From IMG/VR virus record IMGVR_UViG_3300028549_000365, positions 158,082 through 222,081 of that record: a stretch of 64,000 nucleotides of DNA; one strand, given 5' to 3'. The position numbers and the translations under genes were made by a program. This document shows, in pieces, positions 1 through 64,000 of the stretch; the first letter of the stretch is position 1; each line of letters opens with the position of its first letter. Source of the stretch: a virus (lineage: Duplodnaviria; Caudoviricetes). The notes below the pieces were generated by a model. It made no database searches. It was not told the DNA's origin and worked only from the letters and a program-made list of their open reading frames with translations.

Positions 1-349
1 TTGAGTCTAACCCAACTCTAGGATCTAACATACATCTAACATATCTATGTACGCTATCTTTGTCTGTAGAAAGTAATGAATAAAATCTTCTTACGTTAGC
101 TAAATTAGATGTAGAAAAGTTAAGTTGTGGTCTAGTAAAGAATACATATCCTTTACTATCTCTATTCTCAGGAACAACACTCTTCACACCAGTATGGTTA
201 AGTCCATATAATGTATTTGAAGTAGCTTGGTCTATACTTCCTATAGGTTGAGTCATAGCTATGAATTCATCTAGCTCTATTTTTTTATCATTATCAAGCA
301 TTTTATTTATATCTATATTGTATAAATCAATATTAGGTTCATTAGTCAT
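1..349 (-). CDS. Conserved phiKZ-like virion structural protein (gp88-like), partial; runs off the window start
   Basis: Hand translation from ATG at 349 (AGGAG RBS at 360-356): MTNEPNID...KGYVFFTRPQLNFSTSNL...VRCMLDP, open to position 1. The FFTRPQLN and RCxLDP motifs are recalled from phiKZ-like virion proteins. Divergent from the head genes. Not in the ORF track. Confidence 0.65.
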   Translation of the reverse strand, partial: MTNEPNIDLYNIDINKMLDNDKKIELDEFIAMTQPIGSIDQATSNTLYGLNHTGVKSVVPENRDSKGYVFFTRPQLNFSTSNLANVRRFYSLLSTDKDSVHRYVRCMLDPRVGLDS

Positions 350-435
350 TAGTAACTCCTTATCTCATTGAAGTGAACACCTATAATATTCATTGACATA
401 TTAAATATAATGATAATAAATAAAAGGGGACAAAG

Positions 436-1755
436 ATGGCAGGTATAATCGGTGCGTTAGGTACACTAACAGAAATATTTTCACAGACTGATGAGGGGTT
501 AAGCGGTAAATCATTATTAAAAGCTTTAAGATCTAAAGAGGTAGCTTTACTTAGAGCTGATGGGTCTATGCTTAAATTAATAGGTAATTATATAGTAGAA
601 CCTGTGATCGTTGTAAGTAACGAATTAAGAAATGATGATGTTATAGATAACGTGTTGGGTATACATACAGATATATTCACTGGGTTTTATATGCAAGTAT
701 TCGATATTATAAGAGCGCATTTTGGAATTAAAGATAATAACGCCATAGATTTATTAGCTACTGACAATGGTGGGTTAGAAAGACTTATTCTGGCTGGTGC
801 TGATTTAGCTGTAGCTGACAGAGACCATGTTGGTGATTTGTTCAAAGGTAAAATGTCTATTAGTATAAGCACTGAATCTGGGTTATCTTTTAATGAACAA
901 GCTGCGTTAGAAAAACTTAAGAATACTAACCAAAAGACTTTAGAAGAAGATAAACATAATAACCAATTGAAACGAGATGAACTTAATAGACAAGCTAAAT
1001 TAGACGAATTAGCTAAAAAAGAAGCTATTAGACTAGGTCAGTATAAAGATAAGAATCAAGTAGCATCGTCTGTTAGTGCATCTGTTAAAGATTTAAATAT
1101 ACCTAACGCTATACAAAGAACTATACAAGTTACTATAACTAGACCTATGGAAACTAAAGATGGTCAACCGACTGGTGCCGCTTTAACTGTTGTTATTCCT
1201 ATTAATATTAAAGCACACGTTATTTTTACAGATATAAGTAATATTATTAATGTAATGCAACCTAATAGTGACGATAAAGGTATGTTTAATAGAATAGATG
1301 AATACAGAGCAGGTGCTATTTCGCTAACAGATTTATTATTCGCTGGTGATATTATTAACGAGTACAAACAAAATAAACTTAAAGATAAAGATCAGTTATT
1401 ACAAATAATTCAGAATAGAGTATTATCTGCTAACTCTAAAGTTATTAACGGAGGAGTAGGTTTTGAGAAGTATTACAATATGTATATTATTTCAGCACAA
1501 GATCTTATAAGAGTTGAGAAACATCTTAACGGTAAAGTTGCTGAAGCTAAATTTAGACAAAAGTTTCTAGAGCAAGCGTATGGTTTATCATTAACGGTTA
1601 TGGATCAAGATCATGAGATAATTAAACTTATGTTAAAAGATCTTGGTGGAGTTTCTACACTTACGTATAAAGCAGCGGTTAAGTCTGATAAAAAAGGCAA
1701 TGATATGGGTGAGATAGTTAAATCTCTAATTAACAATAAACCTATGGTATTTTAA
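436..1755 (+). CDS. phiKZ-like head structural protein (gp89-like)
   Basis: 439 aa with VEPVIVV and DIFTGFYMQV motifs; first gene of the head-protein block by synteny. Confidence 0.6.
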   Translation: MAGIIGALGTLTEIFSQTDEGLSGKSLLKALRSKEVALLRADGSMLKLIGNYIVEPVIVVSNELRNDDVIDNVLGIHTDIFTGFYMQVFDIIRAHFGIKDNNAIDLLATDNGGLERLILAGADLAVADRDHVGDLFKGKMSISISTESGLSFNEQAALEKLKNTNQKTLEEDKHNNQLKRDELNRQAKLDELAKKEAIRLGQYKDKNQVASSVSASVKDLNIPNAIQRTIQVTITRPMETKDGQPTGAALTVVIPINIKAHVIFTDISNIINVMQPNSDDKGMFNRIDEYRAGAISLTDLLFAGDIINEYKQNKLKDKDQLLQIIQNRVLSANSKVINGGVGFEKYYNMYIISAQDLIRVEKHLNGKVAEAKFRQKFLEQAYGLSLTVMDQDHEIIKLMLKDLGGVSTLTYKAAVKSDKKGNDMGEIVKSLINNKPMVF

Positions 1756-1764
1756 AGGATAACT

Positions 1765-2637
1765 ATGATAAGAGGATTAATAAACTATGTTATGAGTATT
1801 AACCACGTAACTAGAAAAGAACAGATAGTTAAAAACACGGATATTATTTTCCGTGTAATAGCTGAAGATACAATACCTACTTTAGATAAACTAATTGATG
1901 GTGATGTAGATAATATTGTAAACGGAAACACATTATTGAGTAATAGTATTACAATGTCGAATATTAAAGTAAAGAATAACATAGAGTTCTTTGTTAAGCT
2001 TAGGGTGTTTTTCAAAACAGTATTATCTGAAGAGAAAAAAATCTTAAAACTCATCGAAGATGAGATAAATGAATTTGTAACAGATAAAAGCGGTAATAGT
2101 AAAGAGATTTCTATTATGAAGTTTGTTTCAGATTTAGGGTCTGCAAGTTTATATACTATTGACTTAGTATACTTTGTGTTGGTTGGTGATGGTGATACTG
2201 ATTTTTCTAAAATGAAGATGAATAACATTAGAACTAACCTACCTGATTTAATATCTGTATTGGATATATATACTGGTGAACTAGAAAACATTATTAAAAC
2301 TATTCCTAGAGTAGCTTCTATAACTGTTGTACAAAAAGATGTTTCAGACAACATGCTTGATAAGTTATTAGGTAACAGCGGTAAGATGTTAAAACTTGCT
2401 AACACTAGTGGTTTTATAAATAACCCTATATACCATATAAGAATGTGGTTTGTTGATAATGAGATTGAAAAATATGAATCTTTGAAAGATAAGAAGAAAA
2501 TGATAGAACTTAAACTACTTGATCTTAAACTTACTGAACAAAATGAAAGTAGTTCTAAGATTAAAGATCAGATTAAGTACTATGAAGAGAAACTTTCTGT
2601 TATAGAGTACGATATCGCTCAAATAGAGAAAGACTAA
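1765..2637 (+). CDS. phiKZ-like head structural protein (gp90-like)
   Basis: 290 aa; NPIYHIRM motif followed by a C-terminal coiled coil; synteny. Confidence 0.6.
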   Translation: MIRGLINYVMSINHVTRKEQIVKNTDIIFRVIAEDTIPTLDKLIDGDVDNIVNGNTLLSNSITMSNIKVKNNIEFFVKLRVFFKTVLSEEKKILKLIEDEINEFVTDKSGNSKEISIMKFVSDLGSASLYTIDLVYFVLVGDGDTDFSKMKMNNIRTNLPDLISVLDIYTGELENIIKTIPRVASITVVQKDVSDNMLDKLLGNSGKMLKLANTSGFINNPIYHIRMWFVDNEIEKYESLKDKKKMIELKLLDLKLTEQNESSSKIKDQIKYYEEKLSVIEYDIAQIEKD

Positions 2638-2792
2638 TCTAATACGGGTAGTATGCATGGTGCCCTGGAGACTAAAGCTGTAAAGCACATCTAAAGATAC
2701 GTATGTGTTTATAAACATATATATGGTATTAAGTACACCATAGATATCGAAGTACTTAAACAAAAAAAATCAATTGAAAAAAAGGACAAATT

Positions 2793-4115
2793 ATGGCAAG
2801 AGATTTCGGAATATTCGGAAGTTTATCAAGAGAAGAAGAAGGGGATGTTGTACCAGGTGTTGAAGCTGGTGATATTACAGAAGAGATTGTTACTGATGAA
2901 GCAGTTGCTGAAGTTAGTGAATTAGAAACAGAAATCGCTACAGATTCTGACGCTATGGCACAAGCTGATGTTGCATCTATTGAGTTAGAAACTCAAATTA
3001 CTACAGCTGAAGAAATTCTAGCTAACCCTGAAACAGTTACTCCAGAAGTAGTTGAAATTGCTGCTGAATCATTAAGAGTTACAGCTAGACTATTAGGTGG
3101 GTCTATTGATTCAAGATATGTTGTGTCTAGAGAAAGTATTAAAGCTAGTCCTGTGGTATCACTTGAAGTATCTGTTGAAGGCGCAAAAGATTTCTTAAGA
3201 AAACTTATTGAATCTATCAAAGCTATTTTCAGAAAAATTATGAACGCTGGTAAAAAACTATTCGTTAAACTTGTAGTTGTAATGGATGGAACTGCTAAAA
3301 AAGCTAAAAAATTAGAAAAAGTAGTTGGAAAACTACCTTCTGAACCTACTAGTAAATTTGAAACTAAAGAGGCTAAAGCTATTCTTTCTAGACAAGGTGC
3401 TTATCTTGCATTAAATGGTGGTATTGGTGGTTTTAAATATAGTACAAAAATATCTGAATTGATAACTGACGTTACTACTATTAAAGGTGTTGTTGATGGA
3501 GCTATCAACGCAGTTAATAAAATAGCTGATATTAAAGAAGATACAGCTGGTGCTAAAAAGAAAGAGGCTGCTGCTGCACTAGAGGCTGGTACAGCTAAAC
3601 TTAAATTATTAAATGCCGCTACATTAGAAAGTAATTTTGGTTATAACGCACCAGACGGTAAAGAAACTGCTGTTAAACAAGGTGTGTTAAAAGGTAATAC
3701 TTTGAAAATAGTAGAGGTTTATAATACAGAGGACGAAAAATCAGTGCAAAAAATAGCAGTGAAATCTTTAACTGTAAACAAAGATCTATTTGAAGACGCT
3801 AGTATAGAAGTAGCTGGTAAACAAGCGTTAGTATCTATGATAGCTGATATTGTCGCTAGTTCTAAAAATTTATCTAAATACAGCACTGAAGCAATGAAAG
3901 CTATAGACGCAGCTGATAAAGCTTTAGATAAATTAGCTAAAGACTCAAGTGGTAGTTATGTAATTAACAAACTTAAAGCTGGTCCAGCTACAGCTGTTAG
4001 AGATTTAACTGTTGGTTTAATGTTGGACGGAGTACTTGGGTATGTTACTGCTGTTAAAGGACAAATGTCTACAGTAAATGATTGTGTTAGAAAGTATAAC
4101 ACTAATCAAATGTAA
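2793..4115 (+). CDS. Inner head/inner body protein (phiKZ gp93/gp162 family), likely protease-processed
   Basis: Acidic N-terminal propeptide; S-x-E sites (SRE, SLE, SVE) directly before the amphipathic GAKDFLRKLIESIKAIFRKI helix; Ala/Lys-rich body; followed by a strong terminator. Confidence 0.7.
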   Translation: MARDFGIFGSLSREEEGDVVPGVEAGDITEEIVTDEAVAEVSELETEIATDSDAMAQADVASIELETQITTAEEILANPETVTPEVVEIAAESLRVTARLLGGSIDSRYVVSRESIKASPVVSLEVSVEGAKDFLRKLIESIKAIFRKIMNAGKKLFVKLVVVMDGTAKKAKKLEKVVGKLPSEPTSKFETKEAKAILSRQGAYLALNGGIGGFKYSTKISELITDVTTIKGVVDGAINAVNKIADIKEDTAGAKKKEAAAALEAGTAKLKLLNAATLESNFGYNAPDGKETAVKQGVLKGNTLKIVEVYNTEDEKSVQKIAVKSLTVNKDLFEDASIEVAGKQALVSMIADIVASSKNLSKYSTEAMKAIDAADKALDKLAKDSSGSYVINKLKAGPATAVRDLTVGLMLDGVLGYVTAVKGQMSTVNDCVRKYNTNQM

Positions 4116-4137
4116 TCTTCGTATTTATACGATATTC

Positions 4138-4170
4138 AAAAAGGATAGAACTTCGGTTCTATCCTTTTTT
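4138..4170 (+). terminator. Intrinsic terminator with C(UUCG)G loop
   Basis: aaggatagaac-ttcg-gttctatcctt followed by a T-run, after the inner head gene. Confidence 0.85.
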
Positions 4171-4216
4171 CTTCTTTAACCGGCTTTTCTATGATATTAA
4201 AAATAAAGGACTTATT

Positions 4217-4690
4217 ATGTTAGATAAACAAGTAATTAAAGCAGTAAAAGGTACTGATGCATTTTACCAAATAGATAAATGCGTGACTATGTATGAAGAG
4301 GGTTTACACGAAACAAAACCTACAGCATACATATTAGAACTAGCTGGAGCTTATATTAGAGAGTTCGGAAGCACAGGAGTTATAGAACATTTAAAATACC
4401 ATATAACTAAACCATCTTTTAAAACAACTCCATTAGGTGTAATGGTTATGCAGGATATAGTAAACGTAATTACTAAAAAAGAGATTTGTTACTTTGAGAA
4501 ATATTTTATAGATTTAAAAATTCCAGCTAAACGACATACTTCTATAAAATTAAATTATCCAGAAACATATTCTATTAGTTGTTCTACTACTGATGCTCTA
4601 TTAGATATTCTAGAGGTAGGCGGTGCTGAGTTAGCAATAGGTTTAATAGCTGCTTACTGTATGCATGTCGAGAAAAATGATTCATATTAG
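4217..4690 (+). CDS. Hypothetical protein
   Basis: 157 aa ORF with AAGGA RBS. Confidence 0.7.
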   Translation: MLDKQVIKAVKGTDAFYQIDKCVTMYEEGLHETKPTAYILELAGAYIREFGSTGVIEHLKYHITKPSFKTTPLGVMVMQDIVNVITKKEICYFEKYFIDLKIPAKRHTSIKLNYPETYSISCSTTDALLDILEVGGAELAIGLIAAYCMHVEKNDSY

Positions 4691-4698
4691 GAGTTACT

Positions 4699-6597
4699 AT
4701 GTATAAAACTAAATTAGAACTACAAGGTATAGATAGCACTATATCTAGACCAGTTCTTATTAATATACTAGGTGATATTAAAAATTTAATAGGTGTAGAC
4801 AAAGATATTAAATATTATCTAGATGGACAAGAGACTGTAGATAGAACAGTTAATAAGTTAGGAAAAGTAGTTGATAATAGTTCACCGAGAAATGAATTTA
4901 TGCAAGTTGAGACGTCTGAAGATTCTACAGACGGATCAGACGTTTCTTTATTAACTTCTAATCCTGATAATTATCCTATTTATAATGATAAAGAGATAAG
5001 AGCTATGTTTACACCTATAACTCACGACAGAACAACAACATTAACTATTAGGTATTTCAATAAGTCTAAAAGTAAAGTTAATTCTATAGCTAATAGGTTG
5101 AAACTAATGACAGCTAGAGAAGATATGTATAAGATACATAATATAGAATATTACTACACTATACATAATTACTTGTTGAGAATGTTATCACATTTTAACG
5201 ATATTAAGAACGCTAGGTTAGGTACTAAATTCACACTAGATGAATACATAGCTACTACGTTTGATAATAGAGTTGATTATGGTAATAACGCAGCAGGTGA
5301 GATAGATAAAACATCTATAGTTATTAGAGAAGCTCAGATGGGTGTAATTGGATATTTAGCTAATGACTTACATAACATAAAAGCACTTTATGATGTTACT
5401 AAGACAGCGTGGTATTTAGAACTAGAGTACAAATTTAGTTATAATAAACCAATATCTTTATTGTTAGATTACTCACCAGTTATATTCAACACTGAGATAT
5501 CTAAAGAGTTTAGAGTTAAACAACCTGAAGAGACTATGTCGCCTATAAATGGACTACGTACAAAAGGTGTATTAGGTATGTATGGTGTTACAGAAAAGAA
5601 CTATTTGATACCTACGGATGGTAAGGGTTATATCACATATCCAATTAACGATAAGACTCCTTTACCTAAGCCAGCACCATTTACAGTTAGGGTAAACTCA
5701 GTTATGTTAATACTTAATAAAGATGACCTAACAGAATTATTCAATCTTAGTGATATACCAAAAGTAAAGTTCTTAGATACATTCACAGAGTTCTTGAAGT
5801 TAGAGTTATTACACATAGGAACTTTACATAAAAGTTTAGTTTATTTAGATATCTATAATGGAACAACTAAAGTTTATAATAATAAAGTAATAGCAGCAAT
5901 CCTACCTAACGGAGATATATCTTTTAAAACAGAAAAACCGTTAGACATAACACGCGAATATAGAGTGTGTTTCAATATGTTAGCTGATTTAAATATATTA
6001 GCTGTAGACGATAGAAAAAGAATAGAAGCTAATATAGAGACTGTAAATAGCACACTACCTACGTCGTTACCAATTACTATATCTTATTTAAACTTCTTCA
6101 AAACTACTATAGGCGAGATAGCTACTAATGTGTCTGAAGTATCAACTATTGATGTAAATACTATTACATCAGACACACTTTTAAAGATATATAAAGACGG
6201 TGCTGTAAAAACAGTTAGTAACACTATTAAACAATTTATTATTAACGAAGACAGTTCAATAACATTACCAGATGGAACTATATTATTAGATGGGACTTAT
6301 GAACTGTTACCAGATGACTCATTGTTATACAACGGCGCAACTTATAAGTTAACTTTAGTTACAGAGGAAGTGTCTAATGGCGGTATTATATATTACATTA
6401 AAAAGACGATTTTAACTGTAATTAATGTTGATTCCACTAGTAGTCAGACATCTACATATTTATCTATAAGCTATAAATCATTTAACGAAGAATTATCATT
6501 TAAAGATTTTGTTAAATATACTAGTGATAACTTATGGGAAAAATATTATACAGTGCAAACATACGCTACTATAGCTAGTGTTATGGAACATAAATAG
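4699..6597 (+). CDS. Virion structural protein (phiKZ gp98-like)
   Basis: 632 aa; N-terminal ISRPVL..I motif; position in the head/virion block. Confidence 0.5.
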   Translation: MYKTKLELQGIDSTISRPVLINILGDIKNLIGVDKDIKYYLDGQETVDRTVNKLGKVVDNSSPRNEFMQVETSEDSTDGSDVSLLTSNPDNYPIYNDKEIRAMFTPITHDRTTTLTIRYFNKSKSKVNSIANRLKLMTAREDMYKIHNIEYYYTIHNYLLRMLSHFNDIKNARLGTKFTLDEYIATTFDNRVDYGNNAAGEIDKTSIVIREAQMGVIGYLANDLHNIKALYDVTKTAWYLELEYKFSYNKPISLLLDYSPVIFNTEISKEFRVKQPEETMSPINGLRTKGVLGMYGVTEKNYLIPTDGKGYITYPINDKTPLPKPAPFTVRVNSVMLILNKDDLTELFNLSDIPKVKFLDTFTEFLKLELLHIGTLHKSLVYLDIYNGTTKVYNNKVIAAILPNGDISFKTEKPLDITREYRVCFNMLADLNILAVDDRKRIEANIETVNSTLPTSLPITISYLNFFKTTIGEIATNVSEVSTIDVNTITSDTLLKIYKDGAVKTVSNTIKQFIINEDSSITLPDGTILLDGTYELLPDDSLLYNGATYKLTLVTEEVSNGGIIYYIKKTILTVINVDSTSSQTSTYLSISYKSFNEELSFKDFVKYTSDNLWEKYYTVQTYATIASVMEHK

Positions 6598-6603
6598 AAA
6601 GGA

Positions 6604-7908
6604 GTGAGTATGCCTATATATATAGAAGAAGATAGTGATGTAAACGTTAATATAGTAACATCGCAAGCAGCTGATGTAGTTACAACTAGACATACATATA
6701 AAACACAACAAGAACTTCAAACTTCTGTCTTGTTTAATAAGGAAGTAGGTCTAGAACATATTACACAGTATGTCACCGGAGGAAAGTGGGAAGTGGATTA
6801 CTTCTTACAAGTTAGAGGTATTAACGATGACCCGAAAATGCCTGACCCTAATGTTGGAAATGAAACATTAAAGTACAATAGAATAAATAAGTTGTTACTT
6901 AACTTACAATCAGAGTTAGTACAAGGTAATGTAGATACAATAACAGGTGAAGCTATAATCAATAGTGGTTTTGTACCTAGTTACGGTGACGCATTTAAAG
7001 CTATTATGACAGGTGGTCAAGAAGCTATATTTGTTATTATGACTGTAGATAAAAATACGTATAATAATCATGATGCTTATTTAGTAACATTTAAATTATT
7101 TAGTTTCTTACACACTGACGCAGTAACTTATAATGACTTAGTTTATAAAACATTAAAAGAATATGTTTATGATAAAGAACATTTATTAGATTATTCAGCA
7201 CCTATAATATTAGCACAAGATTATATTAAGAAAGTAGAACTTAAAAAGCAACCAGCTATACTTATAGATTACTATCTTAAACTTGTTATAAACAGAGAGA
7301 ACTATGTTATAGCATTACCTACACTATCGTCTATATACGTTGACACTCTTTTAAATGGATTCTTTTTTAAGTTAGTAAATATTTCAGATAGTTTAGACTT
7401 AATTAAACTAAACAGATTAGACTTTACACCTAATGAAAAGATAACATATACTGTATGGGATGCAATACTTAATAGAGACGCTAACATGTTGGATATAGTG
7501 GATCAAGATATAGGATTCAAGTTCACTCCTATAGTTAATGCTTCACCTATTATAAGAGAGATAGGGTATTTAGATATTAACTTTGTTGTTAATAAATTAT
7601 TTGGTGCGGATCCATTAATACCTGCTACTATTGAAAACACTTTAGTAAAAGCTCATACTGATCCATTAGGAAAAGATCTTAATAGTTATGTGTTCTCGGA
7701 TTCATTTTATAATAGAGAAAGAGAAACATGTGGGTTGTTAGAAAAGTCGTTACTAACGTATATAGAAGGAGGTAGAGTTTTAGAAGCTGATTTAACAACT
7801 ATGTTGAATGAGTATAAGTATTGGACAATAACAGAACAATACTATTTAATACCTATACTTTTATTATTAGTTAAAGATAGTATTAATTTTACATACACCT
7901 CTTTATAA
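6604..7908 (+). CDS. Virion structural protein (phiKZ gp99-like)
   Basis: 434 aa, GTG start; GGKWEVDYFLQ, FVPSYGDAF, YVFSDSFY and YYLIPILL motifs; synteny. Confidence 0.55.
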   Translation: MSMPIYIEEDSDVNVNIVTSQAADVVTTRHTYKTQQELQTSVLFNKEVGLEHITQYVTGGKWEVDYFLQVRGINDDPKMPDPNVGNETLKYNRINKLLLNLQSELVQGNVDTITGEAIINSGFVPSYGDAFKAIMTGGQEAIFVIMTVDKNTYNNHDAYLVTFKLFSFLHTDAVTYNDLVYKTLKEYVYDKEHLLDYSAPIILAQDYIKKVELKKQPAILIDYYLKLVINRENYVIALPTLSSIYVDTLLNGFFFKLVNISDSLDLIKLNRLDFTPNEKITYTVWDAILNRDANMLDIVDQDIGFKFTPIVNASPIIREIGYLDINFVVNKLFGADPLIPATIENTLVKAHTDPLGKDLNSYVFSDSFYNRERETCGLLEKSLLTYIEGGRVLEADLTTMLNEYKYWTITEQYYLIPILLLLVKDSINFTYTSL

Positions 7909-7917
7909 GGATAAATA

Positions 7918-8550
7918 ATGAATCCTAATAGATATAATGGTTACACCAAGTTACCTACAAAAGTATTTAAAGTAAGAGTACCTATGATGGCTACATACAG
8001 TGATGAAGAAGTAGAGATTCTAGGATATCCAATATTTGAATCGTCAGAAGGTGATAAGAAACAAGTGTATAAAGATTTTTCTACAGTGTGTATTAATCTA
8101 GACACTATGATAGATCATTACATAGCAGGTTATCCTATTCGTATTGTGGAAAGAGAAGACATAGCTGAGATATTTAATATACTAGAAAAGTATATAGAAG
8201 GTAGAGAGTCTGATGTTAACTATAGCATAAATAAAATACATATAGGTAAAGATGATAGAATAGATCAGATAGATAAGTTTGCTAATGAGATGTTCGGTCT
8301 TAATAAAGTTAACATAGTTAAGAAGTCTGTTAACGCTAGTAATGGATTCAATTTAGGTCTAATGCCAATGGCTCCTATTGTTGATGTTAAGGAAATAGGT
8401 ATAATGTCAGGTTATCAAAATAACCCAAGTTCTACATACCAGAATAGAAGTTACTTAGTGGATAACACACCACAAGTTAACATGGATAAAATAGTGAGAA
8501 CGTCTCCACTTAAAAATAGACGACCAATAAGATTAGACGGCGGAGAATAG
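7918..8550 (+). CDS. Conserved hypothetical protein (gp100 position)
   Basis: 210 aa ORF with RBS, lying between the gp99-like and gp101-like genes. Confidence 0.5.
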   Translation: MNPNRYNGYTKLPTKVFKVRVPMMATYSDEEVEILGYPIFESSEGDKKQVYKDFSTVCINLDTMIDHYIAGYPIRIVEREDIAEIFNILEKYIEGRESDVNYSINKIHIGKDDRIDQIDKFANEMFGLNKVNIVKKSVNASNGFNLGLMPMAPIVDVKEIGIMSGYQNNPSSTYQNRSYLVDNTPQVNMDKIVRTSPLKNRRPIRLDGGE

Positions 8551-8551
8551 T

Positions 8552-8584
8552 AGTAGTAGGAATATTCCTACTACTTCTTTTTTC
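8552..8584 (+). terminator. Intrinsic terminator (24-nt perfect palindrome plus T-run)
   Basis: agtagtaggaat|attcctactact then tctttttt. Confidence 0.75.
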
Positions 8585-8612
8585 TTGATTAATATTAAAA
8601 GAAGGAAAGAAT

Positions 8613-9692
8613 ATGAAGCTAATAAGCTATAAACAAAATGAATATTTCATGTCTATAAGAACAAAACTTATAGCGTTAAGATATCTACATGAATGTCTGT
8701 TAAATTACGACGAGAGACCAGGCGAGATATTGGAATCGTTGTCTATTAGACAAGATATAGATAAAGATAAATTTTCAGCTATAGTTCTCGGTTTAAAAGG
8801 TATAAACACTAAAGATAAAACTATTTCACTAGGGTTAAAATATCTTAAAGAAGAACTTATCTCTGTTATTGACAAAATAATAGCCGACTATAAATTAGTA
8901 GTTGAGAACGATCAAACATTAGTTGTTAAAGACAATGTTAAGAATGTGCTTTCAGAGATTATGTCTAAAGATATATTATCAGGTAACATAGAAGGTATAT
9001 ACTCATCACTACCAGCTACTGAGTTTGCTAACAATACATTCATAATGTTATTAGAGCCTATTATAGGAAAAGGTGTTAACCAAAGTATGTGGGTTGATTG
9101 TTTATCTAAAACTCTAGATAACGATATTTTAGGTTATAATACTAATATACCGTATAACGATAGACAGTTAACTAGTTTTATACAAACTAAACTTACTCAT
9201 ATAGATAACAATAAAGGTAATAGTATTTATGTTACCGAAAGTGTAATGATGAATAAACCTAACATGTCTATAACTGACACTAATCTTAGTGATGATATAA
9301 AAGCGTATATCACAGTAACTGATGGTGAAGAAAGTGTATTAGATAAAAAGGTTATGGAAGTTTGTAATAAACTATTTAACATAGAAGATAAATTAACCTC
9401 TATAATAGACGCTGTGCCTGAGTTAGACTTTATATTAGTTACTAATATACTAGGTATGATTAGAACAGTTGTTTCAGAATATGGTGATGGTGTTATTACT
9501 AAGTCAGTTTATAATAAACTAATGGTAGAATATATTAACACATACATAGACCTTTCTAATGCATATGTTAATGTTAACAACTTAGTTATTAACGAATGTA
9601 TTAAAATAAACAGAAGTGTTAAGCTAGCGTACATGGCAAAAGCTATGTTTGAGAATATGCTTATCGAAGGTAGTATATCGTATAAAGGATAA
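8613..9692 (+). CDS. Hypothetical protein
   Basis: 359 aa helical ORF with AAGGA RBS. Confidence 0.7.
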   Translation: MKLISYKQNEYFMSIRTKLIALRYLHECLLNYDERPGEILESLSIRQDIDKDKFSAIVLGLKGINTKDKTISLGLKYLKEELISVIDKIIADYKLVVENDQTLVVKDNVKNVLSEIMSKDILSGNIEGIYSSLPATEFANNTFIMLLEPIIGKGVNQSMWVDCLSKTLDNDILGYNTNIPYNDRQLTSFIQTKLTHIDNNKGNSIYVTESVMMNKPNMSITDTNLSDDIKAYITVTDGEESVLDKKVMEVCNKLFNIEDKLTSIIDAVPELDFILVTNILGMIRTVVSEYGDGVITKSVYNKLMVEYINTYIDLSNAYVNVNNLVINECIKINRSVKLAYMAKAMFENMLIEGSISYKG

Positions 9693-9694
9693 CA

Positions 9695-11074
9695 ATGACT
9701 CATACACCAATAACAGACGGTTTGTTAGAAAAAGATATTCTAGATGTGATAAATGCTAAGTTCATGAAACCAGACGCCATTACATACGAGTGTTATATAC
9801 ACACAGAGAAACTTGATTTTAGAATAGATCTTCTTATATCAGTTGAAGTTCTTAGGGACTACGTTAATAACGTAGCTGACTTTATAATAGTTAACTTCTT
9901 ATTTCCTATGGGTGATTATGTACTAGATATTATCCCGTTTAGTGATAATCTAGAGATGACTATAAAGTTTATTTATTACGGTAAGAAAGTATCTAATAGA
10001 TATAAGTTAGTATTGCTTAACTTCACAGGTGGTGTTGCTAATAGTAAATATGACGGTATGTCAAGAGAAGCTATGAATGATATAGAGAAAGCTAATGTTG
10101 AAGTACAATGTTTAGATAGAGTTGTGGAGTATTTAAGAACTAGTTATGTAGAAACTATATTAAGCTATGAGACTGTTGAGAACGCTATGAAGTCAGTGTT
10201 TATGGAAGCAATAAGTGAACTATCAGTAGAGGGTCAGCCTATGCCTATAAACATATCAGTTGTACCTACAGATAACCCTAAACAATATAGACACATACAG
10301 ATACCGTTCACTACTAATGTACTAGATGTACCTAGTTTTCTACAAAATAAAGAGTATGGTGTTTATAATACAGATATAGGTACATACTTTCAAACTTATG
10401 GAGTTACTACATATAAACCTATTGATGGTATATTTGTTTATAATCTATTAGATAATAAAAGATATGATACAGATGAAAGAAAGTTAATGATATTATCTTC
10501 TAACACAACTAAGTATGAATTTATGGAAAACACTTTCAAAATAGATGGAACTATAGTAAAGGTAGTTGCTAGTAATGTTAAAAACTTTGATGACGGGGAG
10601 AAAGCTGTTATTGATAGTGGTAACTCTATTATATCAATCGATCCAAGTGCTCTTATACAAGGTAATAAACAAACTAAAGACAATAGTGTTGTTACTGACC
10701 CATCGTTACATATGTCCGGGAATAAATCTTATGGCAAGAGAGATGGTGTTAATAAAGCAATTATTTCTGATATGGGTACAAATTCATTTAAAGATAGATC
10801 GGCTATGTTATTTAAACAAAGAAAGTTGTTTCAGTTTGAATGGAGATTCTGTAATCCAGATTTAATATTCCCTGGTATGGCTGTTGGATATTTATATAAA
10901 AGCAAGAAATATGGTATAGTGTGTTTAAAGGGCGTAGTGAGCTCTGTGTACGTTAAATACGATGTAACGACTAAAACTACTACTGCGTTGATAAATGCGT
11001 TTCTAGAGTCTCCTACGAGCTATATATACGAAAAACAAAAGAATGATAATAAAGGACAGAATTATGGGTTTTAA
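9695..11074 (+). CDS. Virion structural/tail protein (phiKZ gp101-like)
   Basis: 459 aa; RDYVNNVAD, PSFLQNKEYGVY..IGTYFQ and NPDLIFPGM motifs; synteny. Confidence 0.55.
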   Translation: MTHTPITDGLLEKDILDVINAKFMKPDAITYECYIHTEKLDFRIDLLISVEVLRDYVNNVADFIIVNFLFPMGDYVLDIIPFSDNLEMTIKFIYYGKKVSNRYKLVLLNFTGGVANSKYDGMSREAMNDIEKANVEVQCLDRVVEYLRTSYVETILSYETVENAMKSVFMEAISELSVEGQPMPINISVVPTDNPKQYRHIQIPFTTNVLDVPSFLQNKEYGVYNTDIGTYFQTYGVTTYKPIDGIFVYNLLDNKRYDTDERKLMILSSNTTKYEFMENTFKIDGTIVKVVASNVKNFDDGEKAVIDSGNSIISIDPSALIQGNKQTKDNSVVTDPSLHMSGNKSYGKRDGVNKAIISDMGTNSFKDRSAMLFKQRKLFQFEWRFCNPDLIFPGMAVGYLYKSKKYGIVCLKGVVSSVYVKYDVTTKTTTALINAFLESPTSYIYEKQKNDNKGQNYGF

Positions 11075-11381
11075 AAAGATAAATGATACAGAATATTTTT
11101 CTGAAGAACCAACTAGTTTGATTAACGAAGCTAAAGAAGTGTTAGCTAGTGTGTCAGGTGATGTTAATAAGTATCCAGAGGTACTTAATAACACACTATT
11201 TAATACTATATTAAGTAGAATAGTGACTAGAGAGTTTTTTAAAGAGATAGTTTTAGAAGAGAAACAACATTATGTTACTATTAAAGTACAAGTAAATAAT
11301 AGTTTACATATAACAACTGTCGGTAAGATGATGATGGAAGAAAAAGAATATATTCTAAATGGAGTATTACAACAGTCATAA
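11064..11381 (+). CDS. Hypothetical protein
   Basis: Track ORF 11043-11381; the ATG at 11064 follows an AAAGGA RBS and is the likelier start. Confidence 0.55.
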   Translation: MGFKKINDTEYFSEEPTSLINEAKEVLASVSGDVNKYPEVLNNTLFNTILSRIVTREFFKEIVLEEKQHYVTIKVQVNNSLHITTVGKMMMEEKEYILNGVLQQS

Positions 11382-11406
11382 CTACATATCTAACGATATG
11401 TAGTTA
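11379..11406. terminator. Hairpin between convergent genes (likely bidirectional terminator)
   Basis: taactacatatc-taac-gatatgtagtta. Confidence 0.65.
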
Positions 11407-11412
11407 TGTTTT

Positions 11413-11973
11413 TTAATCGTAGTCTAAGAAATCACTAACGTTATCTTGTATCTTAGTTACAGTTACTTTACCTTCCTGCTTAGGAGCTTTACTGTATCTA
11501 TTAAATATAGCTTTCCATCTTAATAAGTAACTATCGTATTCTACATTTATTTTATTTACAGTACCAGCTAAGTTAACTGTAAGATAGTTTAATCCCTCTT
11601 CATGTATTCTATTAGCTTTTAGATTGAATGTACTTACTAGATTACCGTAATCTACTTTTAATGTATCTGTATTAGGTTTACAGTATATACCAGGAGTTGT
11701 AAACACAATGTTACCTTTATCATCTAGCACATTAACAGGGTTGTAAGGACCACCAGCTAATTCCAACCATTTAATAGTTAAAGGGTTAACTGTGTTCATT
11801 TGTCCACCAGATCTAAAATAATCTAAAAATATCTCTACGAATATTTTTTCTGGTATAGTTGATATTGATATGTCTGTAACTAATTCTCTATATAGTTCAG
11901 ATATCTGCGATATAACTTCATTCTTTTTTTGTTCAGTAACTTGGTTAGCGTACTGACTTAGTGTAGTGCTCAT
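11413..11973 (-). CDS. Conserved phiKZ-like hypothetical protein
   Basis: 186 aa; IPEKIFV..FL..F and W..LAGGPYNPV.V.D..G...FTTP motifs recalled from phiKZ-like phages. Confidence 0.55.
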   Translation of the reverse strand: MSTTLSQYANQVTEQKKNEVISQISELYRELVTDISISTIPEKIFVEIFLDYFRSGGQMNTVNPLTIKWLELAGGPYNPVNVLDDKGNIVFTTPGIYCKPNTDTLKVDYGNLVSTFNLKANRIHEEGLNYLTVNLAGTVNKINVEYDSYLLRWKAIFNRYSKAPKQEGKVTVTKIQDNVSDFLDYD

Positions 11974-11982
11974 ATTATTTCC

Positions 11983-12384
11983 TTAACTATTCATCTCTTC
12001 CATTAACTCATCAAAGTTAACAATACTATTGTTAATACTTGTTATACTTTTAGATAACATGTTCTCAACACCATTTGCATCTATAGTTTGTATATCTATA
12101 CTTATTTTATCTACTGAAGCATCACTCTCATCTATTATAACTGTAACTTCTACAGTAGGGAAATACCTACTATATAAATTATATAACGTACTAGTCATTT
12201 CTCGTTTTAAATCCAAGTTATTATCGTAGTGGTGTAACAGATATTTCATACTACTTACTAAACCATTGAATGTATTACTCTGTGAATAATCAGCAGCCAG
12301 AAAGTGTTCGAAGATCTTTATCATTATAACTGGAGACGATTCTATATATCCTTCTACTGAAAGATGTGGTATAACTACTTTCAT
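11983..12384 (-). CDS. Conserved phiKZ-like hypothetical protein
   Basis: 133 aa; VIPHLS..GY, F.AADYSQSN and LY.RYF..VEV motifs. Confidence 0.55.
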   Translation of the reverse strand: MKVVIPHLSVEGYIESSPVIMIKIFEHFLAADYSQSNTFNGLVSSMKYLLHHYDNNLDLKREMTSTLYNLYSRYFPTVEVTVIIDESDASVDKISIDIQTIDANGVENMLSKSITSINNSIVNFDELMEEMNS

Positions 12385-14138
12385 TATTCGCTCCTATTTA
12401 TATCTATTATAGTCATATCTAAATTAACTACATCATTAAATGTCGAGATGTCCAAATTATAGACTACTTCAGCATAACTTCCAGTTGTTAATATATCTTT
12501 TATATTGTTAACAGTAATATCACCGTGTGTATTAAAGTAATGCATAGATTCCAATATTTTATTAGAACTAGTTACAAACTTAACTTTAGCCATAGTTCCA
12601 AATACTAATATACTATAGATCTTTAGTTTACTAAAATAAACTGGTTTCTTCCAATCTTTACCATACGGTGCTAACCTGTTAAGTTCCGATACGACGTATG
12701 GGGATATATCATCACTGTTTAATTTAATATCGTATTTAACATTACGCTCAGTTTCTATCCCAGTAACTTCACTAACATGTTTGTCAAACAACATTTTAAA
12801 TTGTTCTAAACCATCTTTTTTAATAGTTATACCAGCTGCTAACTCGTGCCCCCCGTATTTAATAACTATGTCAGACTCTTTGGCTATTTTACCATATATC
12901 TCTTCTAAGTTAATTCCAGATATAATACCTCTTCCGCTACCAGCTAATATATCACTATCTTTATTGTCCAAGAAACAAACACTAGGTTTATAATATCGCT
13001 CACCTATGTTTCCAGATATAATTCCGTTAATAGCATATTCTGTGTTTATAACAGTAACTATAGAGTTAGTGTATTCAGACTCTTGTACTTGTTTTATAAC
13101 ATCTTTTAGTGCTGCTTTCTGTGTAGTCTTTTTAAGAATATTCAGGTCAAATAGTTTTTTAGCGTATAACATACAGTCATCATAGTTCTCACTAACTAAT
13201 ATAGAAAATGCTAATCCTTCTCTATCTACTCTGTTAGCTGCGTTTATTAACGGAGCTAGTTTATAGCCTATATCGTTAGTGTTGATAGTGTTATGTATTT
13301 GCAGTAATCTTTTCATAACTAACCACACTGGGTTAGTGAGTTTATTCATCTCTCTTAAACCAAGTTTTATAACTTGTCTATTGATAGGATGGCTTAATGA
13401 CATAACGTCAGATACTGTCGAAAATGCTACATATGGTAATAGCTTATCTAAATCACTTACGGTGTATGTGTCGTTAAGATGCATAAGAGTTGACAACATA
13501 GTTACGTATCCTACGAAACACCCGCTAACATCTTTATAGTATTCGCTATCAACTCTATGTGGGTTAACAACAAAATCAGCATTTATAGGATAATTATCCT
13601 CTGGTATCTTATGGTGGTCGGTAAGCACTATGTGTTTAATACCATGTGATTTTAAAACACCATATGCTTCATTATCACTACTACCGTGATCATATATTAT
13701 CATAACATCTATAGGCCATTCTTTATTAAGTTCTATAATATTGTTAATAAAATGTTTACTAAAACCTGTTCCTGTACGTCTTCTATTAACCATAGTAACA
13801 AATTTATCTTTTGGTACATTAAAGATATCTCTAAACGCTACGTGTGCTACCGCAGCACTATTAACTCCATCAGCGTCAAAGTCACATGCATGTAATATGT
13901 TCTTACCGTCTTTTATAGCTTTAGCTATGAACTTACCAGCCTCCATTACATCTGGAAGTTTATGTAAGTTTTTAATAGGGTCGAACTTACTATTTAATAC
14001 ATCTGTATAGTTGTAGCTAAACTCTTCTATCTTACCTATATCTATCCTTGAACTAAGTACTTTAGCTTGTAGCTTAGTTAATGTGTTAAAACAATCAGGT
14101 AACTGAATACCTGAGTTCTCCTTATATCTATTTTCCAT
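12384..14138 (-). CDS. recJ: RecJ-like DHH-family ssDNA 5'-3' exonuclease
   Basis: DFDADG, DHG, TDHH, VSDVM, APLINAANR, GSGR and GGH.AAG motifs; 584 aa. Confidence 0.9.
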   Translation of the reverse strand: MENRYKENSGIQLPDCFNTLTKLQAKVLSSRIDIGKIEEFSYNYTDVLNSKFDPIKNLHKLPDVMEAGKFIAKAIKDGKNILHACDFDADGVNSAAVAHVAFRDIFNVPKDKFVTMVNRRRTGTGFSKHFINNIIELNKEWPIDVMIIYDHGSSDNEAYGVLKSHGIKHIVLTDHHKIPEDNYPINADFVVNPHRVDSEYYKDVSGCFVGYVTMLSTLMHLNDTYTVSDLDKLLPYVAFSTVSDVMSLSHPINRQVIKLGLREMNKLTNPVWLVMKRLLQIHNTINTNDIGYKLAPLINAANRVDREGLAFSILVSENYDDCMLYAKKLFDLNILKKTTQKAALKDVIKQVQESEYTNSIVTVINTEYAINGIISGNIGERYYKPSVCFLDNKDSDILAGSGRGIISGINLEEIYGKIAKESDIVIKYGGHELAAGITIKKDGLEQFKMLFDKHVSEVTGIETERNVKYDIKLNSDDISPYVVSELNRLAPYGKDWKKPVYFSKLKIYSILVFGTMAKVKFVTSSNKILESMHYFNTHGDITVNNIKDILTTGSYAEVVYNLDISTFNDVVNLDMTIIDINRSE

Positions 14139-14234
14139 AATGAACCTTTATTTATTTTTTCTATTCAAAAATTAGGGTGGATTCAAATTTTTAAACATCT
14201 ATTTTCTGATTAAACAAGATTAAAGGATTAGCAA

Positions 14235-14816
14235 ATGAAGATAATAAAAATAGCAGGGACTGAAACACAATACGTATCTACTGAAATATTTACGTCGAAT
14301 AGAGATGAAAAATTTCATAATATAAAACATGGAACATACGGTAAAGCCCTATGGATGTTATCGTTAAGTTTATGTAGCAAAACATTTCCGGTTATTTTAG
14401 ATACCACTCTAGAGCTTATTGATGATAATTATATATTAAAACAAATATTTGGTAAAGGACATCAACCAGTTAAAGATAGTAGAGGTAATGAACTTTATGT
14501 TGTTAAACAAGATAATATGGCACACCATAGGAATGATGTGTTAGTGCTATGGGAACCTGTTTTTACAGATATAGTTAAGTTGTCATATACAATATCAGGA
14601 AAAGTTAATGAGATAGGTGTTGGTTACACTGGTAAGTCTAGAATAGGTAAAGAAGTTGTTATACCTGTACCTATGTTGGAAGTTATAGGTGATTGTACAT
14701 TATCTTGGATCGGTAATGATATAGATGGTAATACTTACACGCAAGTAATTAAATATAATTACGCTAGAAAAATATGGGATATAGGTTTACCTACACGATT
14801 AGTTAATAAGGAATAA
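14235..14816 (+). CDS. Hypothetical protein
   Basis: 193 aa ORF with AAAGGA RBS. Confidence 0.7.
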   Translation: MKIIKIAGTETQYVSTEIFTSNRDEKFHNIKHGTYGKALWMLSLSLCSKTFPVILDTTLELIDDNYILKQIFGKGHQPVKDSRGNELYVVKQDNMAHHRNDVLVLWEPVFTDIVKLSYTISGKVNEIGVGYTGKSRIGKEVVIPVPMLEVIGDCTLSWIGNDIDGNTYTQVIKYNYARKIWDIGLPTRLVNKE

Positions 14817-14817
14817 T

Positions 14818-16026
14818 ATGTATAAAGATATAAAGGATGTTCTAGATGAACATTACAAACATTTAAAATTCGATGCTAAGCTTTATAAACAACTTAAAGT
14901 GTTTAGAGTAGCTTGGATGCAAAAATCTCCAGAGTATATAGAATTTCTAGGAGGTAAGACATTGGGTGTTCAACCTATACGTTTTTCAACTAGAGATGAC
15001 GAAATGTTATTTAACGATATACTTGGAATAGATTTAGCTATTTTAAAAACAGAGTTATATAAAGTAGACGGTATAAATCCGGCGTGGAAAGTATCTAGTA
15101 ATCCTGTGTACTTGTCAATATTTTATTTAATGTATAAGTATTATACTACTAACAATTTATCTGTTAAAGAACAACACGATGTTATAACAGAACAGAATCT
15201 TATTTTTTCTTATAAAGTTATAGGAAGTCTAGTAGCTCATTACTTCGGATATAACGCTAGTGAAGTTATAGCTAAAGCAACTTTAGAGAGATTATCTAAC
15301 AAGTTTCTTATTAAGAAATTAGATAACTGGCAAGAGTTGTTTGTATTTAGGACTAATGATTTTTTACCAAAAGGATTACATTACGATAAACTACATGTCT
15401 ATACAACTGATGACGCAGTTAGAATAGTTAATGACGCACAAGGTAGGATAAGAGATATAGTTAAGAACATATATGAAGTTATGATACAAGTTATAGACAC
15501 TAATGATATGACTGTATCTACAACGCTATTAGAAGAAACAGAAGATGGTGTTTCCACTAAAGCTATTACTGAGCGACCTGATAAGTATATTGTTTATATA
15601 AGAAGTATTTACGGTATAAGATCAGAATTTGTAAATGACGATTACATATATTTATTACAATCTATTATACCTAATATAGATAAAGGAGTTTTAACGGACA
15701 CACTTATTTATATGTCAGAACATGTAGATATAAAAATTGATAGCGATGAAGATTTCCTTAATATATCAATAATGAAAACTATAAGTTATATAAACAGCAA
15801 AGGTATAAATACTGACTATAATAGTAGAATAGTAGAGATACTTAAACATATGAAGAATTATTGGACTAGTAGTTCTGTTAAAGATAAAGAGATACGAGTT
15901 ACAAAAGATAATATATCTAAGATAGTTGTAAAAGCTACTAATAAAAAAACTAAATGGTTAGTTGCTATAACAACTGTTGGTGTTATGTTGTATATATTTT
16001 TAAGAGCATTAATGAAGAACAGATAG
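14818..16026 (+). CDS. Conserved phiKZ-like protein, probably virion-associated
   Basis: 402 aa; FLGG..LGV..IRF, WKVSSNP, LSNKFLIK..W and ND.QGRIRD motifs. Confidence 0.5.
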   Translation: MYKDIKDVLDEHYKHLKFDAKLYKQLKVFRVAWMQKSPEYIEFLGGKTLGVQPIRFSTRDDEMLFNDILGIDLAILKTELYKVDGINPAWKVSSNPVYLSIFYLMYKYYTTNNLSVKEQHDVITEQNLIFSYKVIGSLVAHYFGYNASEVIAKATLERLSNKFLIKKLDNWQELFVFRTNDFLPKGLHYDKLHVYTTDDAVRIVNDAQGRIRDIVKNIYEVMIQVIDTNDMTVSTTLLEETEDGVSTKAITERPDKYIVYIRSIYGIRSEFVNDDYIYLLQSIIPNIDKGVLTDTLIYMSEHVDIKIDSDEDFLNISIMKTISYINSKGINTDYNSRIVEILKHMKNYWTSSSVKDKEIRVTKDNISKIVVKATNKKTKWLVAITTVGVMLYIFLRALMKNR

Positions 16027-16047
16027 AGCTATATAGCTCTATCTGTT
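16018..16047. terminator. 30-nt perfect palindrome at gene end (terminator-like)
   Basis: aacagatagagctat|atagctctatctgtt overlapping the stop of 14818-16026. Confidence 0.6.
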
Positions 16048-16067
16048 AACTGCGTTTTATTTTAGCC

Positions 16068-16085
16068 CTATATTATAATATTAGG
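16068..16085 (+). promoter_or_regulatory. TATATTAT early-promoter-like motif (degenerate copy)
   Basis: ctatattataatattagg upstream of 16105; resembles the recurring CATATATTAT motif. Confidence 0.4.
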
Positions 16086-16104
16086 TATATGTATAATATT
16101 ATAC

Positions 16105-16653
16105 ATGTATACTAAACCACAAGGAATGGACATGGTCACAATAGGAATTATCTGTTTAGTAGTTGTTATGTTAGTTGTTTTACTTATTAATAGTATGACA
16201 CAAAGTATATCGAGAGATATAGATTATAACAATAGAATACTAAAGTTATGGATTAACAAACAAGATAAAATAGGTGTATACGAAACAAAATGTGAGTATT
16301 TAAAAATTAGATTACTCGATAGATTTAAGTATGTAAGTATAGTTAAGAATGATACGTTCACTATATATTTAACAGTTGATGGTCGTGTTAAAATTATAGG
16401 CGGTGTTAAAGATACCATTATAAATGGTATAGAAGGTTGTAAAGGAGTGTATATCGATTATGAAGGTAAACCTATTATGTTAATGAAGAACGGAAGTTTA
16501 CATACGATAGCACTTAATAAGAACAGTGATAAACTTATAGCTGAACGTTTGACTAATTATAGTAATAGATTCGCTAAGTATATTACTAAGGCTGACATTA
16601 AATTGTTTGGAGTTGTTTTAAAGAATAAGTTCCATAAATATAAGAGCGCGTGA
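16105..16653 (+). CDS. Hypothetical membrane-anchored protein
   Basis: 182 aa; N-terminal hydrophobic helix IGIICLVVVMLVVLLI. Confidence 0.6.
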   Translation: MYTKPQGMDMVTIGIICLVVVMLVVLLINSMTQSISRDIDYNNRILKLWINKQDKIGVYETKCEYLKIRLLDRFKYVSIVKNDTFTIYLTVDGRVKIIGGVKDTIINGIEGCKGVYIDYEGKPIMLMKNGSLHTIALNKNSDKLIAERLTNYSNRFAKYITKADIKLFGVVLKNKFHKYKSA

Positions 16654-16671
16654 ACATATAACTTATACTAA

Positions 16672-16708
16672 TAACACTATAGCTACCTAATAGGTAGCTA
16701 TAGTGTTA
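16672..16708. terminator. Long hairpin between convergent genes
   Basis: 18-bp inverted repeat taacactatagctaccta-a-taggtagctatagtgtta. Confidence 0.7.
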
Positions 16709-17659
16709 GGCTCTAAATAAGTTGTCTCTTATGTAGCTATTTATTTGTTTAACGTAATCATCGTTACCTATTCTTTTTTTGTTATTTTCTATAATAGAAG
16801 CTAATTGAGTTCTTTTATAACTCTTATTATCACAGTTAACATAAATCAATGTCATCATAGTAGGTATGTGTTCCAAAGCCATTATCAATGTTTCACTATT
16901 ACCATGTCCGTACCAAGTGTTAGCTATATTGTTAACTAATGTATCTACTGTTATAAATACACTCTTAGCTTCAGGTAGTACAGTTTTAATGTTGTAAATA
17001 AGATCGCTTATAGAGGTTACTTCGTTATTAAGTTTGCTAAGTATGCTTTCTATAACACTATTTGTTAACGATAGTGAATAGTTGGACTTTAATATACGAC
17101 CAGTTATAGCTGCTTCCATGTTTTTTACTTCGTCTTGCTCAACTAGCATGTAGTTAACATAATGTGTTATAACTACTTCTAAATAAGCTTTTTCAACAGG
17201 ATCTAAACCAACTATACCGTTCATAGCGTTAACTATCCAAGCACACATTGCTGAACTTATAGACTTATATAAGTTTCTGTGTAAACCTATTCTATTGTCT
17301 ATAAAGTCTCTAGTTAACATAGCTCTAAGTGTAACAAACTCTACACCATTAGAATCTCTTATTATATCACTTATATTTAAAGCTAATTCATCTTTAGCAA
17401 AAACATATTTTCTTAAATCACTTACTATTAAAGTATTACCTCGCATATCTTTAATTACAACAGGATGATCCCATATAGGTAAGTTCTTCTCTTCTAAATT
17501 ATATCCTGTTATATATATAATTTTAGTTGTTCCAGTGTTAGCGTATTCGTATGATAAGTTATCATCGTTACGTGCCAAATATGATAGTAACTCAGTCTCT
17601 ATTTTTTTAATAGCGATTAACTTACCGTACGTTGTTGTATATGCATTAGTTATCAACAT
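16706..17659 (-). CDS. Conserved phiKZ-like hypothetical protein
   Basis: 317 aa; P.WDHPVV, D.R.Y and ALEHIPT motifs. Confidence 0.55.
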   Translation of the reverse strand: MLITNAYTTTYGKLIAIKKIETELLSYLARNDDNLSYEYANTGTTKIIYITGYNLEEKNLPIWDHPVVIKDMRGNTLIVSDLRKYVFAKDELALNISDIIRDSNGVEFVTLRAMLTRDFIDNRIGLHRNLYKSISSAMCAWIVNAMNGIVGLDPVEKAYLEVVITHYVNYMLVEQDEVKNMEAAITGRILKSNYSLSLTNSVIESILSKLNNEVTSISDLIYNIKTVLPEAKSVFITVDTLVNNIANTWYGHGNSETLIMALEHIPTMMTLIYVNCDNKSYKRTQLASIIENNKKRIGNDDYVKQINSYIRDNLFRA

Positions 17660-17732
17660 TGTTATCCTTAGTATTAGTGTATTAAATCAAATAATTGAAA
17701 TTTTTTATTTTCTTTGAGTATAAGGAGTTATA

Positions 17733-18080
17733 ATGGCTAGATTTGAAATAAACGATTATATGGATATTGGTACTATTGGTTACCACGATGCTACTACTTG
17801 GGAGGTGGCTTTAGATGAGGAATTCACACAAGTAATAGATACCAGTGTACACGATTTTGTAAACGTTACTACATGGAATAGTCCATTACCAGTTATAAAC
17901 GGAGAAGGTGTATATAAAGATTTAGATAAACTCTACTTAAGAGTTAAGATACATATAGGCGACACTACATCACCTTGGTACGTAGCTGAATATAAGAATC
18001 AAAATAAACAAATAGTAAACTTTGTAGAAAACGACGAGATTGTGGAATCAGTTGATTCATTAGAGATAGGATTTAATTAA
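17733..18080 (+). CDS. Small Fn3/Ig-like virion protein
   Basis: HDATTWEVA.D..F and LYLRVKIH motifs, shared with the N-terminus of the next gene. Confidence 0.5.
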   Translation: MARFEINDYMDIGTIGYHDATTWEVALDEEFTQVIDTSVHDFVNVTTWNSPLPVINGEGVYKDLDKLYLRVKIHIGDTTSPWYVAEYKNQNKQIVNFVENDEIVESVDSLEIGFN

Positions 18081-18094
18081 AATAAGGAATAAGT

Positions 18095-20398
18095 ATGCGA
18101 AAAATAAGCATGGGTATAGATGCTCCAGCGATAACACCTGGAAGCGGAATAATACATATATCTACTAGTTGGCAGGTTTCTAAAATACCTGATTTTACTA
18201 AACAAGAGTATATAGTAGTTGAGTCGTTAAATGACGAACTCAATTTATTATCGTATAAATTTAGATATGATATAAAACCAAATGAGCCGTTGTATCTAAG
18301 AACTAAGATACATTTTAACAATGACTTAGAGTTTGAATGGTCTAAGATAGTTCCATTACATTCAGATCAAATAGGTATAAAACTGTCTTCTACTGTTATT
18401 AACACACCTAGATTAGAGGTTAATCTTTCGTTTAGTAATAATCTAAATGGATATATAACAGTGAATACATCAATTATGTCATTATATGGTGGTGCTGGTG
18501 TGCATAATAGTACATCGTGGTTTATAGCTGATACTGATGGTAAAGTTGTTTTTGATAGACAAAAAGATCTTAACAACTTAACTACTATTAAGTTACCAGT
18601 TAAAATTTTCGACAAGAATAAAATATACACTATAAAAGCAAGACATCATACTGATACTAATGCAGATAGTAATTATGGTGTGGCTTTATATTCTACAGCT
18701 ACAGGCGGTGGTGAGCTGTTTAACTTAACAACACCTTATCAACTAGTTACAAAAAGATTTCTGTATTTTGATTTGAAACTATATACAACTAAGTTTAAAC
18801 ATATTGATATTATAATAACGGATGAGTATAATAATATTATTTGTTACAACAATGAACAAGTAACTAGAACACCTAGAATATTTACAGGTGATCTTAATAC
18901 TAATAATACGTATACAGTTAAGGCTAGAATAAAACTAACAGATGGTACTGAGACAGAGTATAGAACTATATTAAAATCTAGTAAACACGAGAATACATTA
19001 ATATCAAAATTGAATATACCATATTTAAATAAACAATCATACCAACAAGGTATAATGTTAAATGGTTTAACAGCACAATCATCACAAGAGTTCTATACTG
19101 GAACTATATTGTTAGGAAAACAAAATACTGATATTGTTTATAGATACAACATTGTAAATAATAAGTTAGTAGAAAAGGGACAAGCATTCACACTAGGAGG
19201 TGGTAGTGATATTTCTACATTACCTTATCTAAACATAGTTCCTTTACATAACGGTAGAGTATTAGTAGATTATTCTATAGAGAAAGTTAATGAAGAGTTA
19301 GGGGTAAGTGCGTTTAAAGTGTTTGAGTATAATGCTATCACACATGAGTTTACGGAATTACATTCTATAGTTAGAAATAATGAAAGATATTCAACAGGTG
19401 TTTCTGCGTCGACAGCACCTATGTTAAATAATAAGGTTTACTATATACCTAGTTTAATATCTGATAATAATGATAACTTACAACTCTTGACACTTATGTG
19501 TTATGATACTGAAACAAATATAATTACTGAAATTAGTGAATTACCAGAAAACATAAAAAGATATGGTAATTTAGTTAAATTATCAGAAGATAAACTTATG
19601 TTTCTAGGTGGAGTACTTGAAAGAGATATTGATGTATATGAAGATATTTATACAAGAGTAAACAACTATGTTTACACATACACTATTTCTACAAACGAAT
19701 GGGAAACTGTAGGTACATTAAGTGATATTATACCTAGTTCAGTTTATAACTTACAAGTTTATGAACGAAGAGATAATAAGATAGTGTTATTTAATGCTAG
19801 TCCGTATGGTGAAATAGTTAAAGATCAGAGTGTTTACACTATAGATCTAACTTCTTACGCTGTAGAGAAACATGATGATACAATTATTGATGATTTACCA
19901 TACCAAACGTCTATATTACTTAGAAGAGGTGATGTATTACGTATCTCAGCTAGAGCGTTAGACCCACAGAAAGTAAGTAGATATGTATCTAATACTATGA
20001 ACGATATAGATATCATGTTTAACAATACTGTGATGAATCCATTAGACTTAATGATACAACCTGGTACAACAGTTACTATAGAATCGCCTTATGTTTATAA
20101 TTCAGTTAAAGTTCTAGGTACTACATATGAAGACAGCGGTTTGCTAAGATGGGTATACGATGATGAAGTTAGGGAGTTTACATTTAGAGATTTATTAGTA
20201 ACAAGAAGTAGAACAGATATTATTGATCATTATCTACCTAATGAAGGTTGGGACACAATAACACTATTAGACGGTGTTGATTACACAGTTACTAACGCGT
20301 TATATGTACCTCAGGGTATTGAACACACAGCTACAGCTCCTATGGAATTAGACGAGATAGTAATTGGTGAAAACGGTGAGTTAACTATTACGTATTAA
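18095..20398 (+). CDS. Virion protein with Fn3/Ig-like domains and a kelch-like beta-propeller
   Basis: Two H.ST.W domains (HISTSWQV, HNSTSWFI); kelch-like blades such as KLMFLGG...YTYTISTNEWETVGTL. Confidence 0.55.
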   Translation: MRKISMGIDAPAITPGSGIIHISTSWQVSKIPDFTKQEYIVVESLNDELNLLSYKFRYDIKPNEPLYLRTKIHFNNDLEFEWSKIVPLHSDQIGIKLSSTVINTPRLEVNLSFSNNLNGYITVNTSIMSLYGGAGVHNSTSWFIADTDGKVVFDRQKDLNNLTTIKLPVKIFDKNKIYTIKARHHTDTNADSNYGVALYSTATGGGELFNLTTPYQLVTKRFLYFDLKLYTTKFKHIDIIITDEYNNIICYNNEQVTRTPRIFTGDLNTNNTYTVKARIKLTDGTETEYRTILKSSKHENTLISKLNIPYLNKQSYQQGIMLNGLTAQSSQEFYTGTILLGKQNTDIVYRYNIVNNKLVEKGQAFTLGGGSDISTLPYLNIVPLHNGRVLVDYSIEKVNEELGVSAFKVFEYNAITHEFTELHSIVRNNERYSTGVSASTAPMLNNKVYYIPSLISDNNDNLQLLTLMCYDTETNIITEISELPENIKRYGNLVKLSEDKLMFLGGVLERDIDVYEDIYTRVNNYVYTYTISTNEWETVGTLSDIIPSSVYNLQVYERRDNKIVLFNASPYGEIVKDQSVYTIDLTSYAVEKHDDTIIDDLPYQTSILLRRGDVLRISARALDPQKVSRYVSNTMNDIDIMFNNTVMNPLDLMIQPGTTVTIESPYVYNSVKVLGTTYEDSGLLRWVYDDEVREFTFRDLLVTRSRTDIIDHYLPNEGWDTITLLDGVDYTVTNALYVPQGIEHTATAPMELDEIVIGENGELTITY

Positions 20399-20407
20399 GG
20401 ATTTATT

Positions 20408-22552
20408 ATGATTTTATTTAGAGAAGATTGGGCTAAATACCCAGGTGCTATAGTGCACTATTCTACTTCTAATACAACATGGGTTAGGACAGCTGGAATC
20501 TTTCATAAGATGGGAATAGACAATTGTCTATTCCACTTAGCTTTACTTAACCCTGCATTAGAACACGTGGATCCATTTGATCCTAATCTAACACAAAACC
20601 AGATATTAGCTATAACTATAGAGGCTAAAGAAAACCCTTGGTATGCGTTAAGAGAAATTATTAGAGTCCCAGCGGTTGCTGGACCAGATCCTGTAATGTT
20701 AAAGGCTAATAGAGCGAATATAAGTATGTTCTGGTTGTTCTTTAATCATATCACACAGATGCTTATACAACCTAGACAAACTGGTAAATCAGTTAGTACT
20801 GATGCACTTATGATAGTTCTATTTAGTTTATTAACACTCAACACCGATATAAATCTTTTAACTAAAGATGATAACCTTAGGGTGCGTAATGTTACAAGAC
20901 TAAAGAATCTTATTAACGGTTTGCCTTTTTATTTTAATTTAAGAAACAGAGGTGATACTAATAATACAGAGAAGTTAACATTAGGTGGTTTAGGTAATAC
21001 GTATAATACAAATGTACCACAGGCTTCTGAGAAAGCTGCGCTTAATCTAGGTAGGGGGATGACAATTGCTATAAATCATATCGATGAGATAGCGTATGTA
21101 AATAACATACAGATAACATTACCAGCAATGCTAGCGGCTACCGGTGCCGCAAGAGATAGTGCGCGTGAATATGGAGCTCCATATGGTAATATATTTACAA
21201 CTACTCCAGGGTACTTAAGTTCTGAATCTGGTAAGTTTGCGTTCGGTATATATAATGACTCTATGAAATGGTCTGAAAAATTATTCGACAGTAAGAATGA
21301 AGCAGATCTTATATCTATCATACGTAAAAATTCAGCTAGTGGTAAACTACAAGTCGTTCTTGATTATAATCATAGACAATTAGGTTATACAGATGAATGG
21401 TTAAAAGAAAAAATAGAAGCAGCTATGACAGATGGTGAGGATGCTGGTGCTGACTACTTAAATATCTGGGCTGAAGGTTCAGAGGCATCACCTATTAAGA
21501 AAGAACTATTGAAAATTATTAAAGACAGTATAGTAAGAGAACCTTATACTACAGTATCTAAATACAATTATATTACTAGATGGTATGTTCCTGAGGTAGA
21601 TGTATATAATAAACTTTCTAATAGAAAATTAATTATGGCGTTAGATACTTCAGATGCAACTGGAAAAGATGATATAGGTATGTGTATAAGAGATGCAGCT
21701 ACAGGTGAAGTTGTAGCTATAGGTGTTTATAATGAAACTAACTTAATAACATTCTCAGAATGGATATTAGAGTGGCTAATAGACTATCCTAATTTAACTT
21801 TAGTAATAGAAAGAAGATCATCTGGTGCCGCTATTATAGATAACTTAATTAAATTGTTATTAGCTAAGGGTGAAGATCCGTTTGCTAGAATGTTTAACTG
21901 GGTAGTTAATGATAGTGAAGTTAATTCTAAATACAGAGAAGAGGTTACTGGGATATCAGTTCCTAGAAGACCTTCGTATGTTTATGAAAAATATAGACAA
22001 ACGTTTGGGTACGCTACGTCAGGCGGAAGCGGTAGAAATAGTAGAAACTTATTGTATGGAGAAGTATTCAATACATCTATTAAATACACAGGTTCAACGG
22101 TTAGAGATAATACACTTATTTCTCAAATAGCTGGATTAAAAATACGTAACGATAGAATAGATCATGGGGCAGGTGGTCATGATGACGTAGTTGTTGCTTG
22201 GTTATTAGGTTATTGGTTCTTATCTAAAACTAATAATAAACAATTCTACGGACTAGATACACACAAAGTTCTATCAGCTGTATCTAAAGCTATGATCGAT
22301 GAACAAGGTGGTGAAGAAGCAGTTAACAATAAGTTGTATCAAGAAGAACTTAAAGATAATATAGATATCTTATTAGACCAACTGAAAGCGGAGAAATCAC
22401 CTATAAAAAGTTTACAGTTAACTAACAGAATAAAACATCTATACAAAGATGTAGACACTAGTATATTACAACATTTTAATATAGATAGTATGTTAGCAAA
22501 TATTTCTTTAGAGAAACGTAAAACGTATATAAATAATTATAGAGCTGCTTAA
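20408..22552 (+). CDS. terL: Terminase large subunit (phiKZ gp25-like)
   Basis: MILF.EDW.KYP N-terminus, Walker A PRQTGKS, Walker B IDEIA, nuclease acidic motifs ALDTS and HDDVVVAW; 714 aa. Confidence 0.9.
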   Translation: MILFREDWAKYPGAIVHYSTSNTTWVRTAGIFHKMGIDNCLFHLALLNPALEHVDPFDPNLTQNQILAITIEAKENPWYALREIIRVPAVAGPDPVMLKANRANISMFWLFFNHITQMLIQPRQTGKSVSTDALMIVLFSLLTLNTDINLLTKDDNLRVRNVTRLKNLINGLPFYFNLRNRGDTNNTEKLTLGGLGNTYNTNVPQASEKAALNLGRGMTIAINHIDEIAYVNNIQITLPAMLAATGAARDSAREYGAPYGNIFTTTPGYLSSESGKFAFGIYNDSMKWSEKLFDSKNEADLISIIRKNSASGKLQVVLDYNHRQLGYTDEWLKEKIEAAMTDGEDAGADYLNIWAEGSEASPIKKELLKIIKDSIVREPYTTVSKYNYITRWYVPEVDVYNKLSNRKLIMALDTSDATGKDDIGMCIRDAATGEVVAIGVYNETNLITFSEWILEWLIDYPNLTLVIERRSSGAAIIDNLIKLLLAKGEDPFARMFNWVVNDSEVNSKYREEVTGISVPRRPSYVYEKYRQTFGYATSGGSGRNSRNLLYGEVFNTSIKYTGSTVRDNTLISQIAGLKIRNDRIDHGAGGHDDVVVAWLLGYWFLSKTNNKQFYGLDTHKVLSAVSKAMIDEQGGEEAVNNKLYQEELKDNIDILLDQLKAEKSPIKSLQLTNRIKHLYKDVDTSILQHFNIDSMLANISLEKRKTYINNYRAA

Positions 22553-22580
22553 TATATGAGAATAAAAAAGGAGTTATTAT

Positions 22581-22727
22581 ATGTTAAGAAATATTAAATA
22601 CTTTCTAATAGGTTGTGTTCTAGCCGTAGGTTACACTGGGAATAGGTATAAGAAACCTAACGTAGGTTATCAACCCAGAAGAAAAGATGTATTAAAAGAT
22701 CAAAGAGATAAAAAGATAGATAGCTAG
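22581..22727 (+). CDS. Small membrane peptide (48 aa)
   Basis: Hand translation MLRNIKYFLIGCVLAVGYTGNRY...; strong AAGGAG RBS; below the track size cutoff. Confidence 0.5.
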   Translation: MLRNIKYFLIGCVLAVGYTGNRYKKPNVGYQPRRKDVLKDQRDKKIDS

Positions 22728-22748
22728 CACCTTTGGTGCTAGCTATCT
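22718..22748 (+). terminator. Terminator hairpin
   Basis: agatagctagcacc-ttt-ggtgctagctatct, then an AT/T-rich tract. Confidence 0.7.
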
Positions 22749-22790
22749 TATTTATTTAAAACCAGCATATACTATGAATAAGGAGTTATT

Positions 22791-23903
22791 ATGAATAAAA
22801 AGAAAATATCATATGTAGTATTGTCAGATATACATTTGGGTCATGATAATAATAAAACAGATAATATAGTTAATAATCTAAGATATTATTTTAAAGTAAA
22901 TCATAACGCATTTAAAGTTTTAGATGTAATATTCTTAGCAGGCGACTTATTCGATAAACTATTAGTTAATTATTCAGTAGAATACCTATTAATAATGGAA
23001 TGGTTATCGGAGCTTATATTATACTGTAAACATAATAATATTAAACTAAGAGTTCTAGAAGGAACTCCGTCCCACGATTGGAATCAAGCTAAAGCTATTT
23101 CTACAACAATAGATAAACTCAATACAGATATAGACTACAAGTATATATCAACACTTAATATAGAACATATGAGTGATTTAGGTATTAATGTACTCTATGT
23201 TCCAGATGAGTACAAACACAAAGCTTCTGATACATTTATAGATGTTATAAAATTACTTAACGAGAACAACTTAGAAAAAGTAGATATAACAATAATGCAT
23301 GGGCAGTTTAATTATCAATTACCTGTTGCGTTGGAAAATTCACATAACGAAGAAGACTATCTTAATATAACTAAGTATTATGTATCAATAGGTCATATAC
23401 ATAGTTTTAGTGTTTATTTAAGAATAATTGCACAAGGTAGCTTTGATAGATTAGCTCACAACGAAGAAGAAGACAAAGGTGGTGTGTTAATAGATATTTA
23501 TAATACAGGTGACATGCAGTACAGGTTTATAAAAAATACAAGAGCTAAACAATTTTTAACCTATAGTTTAACTAATATGGATATAGAAGAAATAAGAATA
23601 CTATTAGATAGTAAGTTTAAACTTCTTAAGGAACAAACGCATGTTCGGTTAATCGTAGATAGGGACACCAACTTAAAATCTATTTTAACACCTTTAAAAG
23701 AAAAATATATAAATCATATTATAAAAATAGAGTATGTTAAAGATAAAGAAGAAGCTATAGTCACTACTGAATCTAATGTTATAATTAGTTTTAGTATAGA
23801 TAGAAGTAATATAGAATTTTTATTAACAGCAGAGATGGAACAATACAATTTAGATAAGAATAAGATGTTGATATTTAAAGAAGAATTGTCTAGCGTTATA
23901 TAA
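22791..23903 (+). CDS. SbcD/Mre11-like metallophosphoesterase nuclease
   Basis: SDIHLG, AGDLFD, GTPSHD, MHG and GHIH calcineurin-like motifs. Confidence 0.85.
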   Translation: MNKKKISYVVLSDIHLGHDNNKTDNIVNNLRYYFKVNHNAFKVLDVIFLAGDLFDKLLVNYSVEYLLIMEWLSELILYCKHNNIKLRVLEGTPSHDWNQAKAISTTIDKLNTDIDYKYISTLNIEHMSDLGINVLYVPDEYKHKASDTFIDVIKLLNENNLEKVDITIMHGQFNYQLPVALENSHNEEDYLNITKYYVSIGHIHSFSVYLRIIAQGSFDRLAHNEEEDKGGVLIDIYNTGDMQYRFIKNTRAKQFLTYSLTNMDIEEIRILLDSKFKLLKEQTHVRLIVDRDTNLKSILTPLKEKYINHIIKIEYVKDKEEAIVTTESNVIISFSIDRSNIEFLLTAEMEQYNLDKNKMLIFKEELSSVI

Positions 23904-23904
23904 G

Positions 23905-23922
23905 CATATATTATTAATATAA
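23905..23922 (+). promoter_or_regulatory. CATATATTAT early-promoter-like motif
   Basis: catatattattaatataa upstream of 23967. Confidence 0.55.
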
Positions 23923-23966
23923 TGAATGCAATCGCGAAGTATTCATATTAAAAATAAGGAGAGTTT

Positions 23967-24800
23967 ATGTTAGAAAATAGAGATATGACATCATTTGGAA
24001 TATCTATAGGAACTGGTTTAGCGTTAGAGACGTTGTTTAACCCAACTACAGAACGTTATGACAATACAAGATCAGTTGATAAAGTTGACGGTAATAAGTT
24101 CAGTGTACATTATTATAATGTGTATACGTTAGCTAGGAATATGTTAACTAGTCTTACATCTGTTAAAGATAAAGATAAGATAATAAAGAATAGAGATTTC
24201 GTTAATACTCTTAAAGATGAGATACTTATAATTAGCTCTCTTTATACAGGTTTAGATTCTATATTTGTATTATACATTCCAAGCGATATAAAGAAGAAAC
24301 ATCAAGCGTTTAATGTAGATAAAGATAAAACATTAACTAAATCTTATTTAGAGTATAGTTCGTTAGAACGTAGTATTACGGAGCTTAAAATAAAACTAGC
24401 TACTGATAAGATAAACATAGTTGATAAACTACCAGATGTTAATACTGACTTTTTACTGTTTGATCATTTCTTAGTAGATTTTATGGTTCTTAATAATCAC
24501 GCATGGCTATTGGAGTCACATACAGGTAAGGTTAAACCATACAGTAAGCTAAGTAACAAATACCATCCAATAGGTCCAAGAGACTTATCGCACTTACCTA
24601 TGTCACAACTATTATTATATATTCTAGGTGATAAAACTTTAGTTGTACCTCTTAGTATATCACTTAGGATAGAACTGTATAATTTAAGTATAGAGTGCAA
24701 TTGGACACCTAAAACAACTCGTGCTAAGATGTTGATGGATTTTGATAAATCGGAACCTATTAAACAATTTATGTTGAAATATAAATTTAAAACATATTAG
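23967..24800 (+). CDS. Conserved phiKZ-like core protein
   Basis: 277 aa; FGISIGTGLALE, N..TLARN and LLESHTG motifs; lies between the SbcD-like and ChmC-like genes. Confidence 0.55.
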   Translation: MLENRDMTSFGISIGTGLALETLFNPTTERYDNTRSVDKVDGNKFSVHYYNVYTLARNMLTSLTSVKDKDKIIKNRDFVNTLKDEILIISSLYTGLDSIFVLYIPSDIKKKHQAFNVDKDKTLTKSYLEYSSLERSITELKIKLATDKINIVDKLPDVNTDFLLFDHFLVDFMVLNNHAWLLESHTGKVKPYSKLSNKYHPIGPRDLSHLPMSQLLLYILGDKTLVVPLSISLRIELYNLSIECNWTPKTTRAKMLMDFDKSEPIKQFMLKYKFKTY

Positions 24801-24804
24801 TACT

Positions 24805-25491
24805 ATGAATATAAAAATTAAGGAGAATAGAATGGCTTACATACCAGGATCAACAGCCCCCGTTAAAAGAGCAAAGTTCATACCACTAGCGTTAAGAACA
24901 GATTATGAAGGTGAAGAAGATTGGGCGACACTAAGTTGGACATTAAGAATGGGTTACCCTAGATGTGAAGTTTATACTTCCAACAAAAGAAGAGAACCAG
25001 GTGTTCCTATGGATTATAACACGAGTTTAACAGCTTCGTTAGACATACTAAGTCTAACTACATTTATAGATAAAGCTGTTAAAGTAGTTGAAGAGGGTAA
25101 ACCAGGTGCACAGATAGGTATAAACTGTTATACTGTTAAATATGAAAACAATGTTAAAACAAATGATGTCATATTGCAAAGTAAACTTGTTTTTGGTAAA
25201 GATGACGCAGGTATATGTTACTTAGCAGTACTAGCTGAAGGTAAACGTAAAGTTAAATTTAGTATTTTACCTAATGCTAAATTTGTAAAGTTTGTAAAAG
25301 AAGATGGTCAGCTTGAAATAGATGTTGTTAAAATGTCTAAAGAACACGCAATAACGTATTTAAGTTTTCTTAAGACTCTATTAAAAACAGAAGGTATTAC
25401 GGATAACTTACAAACTACGTTCCAAGATAGAAAGGGTAACGACGTAGCGACTAGTAAATTATCGGAAGATGGTATTGAAAATATATTTTAG
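24805..25491 (+). CDS. Probable ChmC-like (Whirly-fold) phage-nucleus RNA-binding protein
   Basis: 228 aa; beta-beta-beta-alpha repeat pattern with a low-complexity tail; directly upstream of the gp68-like gene as in Chimalliviridae. Assignment is mainly by synteny. Confidence 0.5.
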   Translation: MNIKIKENRMAYIPGSTAPVKRAKFIPLALRTDYEGEEDWATLSWTLRMGYPRCEVYTSNKRREPGVPMDYNTSLTASLDILSLTTFIDKAVKVVEEGKPGAQIGINCYTVKYENNVKTNDVILQSKLVFGKDDAGICYLAVLAEGKRKVKFSILPNAKFVKFVKEDGQLEIDVVKMSKEHAITYLSFLKTLLKTEGITDNLQTTFQDRKGNDVATSKLSEDGIENIF

Positions 25492-25514
25492 TTAGTAGGA
25501 AATTCCTACTAACT
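25490..25514. terminator. Hairpin at gene end
   Basis: agttagtaggaa-a-ttcctactaact. Confidence 0.55.
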
Positions 25515-25552
25515 GGGATATTTGTTAACGTTAACGTCAAATGATATATAAG

Positions 25553-25570
25553 CATATATTATTAATGTAG
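25553..25570 (+). promoter_or_regulatory. CATATATTAT early-promoter-like motif
   Basis: catatattattaatgtag upstream of 25611. Confidence 0.55.
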
Positions 25571-25610
25571 TGAGTATAATTGCAAAATACTTACAACTAA
25601 AGGAGACAAC

Positions 25611-27161
25611 ATGTTTGAACTGATGAACGTGACTAATAAGCATCCGCTTATGATAAAAATAGAGCACGATTTAAGAAAAGTGGAGTTTGTTATAAGTAGT
25701 ATAATAAACAAAAGAAATAAAGAAGACATAGATCCAGAGACACAGTTTGTTTTACTAGAGTCATACATTAACTATAAAGGTAATGATTTCAAAACAGAAT
25801 TGTTTAAAAGATATATGATAGCTGATACAGAGATAACTAGTTCAGTTATGTCACAAGGTTTACATCCTATGCCTATAAAATGTATTCATGACATTATAGA
25901 GATGTTTGATGAGTTAGATGTATATCATTACATAAAAGAAGTTTATAAGCTTCAAGCTCCTGGTATACTAGCTGATGTTTTTGACGAACAATTAGAGCTA
26001 GATGGAAGAGTAACTAGAGTTCAAACTTATATAAAAAGTGATTACTACGAGTTAGCTACAGTCTCGCTTATATTAAAATCAGTTATAGGACCTATAGGTT
26101 ATTTTGGATATCTTAAAGATTCTGAAATAAATTCTAAACATAAAGAGTACATCTTATTTAGATTGTTAAATAAGCATAGACTTAATAGTTCAGCTCCTGT
26201 TAACAAAGTAAAGGGTTTGATTATAAAGCTTATTGAGATAGCTATGAGAGATGAGAAGATAGCTGCTACTACTGTTATTGAAAAAGGTATATCGTTAAGT
26301 CAGTTACCTAACTATGTAACGGCGGCTACTTTACTTAAAAAGATAGCTATGGCTGATTTGATTAATGATAATAGAAATGGTGGTGACAAGAATATAGTTA
26401 CCAGAATGTATAACTTTATTATAAACGAATTGAGTACAAAAGATGATGCTAAGAATCGTATAGGAGATAAAATAGCTTTAACAGATAGTGATAGTGGCGA
26501 TAGAGAATCTATAGCAGAAAGTTATAGAATAGTTACAGCTTTAACTGTCGGTGATAAAACAGAGTTAGATTGGTCTTGCAAGTACGCTAACAGAGTAATA
26601 CAAGCTATGCCTATTGAATTAGATACAGCTACGTTTAACGACGCTAAAGAGTTTTGTAAAGCGTTATTAGATAGTGAGTTACCGTTAGTACAACTTTCAG
26701 TAATAGGTAATATATTTAAACACTATATAGATCCTAGAGGGTTGGATTATATATCCAGTGATTCTTTACTAAATCTATTCGCTATAGGATTTGCTTATTT
26801 AAACAAATTAGGGTTTACTCAACTAGCTATATGGCTAACTTCAAGATCTGTTCCTGTAGACTCTAGTACACTAACAATCTCTTCTACTGTTAATAGAAAT
26901 AGAATTTCTAAAGAACTTAAAGATGAATTAAACGTTTATTTCCCTTACAATAGGGTTATAAACTCAGAAAAGCAAGTTAATATAGCTGAAGAGTGGGTTA
27001 ATGACGCAACTAATGATATTTTAGCTAGACGTTGGTTAACAACAGCGTATCCTAAGTATTTAGAATCACAAACATCAACAGTATTTAGTATACCACAAGA
27101 TATAAAGATACTGTTAGCGCAATACATAGTAACTAATGAAAAGTTACATACAAAAAATTAA
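25611..27161 (+). CDS. Non-virion RNAP promoter-specificity subunit (phiKZ gp68-like)
   Basis: 516 aa helical protein; size and position three genes upstream of the nvRNAP beta-C gene match gp68; TY..SDY.EL and NIVT..YNF motifs. Confidence 0.65.
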   Translation: MFELMNVTNKHPLMIKIEHDLRKVEFVISSIINKRNKEDIDPETQFVLLESYINYKGNDFKTELFKRYMIADTEITSSVMSQGLHPMPIKCIHDIIEMFDELDVYHYIKEVYKLQAPGILADVFDEQLELDGRVTRVQTYIKSDYYELATVSLILKSVIGPIGYFGYLKDSEINSKHKEYILFRLLNKHRLNSSAPVNKVKGLIIKLIEIAMRDEKIAATTVIEKGISLSQLPNYVTAATLLKKIAMADLINDNRNGGDKNIVTRMYNFIINELSTKDDAKNRIGDKIALTDSDSGDRESIAESYRIVTALTVGDKTELDWSCKYANRVIQAMPIELDTATFNDAKEFCKALLDSELPLVQLSVIGNIFKHYIDPRGLDYISSDSLLNLFAIGFAYLNKLGFTQLAIWLTSRSVPVDSSTLTISSTVNRNRISKELKDELNVYFPYNRVINSEKQVNIAEEWVNDATNDILARRWLTTAYPKYLESQTSTVFSIPQDIKILLAQYIVTNEKLHTKN

Positions 27162-27170
27162 GGAGAAAGA

Positions 27171-28631
27171 ATGCAACATATAAACCCACAATACATACCA
27201 TCACCAGGAACTAGAATAAGAAGATTTGTAGCTGTACCTACAAAAAGAAGTTATAACGATATTTATCAAAGATCGTTTGAAGTTAAAGCTAACTATAATG
27301 ATTTAACTAAATTAGAATCAATATTTGCACAACATAATGTACATAACAATCAACCTTTAACAGATTTAACATTAGCTATGTGTATGCCTGAAGTTATGTC
27401 TATAAGCGATCACACAACGGGTAAAGTAGAAATACCTTACGGTTGGGGTACACAACGTTTAAGATTTCTTATGGAAGTAGAAACAGATCTAGGTGGTATG
27501 ATAATCTCATCTTACTTGCAAGGTTACTCAGAGTACAGTGACCCATCTATGTTCGGAAAAGTTGATCCTAATATGAATTTCTACATTAATGGTTTAACTG
27601 TAGTTCATAGGATGATTGATCCTATTACGCATCAACAAGTAGTTGTTCCTAAAACATCGTATAATGTTGTAACTGACTTAGCTGGTGGTGCTAGATATTC
27701 TGAAGTAGATTTATTTAATAGTACAAGTAATAACTTAAAATTGGTTAGACCAGTTGATGTACTAGAAGATATTCAGATGGGAGAGATGTATGGAAATACA
27801 CCTACATACAACACAACAGGTTCTATAGGTAATGGTGCTAACTTGTCAGCTAGAGCTAATAATGATAGTATAAAATATTTTACTAAAACTATTAATGGAA
27901 TTATAACTGGTAAAGCATTAACTGGTAACAATGAAGATATGACTAACGTTATGTCAAATGCAGTAGGTCAAGTTACAGAAGATATGCTTAATGACAATCC
28001 ATTTATATCAGAATTAGGTAGGATTACTGGTGAAATAACACCTACGTCATTCACACTAAATGTTCTAGATAAGATGGATCCTAATGTTGTATTAGATATG
28101 GTAGGTGGTTCTAATAGTATAGGTATTGTAGATTTTACACATGCTATATTAGATACAGAACACACAGCTGCTATGTTACAACCAACTATTGAAACTAAGA
28201 TAGCTACACTAGTTGCGCATAGTATGTCATCTATGTTAGCTGAAAATATGTTAACTGGTATAAGTTTGTCAATGACTAATATGTCAGGTATGGCAGTAGC
28301 TGGTTATACTAAAATAGAATCATTCATACCAGGTGTTAATCACATAGCGTACGTTAATAAACTACTAGCAAGAGTAGAAAATATACTTATGCCTGAGATA
28401 ACTTATAACAATCAGCTACTAGTTGAGATACATGTTATTGCAGATTTAATAGGAGACACAACAGTGGCAGTTTCTCTCAATATGCAACCACTTGTACCTT
28501 TCAGGTTCCCTACGTTTTCAGATGGTCTTTATACACCAGTTATATCTGATACAGCCCACAGAGCGTTGTTATCAAACAACATAGGTAATATTATAGATAA
28601 AACATATAATAGTAACCAACCACAATATTAA
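27171..28631 (+). CDS. Probable PicA/Imp1 (phiKZ gp69-like) phage-nucleus protein import factor
   Basis: 486 aa between the gp68-like and gp70-like genes; GW...R.RF.MEVE, L.RP.D and P.F.D.LYTPV motifs. Assignment by synteny and recalled motifs. Confidence 0.6.
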   Translation: MQHINPQYIPSPGTRIRRFVAVPTKRSYNDIYQRSFEVKANYNDLTKLESIFAQHNVHNNQPLTDLTLAMCMPEVMSISDHTTGKVEIPYGWGTQRLRFLMEVETDLGGMIISSYLQGYSEYSDPSMFGKVDPNMNFYINGLTVVHRMIDPITHQQVVVPKTSYNVVTDLAGGARYSEVDLFNSTSNNLKLVRPVDVLEDIQMGEMYGNTPTYNTTGSIGNGANLSARANNDSIKYFTKTINGIITGKALTGNNEDMTNVMSNAVGQVTEDMLNDNPFISELGRITGEITPTSFTLNVLDKMDPNVVLDMVGGSNSIGIVDFTHAILDTEHTAAMLQPTIETKIATLVAHSMSSMLAENMLTGISLSMTNMSGMAVAGYTKIESFIPGVNHIAYVNKLLARVENILMPEITYNNQLLVEIHVIADLIGDTTVAVSLNMQPLVPFRFPTFSDGLYTPVISDTAHRALLSNNIGNIIDKTYNSNQPQY

Positions 28632-28641
28632 GGAGAAATAA

Positions 28642-30039
28642 ATGAGTATAGTAAAGTTTTATACAAGATTAGTACAATCTATAGGTATGGATGTTAGTGA
28701 TGATGGGTTCATAATGTTTGATGATGAACAAGTTATGGTAAAGAATTCTTTACCTCTTGTAATGCCGACAACCGCACATATCAACTCTACAATTAGTGAA
28801 ACACCAGATGGTGGGATAGAGATAAATAAAGTTATCTATAATCCTATAAATGAAGATGTTGTTAAAGGTGATAGCGAGTCTCTTAAAATAACTAAGATGT
28901 TTATAGAAGATAGATTAGCTAGAACTATAACTGCAGCTGGTGCTATGCTATTAGAATTAGCTAGAAACGAAAAGTTACAAAGTAAAACATCTATGGAACT
29001 TAATAACTTCCTTATGAGTCTTAATGACGCTAAAAATAAAGATGTTGATAAAGTAGTTGATGAGAAGTCTATAGATAGTTGGATAAAGTTACCTACTAAA
29101 ATGTTAAAAGATAACGTTAAACCAGTTACAATCTTTCTCAAAAAGTTAGGTGTTATGGACAGTGTAAAATTCAATCGACTAGCTACAACTAAGTTTGAGT
29201 TGTATGACGCTTTGATGGAGAACACATCCACTAACGATGCTGTGTTAGGTACGAAACTAAGAGGTAAAGATATAAGAGTATTTAAACTATTGTTCAAATA
29301 TCTTGTGCCTGATTTAGAAGAGCATAGTAAAATACAAATAGGTTCTAATGACGGTGAATCACCCGCGTTTATAGCTCTTATGAAGACATATCTAAAAGTT
29401 ATGCCGCATCTTACTAAGACTATTAAAAGTCTTAAAGATATCTCAGAAGAACTTTATGACGGTGCTTATGTAAGTATACTTATAAAAGATAATGAACTAG
29501 ATACATTATCACAGTATAAAACAGATTTACTTATGATACCATCTGAGTTAGATACTAATAGAAAGAAAGTAGTTGTTACTATGGAAAAACCACAACCAGT
29601 TGTGCAACAACAACAAAACTATCCGTATCAACAACCAACTCAACAAGTTGTTCAACAACAGGTGCAAGAAGATCCAACAAGAGCACTTCTTAACAAGGTT
29701 CTATATGGTAGTGGTGTAAATCTAGTAACTCCAGTTATTCAACAACAAGTTGCTCAACCTGTACAGCAATATTTACCACAACAGTATATGCAACCACAAC
29801 AACAGCAACAAGTTCCTATGGGACTATCTAGTATGATGTCCCCACAAATGCAACAACCGCAGCAATACTTGCCTCAACAAGGTTATGCTGTACAACAACC
29901 ACAATATTACGGACAACCACAACAGCCACAATATTATGGTCAACCACAACAACCTATGTACCCGACGATGCAAGGTAACTATAACCCGTATCCTCAAGTA
30001 CAACCAGGTGGAGTAAACACTGGAAACATTTTTAGATAA
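28642..30039 (+). CDS. phiKZ gp70-like core protein with a Gln/Pro/Tyr-rich C-terminal tail
   Basis: 465 aa; LV.PT...I and .NP..E motifs; the last ~140 aa are Q/P/Y low complexity. Confidence 0.55.
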   Translation: MSIVKFYTRLVQSIGMDVSDDGFIMFDDEQVMVKNSLPLVMPTTAHINSTISETPDGGIEINKVIYNPINEDVVKGDSESLKITKMFIEDRLARTITAAGAMLLELARNEKLQSKTSMELNNFLMSLNDAKNKDVDKVVDEKSIDSWIKLPTKMLKDNVKPVTIFLKKLGVMDSVKFNRLATTKFELYDALMENTSTNDAVLGTKLRGKDIRVFKLLFKYLVPDLEEHSKIQIGSNDGESPAFIALMKTYLKVMPHLTKTIKSLKDISEELYDGAYVSILIKDNELDTLSQYKTDLLMIPSELDTNRKKVVVTMEKPQPVVQQQQNYPYQQPTQQVVQQQVQEDPTRALLNKVLYGSGVNLVTPVIQQQVAQPVQQYLPQQYMQPQQQQQVPMGLSSMMSPQMQQPQQYLPQQGYAVQQPQYYGQPQQPQYYGQPQQPMYPTMQGNYNPYPQVQPGGVNTGNIFR

Positions 30040-30048
30040 TAAAAGTAT

Positions 30049-30084
30049 ATAAGACACAGCAATTAAGCTGTGTCTTATTTTTTT
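30049..30084. terminator. Terminator between convergent genes
   Basis: ataagacacagc-aattaa-gctgtgtcttat followed by a T-run. Confidence 0.75.
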
Positions 30085-30406
30085 ACCCCATAAACATCTC
30101 GTAATAGTAAGCTAAAACTCTGTTATCTATTATTTTTATAACTAGTTTATCGCCAGTGTACTCACGACTACTATTATAACCATTTACTCTCATAGTTGGA
30201 TATCTAAACTTTATATCAATACCAAGATATTCCAGCAATCCCTCCATATCGTATCTGTATTTCTCTGCAATTACTCCAGTTAGAATGTTTTCTGTAGTTA
30301 TGTTATACGTTAACATATCTTCAACTACACTATTCCACTTATTTATCATATCAGCGTTTATATAAACGTTATTATTAATCTCTTCAGACAGTATCTTTAT
30401 TCCCAT
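30083..30406 (-). CDS. Conserved phiKZ-like small protein
   Basis: 107 aa; KY.YD..GLL..LGI and MRVNG motifs; AGGAG RBS. Confidence 0.6.
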   Translation of the reverse strand: MGIKILSEEINNNVYINADMINKWNSVVEDMLTYNITTENILTGVIAEKYRYDMEGLLEYLGIDIKFRYPTMRVNGYNSSREYTGDKLVIKIIDNRVLAYYYEMFMG

Positions 30407-30490
30407 GGCATAACTCCTTATCTCTCACTTAAACTTATTTTTTTATAAGATACAATTAATAGAACACATGGAAACCTAATATAGTTTAAC

Positions 30491-30508
30491 CATATATTAT
30501 TTATATAA
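30491..30508 (+). promoter_or_regulatory. CATATATTAT early-promoter-like motif
   Basis: catatattatttatataa upstream of 30544 and the nvRNAP operon. Confidence 0.55.
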
Positions 30509-30543
30509 GTGTACATACACTAAATAAACATAAGGAATCGGAA

Positions 30544-31035
30544 ATGAGTAAGTTAAAAGTAATCACATATTTAAACGAAGTAATAACGTTAAATATAGAT
30601 AGTACTGAAATAAACGCCAATAAGGTAATTACATTTGCACAACATCAAGGTAGAGCTGTAGTGTCATTTCATACTGAAGAAGATAGTTATAATGTAATAT
30701 TAAATTCTGAAACGTATGGTGAAGTCACTAGAGTAGGACTATTGAAAGATAGACCAGTAGTCTTTACTTCAGATAACAAAATATTACATCTATCAAAACT
30801 AGGTGTATTGGCAACAAGTGAAATGCCTATAGATACAGATATTGTAACAACAGGAGGAGGAAAAATAGCTATAGGAAATAAACTAGTTAAACTTATTGTA
30901 TCAATAGGTGATGATGGAGAATTTGTTTATGACGAAATAACTAGAACACGTTTTGAAAGTTTGTATAAAAACTCCACAGTTACGAAAGCTGTATATAAAA
31001 ACAATAATATTGTATTAGATCTATACGATATATAA
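30544..31035 (+). CDS. Hypothetical beta-rich protein
   Basis: 163 aa ORF with AAGGA RBS. Confidence 0.65.
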   Translation: MSKLKVITYLNEVITLNIDSTEINANKVITFAQHQGRAVVSFHTEEDSYNVILNSETYGEVTRVGLLKDRPVVFTSDNKILHLSKLGVLATSEMPIDTDIVTTGGGKIAIGNKLVKLIVSIGDDGEFVYDEITRTRFESLYKNSTVTKAVYKNNNIVLDLYDI

Positions 31036-31044
31036 AGGATATTC

Positions 31045-32241
31045 ATGGCAAAAATAGAACCAGTATTTGACACCGACCCGGATCTAAGGGTATCAGAAGA
31101 ACTTATAGGGTTTCACGCTATTAACCCATTTGCTACAACTGTATCGTCAGCTAGATCGTATATGAGTTCGTCACATATCTCACAGTCTGTTACTTTAGCT
31201 AACGGCGAGGAAAAGATTATTCAGACAGGATTAGAATATCAGTTTGGTGGTAACACCTTTAGTAAGAAAATACTTAACGATAGTAGAGTTATTACTATTA
31301 TAAAACGATATAATGGCTCTAGTGCTAACTACGCTAGTGAACTAACTGCTTTAGTTATTATATTTGAAGATCTTGTTACTAATAAGATAGACTATATAGA
31401 ACTACCTTATTACTTTAGCTTACATCAATATTTTGGGTTTAAGTATGTTTGGAATAAAGAAGTTCTTAAAACATTAAACAGAGGATCGTTTATACCTGCA
31501 GGTACTATCTTAGCTGATTCACCAGCTGTATGTGAAAACAGTGGATATAAGTTTGGTATAAACGCTAATATAGCATATATGAGTACGCCAGAAGTTTCAG
31601 AGGATGGTGTAGTTATATCTAAGACTATGGCTAAGAAACTTTCTTACAAAACGTTCGATAGACGTATTGTAGAGTTTGGTACAGACACTTTCCCTCTTAA
31701 TATATATGGCGATGCTAACAACTATAAAGCTTTTCCTGACATAGGCGAGTATATATGCGATGATAGTGTGTTGATGGTACTTAGATCTTATGACAATAAC
31801 AATACCCCGAACCTTACATCCATAAACGATGTTAGAGAGTTCAATCCTATATTTGATAAAGCTATTTATGTAAAATCACCTAAATCAAAAGTAGTTGATG
31901 TTAAAGTACATTATAATCCTAAGTTTAAAAAGGATATATACACTGGTACAGCTGATGATGTTATAAAGTATGCTAATGGATATAAAAAGTACCACAGTGA
32001 TCTTGTAGAAGTTTATGAACAACTTCAAAAAGACCATAAAGGTAAGCATAGAAACACAGAAGTTCCACTTAGTGAAAAGTTACAAAGATTGCTAGTAGAT
32101 AGTTATGTATTTACAGACACAACTAGAAACACTAAGTACTTCCATAAGAAACAAGCTCTTGATATTTATAGACTAGAATTTGTTTTAGAAACTGAAGTTG
32201 TGGTTGGATTAGGTAGTAAAGTCACTACCACCATGGGAAGT
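31045..32241 (+). CDS. Non-virion RNAP beta subunit C-terminal half (gp71-73-like), exon 1
   Basis: SSARSYMSSSHISQ aligns with beta NRALMG.NMQRQ; GINANIAYM...EDG aligns with G.N..VA.M...EDS; ends GSKVTTTMGS at the GDK.AGRHGNKG motif. Confidence 0.9.
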
Positions 32242-32777
32242 TAACCTAAAAATATATTTTATGTAAGAAATATATAGCTTCCATAACATAGCGATATGTT
32301 ATTAGTAACTCTTTTAATAGCGGGTACTGTCTGCATAAAGTTATAGCTACCACTTACACACTGAAAAGTACATATAGTGTAATACTTACGGAGTAATGTT
32401 TCCAGTAAGCATGGTAAAAACGCGATAACCTGGATGGGATCGACGCAACGAAGCACCTTAAACGACGAGAGTCATCCTATATGGAGTGTGTGAGTTCAAC
32501 GACTATCGAAACGACGCATGTAATAGTGTATGAGATACCTATAGACGGTATCGGTGTTAATAGCACTCAACGTAGTAGAGTAGGGCTCAAGTGAGTGGAC
32601 GACAGTCCTTAAATCGAAACAAAGAGTATTAGTGTGTTGCAATAGACACACAATATAGATATAGTCTGAGCGGCACGTGAGTGTGTCCTTTACAACAATA
32701 AGTTGTATCGTCATCTGTAATGGATGAGTAGCGAGTAGAGTCGCGGGGTGATGTAACGAATCATTTGAACAGAGCTG
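32242..32777 (+). mobile_element. Group I self-splicing intron (IA-like), 536 nt, no homing endonuclease ORF
   Basis: 5' splice site after U32241, with P1 (exon ggaagu pairing with intron gcuucc at 32277-32282, U.G at the junction); P2 with GCGA loop; P3 actcttt 32308-14 / aaagagt 32621-27; R gttcaacgacta 32494-505; S agatatagtct 32657-67; terminal G at 32777. Removal restores ...TMGS|KGVVVEI in frame. Confidence 0.92.
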
Positions 32778-33698
32778 AAAGGTGTGGTAGTAGAGATAAG
32801 AGAAGATCACGAAATGCCCATAGATCCTATAACAGGAACATTTGTAGATATGTGTATGGACCCTACGTCTATACCTGGTCGTATGAACATTGGTAACTTA
32901 TATGAGCAGTATTTCTGTACGATGTCAAGACACACTAAAAAGATGGTAATAGATAAGTTTAACTCATATGGTACTAATTTTAATACCCTTGATGATATGC
33001 GAATAAATGAACTTTTCTCAATAGTTACTGGATTGACGGAGATATTAGATACAGAACAACATCAAGGGTATATGAGTACTAGTTTAGACGAGAAGCGATT
33101 CATACTTAAGGAAGTTATGGATAAGGAATTATATTTGTACTATAAAGTAACATCTAAGAAACGACCATATCAAGTGGTCGGTGAAGTAGCTGGTACTATA
33201 TATGAACCAAAAATGACAAATATAATATGGAGTAAAGACGGTAGAACATTCGTAACTAAGAATCAAATGATGGTGGGTCCACAGTATGTAATTTTACTTG
33301 CTAAAACACCAGAGTCATTTCTAAGTTGTGCGAGTGCTAAGACTAACCATTACGGATTCCCAATAGGTGTAGGTAGTAAACAACGTGTTAACTTACCATT
33401 TAGAAATTCACCTGTTAGAATACTATCTGAGACAGAGACAAGACTGTATACAAGTTATGTTGGTAGAAGAGGTATAATAGAGCTTAAAGATAGAGCTAAC
33501 TCTATTAAAACTCATGAAGCTATATACAACTGTATACTTAACGCTCCTGTTCCTACCAATATAGATAACGTAGTGGATAGATCTATTGTTCCTTACGGAG
33601 GCGACGCGGCTATTGAGTTCGTAGAAAATATTATGAACGCAGCAGGTATCAACATCAACTACGTAGTTGATGATAAAAAGATACATCCGGAACGATAA
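32778..33698 (+). CDS. Non-virion RNAP beta subunit C-terminal half, exon 2 (spliced product 705 aa)
   Basis: KGVV, MDPTSIPGRMNIG (beta NPLGVPSRMNIG), GPQY..LL.K and RILSETE (beta RFGEME) motifs. Confidence 0.9.
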   Translation, partial: KGVVVEIREDHEMPIDPITGTFVDMCMDPTSIPGRMNIGNLYEQYFCTMSRHTKKMVIDKFNSYGTNFNTLDDMRINELFSIVTGLTEILDTEQHQGYMSTSLDEKRFILKEVMDKELYLYYKVTSKKRPYQVVGEVAGTIYEPKMTNIIWSKDGRTFVTKNQMMVGPQYVILLAKTPESFLSCASAKTNHYGFPIGVGSKQRVNLPFRNSPVRILSETETRLYTSYVGRRGIIELKDRANSIKTHEAIYNCILNAPVPTNIDNVVDRSIVPYGGDAAIEFVENIMNAAGININYVVDDKKIHPER

Positions 33699-33788
33699 TG
33701 TATAAATAAAAATATAGAAATATATATATACTAGACAAATAAAAAGGTCGTAACAGTAGTTACGTCTTAATAAAGATAAGGATATAAT

Positions 33789-34445
33789 ATGACTAAAATA
33801 GTTATAATGTTAGCTGTAATGGTTAACTTATTGTTGGGAACAACATTGAATGATGTACAGATGAATAATCTTAAAAATAAGAAAGTTCTTCTAGAGAAAA
33901 AAGTTGCTGAGATGGATTTACCAAAACAAACTGTAAATATCATGCTTGGCGTATACCTTAGAGAATCAGCTGTTGGAATTAAGACTGTTGAAGAACTTAA
34001 TGGTAAACGTAAGCATATAGCTAAGGTATCTATGGGAGATTATCACATGACTTTCCCAGCAATAGTGCACGTTATTAAAACTTATAATCTTAAACAATAC
34101 TATCACTTCTTAGATGTAGATAAAAAGAAAGTTAAAAGAGAAAAAGAGTTAGAGTTAGCTAAACTTAGTAGATATAATAAAGTATTCAACACAGAGATGG
34201 CGTTGTACTATTTTAAATGTAATTACGAAGAAGCTATTAAGCGTAATTTTAAAGATCCATTGTATAAAGCTGTAAGCAAACATAATGGTTTCTGGAATAA
34301 TTATAAGTATGTTAATTTAGTAAAGAAAGATATAGCAACAATAAAAGTTGCTTTAGCTAGTACTAAAAATAATAACATAGGTGTTCCTCCTAGATTTAAT
34401 AAACCTGCGTTTGTTAATACACTAGAGCTTTGGAAGAATATATAG
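33789..34445 (+). CDS. Putative lytic transglycosylase (SLT-like) with an N-terminal signal/anchor
   Basis: Hydrophobic N-terminus; ...LRESAVG (candidate catalytic E-S), SMGDYHM, FN.EMA.YY and AVSKHNG are spaced like SLT motifs I-IV. Confidence 0.5.
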   Translation: MTKIVIMLAVMVNLLLGTTLNDVQMNNLKNKKVLLEKKVAEMDLPKQTVNIMLGVYLRESAVGIKTVEELNGKRKHIAKVSMGDYHMTFPAIVHVIKTYNLKQYYHFLDVDKKKVKREKELELAKLSRYNKVFNTEMALYYFKCNYEEAIKRNFKDPLYKAVSKHNGFWNNYKYVNLVKKDIATIKVALASTKNNNIGVPPRFNKPAFVNTLELWKNI

Positions 34446-34496
34446 TACATGTACACCAATTGGTGTATGTGTAATATTTTAAACATGGAGAAAAAT

Positions 34497-34835
34497 ATGA
34501 AAATCGGAAATGATGTTAGTGATAAATTAAAATATATATGTAAAGAGTGCGGTGTTGAAGATTACGCAGATAGCTATGAACAAATTATAGCTTATAGTAA
34601 GCTATGCAGTAAATGTCTTAGCGATAAGAATTCTAAGACTGCTAAGATAAAAGAAGTTAATAAGACAAGATACAAGATAAGAAAAACTCAAAAAGAACAC
34701 AAATGTTCTTTAATAAAATGGACATGTAGTAAATGTAACTTTGTGCACAACAGAGCTAGTAAACCATGGTGTTGTAATAACCCTGAAAATTGTGACTCTA
34801 GACATTTCTTTCCAGTCCATACAGGAGATAAATAA
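34497..34835 (+). CDS. Cys-rich (zinc-binding) hypothetical protein
   Basis: CKEC, CSKC, CSKC and CC..ENC motifs; start moved to the ATG at 34497 after a GGAG RBS (track start 34449). Confidence 0.55.
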   Translation: MKIGNDVSDKLKYICKECGVEDYADSYEQIIAYSKLCSKCLSDKNSKTAKIKEVNKTRYKIRKTQKEHKCSLIKWTCSKCNFVHNRASKPWCCNNPENCDSRHFFPVHTGDK

Positions 34836-35407
34836 TGAATAAGTTTTCTAAGATATATGTAATAGCTGGGTTATCAGGTGTAGGTAAAGATACTATTGTT
34901 AATAAACTGCCTGTTACATTAGTACATAAAGTAGTTCCATTTACTAGTAGACCAATTAGACCTAACGAAGTAGAAGGTAGTGAGTATCATTTTGTAACTA
35001 AGAACAGATTTCAAGATATGATAGATGAAGAGTTATTTTTAGAGTATAGAAGATATAATGTTGGTACAGAAGAAAATTCTGTATACTGGTATTACGGTAC
35101 ACATATTAGAGTGTTAGAATCTAAATATGATACTGTCATTGTAACAGATATAGACGCTATGTGTAAACTACGGGCTAAGTATCCAGATAAAGTAGTTGGT
35201 ATAATTTTAACAGCTACTGACAGTGTTAGAGAAGAAAGAGCTAGATTACGTATGGGTGATAAATTTGATGCTGTTGAATGGGAAAGACGACTAGCTGACG
35301 ATAAAGCTAAATATAATATGAAAGAACTTTTTATGAACACACATGTTATTTTAAATGATAATTTAGATAATACTGTTTGTGAAGTAATAAATATTATAAA
35401 GAAGTAA
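34835..35407 (+). CDS. gmk: Guanylate kinase
   Basis: P-loop GLSGVGKDT, TSRPIRPNEVEGSEYHFVT and YYGT motifs. Confidence 0.88.
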   Translation: MNKFSKIYVIAGLSGVGKDTIVNKLPVTLVHKVVPFTSRPIRPNEVEGSEYHFVTKNRFQDMIDEELFLEYRRYNVGTEENSVYWYYGTHIRVLESKYDTVIVTDIDAMCKLRAKYPDKVVGIILTATDSVREERARLRMGDKFDAVEWERRLADDKAKYNMKELFMNTHVILNDNLDNTVCEVINIIKK

Positions 35408-35408
35408 T

Positions 35409-35669
35409 ATGAGTGCTTATTCTGAACAATTAAAATTTCACAAGATAGTTAAAGATATACCTGGAGTAGTTGATAGACTTATAGTCGCTGTAACTACGTC
35501 AGGCTACCGTGGGTTAGCTGTTAGAGTTTTACCAACAGAGATAGAACCTTTAAAAGATATCTTTAAAAATAACGATGTTAATGTACAGCATGTTGTGTAC
35601 GACGGTGAAGATATTATACATCTTATACAGGGTATTTCTCAAATAGAAATAGATTCAATATTGAAATGA
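35409..35669 (+). CDS. Hypothetical protein
   Basis: 86 aa ORF coupled to gmk. Confidence 0.55.
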   Translation: MSAYSEQLKFHKIVKDIPGVVDRLIVAVTTSGYRGLAVRVLPTEIEPLKDIFKNNDVNVQHVVYDGEDIIHLIQGISQIEIDSILK

Positions 35670-35700
35670 GATAGAACACTTAGGTGTTCTATCTTTTTTT
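35669..35700 (+). terminator. Intrinsic terminator with C(UUAG)G loop
   Basis: agatagaacac-ttag-gtgttctatct followed by a T-run. Confidence 0.85.
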
Positions 35701-35716
35701 CTTAATGATATTCAAA

Positions 35717-35734
35717 CATATATTATTAATATAG
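35717..35734 (+). promoter_or_regulatory. CATATATTAT early-promoter-like motif
   Basis: catatattattaatatag directly after the terminator, upstream of 35756. Confidence 0.6.
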
Positions 35735-35755
35735 AACAATTAAAAGGAGTTAAGA

Positions 35756-36016
35756 ATGGTTCAAGGTTTAATAAAAGTAAAGAACATTAGACAAGGTGCT
35801 AAATGTTTATGTATAGGTAAGAAGACAAATAAAGATATGTATTTTGGGTACAGTGTTAATGGGTTTCATTACTTCTACAAAACTAAAACGGAAGCTAAAC
35901 TATTACCTATTATGCGTAATAGCATAGGTGTTTGTTATAGTAATTTTAAAGTTTATAATGTGGACAATGTTTTTAACGATACAGTATCTAATGATCATGT
36001 CTATAAGGAGATTTAA
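35756..36016 (+). CDS. Hypothetical protein
   Basis: 86 aa ORF with AAGGAG RBS. Confidence 0.6.
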   Translation: MVQGLIKVKNIRQGAKCLCIGKKTNKDMYFGYSVNGFHYFYKTKTEAKLLPIMRNSIGVCYSNFKVYNVDNVFNDTVSNDHVYKEI

Positions 36017-36667
36017 ATGGGTGAGGTAACAATCGAACATAAAAACGAGGATATAGGTTATATAACTGTATCATCAGTAGCTATTTACAATGATAATGGT
36101 GTAAGTACATTGTTTCTAATAAACAATAGAACGATGGAACATTATAGTTGTCATATAGTTAATCCTGATATATATTGTGTAGGTGAACCTATATACGGTG
36201 AACTACTAGATTCTATAATATTTAAAGGTACTGTAATTCCTGTAGATAATAGAAGCACAATACTCAATATGTATGCTGAATTAGTAAAGAGTAATGAAGT
36301 GTACAGAGAGCGTTATAATTCGCATAAGTTCAAAAATAACACAGGTATCTATATAGTAGATAAAACAAACAAAGGCATAGCTAACTATATGAATATGTGT
36401 GTAACACTAACTGATCTAGATGGCGAACCAACTATGTGTTTATACTTAGGAGAGATAGATCACGAGTTGTATAAAGTGTCGATCATAAATGAGGAAGTGG
36501 TGTTAGAACCAATTAGTGTAGGTAGATATAACAACGGATCTATTATACTAAACTCTGGTTTAAAAGTAACTAACTATACAGTCTATAACATAACAACAAT
36601 TATGGAATTTGCACAATTAGTTTATAAAGAAAACATACCTATGTATGTTGGTAGTAAGAAATATTAA
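36017..36667 (+). CDS. Hypothetical protein
   Basis: 216 aa ORF with AAGGAG RBS. Confidence 0.65.
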   Translation: MGEVTIEHKNEDIGYITVSSVAIYNDNGVSTLFLINNRTMEHYSCHIVNPDIYCVGEPIYGELLDSIIFKGTVIPVDNRSTILNMYAELVKSNEVYRERYNSHKFKNNTGIYIVDKTNKGIANYMNMCVTLTDLDGEPTMCLYLGEIDHELYKVSIINEEVVLEPISVGRYNNGSIILNSGLKVTNYTVYNITTIMEFAQLVYKENIPMYVGSKKY

Positions 36668-36681
36668 CATAAGGAGAATAT

Positions 36682-38706
36682 GTGAAAAAAGTAAATGTTA
36701 GAAACTTATTAAGACACCCAGAGGTAGCAATTAGAGATGGATTGAAAACTAATCTAATAATAGTATTTGAAGATGGAGTAGAACAGTTTATGTCTAGTGG
36801 TGAAATTATATTATTAAGATATCTTATACGACTTAATAACATAACACCACACTTACCAATAACATCTAATTATGACATTACAAAGTATTATAATTCAGGT
36901 ATTTATATAGCGTCTAGTATTAACAAATGTTTTGAGAAAATACTAGAAGAAGTAGTTATCAATATTGTTAGACCCGCTAATGACAGGAGTATACTTGAAC
37001 CTATGTATGAAGAGATGGTAGTTATATTCAACCTTATATACAATGAAGTAATTTATAGTAAACTAGATTATGTAACGTCTCTTAACATAAAAGATTTCTT
37101 AGATATACAAATGCACAAAGAGTTGTTAGATGCTATGAAACAAGTTAATGTAGAGAAATCATTAGAGTCGGTTAAGAAGACATATGACGTGTTAGATGAT
37201 ATTATTAGAAACAAAGTTGATCATAGTAAAAACATTATAGCTAGAAGTTATATTTCAGGAACTGTTAATCCAGACCAAGTTAAACAAATGCTAGCTGCTA
37301 GAGGATTTCTTACTGAGATTGATAGTTCTATTTTTAAATACCCTGTCGCAAGTAGTTATACTTTAGGTCTAGACAATATATATGAATTAGCTGTTGAAAG
37401 TAGAGCTGGAGCTAAAGCTTTAGTTGTATCTAATAAAGCTATTCAAGAGACAGAATACTTTGCTAGAGAATTACAACTAGTTGTTATGAGTATAGAAAAG
37501 TTATTAGACGGTGATTGTGGTAACAAAGACCACATAAACTATTTCGTAAGAGATGCTAGTAGAACAGGTAAGTCAGATCTACCTAATTTATTAGGTAAAC
37601 GTTTCCTTAATGAAATAACTGGGTTGGAAGAGATAATAACGCCAGAACACAAACATTTAGAAAACACTACTATAAAATTACGTAGTGTATTGCATTGTAA
37701 ACACACTAGCAAGAATTCTGTATGTACACATTGTTTCGGGGAACTATATCACGGAGTGTTCGCACACACTAATCTAGGACATATTAGTTCAACTACACCA
37801 ACACAAAAGATGTCACAAGGTATTCTTTCTACTAAACACTTAACTTCTTCAGCAACTAGTTCTAGTATAGTACTTGATGAAACAGCTAAAAGATTCTTTA
37901 GTGTTAAAGGTAAAGATGGTTATGCGTTAAGAGCTAATGTATTAGGTAAGTCTAGAAGTAAGATGTTTATAACTATAAATCAAAAAGAGGCTTTCGGTTT
38001 AAAAGATTTAGCTAACGAAGCTAATGTATATAAACTTAATCCAGCTAGAGTTAGTATAATATCTAGTTTTATATTATCTATAGTGCAAGATAGTGGTAAG
38101 AGTGAAAGCTTTCCTATTATAGTTAAAACAGGTAGTAGATATGGTAACTTTACTTATGAGTTTTTAAAATACGTACAAGAGAACGGGTTTGTGTTAGATG
38201 ATAGTGATAGATATGTTATAGATCTTAGTGACTATACATCAACAGCTCCTATCCTTACATTACCACAAGTTGAGTTCAACTTCCTTGCGTTAAGTAAAGA
38301 AGTTAAATCAGAGTTTAAATATCTTAAGTTTGTAAAAGGTAAATATTCTATAGAAACTCCTGAATCATTACTATTTAAAGTATTTGATTTATTAAACAGT
38401 AAGTTAAATATTAATATAGCATTATTAGAGGTTATGGTTTATGCGTTTACTATTATGGGGTATACTAAGAAAGATTACGACATAGGTAGAAATAGTGACG
38501 ATCCACAACTTGCTAGAATATATGATATTATAGCTAATAGAAGTTTAGGTGGTGGGTATGCTTGGGAAACAGTTAATAGTATATTACTTTCTCCTAAGAG
38601 TTACGATGGTAACAATAACATAGATCACTTACTAGATGTTATGATTAGACCAGAACAAACTATGCACGATTACTATGGGTATAAAAGTCCACAACAAATA
38701 CATTAA
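36682..38706 (+). CDS. Non-virion RNAP beta' subunit C-terminal half (phiKZ gp74-like)
   Basis: Bridge helix ESRAGAKAL...TEYFARELQL..DCG; Zn site LRSVLHC...CTHCFG; trigger-loop region TQKMSQGILSTKH; GTG start with AAGGAG RBS. Confidence 0.9.
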   Translation: MKKVNVRNLLRHPEVAIRDGLKTNLIIVFEDGVEQFMSSGEIILLRYLIRLNNITPHLPITSNYDITKYYNSGIYIASSINKCFEKILEEVVINIVRPANDRSILEPMYEEMVVIFNLIYNEVIYSKLDYVTSLNIKDFLDIQMHKELLDAMKQVNVEKSLESVKKTYDVLDDIIRNKVDHSKNIIARSYISGTVNPDQVKQMLAARGFLTEIDSSIFKYPVASSYTLGLDNIYELAVESRAGAKALVVSNKAIQETEYFARELQLVVMSIEKLLDGDCGNKDHINYFVRDASRTGKSDLPNLLGKRFLNEITGLEEIITPEHKHLENTTIKLRSVLHCKHTSKNSVCTHCFGELYHGVFAHTNLGHISSTTPTQKMSQGILSTKHLTSSATSSSIVLDETAKRFFSVKGKDGYALRANVLGKSRSKMFITINQKEAFGLKDLANEANVYKLNPARVSIISSFILSIVQDSGKSESFPIIVKTGSRYGNFTYEFLKYVQENGFVLDDSDRYVIDLSDYTSTAPILTLPQVEFNFLALSKEVKSEFKYLKFVKGKYSIETPESLLFKVFDLLNSKLNINIALLEVMVYAFTIMGYTKKDYDIGRNSDDPQLARIYDIIANRSLGGGYAWETVNSILLSPKSYDGNNNIDHLLDVMIRPEQTMHDYYGYKSPQQIH

Positions 38707-38718
38707 CAAGGATACGAT

Positions 38719-40227
38719 ATGATAAAGGTAATCATAACAGTTAGAAACACACACTTCACGGTAAAACTATTAGATCCTAAAATACGACATATCATATCGT
38801 CCATGGACAACAACTTATCGACGTTTACATTTATGTATAATAAAGTTAGTAAACGTATGGTGAAGATGAAAGATAAACTCTATTATGTTAATGATCCTAT
38901 AGAGAATGTACATAGATACCATATAAATACATTAAAAGACTTTATGGGTTATCTAAGTATGGCTTTTGTTAGTAAAGATGAAATACAGTTAATAATGGAT
39001 AAGAAGTATGAAGTAGAGCCATTAGAGTTAGAGAAAGCTGAAGATTACTCTGCAAGAGAATATCAACAAGACTATATAGATGCTGTAGTTACTAAAAGTG
39101 CTTATGATACTAAACTAGTAGATTTGATTACAGGTGGTGGTAAAGGTTTAATAGGTTCATTCTCTTTAGTGGAACTTAATATGAAGTCAGCTATTATAGT
39201 GTTACCTAAGTATATATCTAAATGGAAATATGATATACAAGAGTATACCAACATAGATAGTGACGACTTCTATATAGTTCAAGGTAGTGAAAGTCTGGAA
39301 GAGTTAGTAACTACAGGTAATAACTATAAAGTAGTTATTTTCTCTATAACAACATTAATGAACTATATCAAAGCTTATCTAGAAAACAGAAGCACGATAA
39401 GTGTAACACCTAGTAAACTAATGGAGCATCTTAAAATAGGATCTATACTAGTTGACGAGGTGCATCAACACTTTCATGCTGTTTATACTATTATGATGTT
39501 TATGAACGCAGTTAGAGTTATTGGGTTATCAGCTACACTTGATAGTAATGACAAGAACATGAAACGTATTTACGAAGTGATGTTTCCTAGTCAAGCCAGA
39601 ATAAGTAATATAATAGTGCACGACCCATATCTTAATGTAGTTTATGCTAAGTATAGATTACAAATGAGTAGCAGGATACAATACAAACGACAACAAGGAT
39701 ATAACCATCATCTTTATGAACAAAGTATACTTCTTAATAGCGTGTTTCTAAATAACTACATACGAATGATAGAATATTATATAGAAAAGTATTTTATAAC
39801 TAAAAGGTCACAAGATGAAAAGTGTTTGATATTCGCTGCGTCTGTTAGATTATGCACTATATTAACTAACCATTTTAAACATAAGTATAGATACTTAGAT
39901 GTTAGGAGGTATGTTGACGATGATCCTTATGAGAATGTTATAGATGGTGAACTTACGTTTTCTACGGTAATAGGTTCAGGTACAGCTATAGATATACCAA
40001 AGTTGATTACTGTTATACAAACCATCTCTATAGGTAGCTTACAATCAAATGTACAAGCGGCCGGTAGGTTAAGAGAGATAAAAGGTAAAGAGGTTTATTA
40101 TGTGTGTTTATTTACACCTGATATACCTAATCAAGTTGTGTTACATAGAATAAGAGTACAAGTTCTAAAGAACAAAACTAAACTGAATATTCTAGAGGAA
40201 TACCCTAATACAATAAAAACAATATAA
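38719..40227 (+). CDS. SF2 (DExH) helicase (phiKZ gp75-like)
   Basis: TGGGK, DEVH, SAT and QAAGRLR motifs; follows the beta' gene as in phiKZ. Confidence 0.88.
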   Translation: MIKVIITVRNTHFTVKLLDPKIRHIISSMDNNLSTFTFMYNKVSKRMVKMKDKLYYVNDPIENVHRYHINTLKDFMGYLSMAFVSKDEIQLIMDKKYEVEPLELEKAEDYSAREYQQDYIDAVVTKSAYDTKLVDLITGGGKGLIGSFSLVELNMKSAIIVLPKYISKWKYDIQEYTNIDSDDFYIVQGSESLEELVTTGNNYKVVIFSITTLMNYIKAYLENRSTISVTPSKLMEHLKIGSILVDEVHQHFHAVYTIMMFMNAVRVIGLSATLDSNDKNMKRIYEVMFPSQARISNIIVHDPYLNVVYAKYRLQMSSRIQYKRQQGYNHHLYEQSILLNSVFLNNYIRMIEYYIEKYFITKRSQDEKCLIFAASVRLCTILTNHFKHKYRYLDVRRYVDDDPYENVIDGELTFSTVIGSGTAIDIPKLITVIQTISIGSLQSNVQAAGRLREIKGKEVYYVCLFTPDIPNQVVLHRIRVQVLKNKTKLNILEEYPNTIKTI

Positions 40228-40236
40228 AGGAAGAAT

Positions 40237-40497
40237 ATGAAAATATATTTATTAACTATATTACTGTTATCAAGTTTATTTGGTAATGATGTAATAGTGA
40301 CTAGTGTTAAAAAAGATAAAGGTTATACGTATATAAATTATACGTATAACACTTTTAATGGGTATCTAAAATGTAATAAACTAAAAGGGTTATATGCAAC
40401 AAGTTATAACTGTGAAGAGTTTATAGATGACAGATGGGTTGTTCTTACTTATATGGGTAATGAACTTAAACAAGTAGTTATACAAAACATTAAATAA
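40237..40497 (+). CDS. Small secreted/signal-peptide protein
   Basis: MKIYLLTILLLSSLFG signal-like N-terminus; 86 aa. Confidence 0.55.
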   Translation: MKIYLLTILLLSSLFGNDVIVTSVKKDKGYTYINYTYNTFNGYLKCNKLKGLYATSYNCEEFIDDRWVVLTYMGNELKQVVIQNIK

Positions 40498-40510
40498 GAA
40501 AGAGGATATT

Positions 40511-41824
40511 ATGAATAAAATGATTATTAGAAAATTATCTATATATGAAGTTTCAAGAGAAACAAGTAGAATAGCTGAAAGAAAGTATGTGGTTAACACT
40601 AATTTAGATTTGAACGAATAAGTTAACGAGTTACTAGGTGATGGATATGCATTATCTAATTATGTTTTTGAATCAAGATTTAATAAACAACCTAAAAAGT
40701 TAATGAGTGCTGAATACACAGGAGCTACAATCTATTTAAAAGATGAAATAGATAAAAGTTTTGTTCTGGAAGTAGAAGTGCAATATGAAGGTTACAAAAA
40801 TATTTCGTTCATACAAGGCTATATTAAAAATGTAGATAACGTAGGTGTTTATTACATAACTGGAATAATAGATTATGTTAGATACCGTGATCTATTAATA
40901 GAAAAAGATGTATGTAAACTTATTACTAATGCAAATGTTGTAACAGCTACAGAGACTAGACGACTATCTAGACCTGAAGATATAATGGAAAAGGTAGCAA
41001 TTATAGAAATGTACAATAGTTTTAAGTTAGAAGTAACTAAACTTGGTTTAGAAACTGCACTATCAGATAGAGCCAATAACTTAGCTTCAAGTTATATGGC
41101 CAAAGTAGTTAAGTGTGTTGAAGAAGGAAAGGCATTATCTAGACCTACAGATGACGTAAACCAAGTGTTAATGACAATGCAATCTTTAGTACGTGAAAGT
41201 GCTATACAAACACATACTTTTATGCATGACTTGATTAGTATAACTGGAGAATTTTATACAAATACCTTTGACGAAAACACCTTAAATACATTAGCTAATA
41301 ATAACTTACAAGTTAATTATCACAGTAGAAATAGGCCTACTAAACATATTGTGATTTACGACTCATCGGCATGTGAATCTTCACACAGACTAGCTGTGGA
41401 GACTAGTCACTTCTTAATGAAAGTTTTACCAGAGGTAGGTATTAAATCTACTAAAATAGAACTTACTTGTACAGCTGGAGTAAATGATATAGTTATATCT
41501 AATAGTGAAAACATAATGGATGATTATGAGTACAAAGATAGAGACAATATATTATCTAGCAAAATAAAACATTTACTTATACCAACACTACTATCTAACG
41601 GTATATCTGTTATAAATATAGATGTTACTATTAACATTTTTACAGAAGCTATTTTTAGCATAACTTATTCTGATAGTAAAGGTAATGTAAACAAGATTGA
41701 TTATCTTATACCTGTATATTTGGAAAGTTTATATACACCAGTTGTTTGCGATTCTGAAAGTTTAAATAGCATATCAGAAGGAGTTATTTATGTATTGGAC
41801 AAAGTATTAAGTTATCAATATTAG
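40511..41824 (+). pseudogene. Diverged paralog of the PicA/gp69-like gene, interrupted by one in-frame TAA (40619-40621)
   Basis: ATG 40511 with an AAGAGGA RBS is in frame with track ORF 40703-41824 (offset 192 nt), with a single TAA at codon 37. Aligns with 27171-28631 along its length (FVLEVE..SFIQGY vs FLMEVE..SYLQGY; RPEDIME vs RPVDVLE; LESLYTPVVCD vs SDGLYTPVISD). Confidence 0.65.
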
Positions 41825-41861
41825 TAATAAAATAACTATATAACTTTCAACTTATTTCAAA

Positions 41862-41879
41862 CATATATCATAATTAAGA
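41862..41879 (+). promoter_or_regulatory. CATATATyAT early-promoter-like motif
   Basis: catatatcataattaaga upstream of 41888/42074. Confidence 0.45.
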
Positions 41880-41887
41880 GCAACAAT

Positions 41888-42070
41888 ATGACAACTACAT
41901 TAGTAGTTATAGCATTACTTATTTGGTTAATAAGTAGTGTTATAGTAAGCATTAAAAGTATAGGTGTGAGAGAAAAATCTTTTCTTACAAAAATAGTTAC
42001 ATTACCATCAACAGTAATTATACTGCTGTTTGTTAGTATGTATGGATTAATAAAAAAGATAAAAGGATAA
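41888..42070 (+). CDS. Small two-TM membrane protein
   Basis: 60 aa, two hydrophobic helices. Confidence 0.55.
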   Translation: MTTTLVVIALLIWLISSVIVSIKSIGVREKSFLTKIVTLPSTVIILLFVSMYGLIKKIKG

Positions 42071-42073
42071 AAA

Positions 42074-45000
42074 ATGATAATAAGATTAACCGAAACAAGT
42101 GTAAGATATACTAACAAAAAGAGAGATATTTATTTAGCTGGTGTTAGCGTGTCTAAACTTCTTAATAAAGAAATAACAGCAAAAGATGTGCAGGTTTTCT
42201 GTGTTAGAGACTGTGGTGATATAGACATGGCTGCAAGAAGAGTTGTCGATAACCTTTTTACAACTTATGGTCTACCACTTAATATAGTTAGTTCTGGAGC
42301 GGTGGTGCGTAACAAAAAGAAAGGTACATTTAAATATACCGCAGACAATTCAAAACTTAAAATGTCTGATGATACTTATATCACTAGCTTTGAGAAAGCT
42401 ATTAGTGATCTACTAGTAAAGACTGTTGTCACGGAGGCTAATAAACCTGAGAGTAGAGATGTAGCTAACTATAAATCTATTGGTGGCTTTGGTGCAAAAG
42501 TTTATAGTAACACACCTAAGTTTACTGGTGTTGACATACCTATTGACCTAGCTAAAAGATGTGTCCCTAGGGTGGCTAGAACACATTTAGAAGTATACCC
42601 AGCCTTTAACCCACTTGTTACTACGGCGTCATCAGGTAGACTGTTTATGAGTTCAGCACCTAACAGCGAGGAAAAAATTATTGCTGACGACTTAGCTTCT
42701 AAAGCAGAAGAAGCACAAGATAAAAAAGCTGAGGAGGAAAGACTAGTATATCTACGTGTAGGAGATAAAAAAATAGACGTGTCACTGTTCGTTGGTGGTG
42801 TAAGTGACGAAGACGCGAAAAGATTCTACAGTTATTTTGATAATATTGAAATACTAAGAATAGATCTGATTCCAAGTTTCACTACAAGAGAAGATAAAGT
42901 TACTATAGGTCTTAGAGAACGAACACTTCTATATAAAAAAGATACAGAAGTAGCTTTAGACGCGTTTTTATCTAGTAGCGGTAATGATAGAGAAAAAGTG
43001 CAATGTAGACTTAATTTAATTACTAAGCTTATAGCTGAACCATTGGAAGTTATAGATGTACACATTAGTGACGCTCTATATATGTACGCTGAAGAGTACG
43101 CAAAAGGTATTACACTTCCAACAAAAGAAGCTATACAAGAACAAACTACTAGTGATGATAAACTATCTAATTACATAGTGTGTTACACAGTAGATGGTGT
43201 TCCTAGTCCTGTAGCTTATGTTGTGCGTGATAGTTTGGATAACAAAGAAGCTGTTAAAACAGTTAAAGATCATATAAAAAGAGATAACCTGTTACCTAGT
43301 GAGCACAGTTTAATTACATGTGTGTCTGATGAGTTAGAAGAGTTTAGAACTTATAACGTGTCAGGTGAGTTAAAAACAAACGGTAACAAGGTAAATGAAA
43401 CAACCATAAGAGTACCACTTGACACACTACTTACAGCTAAAGCTATGACAGAATATTGTTTAACCAAAACATTAGAAGAGATAAACCGTAAAATATTTCT
43501 TAGAGGTGCTTTCGACTATGAAATTATTAGACAAAATGCGTTAAAGTCTATAGCTGCGTTTAGTACGTTTAATATAGAATCAGTCAACACACTTTACGCT
43601 AAATGTGTTGGTGCACAAACTGATACAGAAGATAAGAAAGATAAACAGGAAGAGGTGAAACCGTTATTTGATTATGTAAGTGATGAGAGACTAAAACTTA
43701 TGGAAAGACACAAAGAAATTATAGCAACTCAATTACAAGTAAAAAATAATTACATAGTTTGTTATAATGAAGATGATGTTCCTAGTAAATTGAATTATGT
43801 AGTGTATAACGCTAGAGGACAAAAACACGCTATTGAATGCGTTACTGAAAGATTAATCGCTAATGGGTTGGAACACAATGGGAGAGGTATTCGTATTACG
43901 AAAGCGAGTGTTTTTAACTCATACACTGAAATAGCATCAACAGCTAAAGCTATGTTAAAAGAATGTTTAGAACACTCACTTCACGAATTAAACATACATT
44001 TTGGTATGGTAGACGCTAAGTATGAAACAGTGCTAAAACAAAAAATCTCAGATCGTATAAAAAACTTTGACGAAGAATATACCCCATCTTCATTTGTAAC
44101 TATACGTATTGAAGATGACGATATCGCTACACCAAATGAAGAACCACAAAGAGGTATGTGTGGTTGTTGCACACCTATCGATGAGTTAGCTTATGTTAAT
44201 GATAAAACTGAAAAACAGTTTGTTGTGGCAAAAACTATTAATGGTAAATTAGAGTCAATAGTTTATGTAGTTCACAATGTGGCTAACGTAGAACAAGCTG
44301 TAGATATTTGTCGTGAGCGTGATAAAGTTAGGGTAGGTAACAGTATGTCAAGCTATGCTGGTAGTGAAATTGATGCAGTTAGTAACTATGCGTTTAACTT
44401 ACACAATGTTACAGCTAAAACTATAACGAATTGTGTTAGTGATACAATTGAACAAATTGAAAACTTAAAGGCTAGTGTACCAGAGTGTACACCTATAACA
44501 GATAGTCATACCAGCACTATTAACTTCTTGAAACATTTAATAGATCCGAAAATATTAGAAAGGGTACTTACTGATATAGACTACGTACATCTAAATGAGA
44601 ACCCTACAGTAGATGACACTGTAAAAGATAAAGATAGTGCTGATAATGAGACTAAGCGTTTTTTAACAGCATATCAAATTGATGGTCTACTTAGCAGACA
44701 GTTATATTTAGTACACAATGTAGAAACTAAAGAAGCTGCTGAAGAGTTAACAACACAATATTTATTAAACGAAGGTAAGCTTAATGGTCTTAATGCTGTA
44801 TTGTTTAAATGTGTTGGTGTTCCAGTAGGCACTGATGATACTTATGGTAACGTAGATATGGTATTAAATCACTGTTTAGAATATAGCATTGATGAAGTAA
44901 TTGAACAGTTAGCTAACGATAATAATTGTAACCTACTCAAAGATCGTTTACGGGAAATTAAGAATAGGTTATTAGCTACTTTAAGCAAGATAAATAAAGA

Positions 45001-45982
45001 TTTTATACTTGAACCATGTATCTCTTTAAACGAAAGCCCTACATTAGAAGAACATGTAAAGATGGAGAATAGTGCTGTTAATGAAACAAATAAAAAGTTC
45101 TTAGTTAGCTATGCTTTAGATTTAGATTTGAGTCCTATAGTTTATCTAGTTAATGGGTCTGGTAGTAAAGAAGGAGCTATGAATTATGTAATAGATAAAC
45201 TAATTGGAACTAACATGAGTGAAGAACAATGTTCTTCTATTAACATAAGTGATAAATTAACTTGTGGTGCTTTAGAGCTTGTTGCGACAGATGGTGTAGG
45301 TGATGTAGCTGGAACACTTATGTACAAGACAATGTTAGAACACTCTACCAAGTTAGAAAAGATAGCTAGTATCTTAGATGCGGAAAACAAAACTATACTT
45401 CACGATAGATACTTATTGATGGCTGATGACTTGAAAGCAAGACATAATAAATGGATCACTACAGATGGTGAAAACGATATTGGTTTCTGGGTAGTGGATA
45501 TTGATATAAATGATGAAGATACAACTAAAGATGATGTATGTAATTGTGAAAACCTTGGTTTAAGAGTTGGCGATATATCATCACCTGATCCTCGTTACAA
45601 ACCAGCTGACATAGATGAATTTACTACTGTTGCTGGAAACGACTTAAATTTGGGTAAGGTGCATTTTGAAGTTTCTAAACATTGTTATGAAACAAGTGAA
45701 TATATTACTGAATTAATACCTGAAAAATGTGATCTAAAATGGGTTGTGGATTTGTATAACAAGTGTGTGGAGTTAGATAACAGTGTAATAGGTAGGATAG
45801 ACCGCCGTGAAACTTATGGTTATATACTTGAAGGTTTAACTAGAATTAAGATAGAGTTAGATAAAATTAGAGTTACTATGTACAATGTACTTAACCCTTA
45901 TGAGCATATAGTGTTGGATTCTATAGACAATTATGTTACAAAAAACAAAACGCATTATGATGCAAAAATGAAAGGAGAATAG
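42074..45982 (+). CDS. Large hypothetical protein with five ~150-aa internal repeats
   Basis: 1302 aa; repeats begin near aa 366, 559, 715, 862 and 1008 with consensus [NKR][YF][IVL]V.Y..D...S..[VL]Y[VL]V.N....E.A. Confidence 0.75.
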   Translation: MIIRLTETSVRYTNKKRDIYLAGVSVSKLLNKEITAKDVQVFCVRDCGDIDMAARRVVDNLFTTYGLPLNIVSSGAVVRNKKKGTFKYTADNSKLKMSDDTYITSFEKAISDLLVKTVVTEANKPESRDVANYKSIGGFGAKVYSNTPKFTGVDIPIDLAKRCVPRVARTHLEVYPAFNPLVTTASSGRLFMSSAPNSEEKIIADDLASKAEEAQDKKAEEERLVYLRVGDKKIDVSLFVGGVSDEDAKRFYSYFDNIEILRIDLIPSFTTREDKVTIGLRERTLLYKKDTEVALDAFLSSSGNDREKVQCRLNLITKLIAEPLEVIDVHISDALYMYAEEYAKGITLPTKEAIQEQTTSDDKLSNYIVCYTVDGVPSPVAYVVRDSLDNKEAVKTVKDHIKRDNLLPSEHSLITCVSDELEEFRTYNVSGELKTNGNKVNETTIRVPLDTLLTAKAMTEYCLTKTLEEINRKIFLRGAFDYEIIRQNALKSIAAFSTFNIESVNTLYAKCVGAQTDTEDKKDKQEEVKPLFDYVSDERLKLMERHKEIIATQLQVKNNYIVCYNEDDVPSKLNYVVYNARGQKHAIECVTERLIANGLEHNGRGIRITKASVFNSYTEIASTAKAMLKECLEHSLHELNIHFGMVDAKYETVLKQKISDRIKNFDEEYTPSSFVTIRIEDDDIATPNEEPQRGMCGCCTPIDELAYVNDKTEKQFVVAKTINGKLESIVYVVHNVANVEQAVDICRERDKVRVGNSMSSYAGSEIDAVSNYAFNLHNVTAKTITNCVSDTIEQIENLKASVPECTPITDSHTSTINFLKHLIDPKILERVLTDIDYVHLNENPTVDDTVKDKDSADNETKRFLTAYQIDGLLSRQLYLVHNVETKEAAEELTTQYLLNEGKLNGLNAVLFKCVGVPVGTDDTYGNVDMVLNHCLEYSIDEVIEQLANDNNCNLLKDRLREIKNRLLATLSKINKDFILEPCISLNESPTLEEHVKMENSAVNETNKKFLVSYALDLDLSPIVYLVNGSGSKEGAMNYVIDKLIGTNMSEEQCSSINISDKLTCGALELVATDGVGDVAGTLMYKTMLEHSTKLEKIASILDAENKTILHDRYLLMADDLKARHNKWITTDGENDIGFWVVDIDINDEDTTKDDVCNCENLGLRVGDISSPDPRYKPADIDEFTTVAGNDLNLGKVHFEVSKHCYETSEYITELIPEKCDLKWVVDLYNKCVELDNSVIGRIDRRETYGYILEGLTRIKIELDKIRVTMYNVLNPYEHIVLDSIDNYVTKNKTHYDAKMKGE

Positions 45983-46150
45983 ATGAAGAAGCTTCAACAA
46001 CTATCTTTAATGACAGCAAATGCAGTCGTGTCAACTAGCTCGCTTAGTAGTTATCTATATGGTAATCCTAAGCCTAAAGTTGTAGACAACGCAGCTAAAA
46101 AGAAAAAGAGAAAGACTGCTAACAAAAGCAAACGTTTAAACAGAAAGTAA
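45983..46150 (+). CDS. Small basic protein (55 aa)
   Basis: Hand translation MKKLQQLSL...AAKKKKRKTANKSKRLNRK; AAGGAG RBS. Confidence 0.55.
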   Translation: MKKLQQLSLMTANAVVSTSSLSSYLYGNPKPKVVDNAAKKKKRKTANKSKRLNRK

Positions 46151-46154
46151 TATT

Positions 46155-46568
46155 ATGATAGGTGATATTATAAACACTGTTAGTATAACTACTAATGTTA
46201 ATTCGTTCTCTACAAGTGCTTTATATCATATTAGTTATTATGTCCCAGAGAGTAAAGAAAGATTACAAAGGGACTTTATCTACTATAATATATTAACTCC
46301 GTATGGTGAAGGTATTATACTTAAAGTTAGAGTAGGTGGTTATTATAGAGAAGTTGACTTCAAAGCTTGTTCTATAATAAATAAAAGTAAAATAGATACT
46401 GATAATACTAAGTTCTTTATGAAAGGTGTATTTAGAAGAGATACCAATGAGTTTAAGGATATGAAGGTCGGTAGTGATTTTGTAGTGAGTTTAACTACTT
46501 CGTCACCAGATTCACAACTAGCTAAAGTCATATCTGATTTCATAAAGACTTTATGTGTGGTTTATTAA
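46155..46568 (+). CDS. Hypothetical protein
   Basis: 137 aa ORF. Confidence 0.6.
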   Translation: MIGDIINTVSITTNVNSFSTSALYHISYYVPESKERLQRDFIYYNILTPYGEGIILKVRVGGYYREVDFKACSIINKSKIDTDNTKFFMKGVFRRDTNEFKDMKVGSDFVVSLTTSSPDSQLAKVISDFIKTLCVVY

Positions 46569-46571
46569 GGA

Positions 46572-46919
46572 GTGAATATGATAAACCAATTAAAAGTGGG
46601 AAACTCGTTAATTGTAGATGTTTCAAAATGTGTACCTAAAGAAGGTTTAATCACTATATTTAAGATAGTCGAAATAAACCAACTGAATAAGGAAGATAAG
46701 TTCTCTATACTTACTAATGGTGGGTCAGAGTACGAGACGGAACTTAAAAATGATGAACTAGTGTTTTTAAACAAACCATGTTTAAAACTTATTTATATAG
46801 TAGATACAACACATAATGTTTATATAACTAACACAAACAAAGACGTTAGCAAGTCAACATTATCAATTGTTAGACGCCTATATAAGTTTATAAATAAGGT
46901 TGACCTATGTATGATGTAA
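46572..46919 (+). CDS. Hypothetical protein
   Basis: 115 aa ORF with AAGGAG RBS. Confidence 0.6.
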   Translation: MNMINQLKVGNSLIVDVSKCVPKEGLITIFKIVEINQLNKEDKFSILTNGGSEYETELKNDELVFLNKPCLKLIYIVDTTHNVYITNTNKDVSKSTLSIVRRLYKFINKVDLCMM

Positions 46920-47182
46920 TAATTTGGTACATGGTAGGATATGTTGTAAGTTTATTTACAATATTTTTATATAACTTACTTAGTAAAAAGTATTTTAAAT
47001 CAGTAACTTTAGAGTTGGGTTTAATGTATAGTTTGTTTAGTTGGGTTATGGTTATTGTTAGTATTATAGCAATTTTAAGTAGGCTAGTCGGTTACGTTGG
47101 GATAGGTTGTCGTAAAGCTTGTATTAAAATATGTGGTGATAACTTTATGTATAAACTAAAAAATAAATTCGAATGTAAATAG
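46907..47182 (+). CDS. Small two-TM membrane protein
   Basis: 91 aa, two hydrophobic helices with an SLFSW motif. Confidence 0.55.
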   Translation: MYDVIIWYMVGYVVSLFTIFLYNLLSKKYFKSVTLELGLMYSLFSWVMVIVSIIAILSRLVGYVGIGCRKACIKICGDNFMYKLKNKFECK

Positions 47183-47186
47183 TAAG

Positions 47187-47219
47187 TATAGTAACACAAT
47201 TGTGTTACTATATTTTTTT
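47187..47219 (+). terminator. Terminator (26-nt perfect palindrome plus T-run)
   Basis: tatagtaacacaa|ttgtgttactata then tttttttc. Confidence 0.75.
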
Positions 47220-47234
47220 CTGTTTTTATATAAT

Positions 47235-47252
47235 CATATAATATTTAAATAG
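47235..47252 (+). promoter_or_regulatory. Early-promoter-like motif (degenerate)
   Basis: catataatatttaaatag after the terminator, upstream of 47298. Confidence 0.45.
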
Positions 47253-47297
47253 AGTGTGTAACTGCAGAACACATTACTTATAAAATAAGGATAAAAA

Positions 47298-47591
47298 ATG
47301 AAAGAAGAAGAAGCTAAGACAAAGATTTGCCCGTATTTAAACAAGAACTGTATTACAGAAGAATGCATGATGTGGGTTACTGAACATAAAGGTAAAAAAG
47401 CAATTGATACTATAGTCGAACCCTATGATATGACACCAGGTGATGTTATAAGATGGATACAAGAGAAAAAAGAAGAAGGTTATGTAGATGTTGGGCGTGG
47501 TGATGGTTTTAGGACCAAGTACACAAAGTTTGAAGAAACTTTCGATGGAAACTGTTCTCTTGTTAAAACTAAACTAAAGGATACGTTATGA
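47298..47591 (+). CDS. Small Cys-rich phage protein
   Basis: CPYL..NCITEECMMW...GNCSL. Confidence 0.6.
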   Translation: MKEEEAKTKICPYLNKNCITEECMMWVTEHKGKKAIDTIVEPYDMTPGDVIRWIQEKKEEGYVDVGRGDGFRTKYTKFEETFDGNCSLVKTKLKDTL

Positions 47592-47935
47592 AAACAGTAA
47601 ACGATGTAAAAGAAGGTATGCAGTATATCTGTTATAAAGAATGTTATAAGTTAGATCTTACAAATATTGATTTAATACAGACTGGTTCTAAAGAAGAGTT
47701 ATTTTCTAAAATAGAGAATCATATGATCCCTGTATATACACTAGATATGATAACACCACCTGTTAATATATGCAGAATGTATGGTACACCTAGAATAGTA
47801 TTTGACGACCCAGAGTTTACATTTCCGTATACGACATTTAATATAGAACATTTTCTAGAATATTTTAAACCGTATGATTTAGAAACTAGAAAAGAACTTA
47901 TGGAAAAGAGTAAACAAGGTTTGTTAATATGTTGA
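47588..47935 (+). CDS. Hypothetical protein
   Basis: 115 aa, overlapping start/stop coupling. Confidence 0.6.
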   Translation: MKTVNDVKEGMQYICYKECYKLDLTNIDLIQTGSKEELFSKIENHMIPVYTLDMITPPVNICRMYGTPRIVFDDPEFTFPYTTFNIEHFLEYFKPYDLETRKELMEKSKQGLLIC

Positions 47936-47970
47936 TACACAAGAAAAAGAATTGATAATAGGAGAAATAA

Positions 47971-48168
47971 ATGAATAGTAATAAATATGAATTAGATCAG
48001 TTAGAAGCTGAACAAGATGAGTTATATACTAAGTTACAAGAACTTAAGAATGAGAAAGATCTTGCCGAAGAAGATTTCACTGGTTACATTGACGATGAGA
48101 TAGAAGAGGCTAACGAATCTATAAATAGAGTAAATAGTCTTATAGAGAACTACAATAATAGGAGTTAA
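47971..48168 (+). CDS. Small acidic coiled-coil protein
   Basis: 65 aa, heptad pattern, AGGAG RBS. Confidence 0.6.
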   Translation: MNSNKYELDQLEAEQDELYTKLQELKNEKDLAEEDFTGYIDDEIEEANESINRVNSLIENYNNRS

Positions 48169-48169
48169 T

Positions 48170-48661
48170 ATGATAAGTAGTATTCCAACAAATAACCCAA
48201 TGTTTACTTTACAAAAACGATACCACAGGATAATTAAAATTATTGGTAAAATACAAAATAGCAATAAACATAAAAATTTATTACGCAAACTGGAAATATT
48301 AAGTGTGCGTATTAAGTATGTTGTAAATAGTTCATATGGTATATATGTTACAAATCCAGTAACTCGTCTTTATAGAGAGGGTGAGAGTGACTACATTAGA
48401 CACATAGGTAAACTATTAACAACTTGTGATGGGAACACTTTACCTCTCGGAATAGACCAAGTGGATGATTTAAAAGAATGGCGAGATAAGTTTTGTTTTA
48501 ATGCTTTTAATGCTAGAAAACCGTATTATTTAAAAATACCAATTGGTAATAGCGCACCAACTACTAGTGATGATAAACTATCTAATTACATAGCGTGTTA
48601 CTCAGTAGATGGTGTAGAGATAATACCACGATACAAAAAGATAAAAAAAAATAAAGGATAA
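48170..48661 (+). CDS. Hypothetical protein whose C-terminus copies a piece of the 1302-aa protein
   Basis: 163 aa; ends TTSDDKLSNYIACYSVDGV, nearly identical to aa ~358-376 of 42074-45982. Confidence 0.6.
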   Translation: MISSIPTNNPMFTLQKRYHRIIKIIGKIQNSNKHKNLLRKLEILSVRIKYVVNSSYGIYVTNPVTRLYREGESDYIRHIGKLLTTCDGNTLPLGIDQVDDLKEWRDKFCFNAFNARKPYYLKIPIGNSAPTTSDDKLSNYIACYSVDGVEIIPRYKKIKKNKG

Positions 48662-48663
48662 TA

Positions 48664-48963
48664 ATGTTAGAAAAGATGATATGGTCTAACGAGATTATTA
48701 AAGACCCTGATCCCAGTGATATATATTGGGGTACGATAAGTAACAATAATGATTTTAGTACTGCTTTAGTTTATAATCAGAATCAATTTAAGAGATTTTG
48801 TAGAGAAACACTTGAAACTGATTCTAGATATGACTTAACAGAAATAAGTAATCCTAGATATATGTGGTGGACGGAGAGATATCCATTTAAATACCCTTGT
48901 AAGGTGCAATTTTGGAGTCATTTTGAAGGTAGTATGTTATACTTAGCTATAGAGTATATATAA
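48664..48963 (+). CDS. Hypothetical protein
   Basis: 99 aa ORF with RBS. Confidence 0.6.
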   Translation: MLEKMIWSNEIIKDPDPSDIYWGTISNNNDFSTALVYNQNQFKRFCRETLETDSRYDLTEISNPRYMWWTERYPFKYPCKVQFWSHFEGSMLYLAIEYI

Positions 48964-48989
48964 ATAATAATACAAATAAAGGAATTAAA

Positions 48990-49820
48990 ATGAGTAGCGT
49001 TAAAGAAACTGAACAAAAGATATTAAGACAAGCTAGAGAGACATTTGACAAATATAATTTAAACCCATTTGAATTAAACCATATAGCCAGAGATGAGCTT
49101 GCGAGTAAATGTAAAATTCATAGTTCTACTTGTGAGAGTATAAACAAACAGTTAGAAGGTGGAATTAAAAGAGATGATTTCCTTTGTTTTTCAGGTATAA
49201 GTAATCCAGAAGGATTCACATCTATGCCTTTTATGCAAACAATAGAAACCGCTATACGAGCTAACAGTTATTCACCTGAACCTATAGTATTAGATTATGA
49301 GCCAGCTTTACTTAAATATACATACACTATAGATACTCTAAATGCGCAAAATGAAATATTTAACAAGATACGTGCTGAAGGAGCTAAGATATGTATGGAT
49401 GTTTCGCCAGGTGATTGGTTTAATTCGCGTATTGATAGTGATGATATAGCACATAATGAAATGCCAAAGTTAATGGGGATAGAAACTGAAAGAGGTATAA
49501 CTATCACTACTCGTAAACCTTTAAGTTTAACTAGTGCTGTTAGTGCCGCTATAATGCCTGATATACATTTTAGCAATAGAGATACCATAGTATTAGGTAA
49601 CACATATTCACAACATGATAATATTAGCGACCATCTCGACACCTTAGCTATTATGAGTGAAAATAAATTAAGCGCGATAAAACGAGCATTGTGGGATTAC
49701 GATGGAGATAGCGTGATAAAACAAAAACCAACATACAGCCCTAAAGGTAGTAAGGTGTTAACTCATGGTGTTAACGTTAAAAGAGTAGCTAAGAATAGAA
49801 AAAAGAAAAAGGGTAAATAA
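48990..49820 (+). CDS. Hypothetical protein with a basic C-terminal tail
   Basis: 276 aa; ends KRVAKNRKKKKGK. Confidence 0.65.
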   Translation: MSSVKETEQKILRQARETFDKYNLNPFELNHIARDELASKCKIHSSTCESINKQLEGGIKRDDFLCFSGISNPEGFTSMPFMQTIETAIRANSYSPEPIVLDYEPALLKYTYTIDTLNAQNEIFNKIRAEGAKICMDVSPGDWFNSRIDSDDIAHNEMPKLMGIETERGITITTRKPLSLTSAVSAAIMPDIHFSNRDTIVLGNTYSQHDNISDHLDTLAIMSENKLSAIKRALWDYDGDSVIKQKPTYSPKGSKVLTHGVNVKRVAKNRKKKKGK

Positions 49821-50125
49821 TGACAGAAAATAATGCATGCGAACTACTATCAGTAATACTTATAGTGTTAATAGTTGTGTTTATAGTGTGGTTGATAGGT
49901 TACAATATAATGTATAATTCAAAACATTATAAAGACACAGGATGTGGTATAGAACAGTTTAAACCTAAAGGACCAATAGATATGAGTGTAGAGTTTTGCG
50001 AAAGCTGTGGGTGTATTGACACCACTAAACTTTATGTTAGTGATAATCCTGAAAAACTTTGCTGGTGGGATAACAGATACCTAATTACTAAAATGAAAAA
50101 GAAAAAGAAAAAAGGTAACAAATAA
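49820..50125 (+). CDS. Membrane-anchored Cys-containing protein
   Basis: N-terminal TM helix, CESCGC motif, poly-Lys tail. Confidence 0.55.
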   Translation: MTENNACELLSVILIVLIVVFIVWLIGYNIMYNSKHYKDTGCGIEQFKPKGPIDMSVEFCESCGCIDTTKLYVSDNPEKLCWWDNRYLITKMKKKKKKGNK

Positions 50126-50280
50126 TGTTTTGGTTGTTAGCGATAGTAATACTATTTGTGGTAATAAGCTTAGTGGTATACTACTATAACACAACAACTG
50201 AAACTACTTATACATATTACGACGAAACAAGAACAAATGATAAGAAAGGAAAGAATGATGCAAGAAGTAAAAAAATATAG
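50125..50280 (+). CDS. Small single-TM protein (51 aa)
   Basis: Hand translation MFWLLAIVILFVVISLVVYYY...; TAATG coupling to the previous gene. Confidence 0.5.
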   Translation: MFWLLAIVILFVVISLVVYYYNTTTETTYTYYDETRTNDKKGKNDARSKKI

Positions 50281-50701
50281 ATTATTTAAAGATCTAAGTA
50301 ACGAAGAACAAATAGTTGTAGATGGTAACGCTGTGTACAATACATTGGTTAACACTCTTATACTAGTTGAAGATGACAATACTGGTAGATATGGTGTTGA
50401 GTTAGTGGAAACTGATGAACTAGATATAAGAAGATTTAACTATGATCTAGTTATTCAACTTATTGAAATTCCTGAAGAGTTATTAAATTCTTTAGAAGAA
50501 GATAAAAGTAAAGACTTTATATTTGGTACGGGTAACGTAGGTGTACTTGAGTTTTTAGCTTTACAGTTAAAGGATCTTGCGTGTTATATTTTAGAAGGTG
50601 GTATGAAACACTACACACATTTACTTATTCCTGGTAATTTTAAAATTTATGATAATGTCGAAGATATACCAAAGTTAAAAAGATACATAGATGCTGCTTG
50701 A
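50237..50701 (+). CDS. Hypothetical protein
   Basis: 154 aa track ORF; the real start is probably a later ATG after AAGGA. Confidence 0.55.
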   Translation: MIRKERMMQEVKKYRLFKDLSNEEQIVVDGNAVYNTLVNTLILVEDDNTGRYGVELVETDELDIRRFNYDLVIQLIEIPEELLNSLEEDKSKDFIFGTGNVGVLEFLALQLKDLACYILEGGMKHYTHLLIPGNFKIYDNVEDIPKLKRYIDAA

Positions 50702-51011
50702 AATTCTACCGATACTTGACAAGCTAGCAGTTGAGTATAGTGGCGAAGAAGGTAGCATACTCGCTCCAGGGGCGTTTAAAGATAAGTTAGCAGATGATTT
50801 TGATGGTGATATTATAAATCACACTATTACACTAGGTAAAGTAACAAATTTAACAATAACAAGAGGTATACCTGATGAGTGGCGTGAACGTAAACAACCA
50901 CTCGTTACAACTGAAGACCTCCTAGCTACTGTTGCTGGTATATTGAGATATCCAACGTTGGAATACGATAAGGAACATAACGATGAAAAAGAAATTACAA
51001 CAGTACTTTAA
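50691..51011 (+). CDS. Hypothetical protein
   Basis: 106 aa ORF. Confidence 0.55.
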   Translation: MLLEILPILDKLAVEYSGEEGSILAPGAFKDKLADDFDGDIINHTITLGKVTNLTITRGIPDEWRERKQPLVTTEDLLATVAGILRYPTLEYDKEHNDEKEITTVL

Positions 51012-51501
51012 TAAGTATAAAAAAGAAAAAGTGTTAACCATAGAGGACTTTAAAATGTTCCTTATGTTTAAGAATAAAAATGATGTTGTTAGTATTACTA
51101 TAGACAGATATGTGTTTAAGTTTAAAGATACATATGCTGATGTTGGTATAGCTGACTCTGAAGGTAGTGTAGAGTGGTATCATATGTTTTTAACACTAGA
51201 TAATAACTTTAAGTGTGTTACAAATGACAATACGTCTATGGTTAATAGATGGTTAAAGGAATTAAATGTAAAGGTAGTATTGGAAAAGTTATATAAAGAA
51301 AATCTAAATAACCCAACACCATCTGTTATTTATATTGACATACCTACACCAGCAAAATGGGGCGACGATGAAGAAGACTTGAATACAATTGGACAGAAAC
51401 CTGGTGATGGGTTAACTGTGTCGTTTAAAGAACGATATGGTAACCGTTTCGATGTTGTGCACAATACAACACCTATTGTAAATATAACTGTAACAACTTA
51501 A
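50983..51501 (+). CDS. Hypothetical protein
   Basis: 172 aa ORF after AAGGA. Confidence 0.6.
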   Translation: MKKKLQQYFNKYKKEKVLTIEDFKMFLMFKNKNDVVSITIDRYVFKFKDTYADVGIADSEGSVEWYHMFLTLDNNFKCVTNDNTSMVNRWLKELNVKVVLEKLYKENLNNPTPSVIYIDIPTPAKWGDDEEDLNTIGQKPGDGLTVSFKERYGNRFDVVHNTTPIVNITVTT

Positions 51502-51510
51502 GGAGATAAA

Positions 51511-51786
51511 GTGATAAATTATAAAAAATATATTAAGAATGATCTATTCTTATTAAATGTTATACTTGTTGTGTTTTTTAGTGTATTAATTTCAACGATT
51601 GTAGACTCTAGATCTTACTATAACAATGATAGAACAAAAGCTGTATCAGGTAAGTTTTTAAGTATAAACATAACAAGTACAGAACTTAAAAATTATACTA
51701 AAGTAGGTTCAGGTGAAACTGTATGGGGTGCGTACGATGTATATAAGTCGTACGATAGTAAACATTTAATGTATGTATATTATTAA
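51511..51786 (+). CDS. Single-TM protein, paralog of 52839-53123
   Basis: TM helix followed by ...AVSGK.L.I..T..ELKNYTKV.SG..V...YDVYK; the same pattern occurs in 52839-53123 (AITGE.I.I....DLNEYTKIYSG....RYDVYK). Confidence 0.6.
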   Translation: MINYKKYIKNDLFLLNVILVVFFSVLISTIVDSRSYYNNDRTKAVSGKFLSINITSTELKNYTKVGSGETVWGAYDVYKSYDSKHLMYVYY

Positions 51787-51795
51787 GGAGCTAAA

Positions 51796-52095
51796 GTGAA
51801 CGAAATAATACAAGTTTTAGGTGTGTTTATATTTATGCTAGTAATTGTACTTATAGTTTATGTTGTATTTAAAAAAGCATCAAGTAAAAAACAAAAACAA
51901 CTAACTAATAGACAATTGCCTAGTAAAGTAAAAAAGCTTAAATATGGTAGTTGTCATATGTGTGATTGTAAGAAGGTGATTATAATAGATACAGATGGGT
52001 TTGATAAGGATGTTGTTGAATGTATAAAATGTAAAGAGGTATTCAACTGGTATGGCGATTATGTAAGAAGGATAAAAATAAATTATGGAAGATAA
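51796..52095 (+). CDS. Single-TM protein with a zinc ribbon
   Basis: TM helix followed by CHMC...CIKC. Confidence 0.6.
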   Translation: MNEIIQVLGVFIFMLVIVLIVYVVFKKASSKKQKQLTNRQLPSKVKKLKYGSCHMCDCKKVIIIDTDGFDKDVVECIKCKEVFNWYGDYVRRIKINYGR

Positions 52096-52339
52096 AGTTA
52101 AAGATAGAAAATTACAAGAGCTTATAGATAAAGCTGATTATCTAAGAGTAGAGATTAAAAGAGTAAAAGATGTTCTTAATAGTACGTCAGGTCACGGAGG
52201 TAAATATTCTGCTATCGCGTATGTAACAAGAACATACCGCACAGAGTTAAAGAAAATATATGGTGACCTTATAACAGACATGTATGAATATCATGAGTAT
52301 AACTATATTAAAGAGGTGGTAGCAAATGAAAACAATTAG
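52085..52339 (+). CDS. Hypothetical protein
   Basis: 84 aa ORF. Confidence 0.5.
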   Translation: MEDKVKDRKLQELIDKADYLRVEIKRVKDVLNSTSGHGGKYSAIAYVTRTYRTELKKIYGDLITDMYEYHEYNYIKEVVANENN

Positions 52340-52829
52340 TCCGGTTGCAAACCATTTAATAACTTATACGCAGCATACATTACCTACACATGAAGGTCGT
52401 CCAACAAACGAATATGGTATAACGAGTGATATGGTTAAACAAGTAGAATGGGATTATTTACAGCTTAGCGTAGCTTATCCTAATGTAGAGTTACAACCAT
52501 TAGGTTTAGACACAGTTATCGTTAGCCAAGTTGAACCACGGTCTTCATATGACAATATGCCTAAACCGTGGTGTTATGGTAAAGAGTTAATAAAAAACAG
52601 ATATCCTAACACTAGTTTAAAATACAAGTTTTATAATTGGTTACAAGATTCTGGTATTGTAAACACGCACAAAACAAGTGTTATTGAAATGGAGGATTTT
52701 GTGTTTTATACTATTTGTAAGCAGATGTATATTGACTTCATATTGTATACGTTTAAAGAAGATAAAAGATTCGACGAAATGAGAGCTAGAAACAAGGTGT
52801 TAAAATTAACAACAACTGTTATGGAATAA
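52326..52829 (+). CDS. Hypothetical protein
   Basis: 167 aa ORF after GAGG RBS. Confidence 0.6.
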   Translation: MKTISPVANHLITYTQHTLPTHEGRPTNEYGITSDMVKQVEWDYLQLSVAYPNVELQPLGLDTVIVSQVEPRSSYDNMPKPWCYGKELIKNRYPNTSLKYKFYNWLQDSGIVNTHKTSVIEMEDFVFYTICKQMYIDFILYTFKEDKRFDEMRARNKVLKLTTTVME

Positions 52830-52838
52830 GGAGATAAT

Positions 52839-53123
52839 ATGAACACTAAATTTAAAGCATACTTATTTTTAATAAGTGTTTGGTTTTTGTTATTAAGTGT
52901 ACTTATAATAATTATGCTTAATAGTATGCACGTTTATATGTCTGATAAACGTTTTGCTATAACAGGCGAAGTTATAAACATAGCAACTAATGTAATAGAT
53001 CTCAATGAGTATACTAAAATATACTCAGGGACTCGTTTAATTATATTCAGATATGATGTATATAAGAACAATGAATATGGTTGGTGTATAAATGTATACG
53101 ATACTAATTATATAACTAATTAA
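52839..53123 (+). CDS. Single-TM protein, paralog of 51511-51786
   Basis: See 51511-51786. Confidence 0.6.
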   Translation: MNTKFKAYLFLISVWFLLLSVLIIIMLNSMHVYMSDKRFAITGEVINIATNVIDLNEYTKIYSGTRLIIFRYDVYKNNEYGWCINVYDTNYITN

Positions 53124-53131
53124 GTAAATGT

Positions 53132-53168
53132 AACTGTGTGCTTAGGCACACAGTTCCAATCTTTTTTA
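53132..53168 (+). terminator. Terminator with C(UUAG)G loop
   Basis: aactgtgtgc-ttag-gcacacagtt then ccaatctttttt. Confidence 0.7.
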
Positions 53169-53170
53169 GT

Positions 53171-53188
53171 CGTATATTATAAATATAT
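53171..53188 (+). promoter_or_regulatory. TATATTAT early-promoter-like motif
   Basis: cgtatattataaatatat after the terminator, upstream of 53206. Confidence 0.5.
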
Positions 53189-53205
53189 CAACACAAGGAG
53201 AAAAA

Positions 53206-53871
53206 ATGATAGAATTATATCTTACAGGAAAACAGAATGAGATTAGGAGTTATTATAAAGAGCATTTTTATAATAAGAATGACGACGGTCACAATATAGA
53301 ACACGCAGATGATGTGTATGGAAACGCTATAAAAATAGCTAAGTCACCTAGATATAACTTAGTTAGTATGGACGAACACATTATATTCATGATGTGTTAC
53401 CTACACGATATATTTGTATGGAGAGGTCGAGCTGGTCATAATCAGGCCGCCGCTGCGTATATAATGGATAGAAGTGATAAATATCTAGAAGAGCTATCTG
53501 AGTCGCAATTGCTACATGTATTTCACGCAGTCTTACAGCATAGAGCAAGTGACCATACACCACCCAATAGTACATACACACAAATTATAAGACTAGCTGA
53601 CAAAGGTAAGCCAGATTTATTTAAGTTTGTAAGAAGATGTTGGAAGGCTCGTGAGAAAAATGAGAAACATGATACAGAAGAAAGTTTAATGGACTCTGTA
53701 ATACATCATGTTAACGAGAAAATAGGTGCTAACGGATACATGTACAAAGATGAACTATATAAAGAAGTCTATGCTAATGAAATAGCGGAGCTTATTAAAA
53801 GTATAGATATCATGAATGATCTAGGTAAAGAATCGTGGTATACATATATTAGGGAAGTAACATGTCAGTAA
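53206..53871 (+). CDS. HD-superfamily metal-dependent phosphohydrolase
   Basis: H...H..DV, YLHDI, H...AA, .HR and RLAD motifs. Confidence 0.8.
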   Translation: MIELYLTGKQNEIRSYYKEHFYNKNDDGHNIEHADDVYGNAIKIAKSPRYNLVSMDEHIIFMMCYLHDIFVWRGRAGHNQAAAAYIMDRSDKYLEELSESQLLHVFHAVLQHRASDHTPPNSTYTQIIRLADKGKPDLFKFVRRCWKAREKNEKHDTEESLMDSVIHHVNEKIGANGYMYKDELYKEVYANEIAELIKSIDIMNDLGKESWYTYIREVTCQ

Positions 53872-54152
53872 CAACACAAGATAAGGTGGAACGAATAATA
53901 GCTCTTAAGTTATATAGTATAGTATTAAAAGAGAAAGATACTATAGCTAGATTAATGGCTAGTCGAGACGGAATTATTAATTTGTTTAATTCAAACGGAG
54001 ATAAAGCTGTTGTATTAGTGATAGAAGAGATTATTAGTGATAATAAGTGTAAAGTAGAAGTAGTCGATATGAATCGTATTTGTGCAACACCTAAGCTATA
54101 CGCAGAAGTAGAAAATACTACTAATGGTATGTCGTTTAAATTTATAGAGTAG
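53862..54152 (+). CDS. Hypothetical protein
   Basis: 96 aa ORF. Confidence 0.55.
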   Translation: MSVTTQDKVERIIALKLYSIVLKEKDTIARLMASRDGIINLFNSNGDKAVVLVIEEIISDNKCKVEVVDMNRICATPKLYAEVENTTNGMSFKFIE

Positions 54153-54180
54153 TAAGTAGTACCATATGGTACTATTTACT
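54151..54180. terminator. Hairpin between convergent genes
   Basis: agtaagtagtaccat|atggtactatttact (one G.U pair). Confidence 0.6.
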
Positions 54181-54976
54181 GTTCATTATCTTCTAGTATC
54201 TTTTTTATTTCTGGAAAAAGATCTTTATGTGTTTCACCTTTAAGTGTTCTAAGTACTACTGATTTAGATGTACTATCTAGTGTAGCTATAGCTAAGTAAC
54301 TCATACCTGCTTTACGCAGTCTAGCCCAATTAAGAATCTTTTCTTTTTTATCTTCGTTAGCTACACGACCGTTTGGTGTGACTACCATACCTGATTTATT
54401 TTTTGGCTTATTACCTTTAAGTTTAGACACGTCTTCCTTTAAAGAAGCTATAGATGAATCTTTTATTTTAAGCTCATCTTCTAATCTACTTACTTTTTCT
54501 TTAAGCCACTTATTATCACCAGCAGTTCTACCTAACGCCAAAAGCTCGTCACTGTGTTTAGTATTTAGTTTTTTAATAGCTGCTTTATGTACTTTTTCTG
54601 ACATACTTTTTTCTTCTTTACCATCTGCAATGGATTTCGCTAACTCACCCTCTAAACGTCTCATTACATTTCCAGCACGTTCTAGTTCAGTAGTTAAGTT
54701 AGTTACCTTGTTAACTTGTTCTCGATGATACTCAAGATATGCATTATTTAAGTTCTCATATTTTAGAGTAAGAGCCATAAATCCGCTCACAACTAAATTA
54801 TATTTATCTTTCAAGTTTTCAGTACTTTCTTGTTCATAAACAACATCTTTAGTTAGTCTAGCTAGTTTACCAATAGGTACTAGTGGAATATCTTCAGTTT
54901 CCAATACGTGGTCGCCAGCGACCTTAATTAAGTAATCTATGTCCTGTCCAGAGACTTTATTTGTACACCCATTCAT
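54176..54976 (-). CDS. Coiled-coil protein with a C-terminal helix-turn-helix
   Basis: Long heptad region; C-terminal LRKAGMSYLAIA...SKSVVLRTLKG HTH pattern. Confidence 0.6.
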   Translation of the reverse strand: MNGCTNKVSGQDIDYLIKVAGDHVLETEDIPLVPIGKLARLTKDVVYEQESTENLKDKYNLVVSGFMALTLKYENLNNAYLEYHREQVNKVTNLTTELERAGNVMRRLEGELAKSIADGKEEKSMSEKVHKAAIKKLNTKHSDELLALGRTAGDNKWLKEKVSRLEDELKIKDSSIASLKEDVSKLKGNKPKNKSGMVVTPNGRVANEDKKEKILNWARLRKAGMSYLAIATLDSTSKSVVLRTLKGETHKDLFPEIKKILEDNEQ

Positions 54977-55101
54977 ATATATCCTTTTATTTAATATCAG
55001 TAATATGCGTTATTTTAATTTATTTCGCTAAATCCTATATATTATTGATAACATATATGGAATAATAATATACCATTATAACAAATAATAAGGAGCAACA
55101 C

Positions 55102-56193
55102 ATGGGTGTTTGGAAGTTTAATAAAGACGGGACAATAAGTAATGGTTCTATGGCTATTTCATTTGACGACATAATGAAAGCTGTATTATCTAGTAATACA
55201 GTCACAGGCGAGGTTAACGTCAGTACGATAGGTGAACCTTTAACACATAACAATCTAGTATATATGGATCAAACTACGGGAAAAATATTTAAAGCCGTGT
55301 ATAACATAGGAGCACCTAATCAAAAGCAAAATCTATTAGGAGTATATAGATATGTAAATAACAAACATTACGTTGTATATAATGGTTTACTTGCTAACTT
55401 TGGTACAAACTTAGTACCTGGAGCTATTTATAATTTATCAAATGAACTAGGTAAAGCTACTTATAATAAAATGTATACAGGTGTTAAATTAGGTAGAGCT
55501 GTTAGTACTACAGATCTATTAATAAGTATAGATGGTAATATTGATATGATAGTACAATCAGCTTACGACACAACTATAACTAATGGAGTAACTGATAGCG
55601 GTATTACGCTTACAGAAGAAACAGGTACAATGAGTGCTAAGTTTAATAAGAAAACATTTGATCTCTCTATTCCAGCGGCGGTATTGTTCTTTAGAGTTGG
55701 TGACGTAATCGGTAAATTTGACTTCGCTACAGAATACACTGGTGATGAATTTGTAATAGAAATAGGTACAGCTATATATAGTGGAGTGTTCAACGAGAAC
55801 CAAAATGCAGTTAACCCAACGGTATTGACACTAGTCGGTGGCGGTGTGGTTGAAGAACCTGTGGAACCAGAAGAACCTGTAGATCCTGTAGAGCCAGAAG
55901 AACCCGCAACGGCGTATAACACTAGTGTAAATAACAACGCTAACGCAGCTGGTATAAGCATGGTATCTGACACAACAGCTGTTATAGTTCTTAACTTTGA
56001 TAGTAGAGCTTATGATTTATCTACACCAGCTGAAGTTATGTTCTTCCAAGCAGACGGTTTAAAAGTTAAATTAGACTTAGCTAGTGAGTATAAAACTAAA
56101 CTATTCGAATTCATATATAACAATGTTACATATGTTGGTACATTCGCTAAAAATGAAAGTTATGCTAACGCAACTGTATTAACTGTTAAATAA
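55102..56193 (+). CDS. Putative virion decoration/fibre-associated protein with two copies of a ~75-aa beta domain
   Basis: Cement/fibre-like N-terminal half; two FD..[TA]YDLS.PA.V.FF...K.D.A.EY....F......Y.G.F domains separated by an EEPVEPEEPVDPVEPEEP linker. Confidence 0.55.
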   Translation: MGVWKFNKDGTISNGSMAISFDDIMKAVLSSNTVTGEVNVSTIGEPLTHNNLVYMDQTTGKIFKAVYNIGAPNQKQNLLGVYRYVNNKHYVVYNGLLANFGTNLVPGAIYNLSNELGKATYNKMYTGVKLGRAVSTTDLLISIDGNIDMIVQSAYDTTITNGVTDSGITLTEETGTMSAKFNKKTFDLSIPAAVLFFRVGDVIGKFDFATEYTGDEFVIEIGTAIYSGVFNENQNAVNPTVLTLVGGGVVEEPVEPEEPVDPVEPEEPATAYNTSVNNNANAAGISMVSDTTAVIVLNFDSRAYDLSTPAEVMFFQADGLKVKLDLASEYKTKLFEFIYNNVTYVGTFAKNESYANATVLTVK

Positions 56194-56203
56194 GGACTAA
56201 ATA

Positions 56204-57361
56204 ATGAGTAATATAATTAATATTCCAAGTGGTATTTCTGTATTAGGAAATAGTTTCGATGGAACAGTAGATTTATCTACAGATGTTAACAGTGATATAG
56301 ATTTCTATAAAACTCTTAAGAACGGTAGATGGGCGAGTTGGACTAAGGGTGCCAGTGTAGCATTTCAAGGACTAACAACAATTGATAAAGGTATAGGGTA
56401 TGTTGTCAAAGCTAGTAACAACACTAATATAGCTATACCAGGAGTTCCATTAGATATTAATACACTTAACTTACCTTTAGGTTTGACGATGTTGGCTATA
56501 CCATTTGATAACTTTAATTTAAGCGGCGGTGTATTACCTAGAATGGAAGTTTCGTCTATGAAGACACTTGTTAATGGTGTATGGAAATCTTGGATAGCTG
56601 GTTCACCAGAGTTTGCGCAAGGATTCTCTACACTATCTAACACTAAAGGTTATCTAGTTAATATAAATAAAGTATATAGTAGCTATTTAGATAAAAATAA
56701 TAAGACAGTTAATACTGGTGTTCAAGTAGGTAAGAAAACACTTATAGAAACACCTGTTAATAAAGATCTTATAAGTGAGATAGATGGTATAGGGTTACAA
56801 TATAGTATAGTAGGTTTAGACTACTTAGGTGTTGTGTCTGGTGTGTTAGATAAAAAGATTATGTATTTTATGATAGGTGTAGATAGAATAAAATTAGAAT
56901 TCCCAGCTGAATATATAGGTAAAAAGATTACTATACAACGTGATGATGTAACTATACAAGATATGGGTGTTATAACTGAAGGGTTTGTACCTACTGATAT
57001 TATTGATTATGGTTTATTAGGGGAAGGTGAGATAGTAGATTATGGTATCATAAACGAAATACAAACATTAACTAACATCGATTATGAAGTTACTTTAGTA
57101 GAACGTAATGATGTAAACGACCCAGTGACTGTTATTGATGTTATTAGTGAAGATATTTTAGATATCATGTACGATACTATATCGTTCGATCAATTAGGTA
57201 TTATGAAGATTATGAATATTATATTAGCTGGTAATAAGACTAGAGTTAGTTTTTACCCTGAGTACGAAGGTAGACCTTTTACGGTGTTGAAAAATGGTGT
57301 TAAATACACTGGTGTATTCCAAGAGTCTATACTAGAGTATATAACTTTACAAACTGCTTAA
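56204..57361 (+). CDS. Putative virion protein: two W.SW..G...QG...GY domains plus two ~75-aa beta domains
   Basis: Internal repeats are visible in the translation; paralog of 57395-58405. Confidence 0.55.
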   Translation: MSNIINIPSGISVLGNSFDGTVDLSTDVNSDIDFYKTLKNGRWASWTKGASVAFQGLTTIDKGIGYVVKASNNTNIAIPGVPLDINTLNLPLGLTMLAIPFDNFNLSGGVLPRMEVSSMKTLVNGVWKSWIAGSPEFAQGFSTLSNTKGYLVNINKVYSSYLDKNNKTVNTGVQVGKKTLIETPVNKDLISEIDGIGLQYSIVGLDYLGVVSGVLDKKIMYFMIGVDRIKLEFPAEYIGKKITIQRDDVTIQDMGVITEGFVPTDIIDYGLLGEGEIVDYGIINEIQTLTNIDYEVTLVERNDVNDPVTVIDVISEDILDIMYDTISFDQLGIMKIMNIILAGNKTRVSFYPEYEGRPFTVLKNGVKYTGVFQESILEYITLQTA

Positions 57362-57394
57362 TAAGCATTAGTTAAATAAAAATAAGGATAAAGT

Positions 57395-58405
57395 ATGTCA
57401 AAAATTTACAGTGTATCACAAGGTGTTTCTACTATAGGAAATGTTATAAACAAAGATCAAGTTATTAGTGAACTTAATAACAGTAATATAGATTTTCTAA
57501 AAACGTTAAATAACGGTGTGTGGAAATCTTGGACTAAAGGCGCTGATGCCGCGTTCCAAGGTTTTGATAATATTAACAAAGGTAGAGGTTATGTTATTAA
57601 AGCAGGTGCAGCTACTTCGTTCGAAATAGTAGGTGACACTATCAATGCTAATCAAATTCCTGTTTCTACTGGTATGTGTATGTTAGCGTTCCCATATAGT
57701 GCTAGACCAATTGGTGATGGTTATATCCCTAGAATGAAAATGGGTATTATTAAAACTATTAACAGTGGTGCATGGGGTTCTTGGGTAACTGGTACTCCAG
57801 ACGGTATGCAAGGATTTACTGCACTAGATGATAGTAAAGGTTACGTATGTAACGTTGAATCACTACACGGTTCTTTAATAGCTGCTACCGCAGTTGATAA
57901 TAACGAAGGTGTTAGATTTAATATTTCTAATACATCTGTATCTAACGGTGAAACAGCACAAGGTGTTAGTTATACTGATCCATATGGTATTGGAACATTA
58001 AGTTTTGATAGTGTAACATATGATATCTCTAACCCAGGTTTGATTATGTTCTTTAAAGTTGGAACTACTTTAGCTAAGTTAGACTTTGCTCCTGAACTAT
58101 TAGGTGTTGATTTCTATGTAACAGTAAGTAGTGTTACATATAGAGGCGTGTTTACAGAAGAAAATGATTCTGCTTCAGCTATAGAAATTATAGAAGTCGT
58201 AGATGTAAGCGCGTTAGAATTAACATATACTCCTAAAACATTTACACCAGGTGTTTATAAAGAGATGAGAATAACACTTGGTTCTATCAATGGTGTTATT
58301 GAATACGCTTCTGAATACGCAGGTGAAGAATTTAAAGTATGGAAAGATGGTAAAATAGCGTCAGGTACATTCCAAGAGACTGATGTTACATTAACATTAG
58401 CTTAA
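57395..58405 (+). CDS. Putative virion protein, paralog of 56204-57361
   Basis: KTLNNGVWKSWTKGA..AFQG...KG.GYV.K matches KTLKNGRWASWTKGA..AFQG...KG.GYV.K; two C-terminal beta domains. Confidence 0.6.
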   Translation: MSKIYSVSQGVSTIGNVINKDQVISELNNSNIDFLKTLNNGVWKSWTKGADAAFQGFDNINKGRGYVIKAGAATSFEIVGDTINANQIPVSTGMCMLAFPYSARPIGDGYIPRMKMGIIKTINSGAWGSWVTGTPDGMQGFTALDDSKGYVCNVESLHGSLIAATAVDNNEGVRFNISNTSVSNGETAQGVSYTDPYGIGTLSFDSVTYDISNPGLIMFFKVGTTLAKLDFAPELLGVDFYVTVSSVTYRGVFTEENDSASAIEIIEVVDVSALELTYTPKTFTPGVYKEMRITLGSINGVIEYASEYAGEEFKVWKDGKIASGTFQETDVTLTLA

Positions 58406-58413
58406 CAATATAA

Positions 58414-58446
58414 GTTATAACAAGTAGTTATGCTACTTGTTATAAC
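58414..58446. terminator. Hairpin upstream of the fibre gene
   Basis: gttataacaagtag-ttatg-ctacttgttataac. Confidence 0.5.
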
Positions 58447-58479
58447 ATTGGTTTATTTGATTATAAAAAAGGAGAAATT

Positions 58480-61400
58480 ATGGACAAAGCTGTTAAAAGA
58501 CACCGAGGAACTACGGAAGAACACGCTAACTATGTTAGTGGTGTAGAAGGTGAGATAACTGTAGATACTAGTAAGAAAACGTTAGTACTACATATGGTCG
58601 CTGAACAAATACCTATGGGTAGACAAGCTGATTTAGACGTTATATCGGGTATGGTAGATGTGGTTAAAGAACCTACTAATAAATCTACTATAGTGCTAGA
58701 AGATAATAAAATAAAATTTAAGAATACAGCTGATGTTGAAAGTATACATGATATAAGCAATTTTGTAAATACAGCGAGTGCTGATTACGATGTAATAACT
58801 GGAGAGGTAGTTGATAGTTCTATAGAACTAACACTAGCTGAAGGTAATGTTAAACACTCTATAGATTTAACAGAAGTTATAGGTGGTGTAGTTAATGCTG
58901 ATACTATAGCTGATATGGGGTTTAGTAAAAGTGATGTTAGTAATGTTGAACCATTCAATATACCTGTTAAGTACAAATATACTGTTCCTTATTTTGAAAA
59001 TAAACAAGTTGGTGTAGATGTATACGGAAATAGTGTTAAGTTAGACGACGTAAATATAACTTTAACAGAAATGTTAGAAGTATTACCAGTAGCAATTACA
59101 GCTATGAACACTCAGAAACAGTTATTATTAGATATACAACCTATGTTAGTGGAAGCTAGTACTACTGTAGATGATATAGCTAGATACGCTTTCGGTATGA
59201 ATATACATACTAAACTAGTAGAATTAGATATTATTGCTAGCGGAGCGATTTATAATGAAGTTAGTTTATTACAATTCTCGAGTGACAGTACTAATGTAGC
59301 CGGTATGCATATTTTTCAAATCGGTACTTATTATATAGTTACATCACAAGATATACAATCTAACACATATGGTATAGGAAGAGTTACAGCTGCTACATCT
59401 ATACGTAAGCTATCCGACTATAGTGAAAATGACGGAACAGGGTTAACATTAGCTAGAGCTAACATCTTATTACCAACTATAGATTTAGCTATATCAGATA
59501 TAGATGGTTACATAGCTAGCTTTGAAGAAGTACAGTTTAAACTAACTACATTGATAGGTTATATTAAAAAGTATTCTTTATATAAAAATAACTTCCCTTG
59601 TAAAGTATCTGGTATTTACACTACTAAAGAGATGGCGTTAACATATCTACCAGTAGCTATATATGCTATGAATAAACAAGACGAGATATTACATGTTGTT
59701 AAAGAGCTAGTTACTGAAGCTAGTATAATTGTGGATGATACAGCTAGAGCTAATATAGCTATGGAAATATATACGTTATTAGCTAAGCTTGATGGTGTAG
59801 CGACGCAAACAAATTATAATGGAATACAACTTTTACAAAATGGAGAAAGTGGGAGTGGTTCAACAGGTGTTGCTGATACTTTAACTTTCCAATTAGGAGA
59901 GAGTTCAACAGATGTTATTAACACATCGAACGCTATTCAATCTAATACGAATGGACTAGGTTCTACAAATCCAGTAAATGGTGTTTATACTTTAGTAACA
60001 TTGAAAACACATACAATAGATTCTGGAGAGGATTTAACAAAAACTAGAGCAATGAATTATTTGGAAGTACTTGATAATGCTTTAACAGAATTAAATACAA
60101 TACGTTCTAACTTCGAACTAACTCAAAACAAGCTATTACTTGTTATAGAAAATAAGTTAAAATATCATGTACCAGGTAAGTTACATTGTAATATTAGTAA
60201 TTACAATATGGATGTTAATTGTGATATAGCAGATTGTGTTATTACACCTATGGTTGCTATAGAAGCTATGGAACGACAAAAACAGTTATTACTAGACATA
60301 GAACCTATGTTGACGGAAGCTAGTAATACTGTAGATGATGTAGCTAGAACAGCTATAGCTGTTAAAATTTATGCTAAGTTAGTAGAATTTGATAGTATAA
60401 GTGACGTAACTAGTTATAATGGTGTTATGTTATTGGAATCTCTTAACGGTAGTGGTGTAGGATATACTTATTTTAACATAGGTAATTATAATAATATTTT
60501 AACTTTTAAAGGAATTTTTAGATCGAATACAGATGGATACGCAGTTGCTAATGGTTTTAATACATTAGCAAAATTAAAAATAAGAACAGCGCAAATGGAT
60601 GAAAATGGTGTAACTGGACTTACTCAGGATAGAGCTATAGGATTTTTACAAACTATACCTATCTCTATAAGTGAATTAGATATTATTAAAGGCACTTATT
60701 TAACATTAAAAGATAAGTTAGAAATCATAGCTTTAAATGCTGTTAAATACTACAATGGTAGAAACATTAACTGTCATATTAACGATGATGTTTGTACTCA
60801 GTATGATGTTGCATCAGTATTACCAACAGCTATATATGCTATGAATAAACAGAAACAACTATTACTAGATATACAACCTATGGTTATCGAAGCTAGTACT
60901 ACTGTAGATGATACAGCTAGATATGCTATAGGTATGAACATACATAGTAAACTAGTAGAGTTAGATAGTATAGCTAGGGACACTACTTATAATGGAGTTA
61001 GTTTATTACAAGATAGTCAGACAGATTTCGATGCTAGTGGTATGATAGAGGTTAAGATAGCACACGAAGTAGTTATTAATACAAATATTAATATGGAATG
61101 TAATACTTATAACTTAGGAAAAGGTTTAGGTGTTTTTATTAATTTACAAACTTTAATTACATTAACTGAAAATGATGGTAGCGGAACAACAATAGATGAT
61201 ATGATAAACCATATACCAGTTATAGACAAAGCTATGTTAGATATAAATAACTATATAAGTAGTTTTGAACTAACTCAAGATCAAATTGAAGTAACATTAA
61301 CCAATATGTTATCATTTGATTTTAACGCGTATAAAATACCATTTGAATGTAAAGTTAATAATGTTGTTGTTAACAGTGAAACTGTGTTAGATGTATTACC

Positions 61401-64000
61401 AACTGCTATATACGCTATGAATAGTCAAAAACAACTATTACTAGATATACGACCTATGTTAGTAGAAGCTAGTAATACTGTAGACGATACAGCTAGAGCT
61501 AGTATAGCTATGAACATACATACTAAACTAGTAGAGTTGGATAGTATAGCTAGTAACACTATTTATAACGGAGTCAGTTTATTACAAAAAGCAAGTGATA
61601 ATAAAGGTGATGCTGACGTACATACTTTTCAGATTGGTAACTATAATATATATACTAGACCTGACATACAAAGTAACACCGTAGGTATTGGTAATATAAA
61701 TATAGCATTTTGTATTGAGCAGTTAACAGAATACACTATAGGCGACGGAACATCTTTATCACAGTCGATTTCAGCTGATTATGACGGTGTGTTGATTAAA
61801 GCTATATCCGATATAGATGGTCACCTAGCTAGTTTTGATTATACACAAAGTAGACTTATCGAAACTATTGAAATACATCATTCATTAGAAGGTATAACAG
61901 TTAGTACTAAAGTTAATGACGCTGTTACAGATGTTAAAACAACTGCAAGTATTATTCCAACTGCCATATACGCTATGAATAGTCAAAAACAGTTATTACT
62001 AGATATACAACCTATGGTTATGGAGGCTAGTGTAACTGTAGATGATACAGCTAGAGCTAGTATAGCTATGAATATCAATAAGAAGTTAGTGGAGTTAGAT
62101 AACATAGCTAGTCAAACTAATTATAATGGTAAGACGTTATTGCAAGCAACAGCCTCTTCTAGTTCAGCGGCTTCGGCTTTAACATTTCAAGTAGGAGAGA
62201 ACAGTAGCGATACTATAGCAACTAAAGGAACAATACATTCGAACACAACAGGATTGGCATTAAGTTCCACTTTGAATTTATCTGATTTGAAAGCAGCAAC
62301 GATTGGTGATGGAACTTCGTTAATTATTTCTGACGCAATAACATTTCTGACTACAATAGATTTAGCTTTAACAGATTTAAATACTATGCGTTCTGATTTT
62401 GAACTAACTCAAAATAAGTTACTTACTATTATAAATCAACATCAATACTTAGAAGGTGCTACTGTAGCAACTACTGTCGATGGTGTTGTTACGGATGTTA
62501 AAACTACATCTTGTGTATTACCCGTAGCTATACTAGCTATGTTGTCTCAGAAACAACTGTTAATAGACATTAAACCTATATTAAAAGAATTGACTAACGA
62601 ATATATGGATGCAGCTATTAGTGCTAGCTTAACAGCAATAATACACGGTAAGTTAATGGCTTTAAACTATATAGCTAATTCAACTTATTATGGTTATGAT
62701 ATAATGTATCTTTTACAAAGTGGTTTAGATAACCCAGATGCTAGATCAGCTATAAGTGTAGTTATTGATAATATAACATATACTACAGTTGGTAGTATTC
62801 AATCTAATACGACTAGATTAGCATCTTCTTCCCCTACACTTGATTTAAGTACATTGAAAACGGACACATCTGGAAGTACTGTTTTAACAACAACTAATTC
62901 AGGAACATATTTAGAAGTTATTGATTTAGCTATTTATGATTTAAATACATTTATTAATAGTTTTGAAACAACACAAGTTTCTATAATGACTGCTTTAAAA
63001 CCGTATGTTATAGATTATACAAATAAGAAAGCTACATATGGTTATAACTTAGTTAACGATGTAGTTGTTAGTAATAGTGAAGTAGTATCTTATTTACCAA
63101 CTGCTATTTTAGCTCTTGATAAACAAGAAGATATATTACATGTTGTTAATGAGCTAGTTACTGAAGCTAGTATAACTGTAGATGATACAGCTAGAGCTAG
63201 TATAGCTATGAATATCAATAAGAAGTTAGTGGAGTTAGATAGCATAGCTAGTCAAACTAATTATAATGGTATTCAACTTTTACAAAAAGGAGAAAGTGGT
63301 ACTGGTGCAGGAGGTGTTGCGGACACTTTAACTTTTCAATTAGGAGAAAGTTCAAAAGATGTTATTACTACATCAAATACTATACAATCTAATACAAATG
63401 GATTGGCTTCAAGCGCACCATTGTCAAATTTATCTACACTAAAATCAGATACATATGGTGATGGCACAGGCTTAACTGTATCTTACGCTACTAGCTATTT
63501 AAGTGTAGTAGATATTTCTTTAAATGATTTGAATACACTACGTTCTAATTTTACTAGTGTTCAAAATCAAATTGAAGATATATTAGGTATAAGATATGAG
63601 ATAGTATTTGGTACTAAAGGTAAGAAAGGTGTATCTTATCCAACTGTTGTTTATGAAAATGTTATCACTACCACACCAACTGTTAATAGTTTGTATAAGA
63701 ACGGTAATAATTTATATTACAATACAGAACTAGGTAACATACAACTAGGTAATAAAGTTAATAATGTTAAAAATAACATAGCAGCTGGTGATTATCACAC
63801 AGTATTTCTACTATCAGACGGTACTGTTAAGTCAGTTGGTTATAATGACTTTTGTCAACTAGGAGATGGTACTACTGTATCTAAATCTACACCTGTAACT
63901 GTAAGTGGTATGTCTAACTGTGTTGGTATAGAGGCTGGTGAAGATCACACAGTGTTCCTACTAGCAGATGGTACTGTTCAAGCAGTTGGTTATAATAACT
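58480..64000 (+). CDS. Giant tail-fibre-like protein, partial (>=1840 aa): Mtd_N-like N-terminus, eight tandem flagellin D1-like domains, RCC1 repeats
   Basis: ATG 58480 after AAGGAG; hand translation has no stop to the window end. N-terminus KRHRGTTEEHANYVSGVEGEITVDTSKKTLVLH; repeats such as ELDNIASQTNYNGKTLLQ...LTFQVGE...IDLALTDLNTMRSDF..TQN; C-terminal AAGDYHTVFLLSDGTV..VGYN..QLGDG. Confidence 0.85.
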   Translation, partial: MDKAVKRHRGTTEEHANYVSGVEGEITVDTSKKTLVLHMVAEQIPMGRQADLDVISGMVDVVKEPTNKSTIVLEDNKIKFKNTADVESIHDISNFVNTASADYDVITGEVVDSSIELTLAEGNVKHSIDLTEVIGGVVNADTIADMGFSKSDVSNVEPFNIPVKYKYTVPYFENKQVGVDVYGNSVKLDDVNITLTEMLEVLPVAITAMNTQKQLLLDIQPMLVEASTTVDDIARYAFGMNIHTKLVELDIIASGAIYNEVSLLQFSSDSTNVAGMHIFQIGTYYIVTSQDIQSNTYGIGRVTAATSIRKLSDYSENDGTGLTLARANILLPTIDLAISDIDGYIASFEEVQFKLTTLIGYIKKYSLYKNNFPCKVSGIYTTKEMALTYLPVAIYAMNKQDEILHVVKELVTEASIIVDDTARANIAMEIYTLLAKLDGVATQTNYNGIQLLQNGESGSGSTGVADTLTFQLGESSTDVINTSNAIQSNTNGLGSTNPVNGVYTLVTLKTHTIDSGEDLTKTRAMNYLEVLDNALTELNTIRSNFELTQNKLLLVIENKLKYHVPGKLHCNISNYNMDVNCDIADCVITPMVAIEAMERQKQLLLDIEPMLTEASNTVDDVARTAIAVKIYAKLVEFDSISDVTSYNGVMLLESLNGSGVGYTYFNIGNYNNILTFKGIFRSNTDGYAVANGFNTLAKLKIRTAQMDENGVTGLTQDRAIGFLQTIPISISELDIIKGTYLTLKDKLEIIALNAVKYYNGRNINCHINDDVCTQYDVASVLPTAIYAMNKQKQLLLDIQPMVIEASTTVDDTARYAIGMNIHSKLVELDSIARDTTYNGVSLLQDSQTDFDASGMIEVKIAHEVVINTNINMECNTYNLGKGLGVFINLQTLITLTENDGSGTTIDDMINHIPVIDKAMLDINNYISSFELTQDQIEVTLTNMLSFDFNAYKIPFECKVNNVVVNSETVLDVLPTAIYAMNSQKQLLLDIRPMLVEASNTVDDTARASIAMNIHTKLVELDSIASNTIYNGVSLLQKASDNKGDADVHTFQIGNYNIYTRPDIQSNTVGIGNINIAFCIEQLTEYTIGDGTSLSQSISADYDGVLIKAISDIDGHLASFDYTQSRLIETIEIHHSLEGITVSTKVNDAVTDVKTTASIIPTAIYAMNSQKQLLLDIQPMVMEASVTVDDTARASIAMNINKKLVELDNIASQTNYNGKTLLQATASSSSAASALTFQVGENSSDTIATKGTIHSNTTGLALSSTLNLSDLKAATIGDGTSLIISDAITFLTTIDLALTDLNTMRSDFELTQNKLLTIINQHQYLEGATVATTVDGVVTDVKTTSCVLPVAILAMLSQKQLLIDIKPILKELTNEYMDAAISASLTAIIHGKLMALNYIANSTYYGYDIMYLLQSGLDNPDARSAISVVIDNITYTTVGSIQSNTTRLASSSPTLDLSTLKTDTSGSTVLTTTNSGTYLEVIDLAIYDLNTFINSFETTQVSIMTALKPYVIDYTNKKATYGYNLVNDVVVSNSEVVSYLPTAILALDKQEDILHVVNELVTEASITVDDTARASIAMNINKKLVELDSIASQTNYNGIQLLQKGESGTGAGGVADTLTFQLGESSKDVITTSNTIQSNTNGLASSAPLSNLSTLKSDTYGDGTGLTVSYATSYLSVVDISLNDLNTLRSNFTSVQNQIEDILGIRYEIVFGTKGKKGVSYPTVVYENVITTTPTVNSLYKNGNNLYYNTELGNIQLGNKVNNVKNNIAAGDYHTVFLLSDGTVKSVGYNDFCQLGDGTTVSKSTPVTVSGMSNCVGIEAGEDHTVFLLADGTVQAVGYNN
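59083..63590 (+). repeat. Eight tandem flagellin-like coding repeats (186-200 aa period)
   Basis: Repeat starts (LP.AI.AM motif) at 59083, 59647, 60247, 60820, 61396, 61954, 62518 and 63094. Confidence 0.9.
63778..64000 (+). repeat. RCC1/BLIP-II-type repeats (first two, truncated by the window end)
   Basis: IAAGDYHTVFLLSDGTVKSVGYNDFCQLGDGT...TPVTV and IEAGEDHTVFLLADGTVQAVGYN. Confidence 0.85.

Follow-up and report, generated by a model that had tools for sequence, protein, structure and literature searches.

Eight tandem flagellin D1 domains within a predicted fibre protein of a giant phage

Why should a phage gene carry the core of flagellin eight times over in a single chain, and what could such a protein do? 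The gene that raises this question lies at the end of the window, by which we mean the whole stretch of 64,000 nt analysed here, and the end of the window is also the end of the virus contig (222 kb). Over 1840 codons the gene (58480..63999, + strand) has no stop, and its frame is cut off by the 3' end of the window, as stated in the initial annotation, which had described an uninterrupted frame of at least 1840 amino acids. The remaining two forward frames of the same interval contain 233 and 283 stops, and with this base composition a run of 1840 codons would be free of stops by chance with a probability of approximately 1e-71. Reading the sequence upstream revealed a strong ribosome-binding site, AAGGAG (58469..58474, + strand), 5 nt before the ATG at 58480, and a 14-bp inverted repeat with a T-rich run behind it (58414..58446, + strand), which has the appearance of a terminator for the preceding gene (stop at 58403-58405). 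The three genes upstream of the fibre-like gene are without recognisable function, and the IMG/VR pattern search with the upstream 336-aa protein gave no relatives.

The phage, a giant one, is uncultured and comes from the metagenome of a microbial mat. The same window holds split genes for the beta subunit of a multisubunit RNA polymerase (phrog_3015, E 3.4e-130; phrog_3295, E 1.3e-91), and because these pieces are present the phage is classified, by gene content, as a phiKZ-like jumbo phage.

The product had been read as an Mtd_N-like N-terminus followed by eight repeats and RCC1 blades, and the Pfam and repeat-profile searches agree with this reading. The Mtd_N-type motif (Pfam PF18454) covers residues 8-38 (58501..58593, + strand) and scored 26.3 bits, equal to the cut-off, with residues 1-194 as query and 28.8 bits in the genome scan; we regard the assignment as borderline. 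Against PHROG the N-terminal motif gave a weak tail-protein match (phrog_9648, E 3.7e-4). Residues 39-194, between the motif and the first repeat (58594..59061, + strand), are without an assigned family, as nothing significant was found by the Pfam search. They are overlapped by a weak PHROG match to phrog_19577, 'minor head protein' (E 3.4e-4), and show weak similarity to the N-terminus of the 581-aa paralogue described below (27% over 94 aa, E 0.016). For residues 1-194 the Atlas feature search gave no usable match and the pattern search of IMG/VR no relatives.

The repeat profile detected exactly eight domains in the fibre-like ORF, each with 220-270 bits, and no domains outside this ORF when the whole phage genome was scanned. 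The repeat units, R1 to R8, are 186-198 aa long and 58-71% identical to each other in DNA. On the whole protein Pfam Flagellin_N matched in six stretches (E 6.6e-40, 136.8 bits), and five of the eight repeats, all on the + strand, pass the Flagellin_N cut-off singly with 28.6-34.8 bits; these are R2 (residues 385-582, 59632..60225; 31.8 bits), R4 (residues 775-966, 60802..61377; 30.0 bits), R5 (residues 967-1152, 61378..61935; 28.6 bits), R6 (residues 1153-1340, 61936..62499; 29.5 bits) and R8 (residues 1533-1725, 63076..63654; 34.8 bits). R3 (residues 583-774, 60226..60801, + strand) is weak at 16 bits, below the cut-off, and has 239.6 bits with the repeat profile. R1 (residues 195-384, 59062..59631, + strand; 269.6 bits with the repeat profile) and R7 (residues 1341-1532, 62500..63075, + strand; 219.5 bits) have no single Pfam match, yet they are 41-44% identical to R6, and R1 is 52% identical to R5. 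The most diverged repeats include R3 and R7. Repeats 2, 6 and 8 had been proposed as the ones nearest to flagellin; their tree paths are indeed the shortest, whereas in Pfam bits R4 is level with R6.

The Flagellin_N matches all begin at profile position 61-76 and positions 1-60 are never matched, the repeats align to flagellin from residue ~70 onwards, and in the whole phage contig Flagellin_C (PF00700) is not matched even at E <= 1. All eight repeats thus lack the two D0 segments and the first half of ND1a, which supports the initial claim that D0 is absent from every one of them. The D1 layout proposed at the same time needs a correction, as ND1b, the hairpin and CD1 are present but only the C-terminal half of ND1a is. 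D1 of Arcobacteraceae flagellins has 34 positions with a conservation of 90% or more; of these, 12 are replaced in 8/8 repeats, mostly polar positions of ND1a, and 17 flagellin-conserved positions are largely kept (in at least six of the eight repeats). The core and turn residues of the flagellin D1 are retained. Common to the repeats are a new, repeat-specific motif, EAS.TVDDTAR, and Ser/Thr-rich loops between ND1b and the hairpin. The D0 segments of flagellin are needed for its export and polymerisation, and because they are missing here it is unlikely, judging from the sequence, that the repeats are exported by the flagellar type III system or assemble into a filament.

The AF2 model of R6 (pLDDT 83.8, pTM 0.81) has helices at 6-33, 37-59 and 131-168 and a beta-hairpin at 83-95. 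In a Foldseek search of the PDB the best 49 matches of this model were all flagellins, with TM-scores by query of 0.6-0.7 against solved flagellins, and Atlas searches with the repeat fold likewise returned flagellins only; the model thus matches flagellin D1 alone. The repeat-profile search of the PDB also gave flagellins only, with N and C parts both aligned. In the tandem AF2 model, where R5 is D1-like, each of the two domains is folded and a short beta-hairpin connects them, but the pTM of this model is 0.51 and its underlying alignment is poor, with MAFFT repeat pairs shifted in register, which makes the inter-domain geometry unreliable. The linkers had been described as beta-rich and ~35 aa long; in the AF2 models they are ~20-25 aa with one beta-hairpin. 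A straight rod would depend on a relative orientation of neighbouring domains that is uncertain in the tandem model.

The first RCC1 blades of a C-terminal beta-propeller (63772..63999, + strand; Pfam RCC1, RCC1_2 and WD40_RLD) follow the array, and the remaining blades are found at the contig start (L009:2-676). Joining the contig ends over a 137-nt overlap, which has 2 mismatches and is located within the RCC1 blade repeats, gives a protein of at least 2019 aa. The predicted C-terminus depends on this simple end-to-start join, and RCC1 blades may be missing from the assembly at the contig ends; the joined protein has five, an assembly-limited number, versus seven in the paralogue encoded by the adjoining gene (L009:972-2717, 581 aa). 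This paralogue resembles the fibre-like protein in its N-terminal motif and has an RCC1 propeller of 7 blades, but no D1 array. Because the neighbour shares both ends and lacks the array, the D1 array appears to be an insert between anchor and tip. The RCC1 parts and N-termini of both fibre-like proteins match PHROG 'tail protein' families. When homologues of the 581-aa paralogue were sought, all matches were generic RCC1 proteins of bacteria, which are uninformative on its N-terminus.

As the gene sits at the end of a metagenome contig, one may ask if host flagellin DNA has been misjoined to phage DNA, or if a repeat has been collapsed or expanded by the assembler; a misjoin was also named as a concern in the initial annotation. 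Logan contigs tile the fibre-like gene at an even depth of 8-13x, equal to that of the upstream phage genes on the same Logan contig, but the run is probably the source sample, which means that its support is not independent and does not reach to the start, end or expression of the gene. The Logan contigs also break at several repeat borders, and one minor alternative joint was seen. On the other hand, the repeats are too diverged in DNA to confuse an assembler, none of them has the D0 that every host flagellin has, and in the tree a long stem sets their clade apart. The frame is single and without a stop across 1840 codons, and its GC content equals that of the rest of the phage. Because of the DNA divergence, the long-stemmed clade and the read contigs of equal depth we consider a mis-assembly with host DNA very unlikely, and an artefact of either kind is given the least weight of all explanations considered here.

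In a tree with flagellins the eight repeats form one clade (support 100/99), which groups with the flagellins P0002, P0003 and P0004 (support 96/86) on a long stem branch of 0.74. R6 and the canonical flagellin P0002 share 43% identity over 152 aa (E 5e-33). These three are metagenomic flagellins consisting of D0 and D1 only, with named kin in Arcobacter, Malaciobacter and Poseidonibacter MAGs and genomes. The best named relatives of the repeats are Arcobacteraceae flagellins, with up to 162.7 bits; they were found by an alignment query of genome contigs, in which P0002 alone as query gave no match. The repeats have a single origin next to the Arcobacteraceae flagellins. Because they are one clade beside these D0-D1-only flagellins, we propose a single capture of a flagellin core of host type, with amplification afterwards. 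The GC content of the phage (~30%, the same in the fibre-like gene as elsewhere) fits the Arcobacteraceae lineage, and the host is probably a member of this family. At the donor-type locus a Maf gene is found beside four flagellin genes.

Further, we searched for relatives of the complete protein. No match was found by tblastn against 50,697 INPHARED phage records, no family in PHROG, and no long homologue of residues 1-1760 in a word-based search of 5.8 billion proteins. IMG/VR pattern searches with R6 and with a four-repeat alignment gave no relatives, nor did the JGI metagenome contigs. No virus protein with a flagellin fold was detected in the 50,697 phage genomes, IMG/VR, BFVD or the PHROG families, and no tandem array of D0-less D1 domains of any origin was among the best 150 matches from 1.84 billion representative proteins. 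Literature searches gave no report of a flagellin-like phage fibre; one paper on gut phage genomes names a 'putative flagellin-like protein' in passing (PMC10607447). No other phage or protein covered by the searches has the architecture of a D1-array fibre, in accordance with the initial remark that such a protein was not recognised from any described phage. The fibre-like protein is a singleton, and conservation across phages is unusable as evidence. A 2206-aa protein with 10 matching stretches (P0097) was considered as a second tandem array and rejected, as it is an unrelated protein of cadherin-like repeats in which the match is confined to a short 'FELTQ' motif.

Phage fibres are modular, and we hold with moderate confidence that the gene encodes a long virion fibre with an Mtd_N anchor, an extended D1 shaft and a receptor-binding RCC1 tip, its D1 module having been captured once and amplified. 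The Mtd_N-type N-terminus would anchor the fibre to the particle, the eight tandem truncated D1 domains would form an extended shaft of, by our estimate, several tens of nanometres, and the RCC1-type beta-propeller at the far end would bind the receptor. Each D1 unit would be a three-helix bundle with a beta-hairpin and without D0. For the module we envisage a single acquisition from a host-lineage flagellin consisting of D0 and D1 only, with loss of D0 and the first half of ND1a, followed by amplification within the gene and by divergence under its own constraints. It should be noted that a pure spacer role gives no reason for using a flagellin core rather than a usual fibre module. The initial annotation had proposed a covalently concatenated flagellin-mimic rod on the virion; the one chain, the eight D0-less D1 domains, the fibre-type N-terminus and the RCC1 part all stand, while the virion location and the rod shape are what we infer from the domain order and the neighbouring genes, and receptor binding by the RCC1 tip is likewise a prediction.

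A different role for the array, raised in the initial annotation as docking through D1-D1 contacts, would be to bind the flagellum itself, its D1 domains recognising, lying along or intercalating with the host filament as a covalent protofilament mimic; the phage would then be flagellotropic. In favour of this, the flagellins of the probable host, from whose lineage the module derives, lack outer domains and so expose D1 on the filament, and the array is periodic with its eight units of 186-198 aa; crystals of D0-less flagellin fragments with D1 are known to pack axially like a protofilament. However, the conserved D1 positions replaced in every repeat, mostly the polar ones of ND1a, speak mildly against such contacts, as does the long stem branch. 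D0 and the lower half of D1, which make up most of the filament core, are missing, the RCC1 tip is separate and looks dedicated, and we know of no flagellotropic phage whose fibre is flagellin-like. Binding of this kind is in our opinion possible, if doubtful. Its stricter form, in which the array is a covalent copy of a protofilament with an axial repeat matching the lattice and grips or slides along a bare, D1-surfaced flagellum, we find unlikely.

The remaining two explanations draw on the flagellin partners of the host; titration of FliW/FliD and camouflage by glycans had both been suggested in the initial annotation. The protein could act outside the virion, within the cell or released, as a decoy that titrates FliW, FliS, the FliD cap or Maf glycosyltransferases or disturbs motility; each repeat is recognisable as a flagellin D1, a Maf gene lies beside the donor-type flagellins, and the presence of the protein in the virion is itself a prediction. 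But the Flagellin_C/CD0 region that FliS binds in solved flagellin-FliS complexes is absent, a mild objection, the N-terminus is of phage-fibre type, the propeller is common to the neighbouring fibre-like paralogue, and eight units in 2,000 aa would be a costly decoy. We judge this decidedly improbable. Still more improbable is a scaffold for glycan display, in which Maf-type glycosyltransferases of the host would decorate the D1 units and the flagellar sugars would serve as camouflage or in adhesion. Maf within flagellin loci of the donor lineage and the Ser/Thr-rich loops from ND1b to the hairpin are consistent with it, but the phage contig has no Maf-type gene (PF01973) and the repeats are without D0 termini.

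Returning to the fibre with a D1 shaft, the protein suggests that the stable, elongated core of flagellin can leave its filament context, multiply and serve as a building block. It is also a clear case of capture from host to phage, which indicates Arcobacteraceae as the host family of this uncultured jumbo phage. Should the array be purely a shaft, it would be a natural rod of D1 units, of possible interest to engineers who already use flagellin scaffolds. If it binds flagella, the receptor would be recognised on a principle that is new. As a covalent protofilament copy, the array would make this flagellotropism through mimicry of the filament subunit, which is not known from any virus.

Compared with the D0-D1-only flagellins of Arcobacteraceae, the repeats share the C-terminal half of ND1a, ND1b, the hairpin, a short connector and approximately the first two thirds of CD1. 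They differ in having neither ND0, the first half of ND1a nor CD0/Flagellin_C, in the replaced polar ND1a positions, and in occurring eightfold in one chain with a phage N-terminus and RCC1 in a phage genome. Among solved flagellins the analogues are B. subtilis Hag (5WJT, 6GOW) and C. jejuni FlaA (6X80). With Mtd of Bordetella phage BPP-1 and other Mtd_N fibres the protein shares an Mtd_N at or just above the cut-off and the order of attachment, middle and C-terminal binding parts. Mtd has a beta-sandwich and a C-type lectin fold, whereas the middle and C-terminal parts here are unrelated to it, being eight D1 domains and an RCC1 propeller. To our knowledge, none of the fibres of phages chi, 7-7-1 and F341 has been described as flagellin-like. 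The fibres of such flagellotropic phages (chi, 7-7-1, Campylobacter phage F341; PMC10399903, PMC8310070, PMC10877375) would have filament binding in common with this protein only if its array binds flagella, and no sequence relationship was found in PHROG or by tblastn against the 50,697 phage records. A flagellin fold used outside filament building is also seen in p5 of Sphingomonas sp. A1 (2ZBI, 3K8V; PMC9751261), whose chains are among the sequence and fold matches of the repeats. In contrast to the fibre-like protein, p5 is bacterial, single-copy, of ordinary flagellin length and not a virus protein. FliC-P of TldR phages, like the fibre-like protein a flagellin homologue carried by a phage, is reportedly a complete flagellin that replaces that of the host. 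The temperate phages carrying TldR are reported to remodel the host flagellum (PMC13418256; bioRxiv 10.1101/2025.07.22.666180). FliC-P is thus full-length, while the flagellin part of the fibre-like protein is instead D0-less, eightfold and set within a chain of fibre type.

The window is the final 64 kb of a 222,081-bp IMG/VR virus contig, and from 58480 to its last base the forward strand holds a single open frame of 1840 codons, with 233 and 283 stops in the remaining two forward frames over the same stretch. At the base composition of this stretch, such a stop-free run would arise by chance with a probability of about 1e-71. As read from the sequence, the ATG of this long ORF is preceded at 5 nt by a ribosome-binding site (AAGGAG) and by a terminator-like hairpin closing the upstream gene, and the GC content of the ORF (about 30-32%) matches the remainder of the window. 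Two phiKZ-type multisubunit RNA polymerase beta pieces were detected in the window (phrog_3015, E 3.4e-130; phrog_3295, E 1.3e-91), hence we assign the virus to jumbo phages of the phiKZ kind.

The initial annotation described an Mtd_N-like N-terminus followed by eight flagellin-like repeats and RCC1 blades, and the profile searches bear this layout out. Pfam Mtd_N matched residues 8-38 with 26.3 bits on the N-terminal piece, which equals the curated cut-off, and with 28.8 bits in the genome scan; RCC1 families were found at the C-terminus, and Flagellin_N matched the whole long protein in six stretches (E 6.6e-40, 136.8 bits). A profile of the repeats found exactly eight domains in the phage genome (220-270 bits each), all inside the long ORF and none elsewhere; we placed the repeat borders at residues 195, 385, 583, 775, 967, 1153, 1341 and 1533, with the last repeat ending at 1725. 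Taken one at a time, repeats R2, R4, R5, R6 and R8 reach the Flagellin_N cut-off and R3 gives a weak score; R1 and R7 can be recognised solely via the other repeats. As pairwise identity among the repeats is 30-55% for protein and 58-71% for DNA, the duplications are old.

Searched against all PDB sequences, the eight-repeat profile retrieved nothing but flagellins and their homologues, 52 chains in total. Of these, 6X80 FlaA scored best and gave separate N-side (residues 71-172) and C-side (453-537) D1 matches, and residues 70-257 of a 304-aa Bacillus flagellin, made up solely of D0 and D1, were matched end to end. AlphaFold2 modelling of R6, with the other repeats as alignment, predicted three long helices and a beta-hairpin (pLDDT 83.8, pTM 0.81). 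Foldseek with this model against the PDB gave only flagellins among the best 49 matches (TM by query mostly 0.6-0.7), in accordance with the D1 fold first proposed, and the ESM Atlas shape search gave flagellin clusters only (TM up to 0.74). The Flagellin_N matches in the long protein never begin before profile position 61, and at E <= 1 Flagellin_C matched nothing in the phage contig. These five lines, from sequence, model, shape and profile limits, identify the repeats as flagellin D1. What each repeat contains is thus a shortened D1: ND1b, the hairpin and a short connecting segment, preceded by the C-terminal half of ND1a and followed by roughly the first two thirds of CD1; both D0 segments are missing from each, as was originally suggested. 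The linker after CD1 forms a beta-hairpin in both AlphaFold2 models (R6 and tandem), and its length is about 20-25 aa instead of the roughly 35 aa first given.

To trace the origin of the module we searched 1.84 billion representative proteins exhaustively with HMMER, using the repeat profile, and obtained 557 matches; those inspected were ordinary flagellins. The top three (150, 143 and 134 bits) are canonical flagellins of 290-297 aa with both D0 termini present, and over 152 residues, the hairpin-CD1 segment included, R6 shares 43% identity with the top-scoring one (E 5e-33). The gene for this closest flagellin shares its bacterial contig with a Maf gene and three more flagellin genes; the GlyQ encoded there reaches 89% identity with a Campylobacterota MAG and 85% with an Arcobacter MAG. 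Genomes with close relatives of the best flagellins are almost all Arcobacteraceae, the top scores to the repeat profile (155-163 bits) belonging to Arcobacter-labelled MAGs. When 53 D1 segments were placed on a maximum-likelihood tree, all eight repeats fell into one clade (support 100/99) on a long stem (0.74), and this clade groups with the three best flagellins (96/86). Judged from these sequences, the simplest history would be a single capture from an Arcobacteraceae-type flagellin, then loss of the termini, then internal amplification. Given this flagellin relationship and the GC content of 30%, a member of the Arcobacteraceae is the likely host.

On the closest flagellin's contig (L010), four paralogues of 292-293 aa lie in a row at 10001-15539, followed by the Maf-type (Maf_flag10_N/MptE-like) gene, hence the donor lineage is likely to have a filament of several flagellins that is probably glycosylated. 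Separately, three short flagellin genes of Arcobacteraceae type, with 62-67% identity to P0004, one of the three best-matching flagellins, occur in a MAG (L094, L101 and L103; CAMCYD0100000xx) that bears the label 'Helicobacter pylori PMSS1 isolate MiH-14oct19-106'; it looks as if the label is wrong or the bin mixed.

The repeats retain 49% of the residues at the 34 D1 columns that are at least 90% conserved among 79 Arcobacteraceae flagellins. Six or more repeats keep 17 of the conserved positions, including A10, A13, M14, Q17, L21, Y63-N64-G65, L68-L69, F84 and G87, and these look like core and turn positions. Another 12 are replaced in all eight, mostly polar ones in the ND1a helix (Q8, D11, K12, E16, S18, N19, D22 and others), and the motif EAS.TVDDTAR is common to the repeats and missing from the flagellins. 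In our reading, the repeats probably lost the surface that is specific to flagellins and came under a constraint particular to them.

Save for 2 mismatches, the contig ends (window 63864-64000) in the same 137 bases with which it begins (L009:1-137, counted along the whole virus contig), and joining the ends gives a 2019-aa protein with its stop at contig base 676. IMG/VR calls the record linear and CheckV estimates 83% completeness; the genome may be circularly permuted and the assembly incomplete at the contig ends. The C-terminus is not fixed by the assembly, because the overlap sits within 150-nt RCC1 blade repeats, one of its mismatches alters a residue, and the joined protein has 5 blades compared to 7 in a 581-aa paralogue. 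The long protein counts about 2,000 residues or more, probably with one or two blades beyond the five.

This paralogue (L009:972-2717), encoded by the next gene after the end join, has a seven-blade RCC1 propeller and no D1 array. Its N-terminal motif resembles that of the long protein (27% over 94 aa, E 0.016), and it weakly matches a PHROG tail-protein family also matched by the long protein's N-terminus; it may be a short equivalent of the long fibre. Beside the two RCC1 proteins there may be two more fibre-like genes, the adjacent L009:3385-4788 and 4887-5861, which have an N-terminal motif in common and a weak match to PHROG 1446 (minor tail protein); the gene directly after them (L009:5944-7338) codes for a 464-aa protein whose N-terminal part is a NADAR domain (E 6e-17). 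The long ORF is immediately preceded by three co-directional genes (363, 385 and 336 aa; window 55102-58405), which gave no Pfam or PHROG match, nor did the 336-aa protein have a relative in IMG/VR by pattern search; we regard them as candidate partners in fibre assembly or attachment.

That the long ORF is an assembly artefact seems improbable. Logan contigs from one microbial-mat run, which is probably the source sample so that the tiling depends on the same data as the assembly, tile the entire ORF at a depth of 8-13x; the upstream phage genes have the same depth, and a single Logan contig carries them together with the ORF's first 600 bases. The tiling shows no sign of chimera. A minor Logan joint (depth 4.8) connects 61232 in R4 with the earlier position 59512 in R1, almost in register within the repeat unit and with 22 unmatched letters between its sides, and another Logan contig has a 255-base loose end ahead of 61210; these could stem from a variant with another number of repeats, from a related phage present in the sample or from a chimera made by the assembler.

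The long protein looks like a version of the short paralogue in which eight domains have been inserted between the anchor and the tip, and mainly for this reason the array reads as a shaft. D0 is the polymerising and exported part of flagellin, and D1 without D0 is stable, soluble and elongated, which suits D1 to such use. We lean towards a long virion fibre, inferring its presence on the virion, rod shape and tip binding: the Mtd_N-type end would attach to the particle, the eight three-helix D1 units would supply length, and the RCC1 propeller would bind the receptor. From the 28-42-residue helices of each unit we estimate a shaft of 40-50 nm, if the units are extended, and the short paralogue would display the same kind of tip near the particle. 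The main rival, that the D1 units themselves bind the flagellum of a host with D1 as its filament surface, appears unlikely, as the conserved polar positions are replaced and a separate tip is present. We give little weight to a decoy for flagellin partners, and as little to a scaffold for host flagellin glycosylation, against which speaks that the phage is without a Maf gene.

The whole long protein has no match among PHROG families and none by tblastn in 50,697 phage records; the fold has no counterpart among the BFVD viral protein models at E <= 0.001, pattern searches of IMG/VR and the JGI metagenomes gave no relative, and the best 150 of the 557 HMMER matches contain no further tandem D1 array. 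In the literature searched, we met no fibre made of flagellin domains. Phage fibres themselves are of a known kind, and we class this one as a fibre whose shaft module, captured from the probable host's flagellin, is unprecedented. Its neighbours in the literature are the many flagellotropic phages, the non-flagellar surface flagellin of Sphingomonas and the TldR-linked complete flagellins borne by phages.
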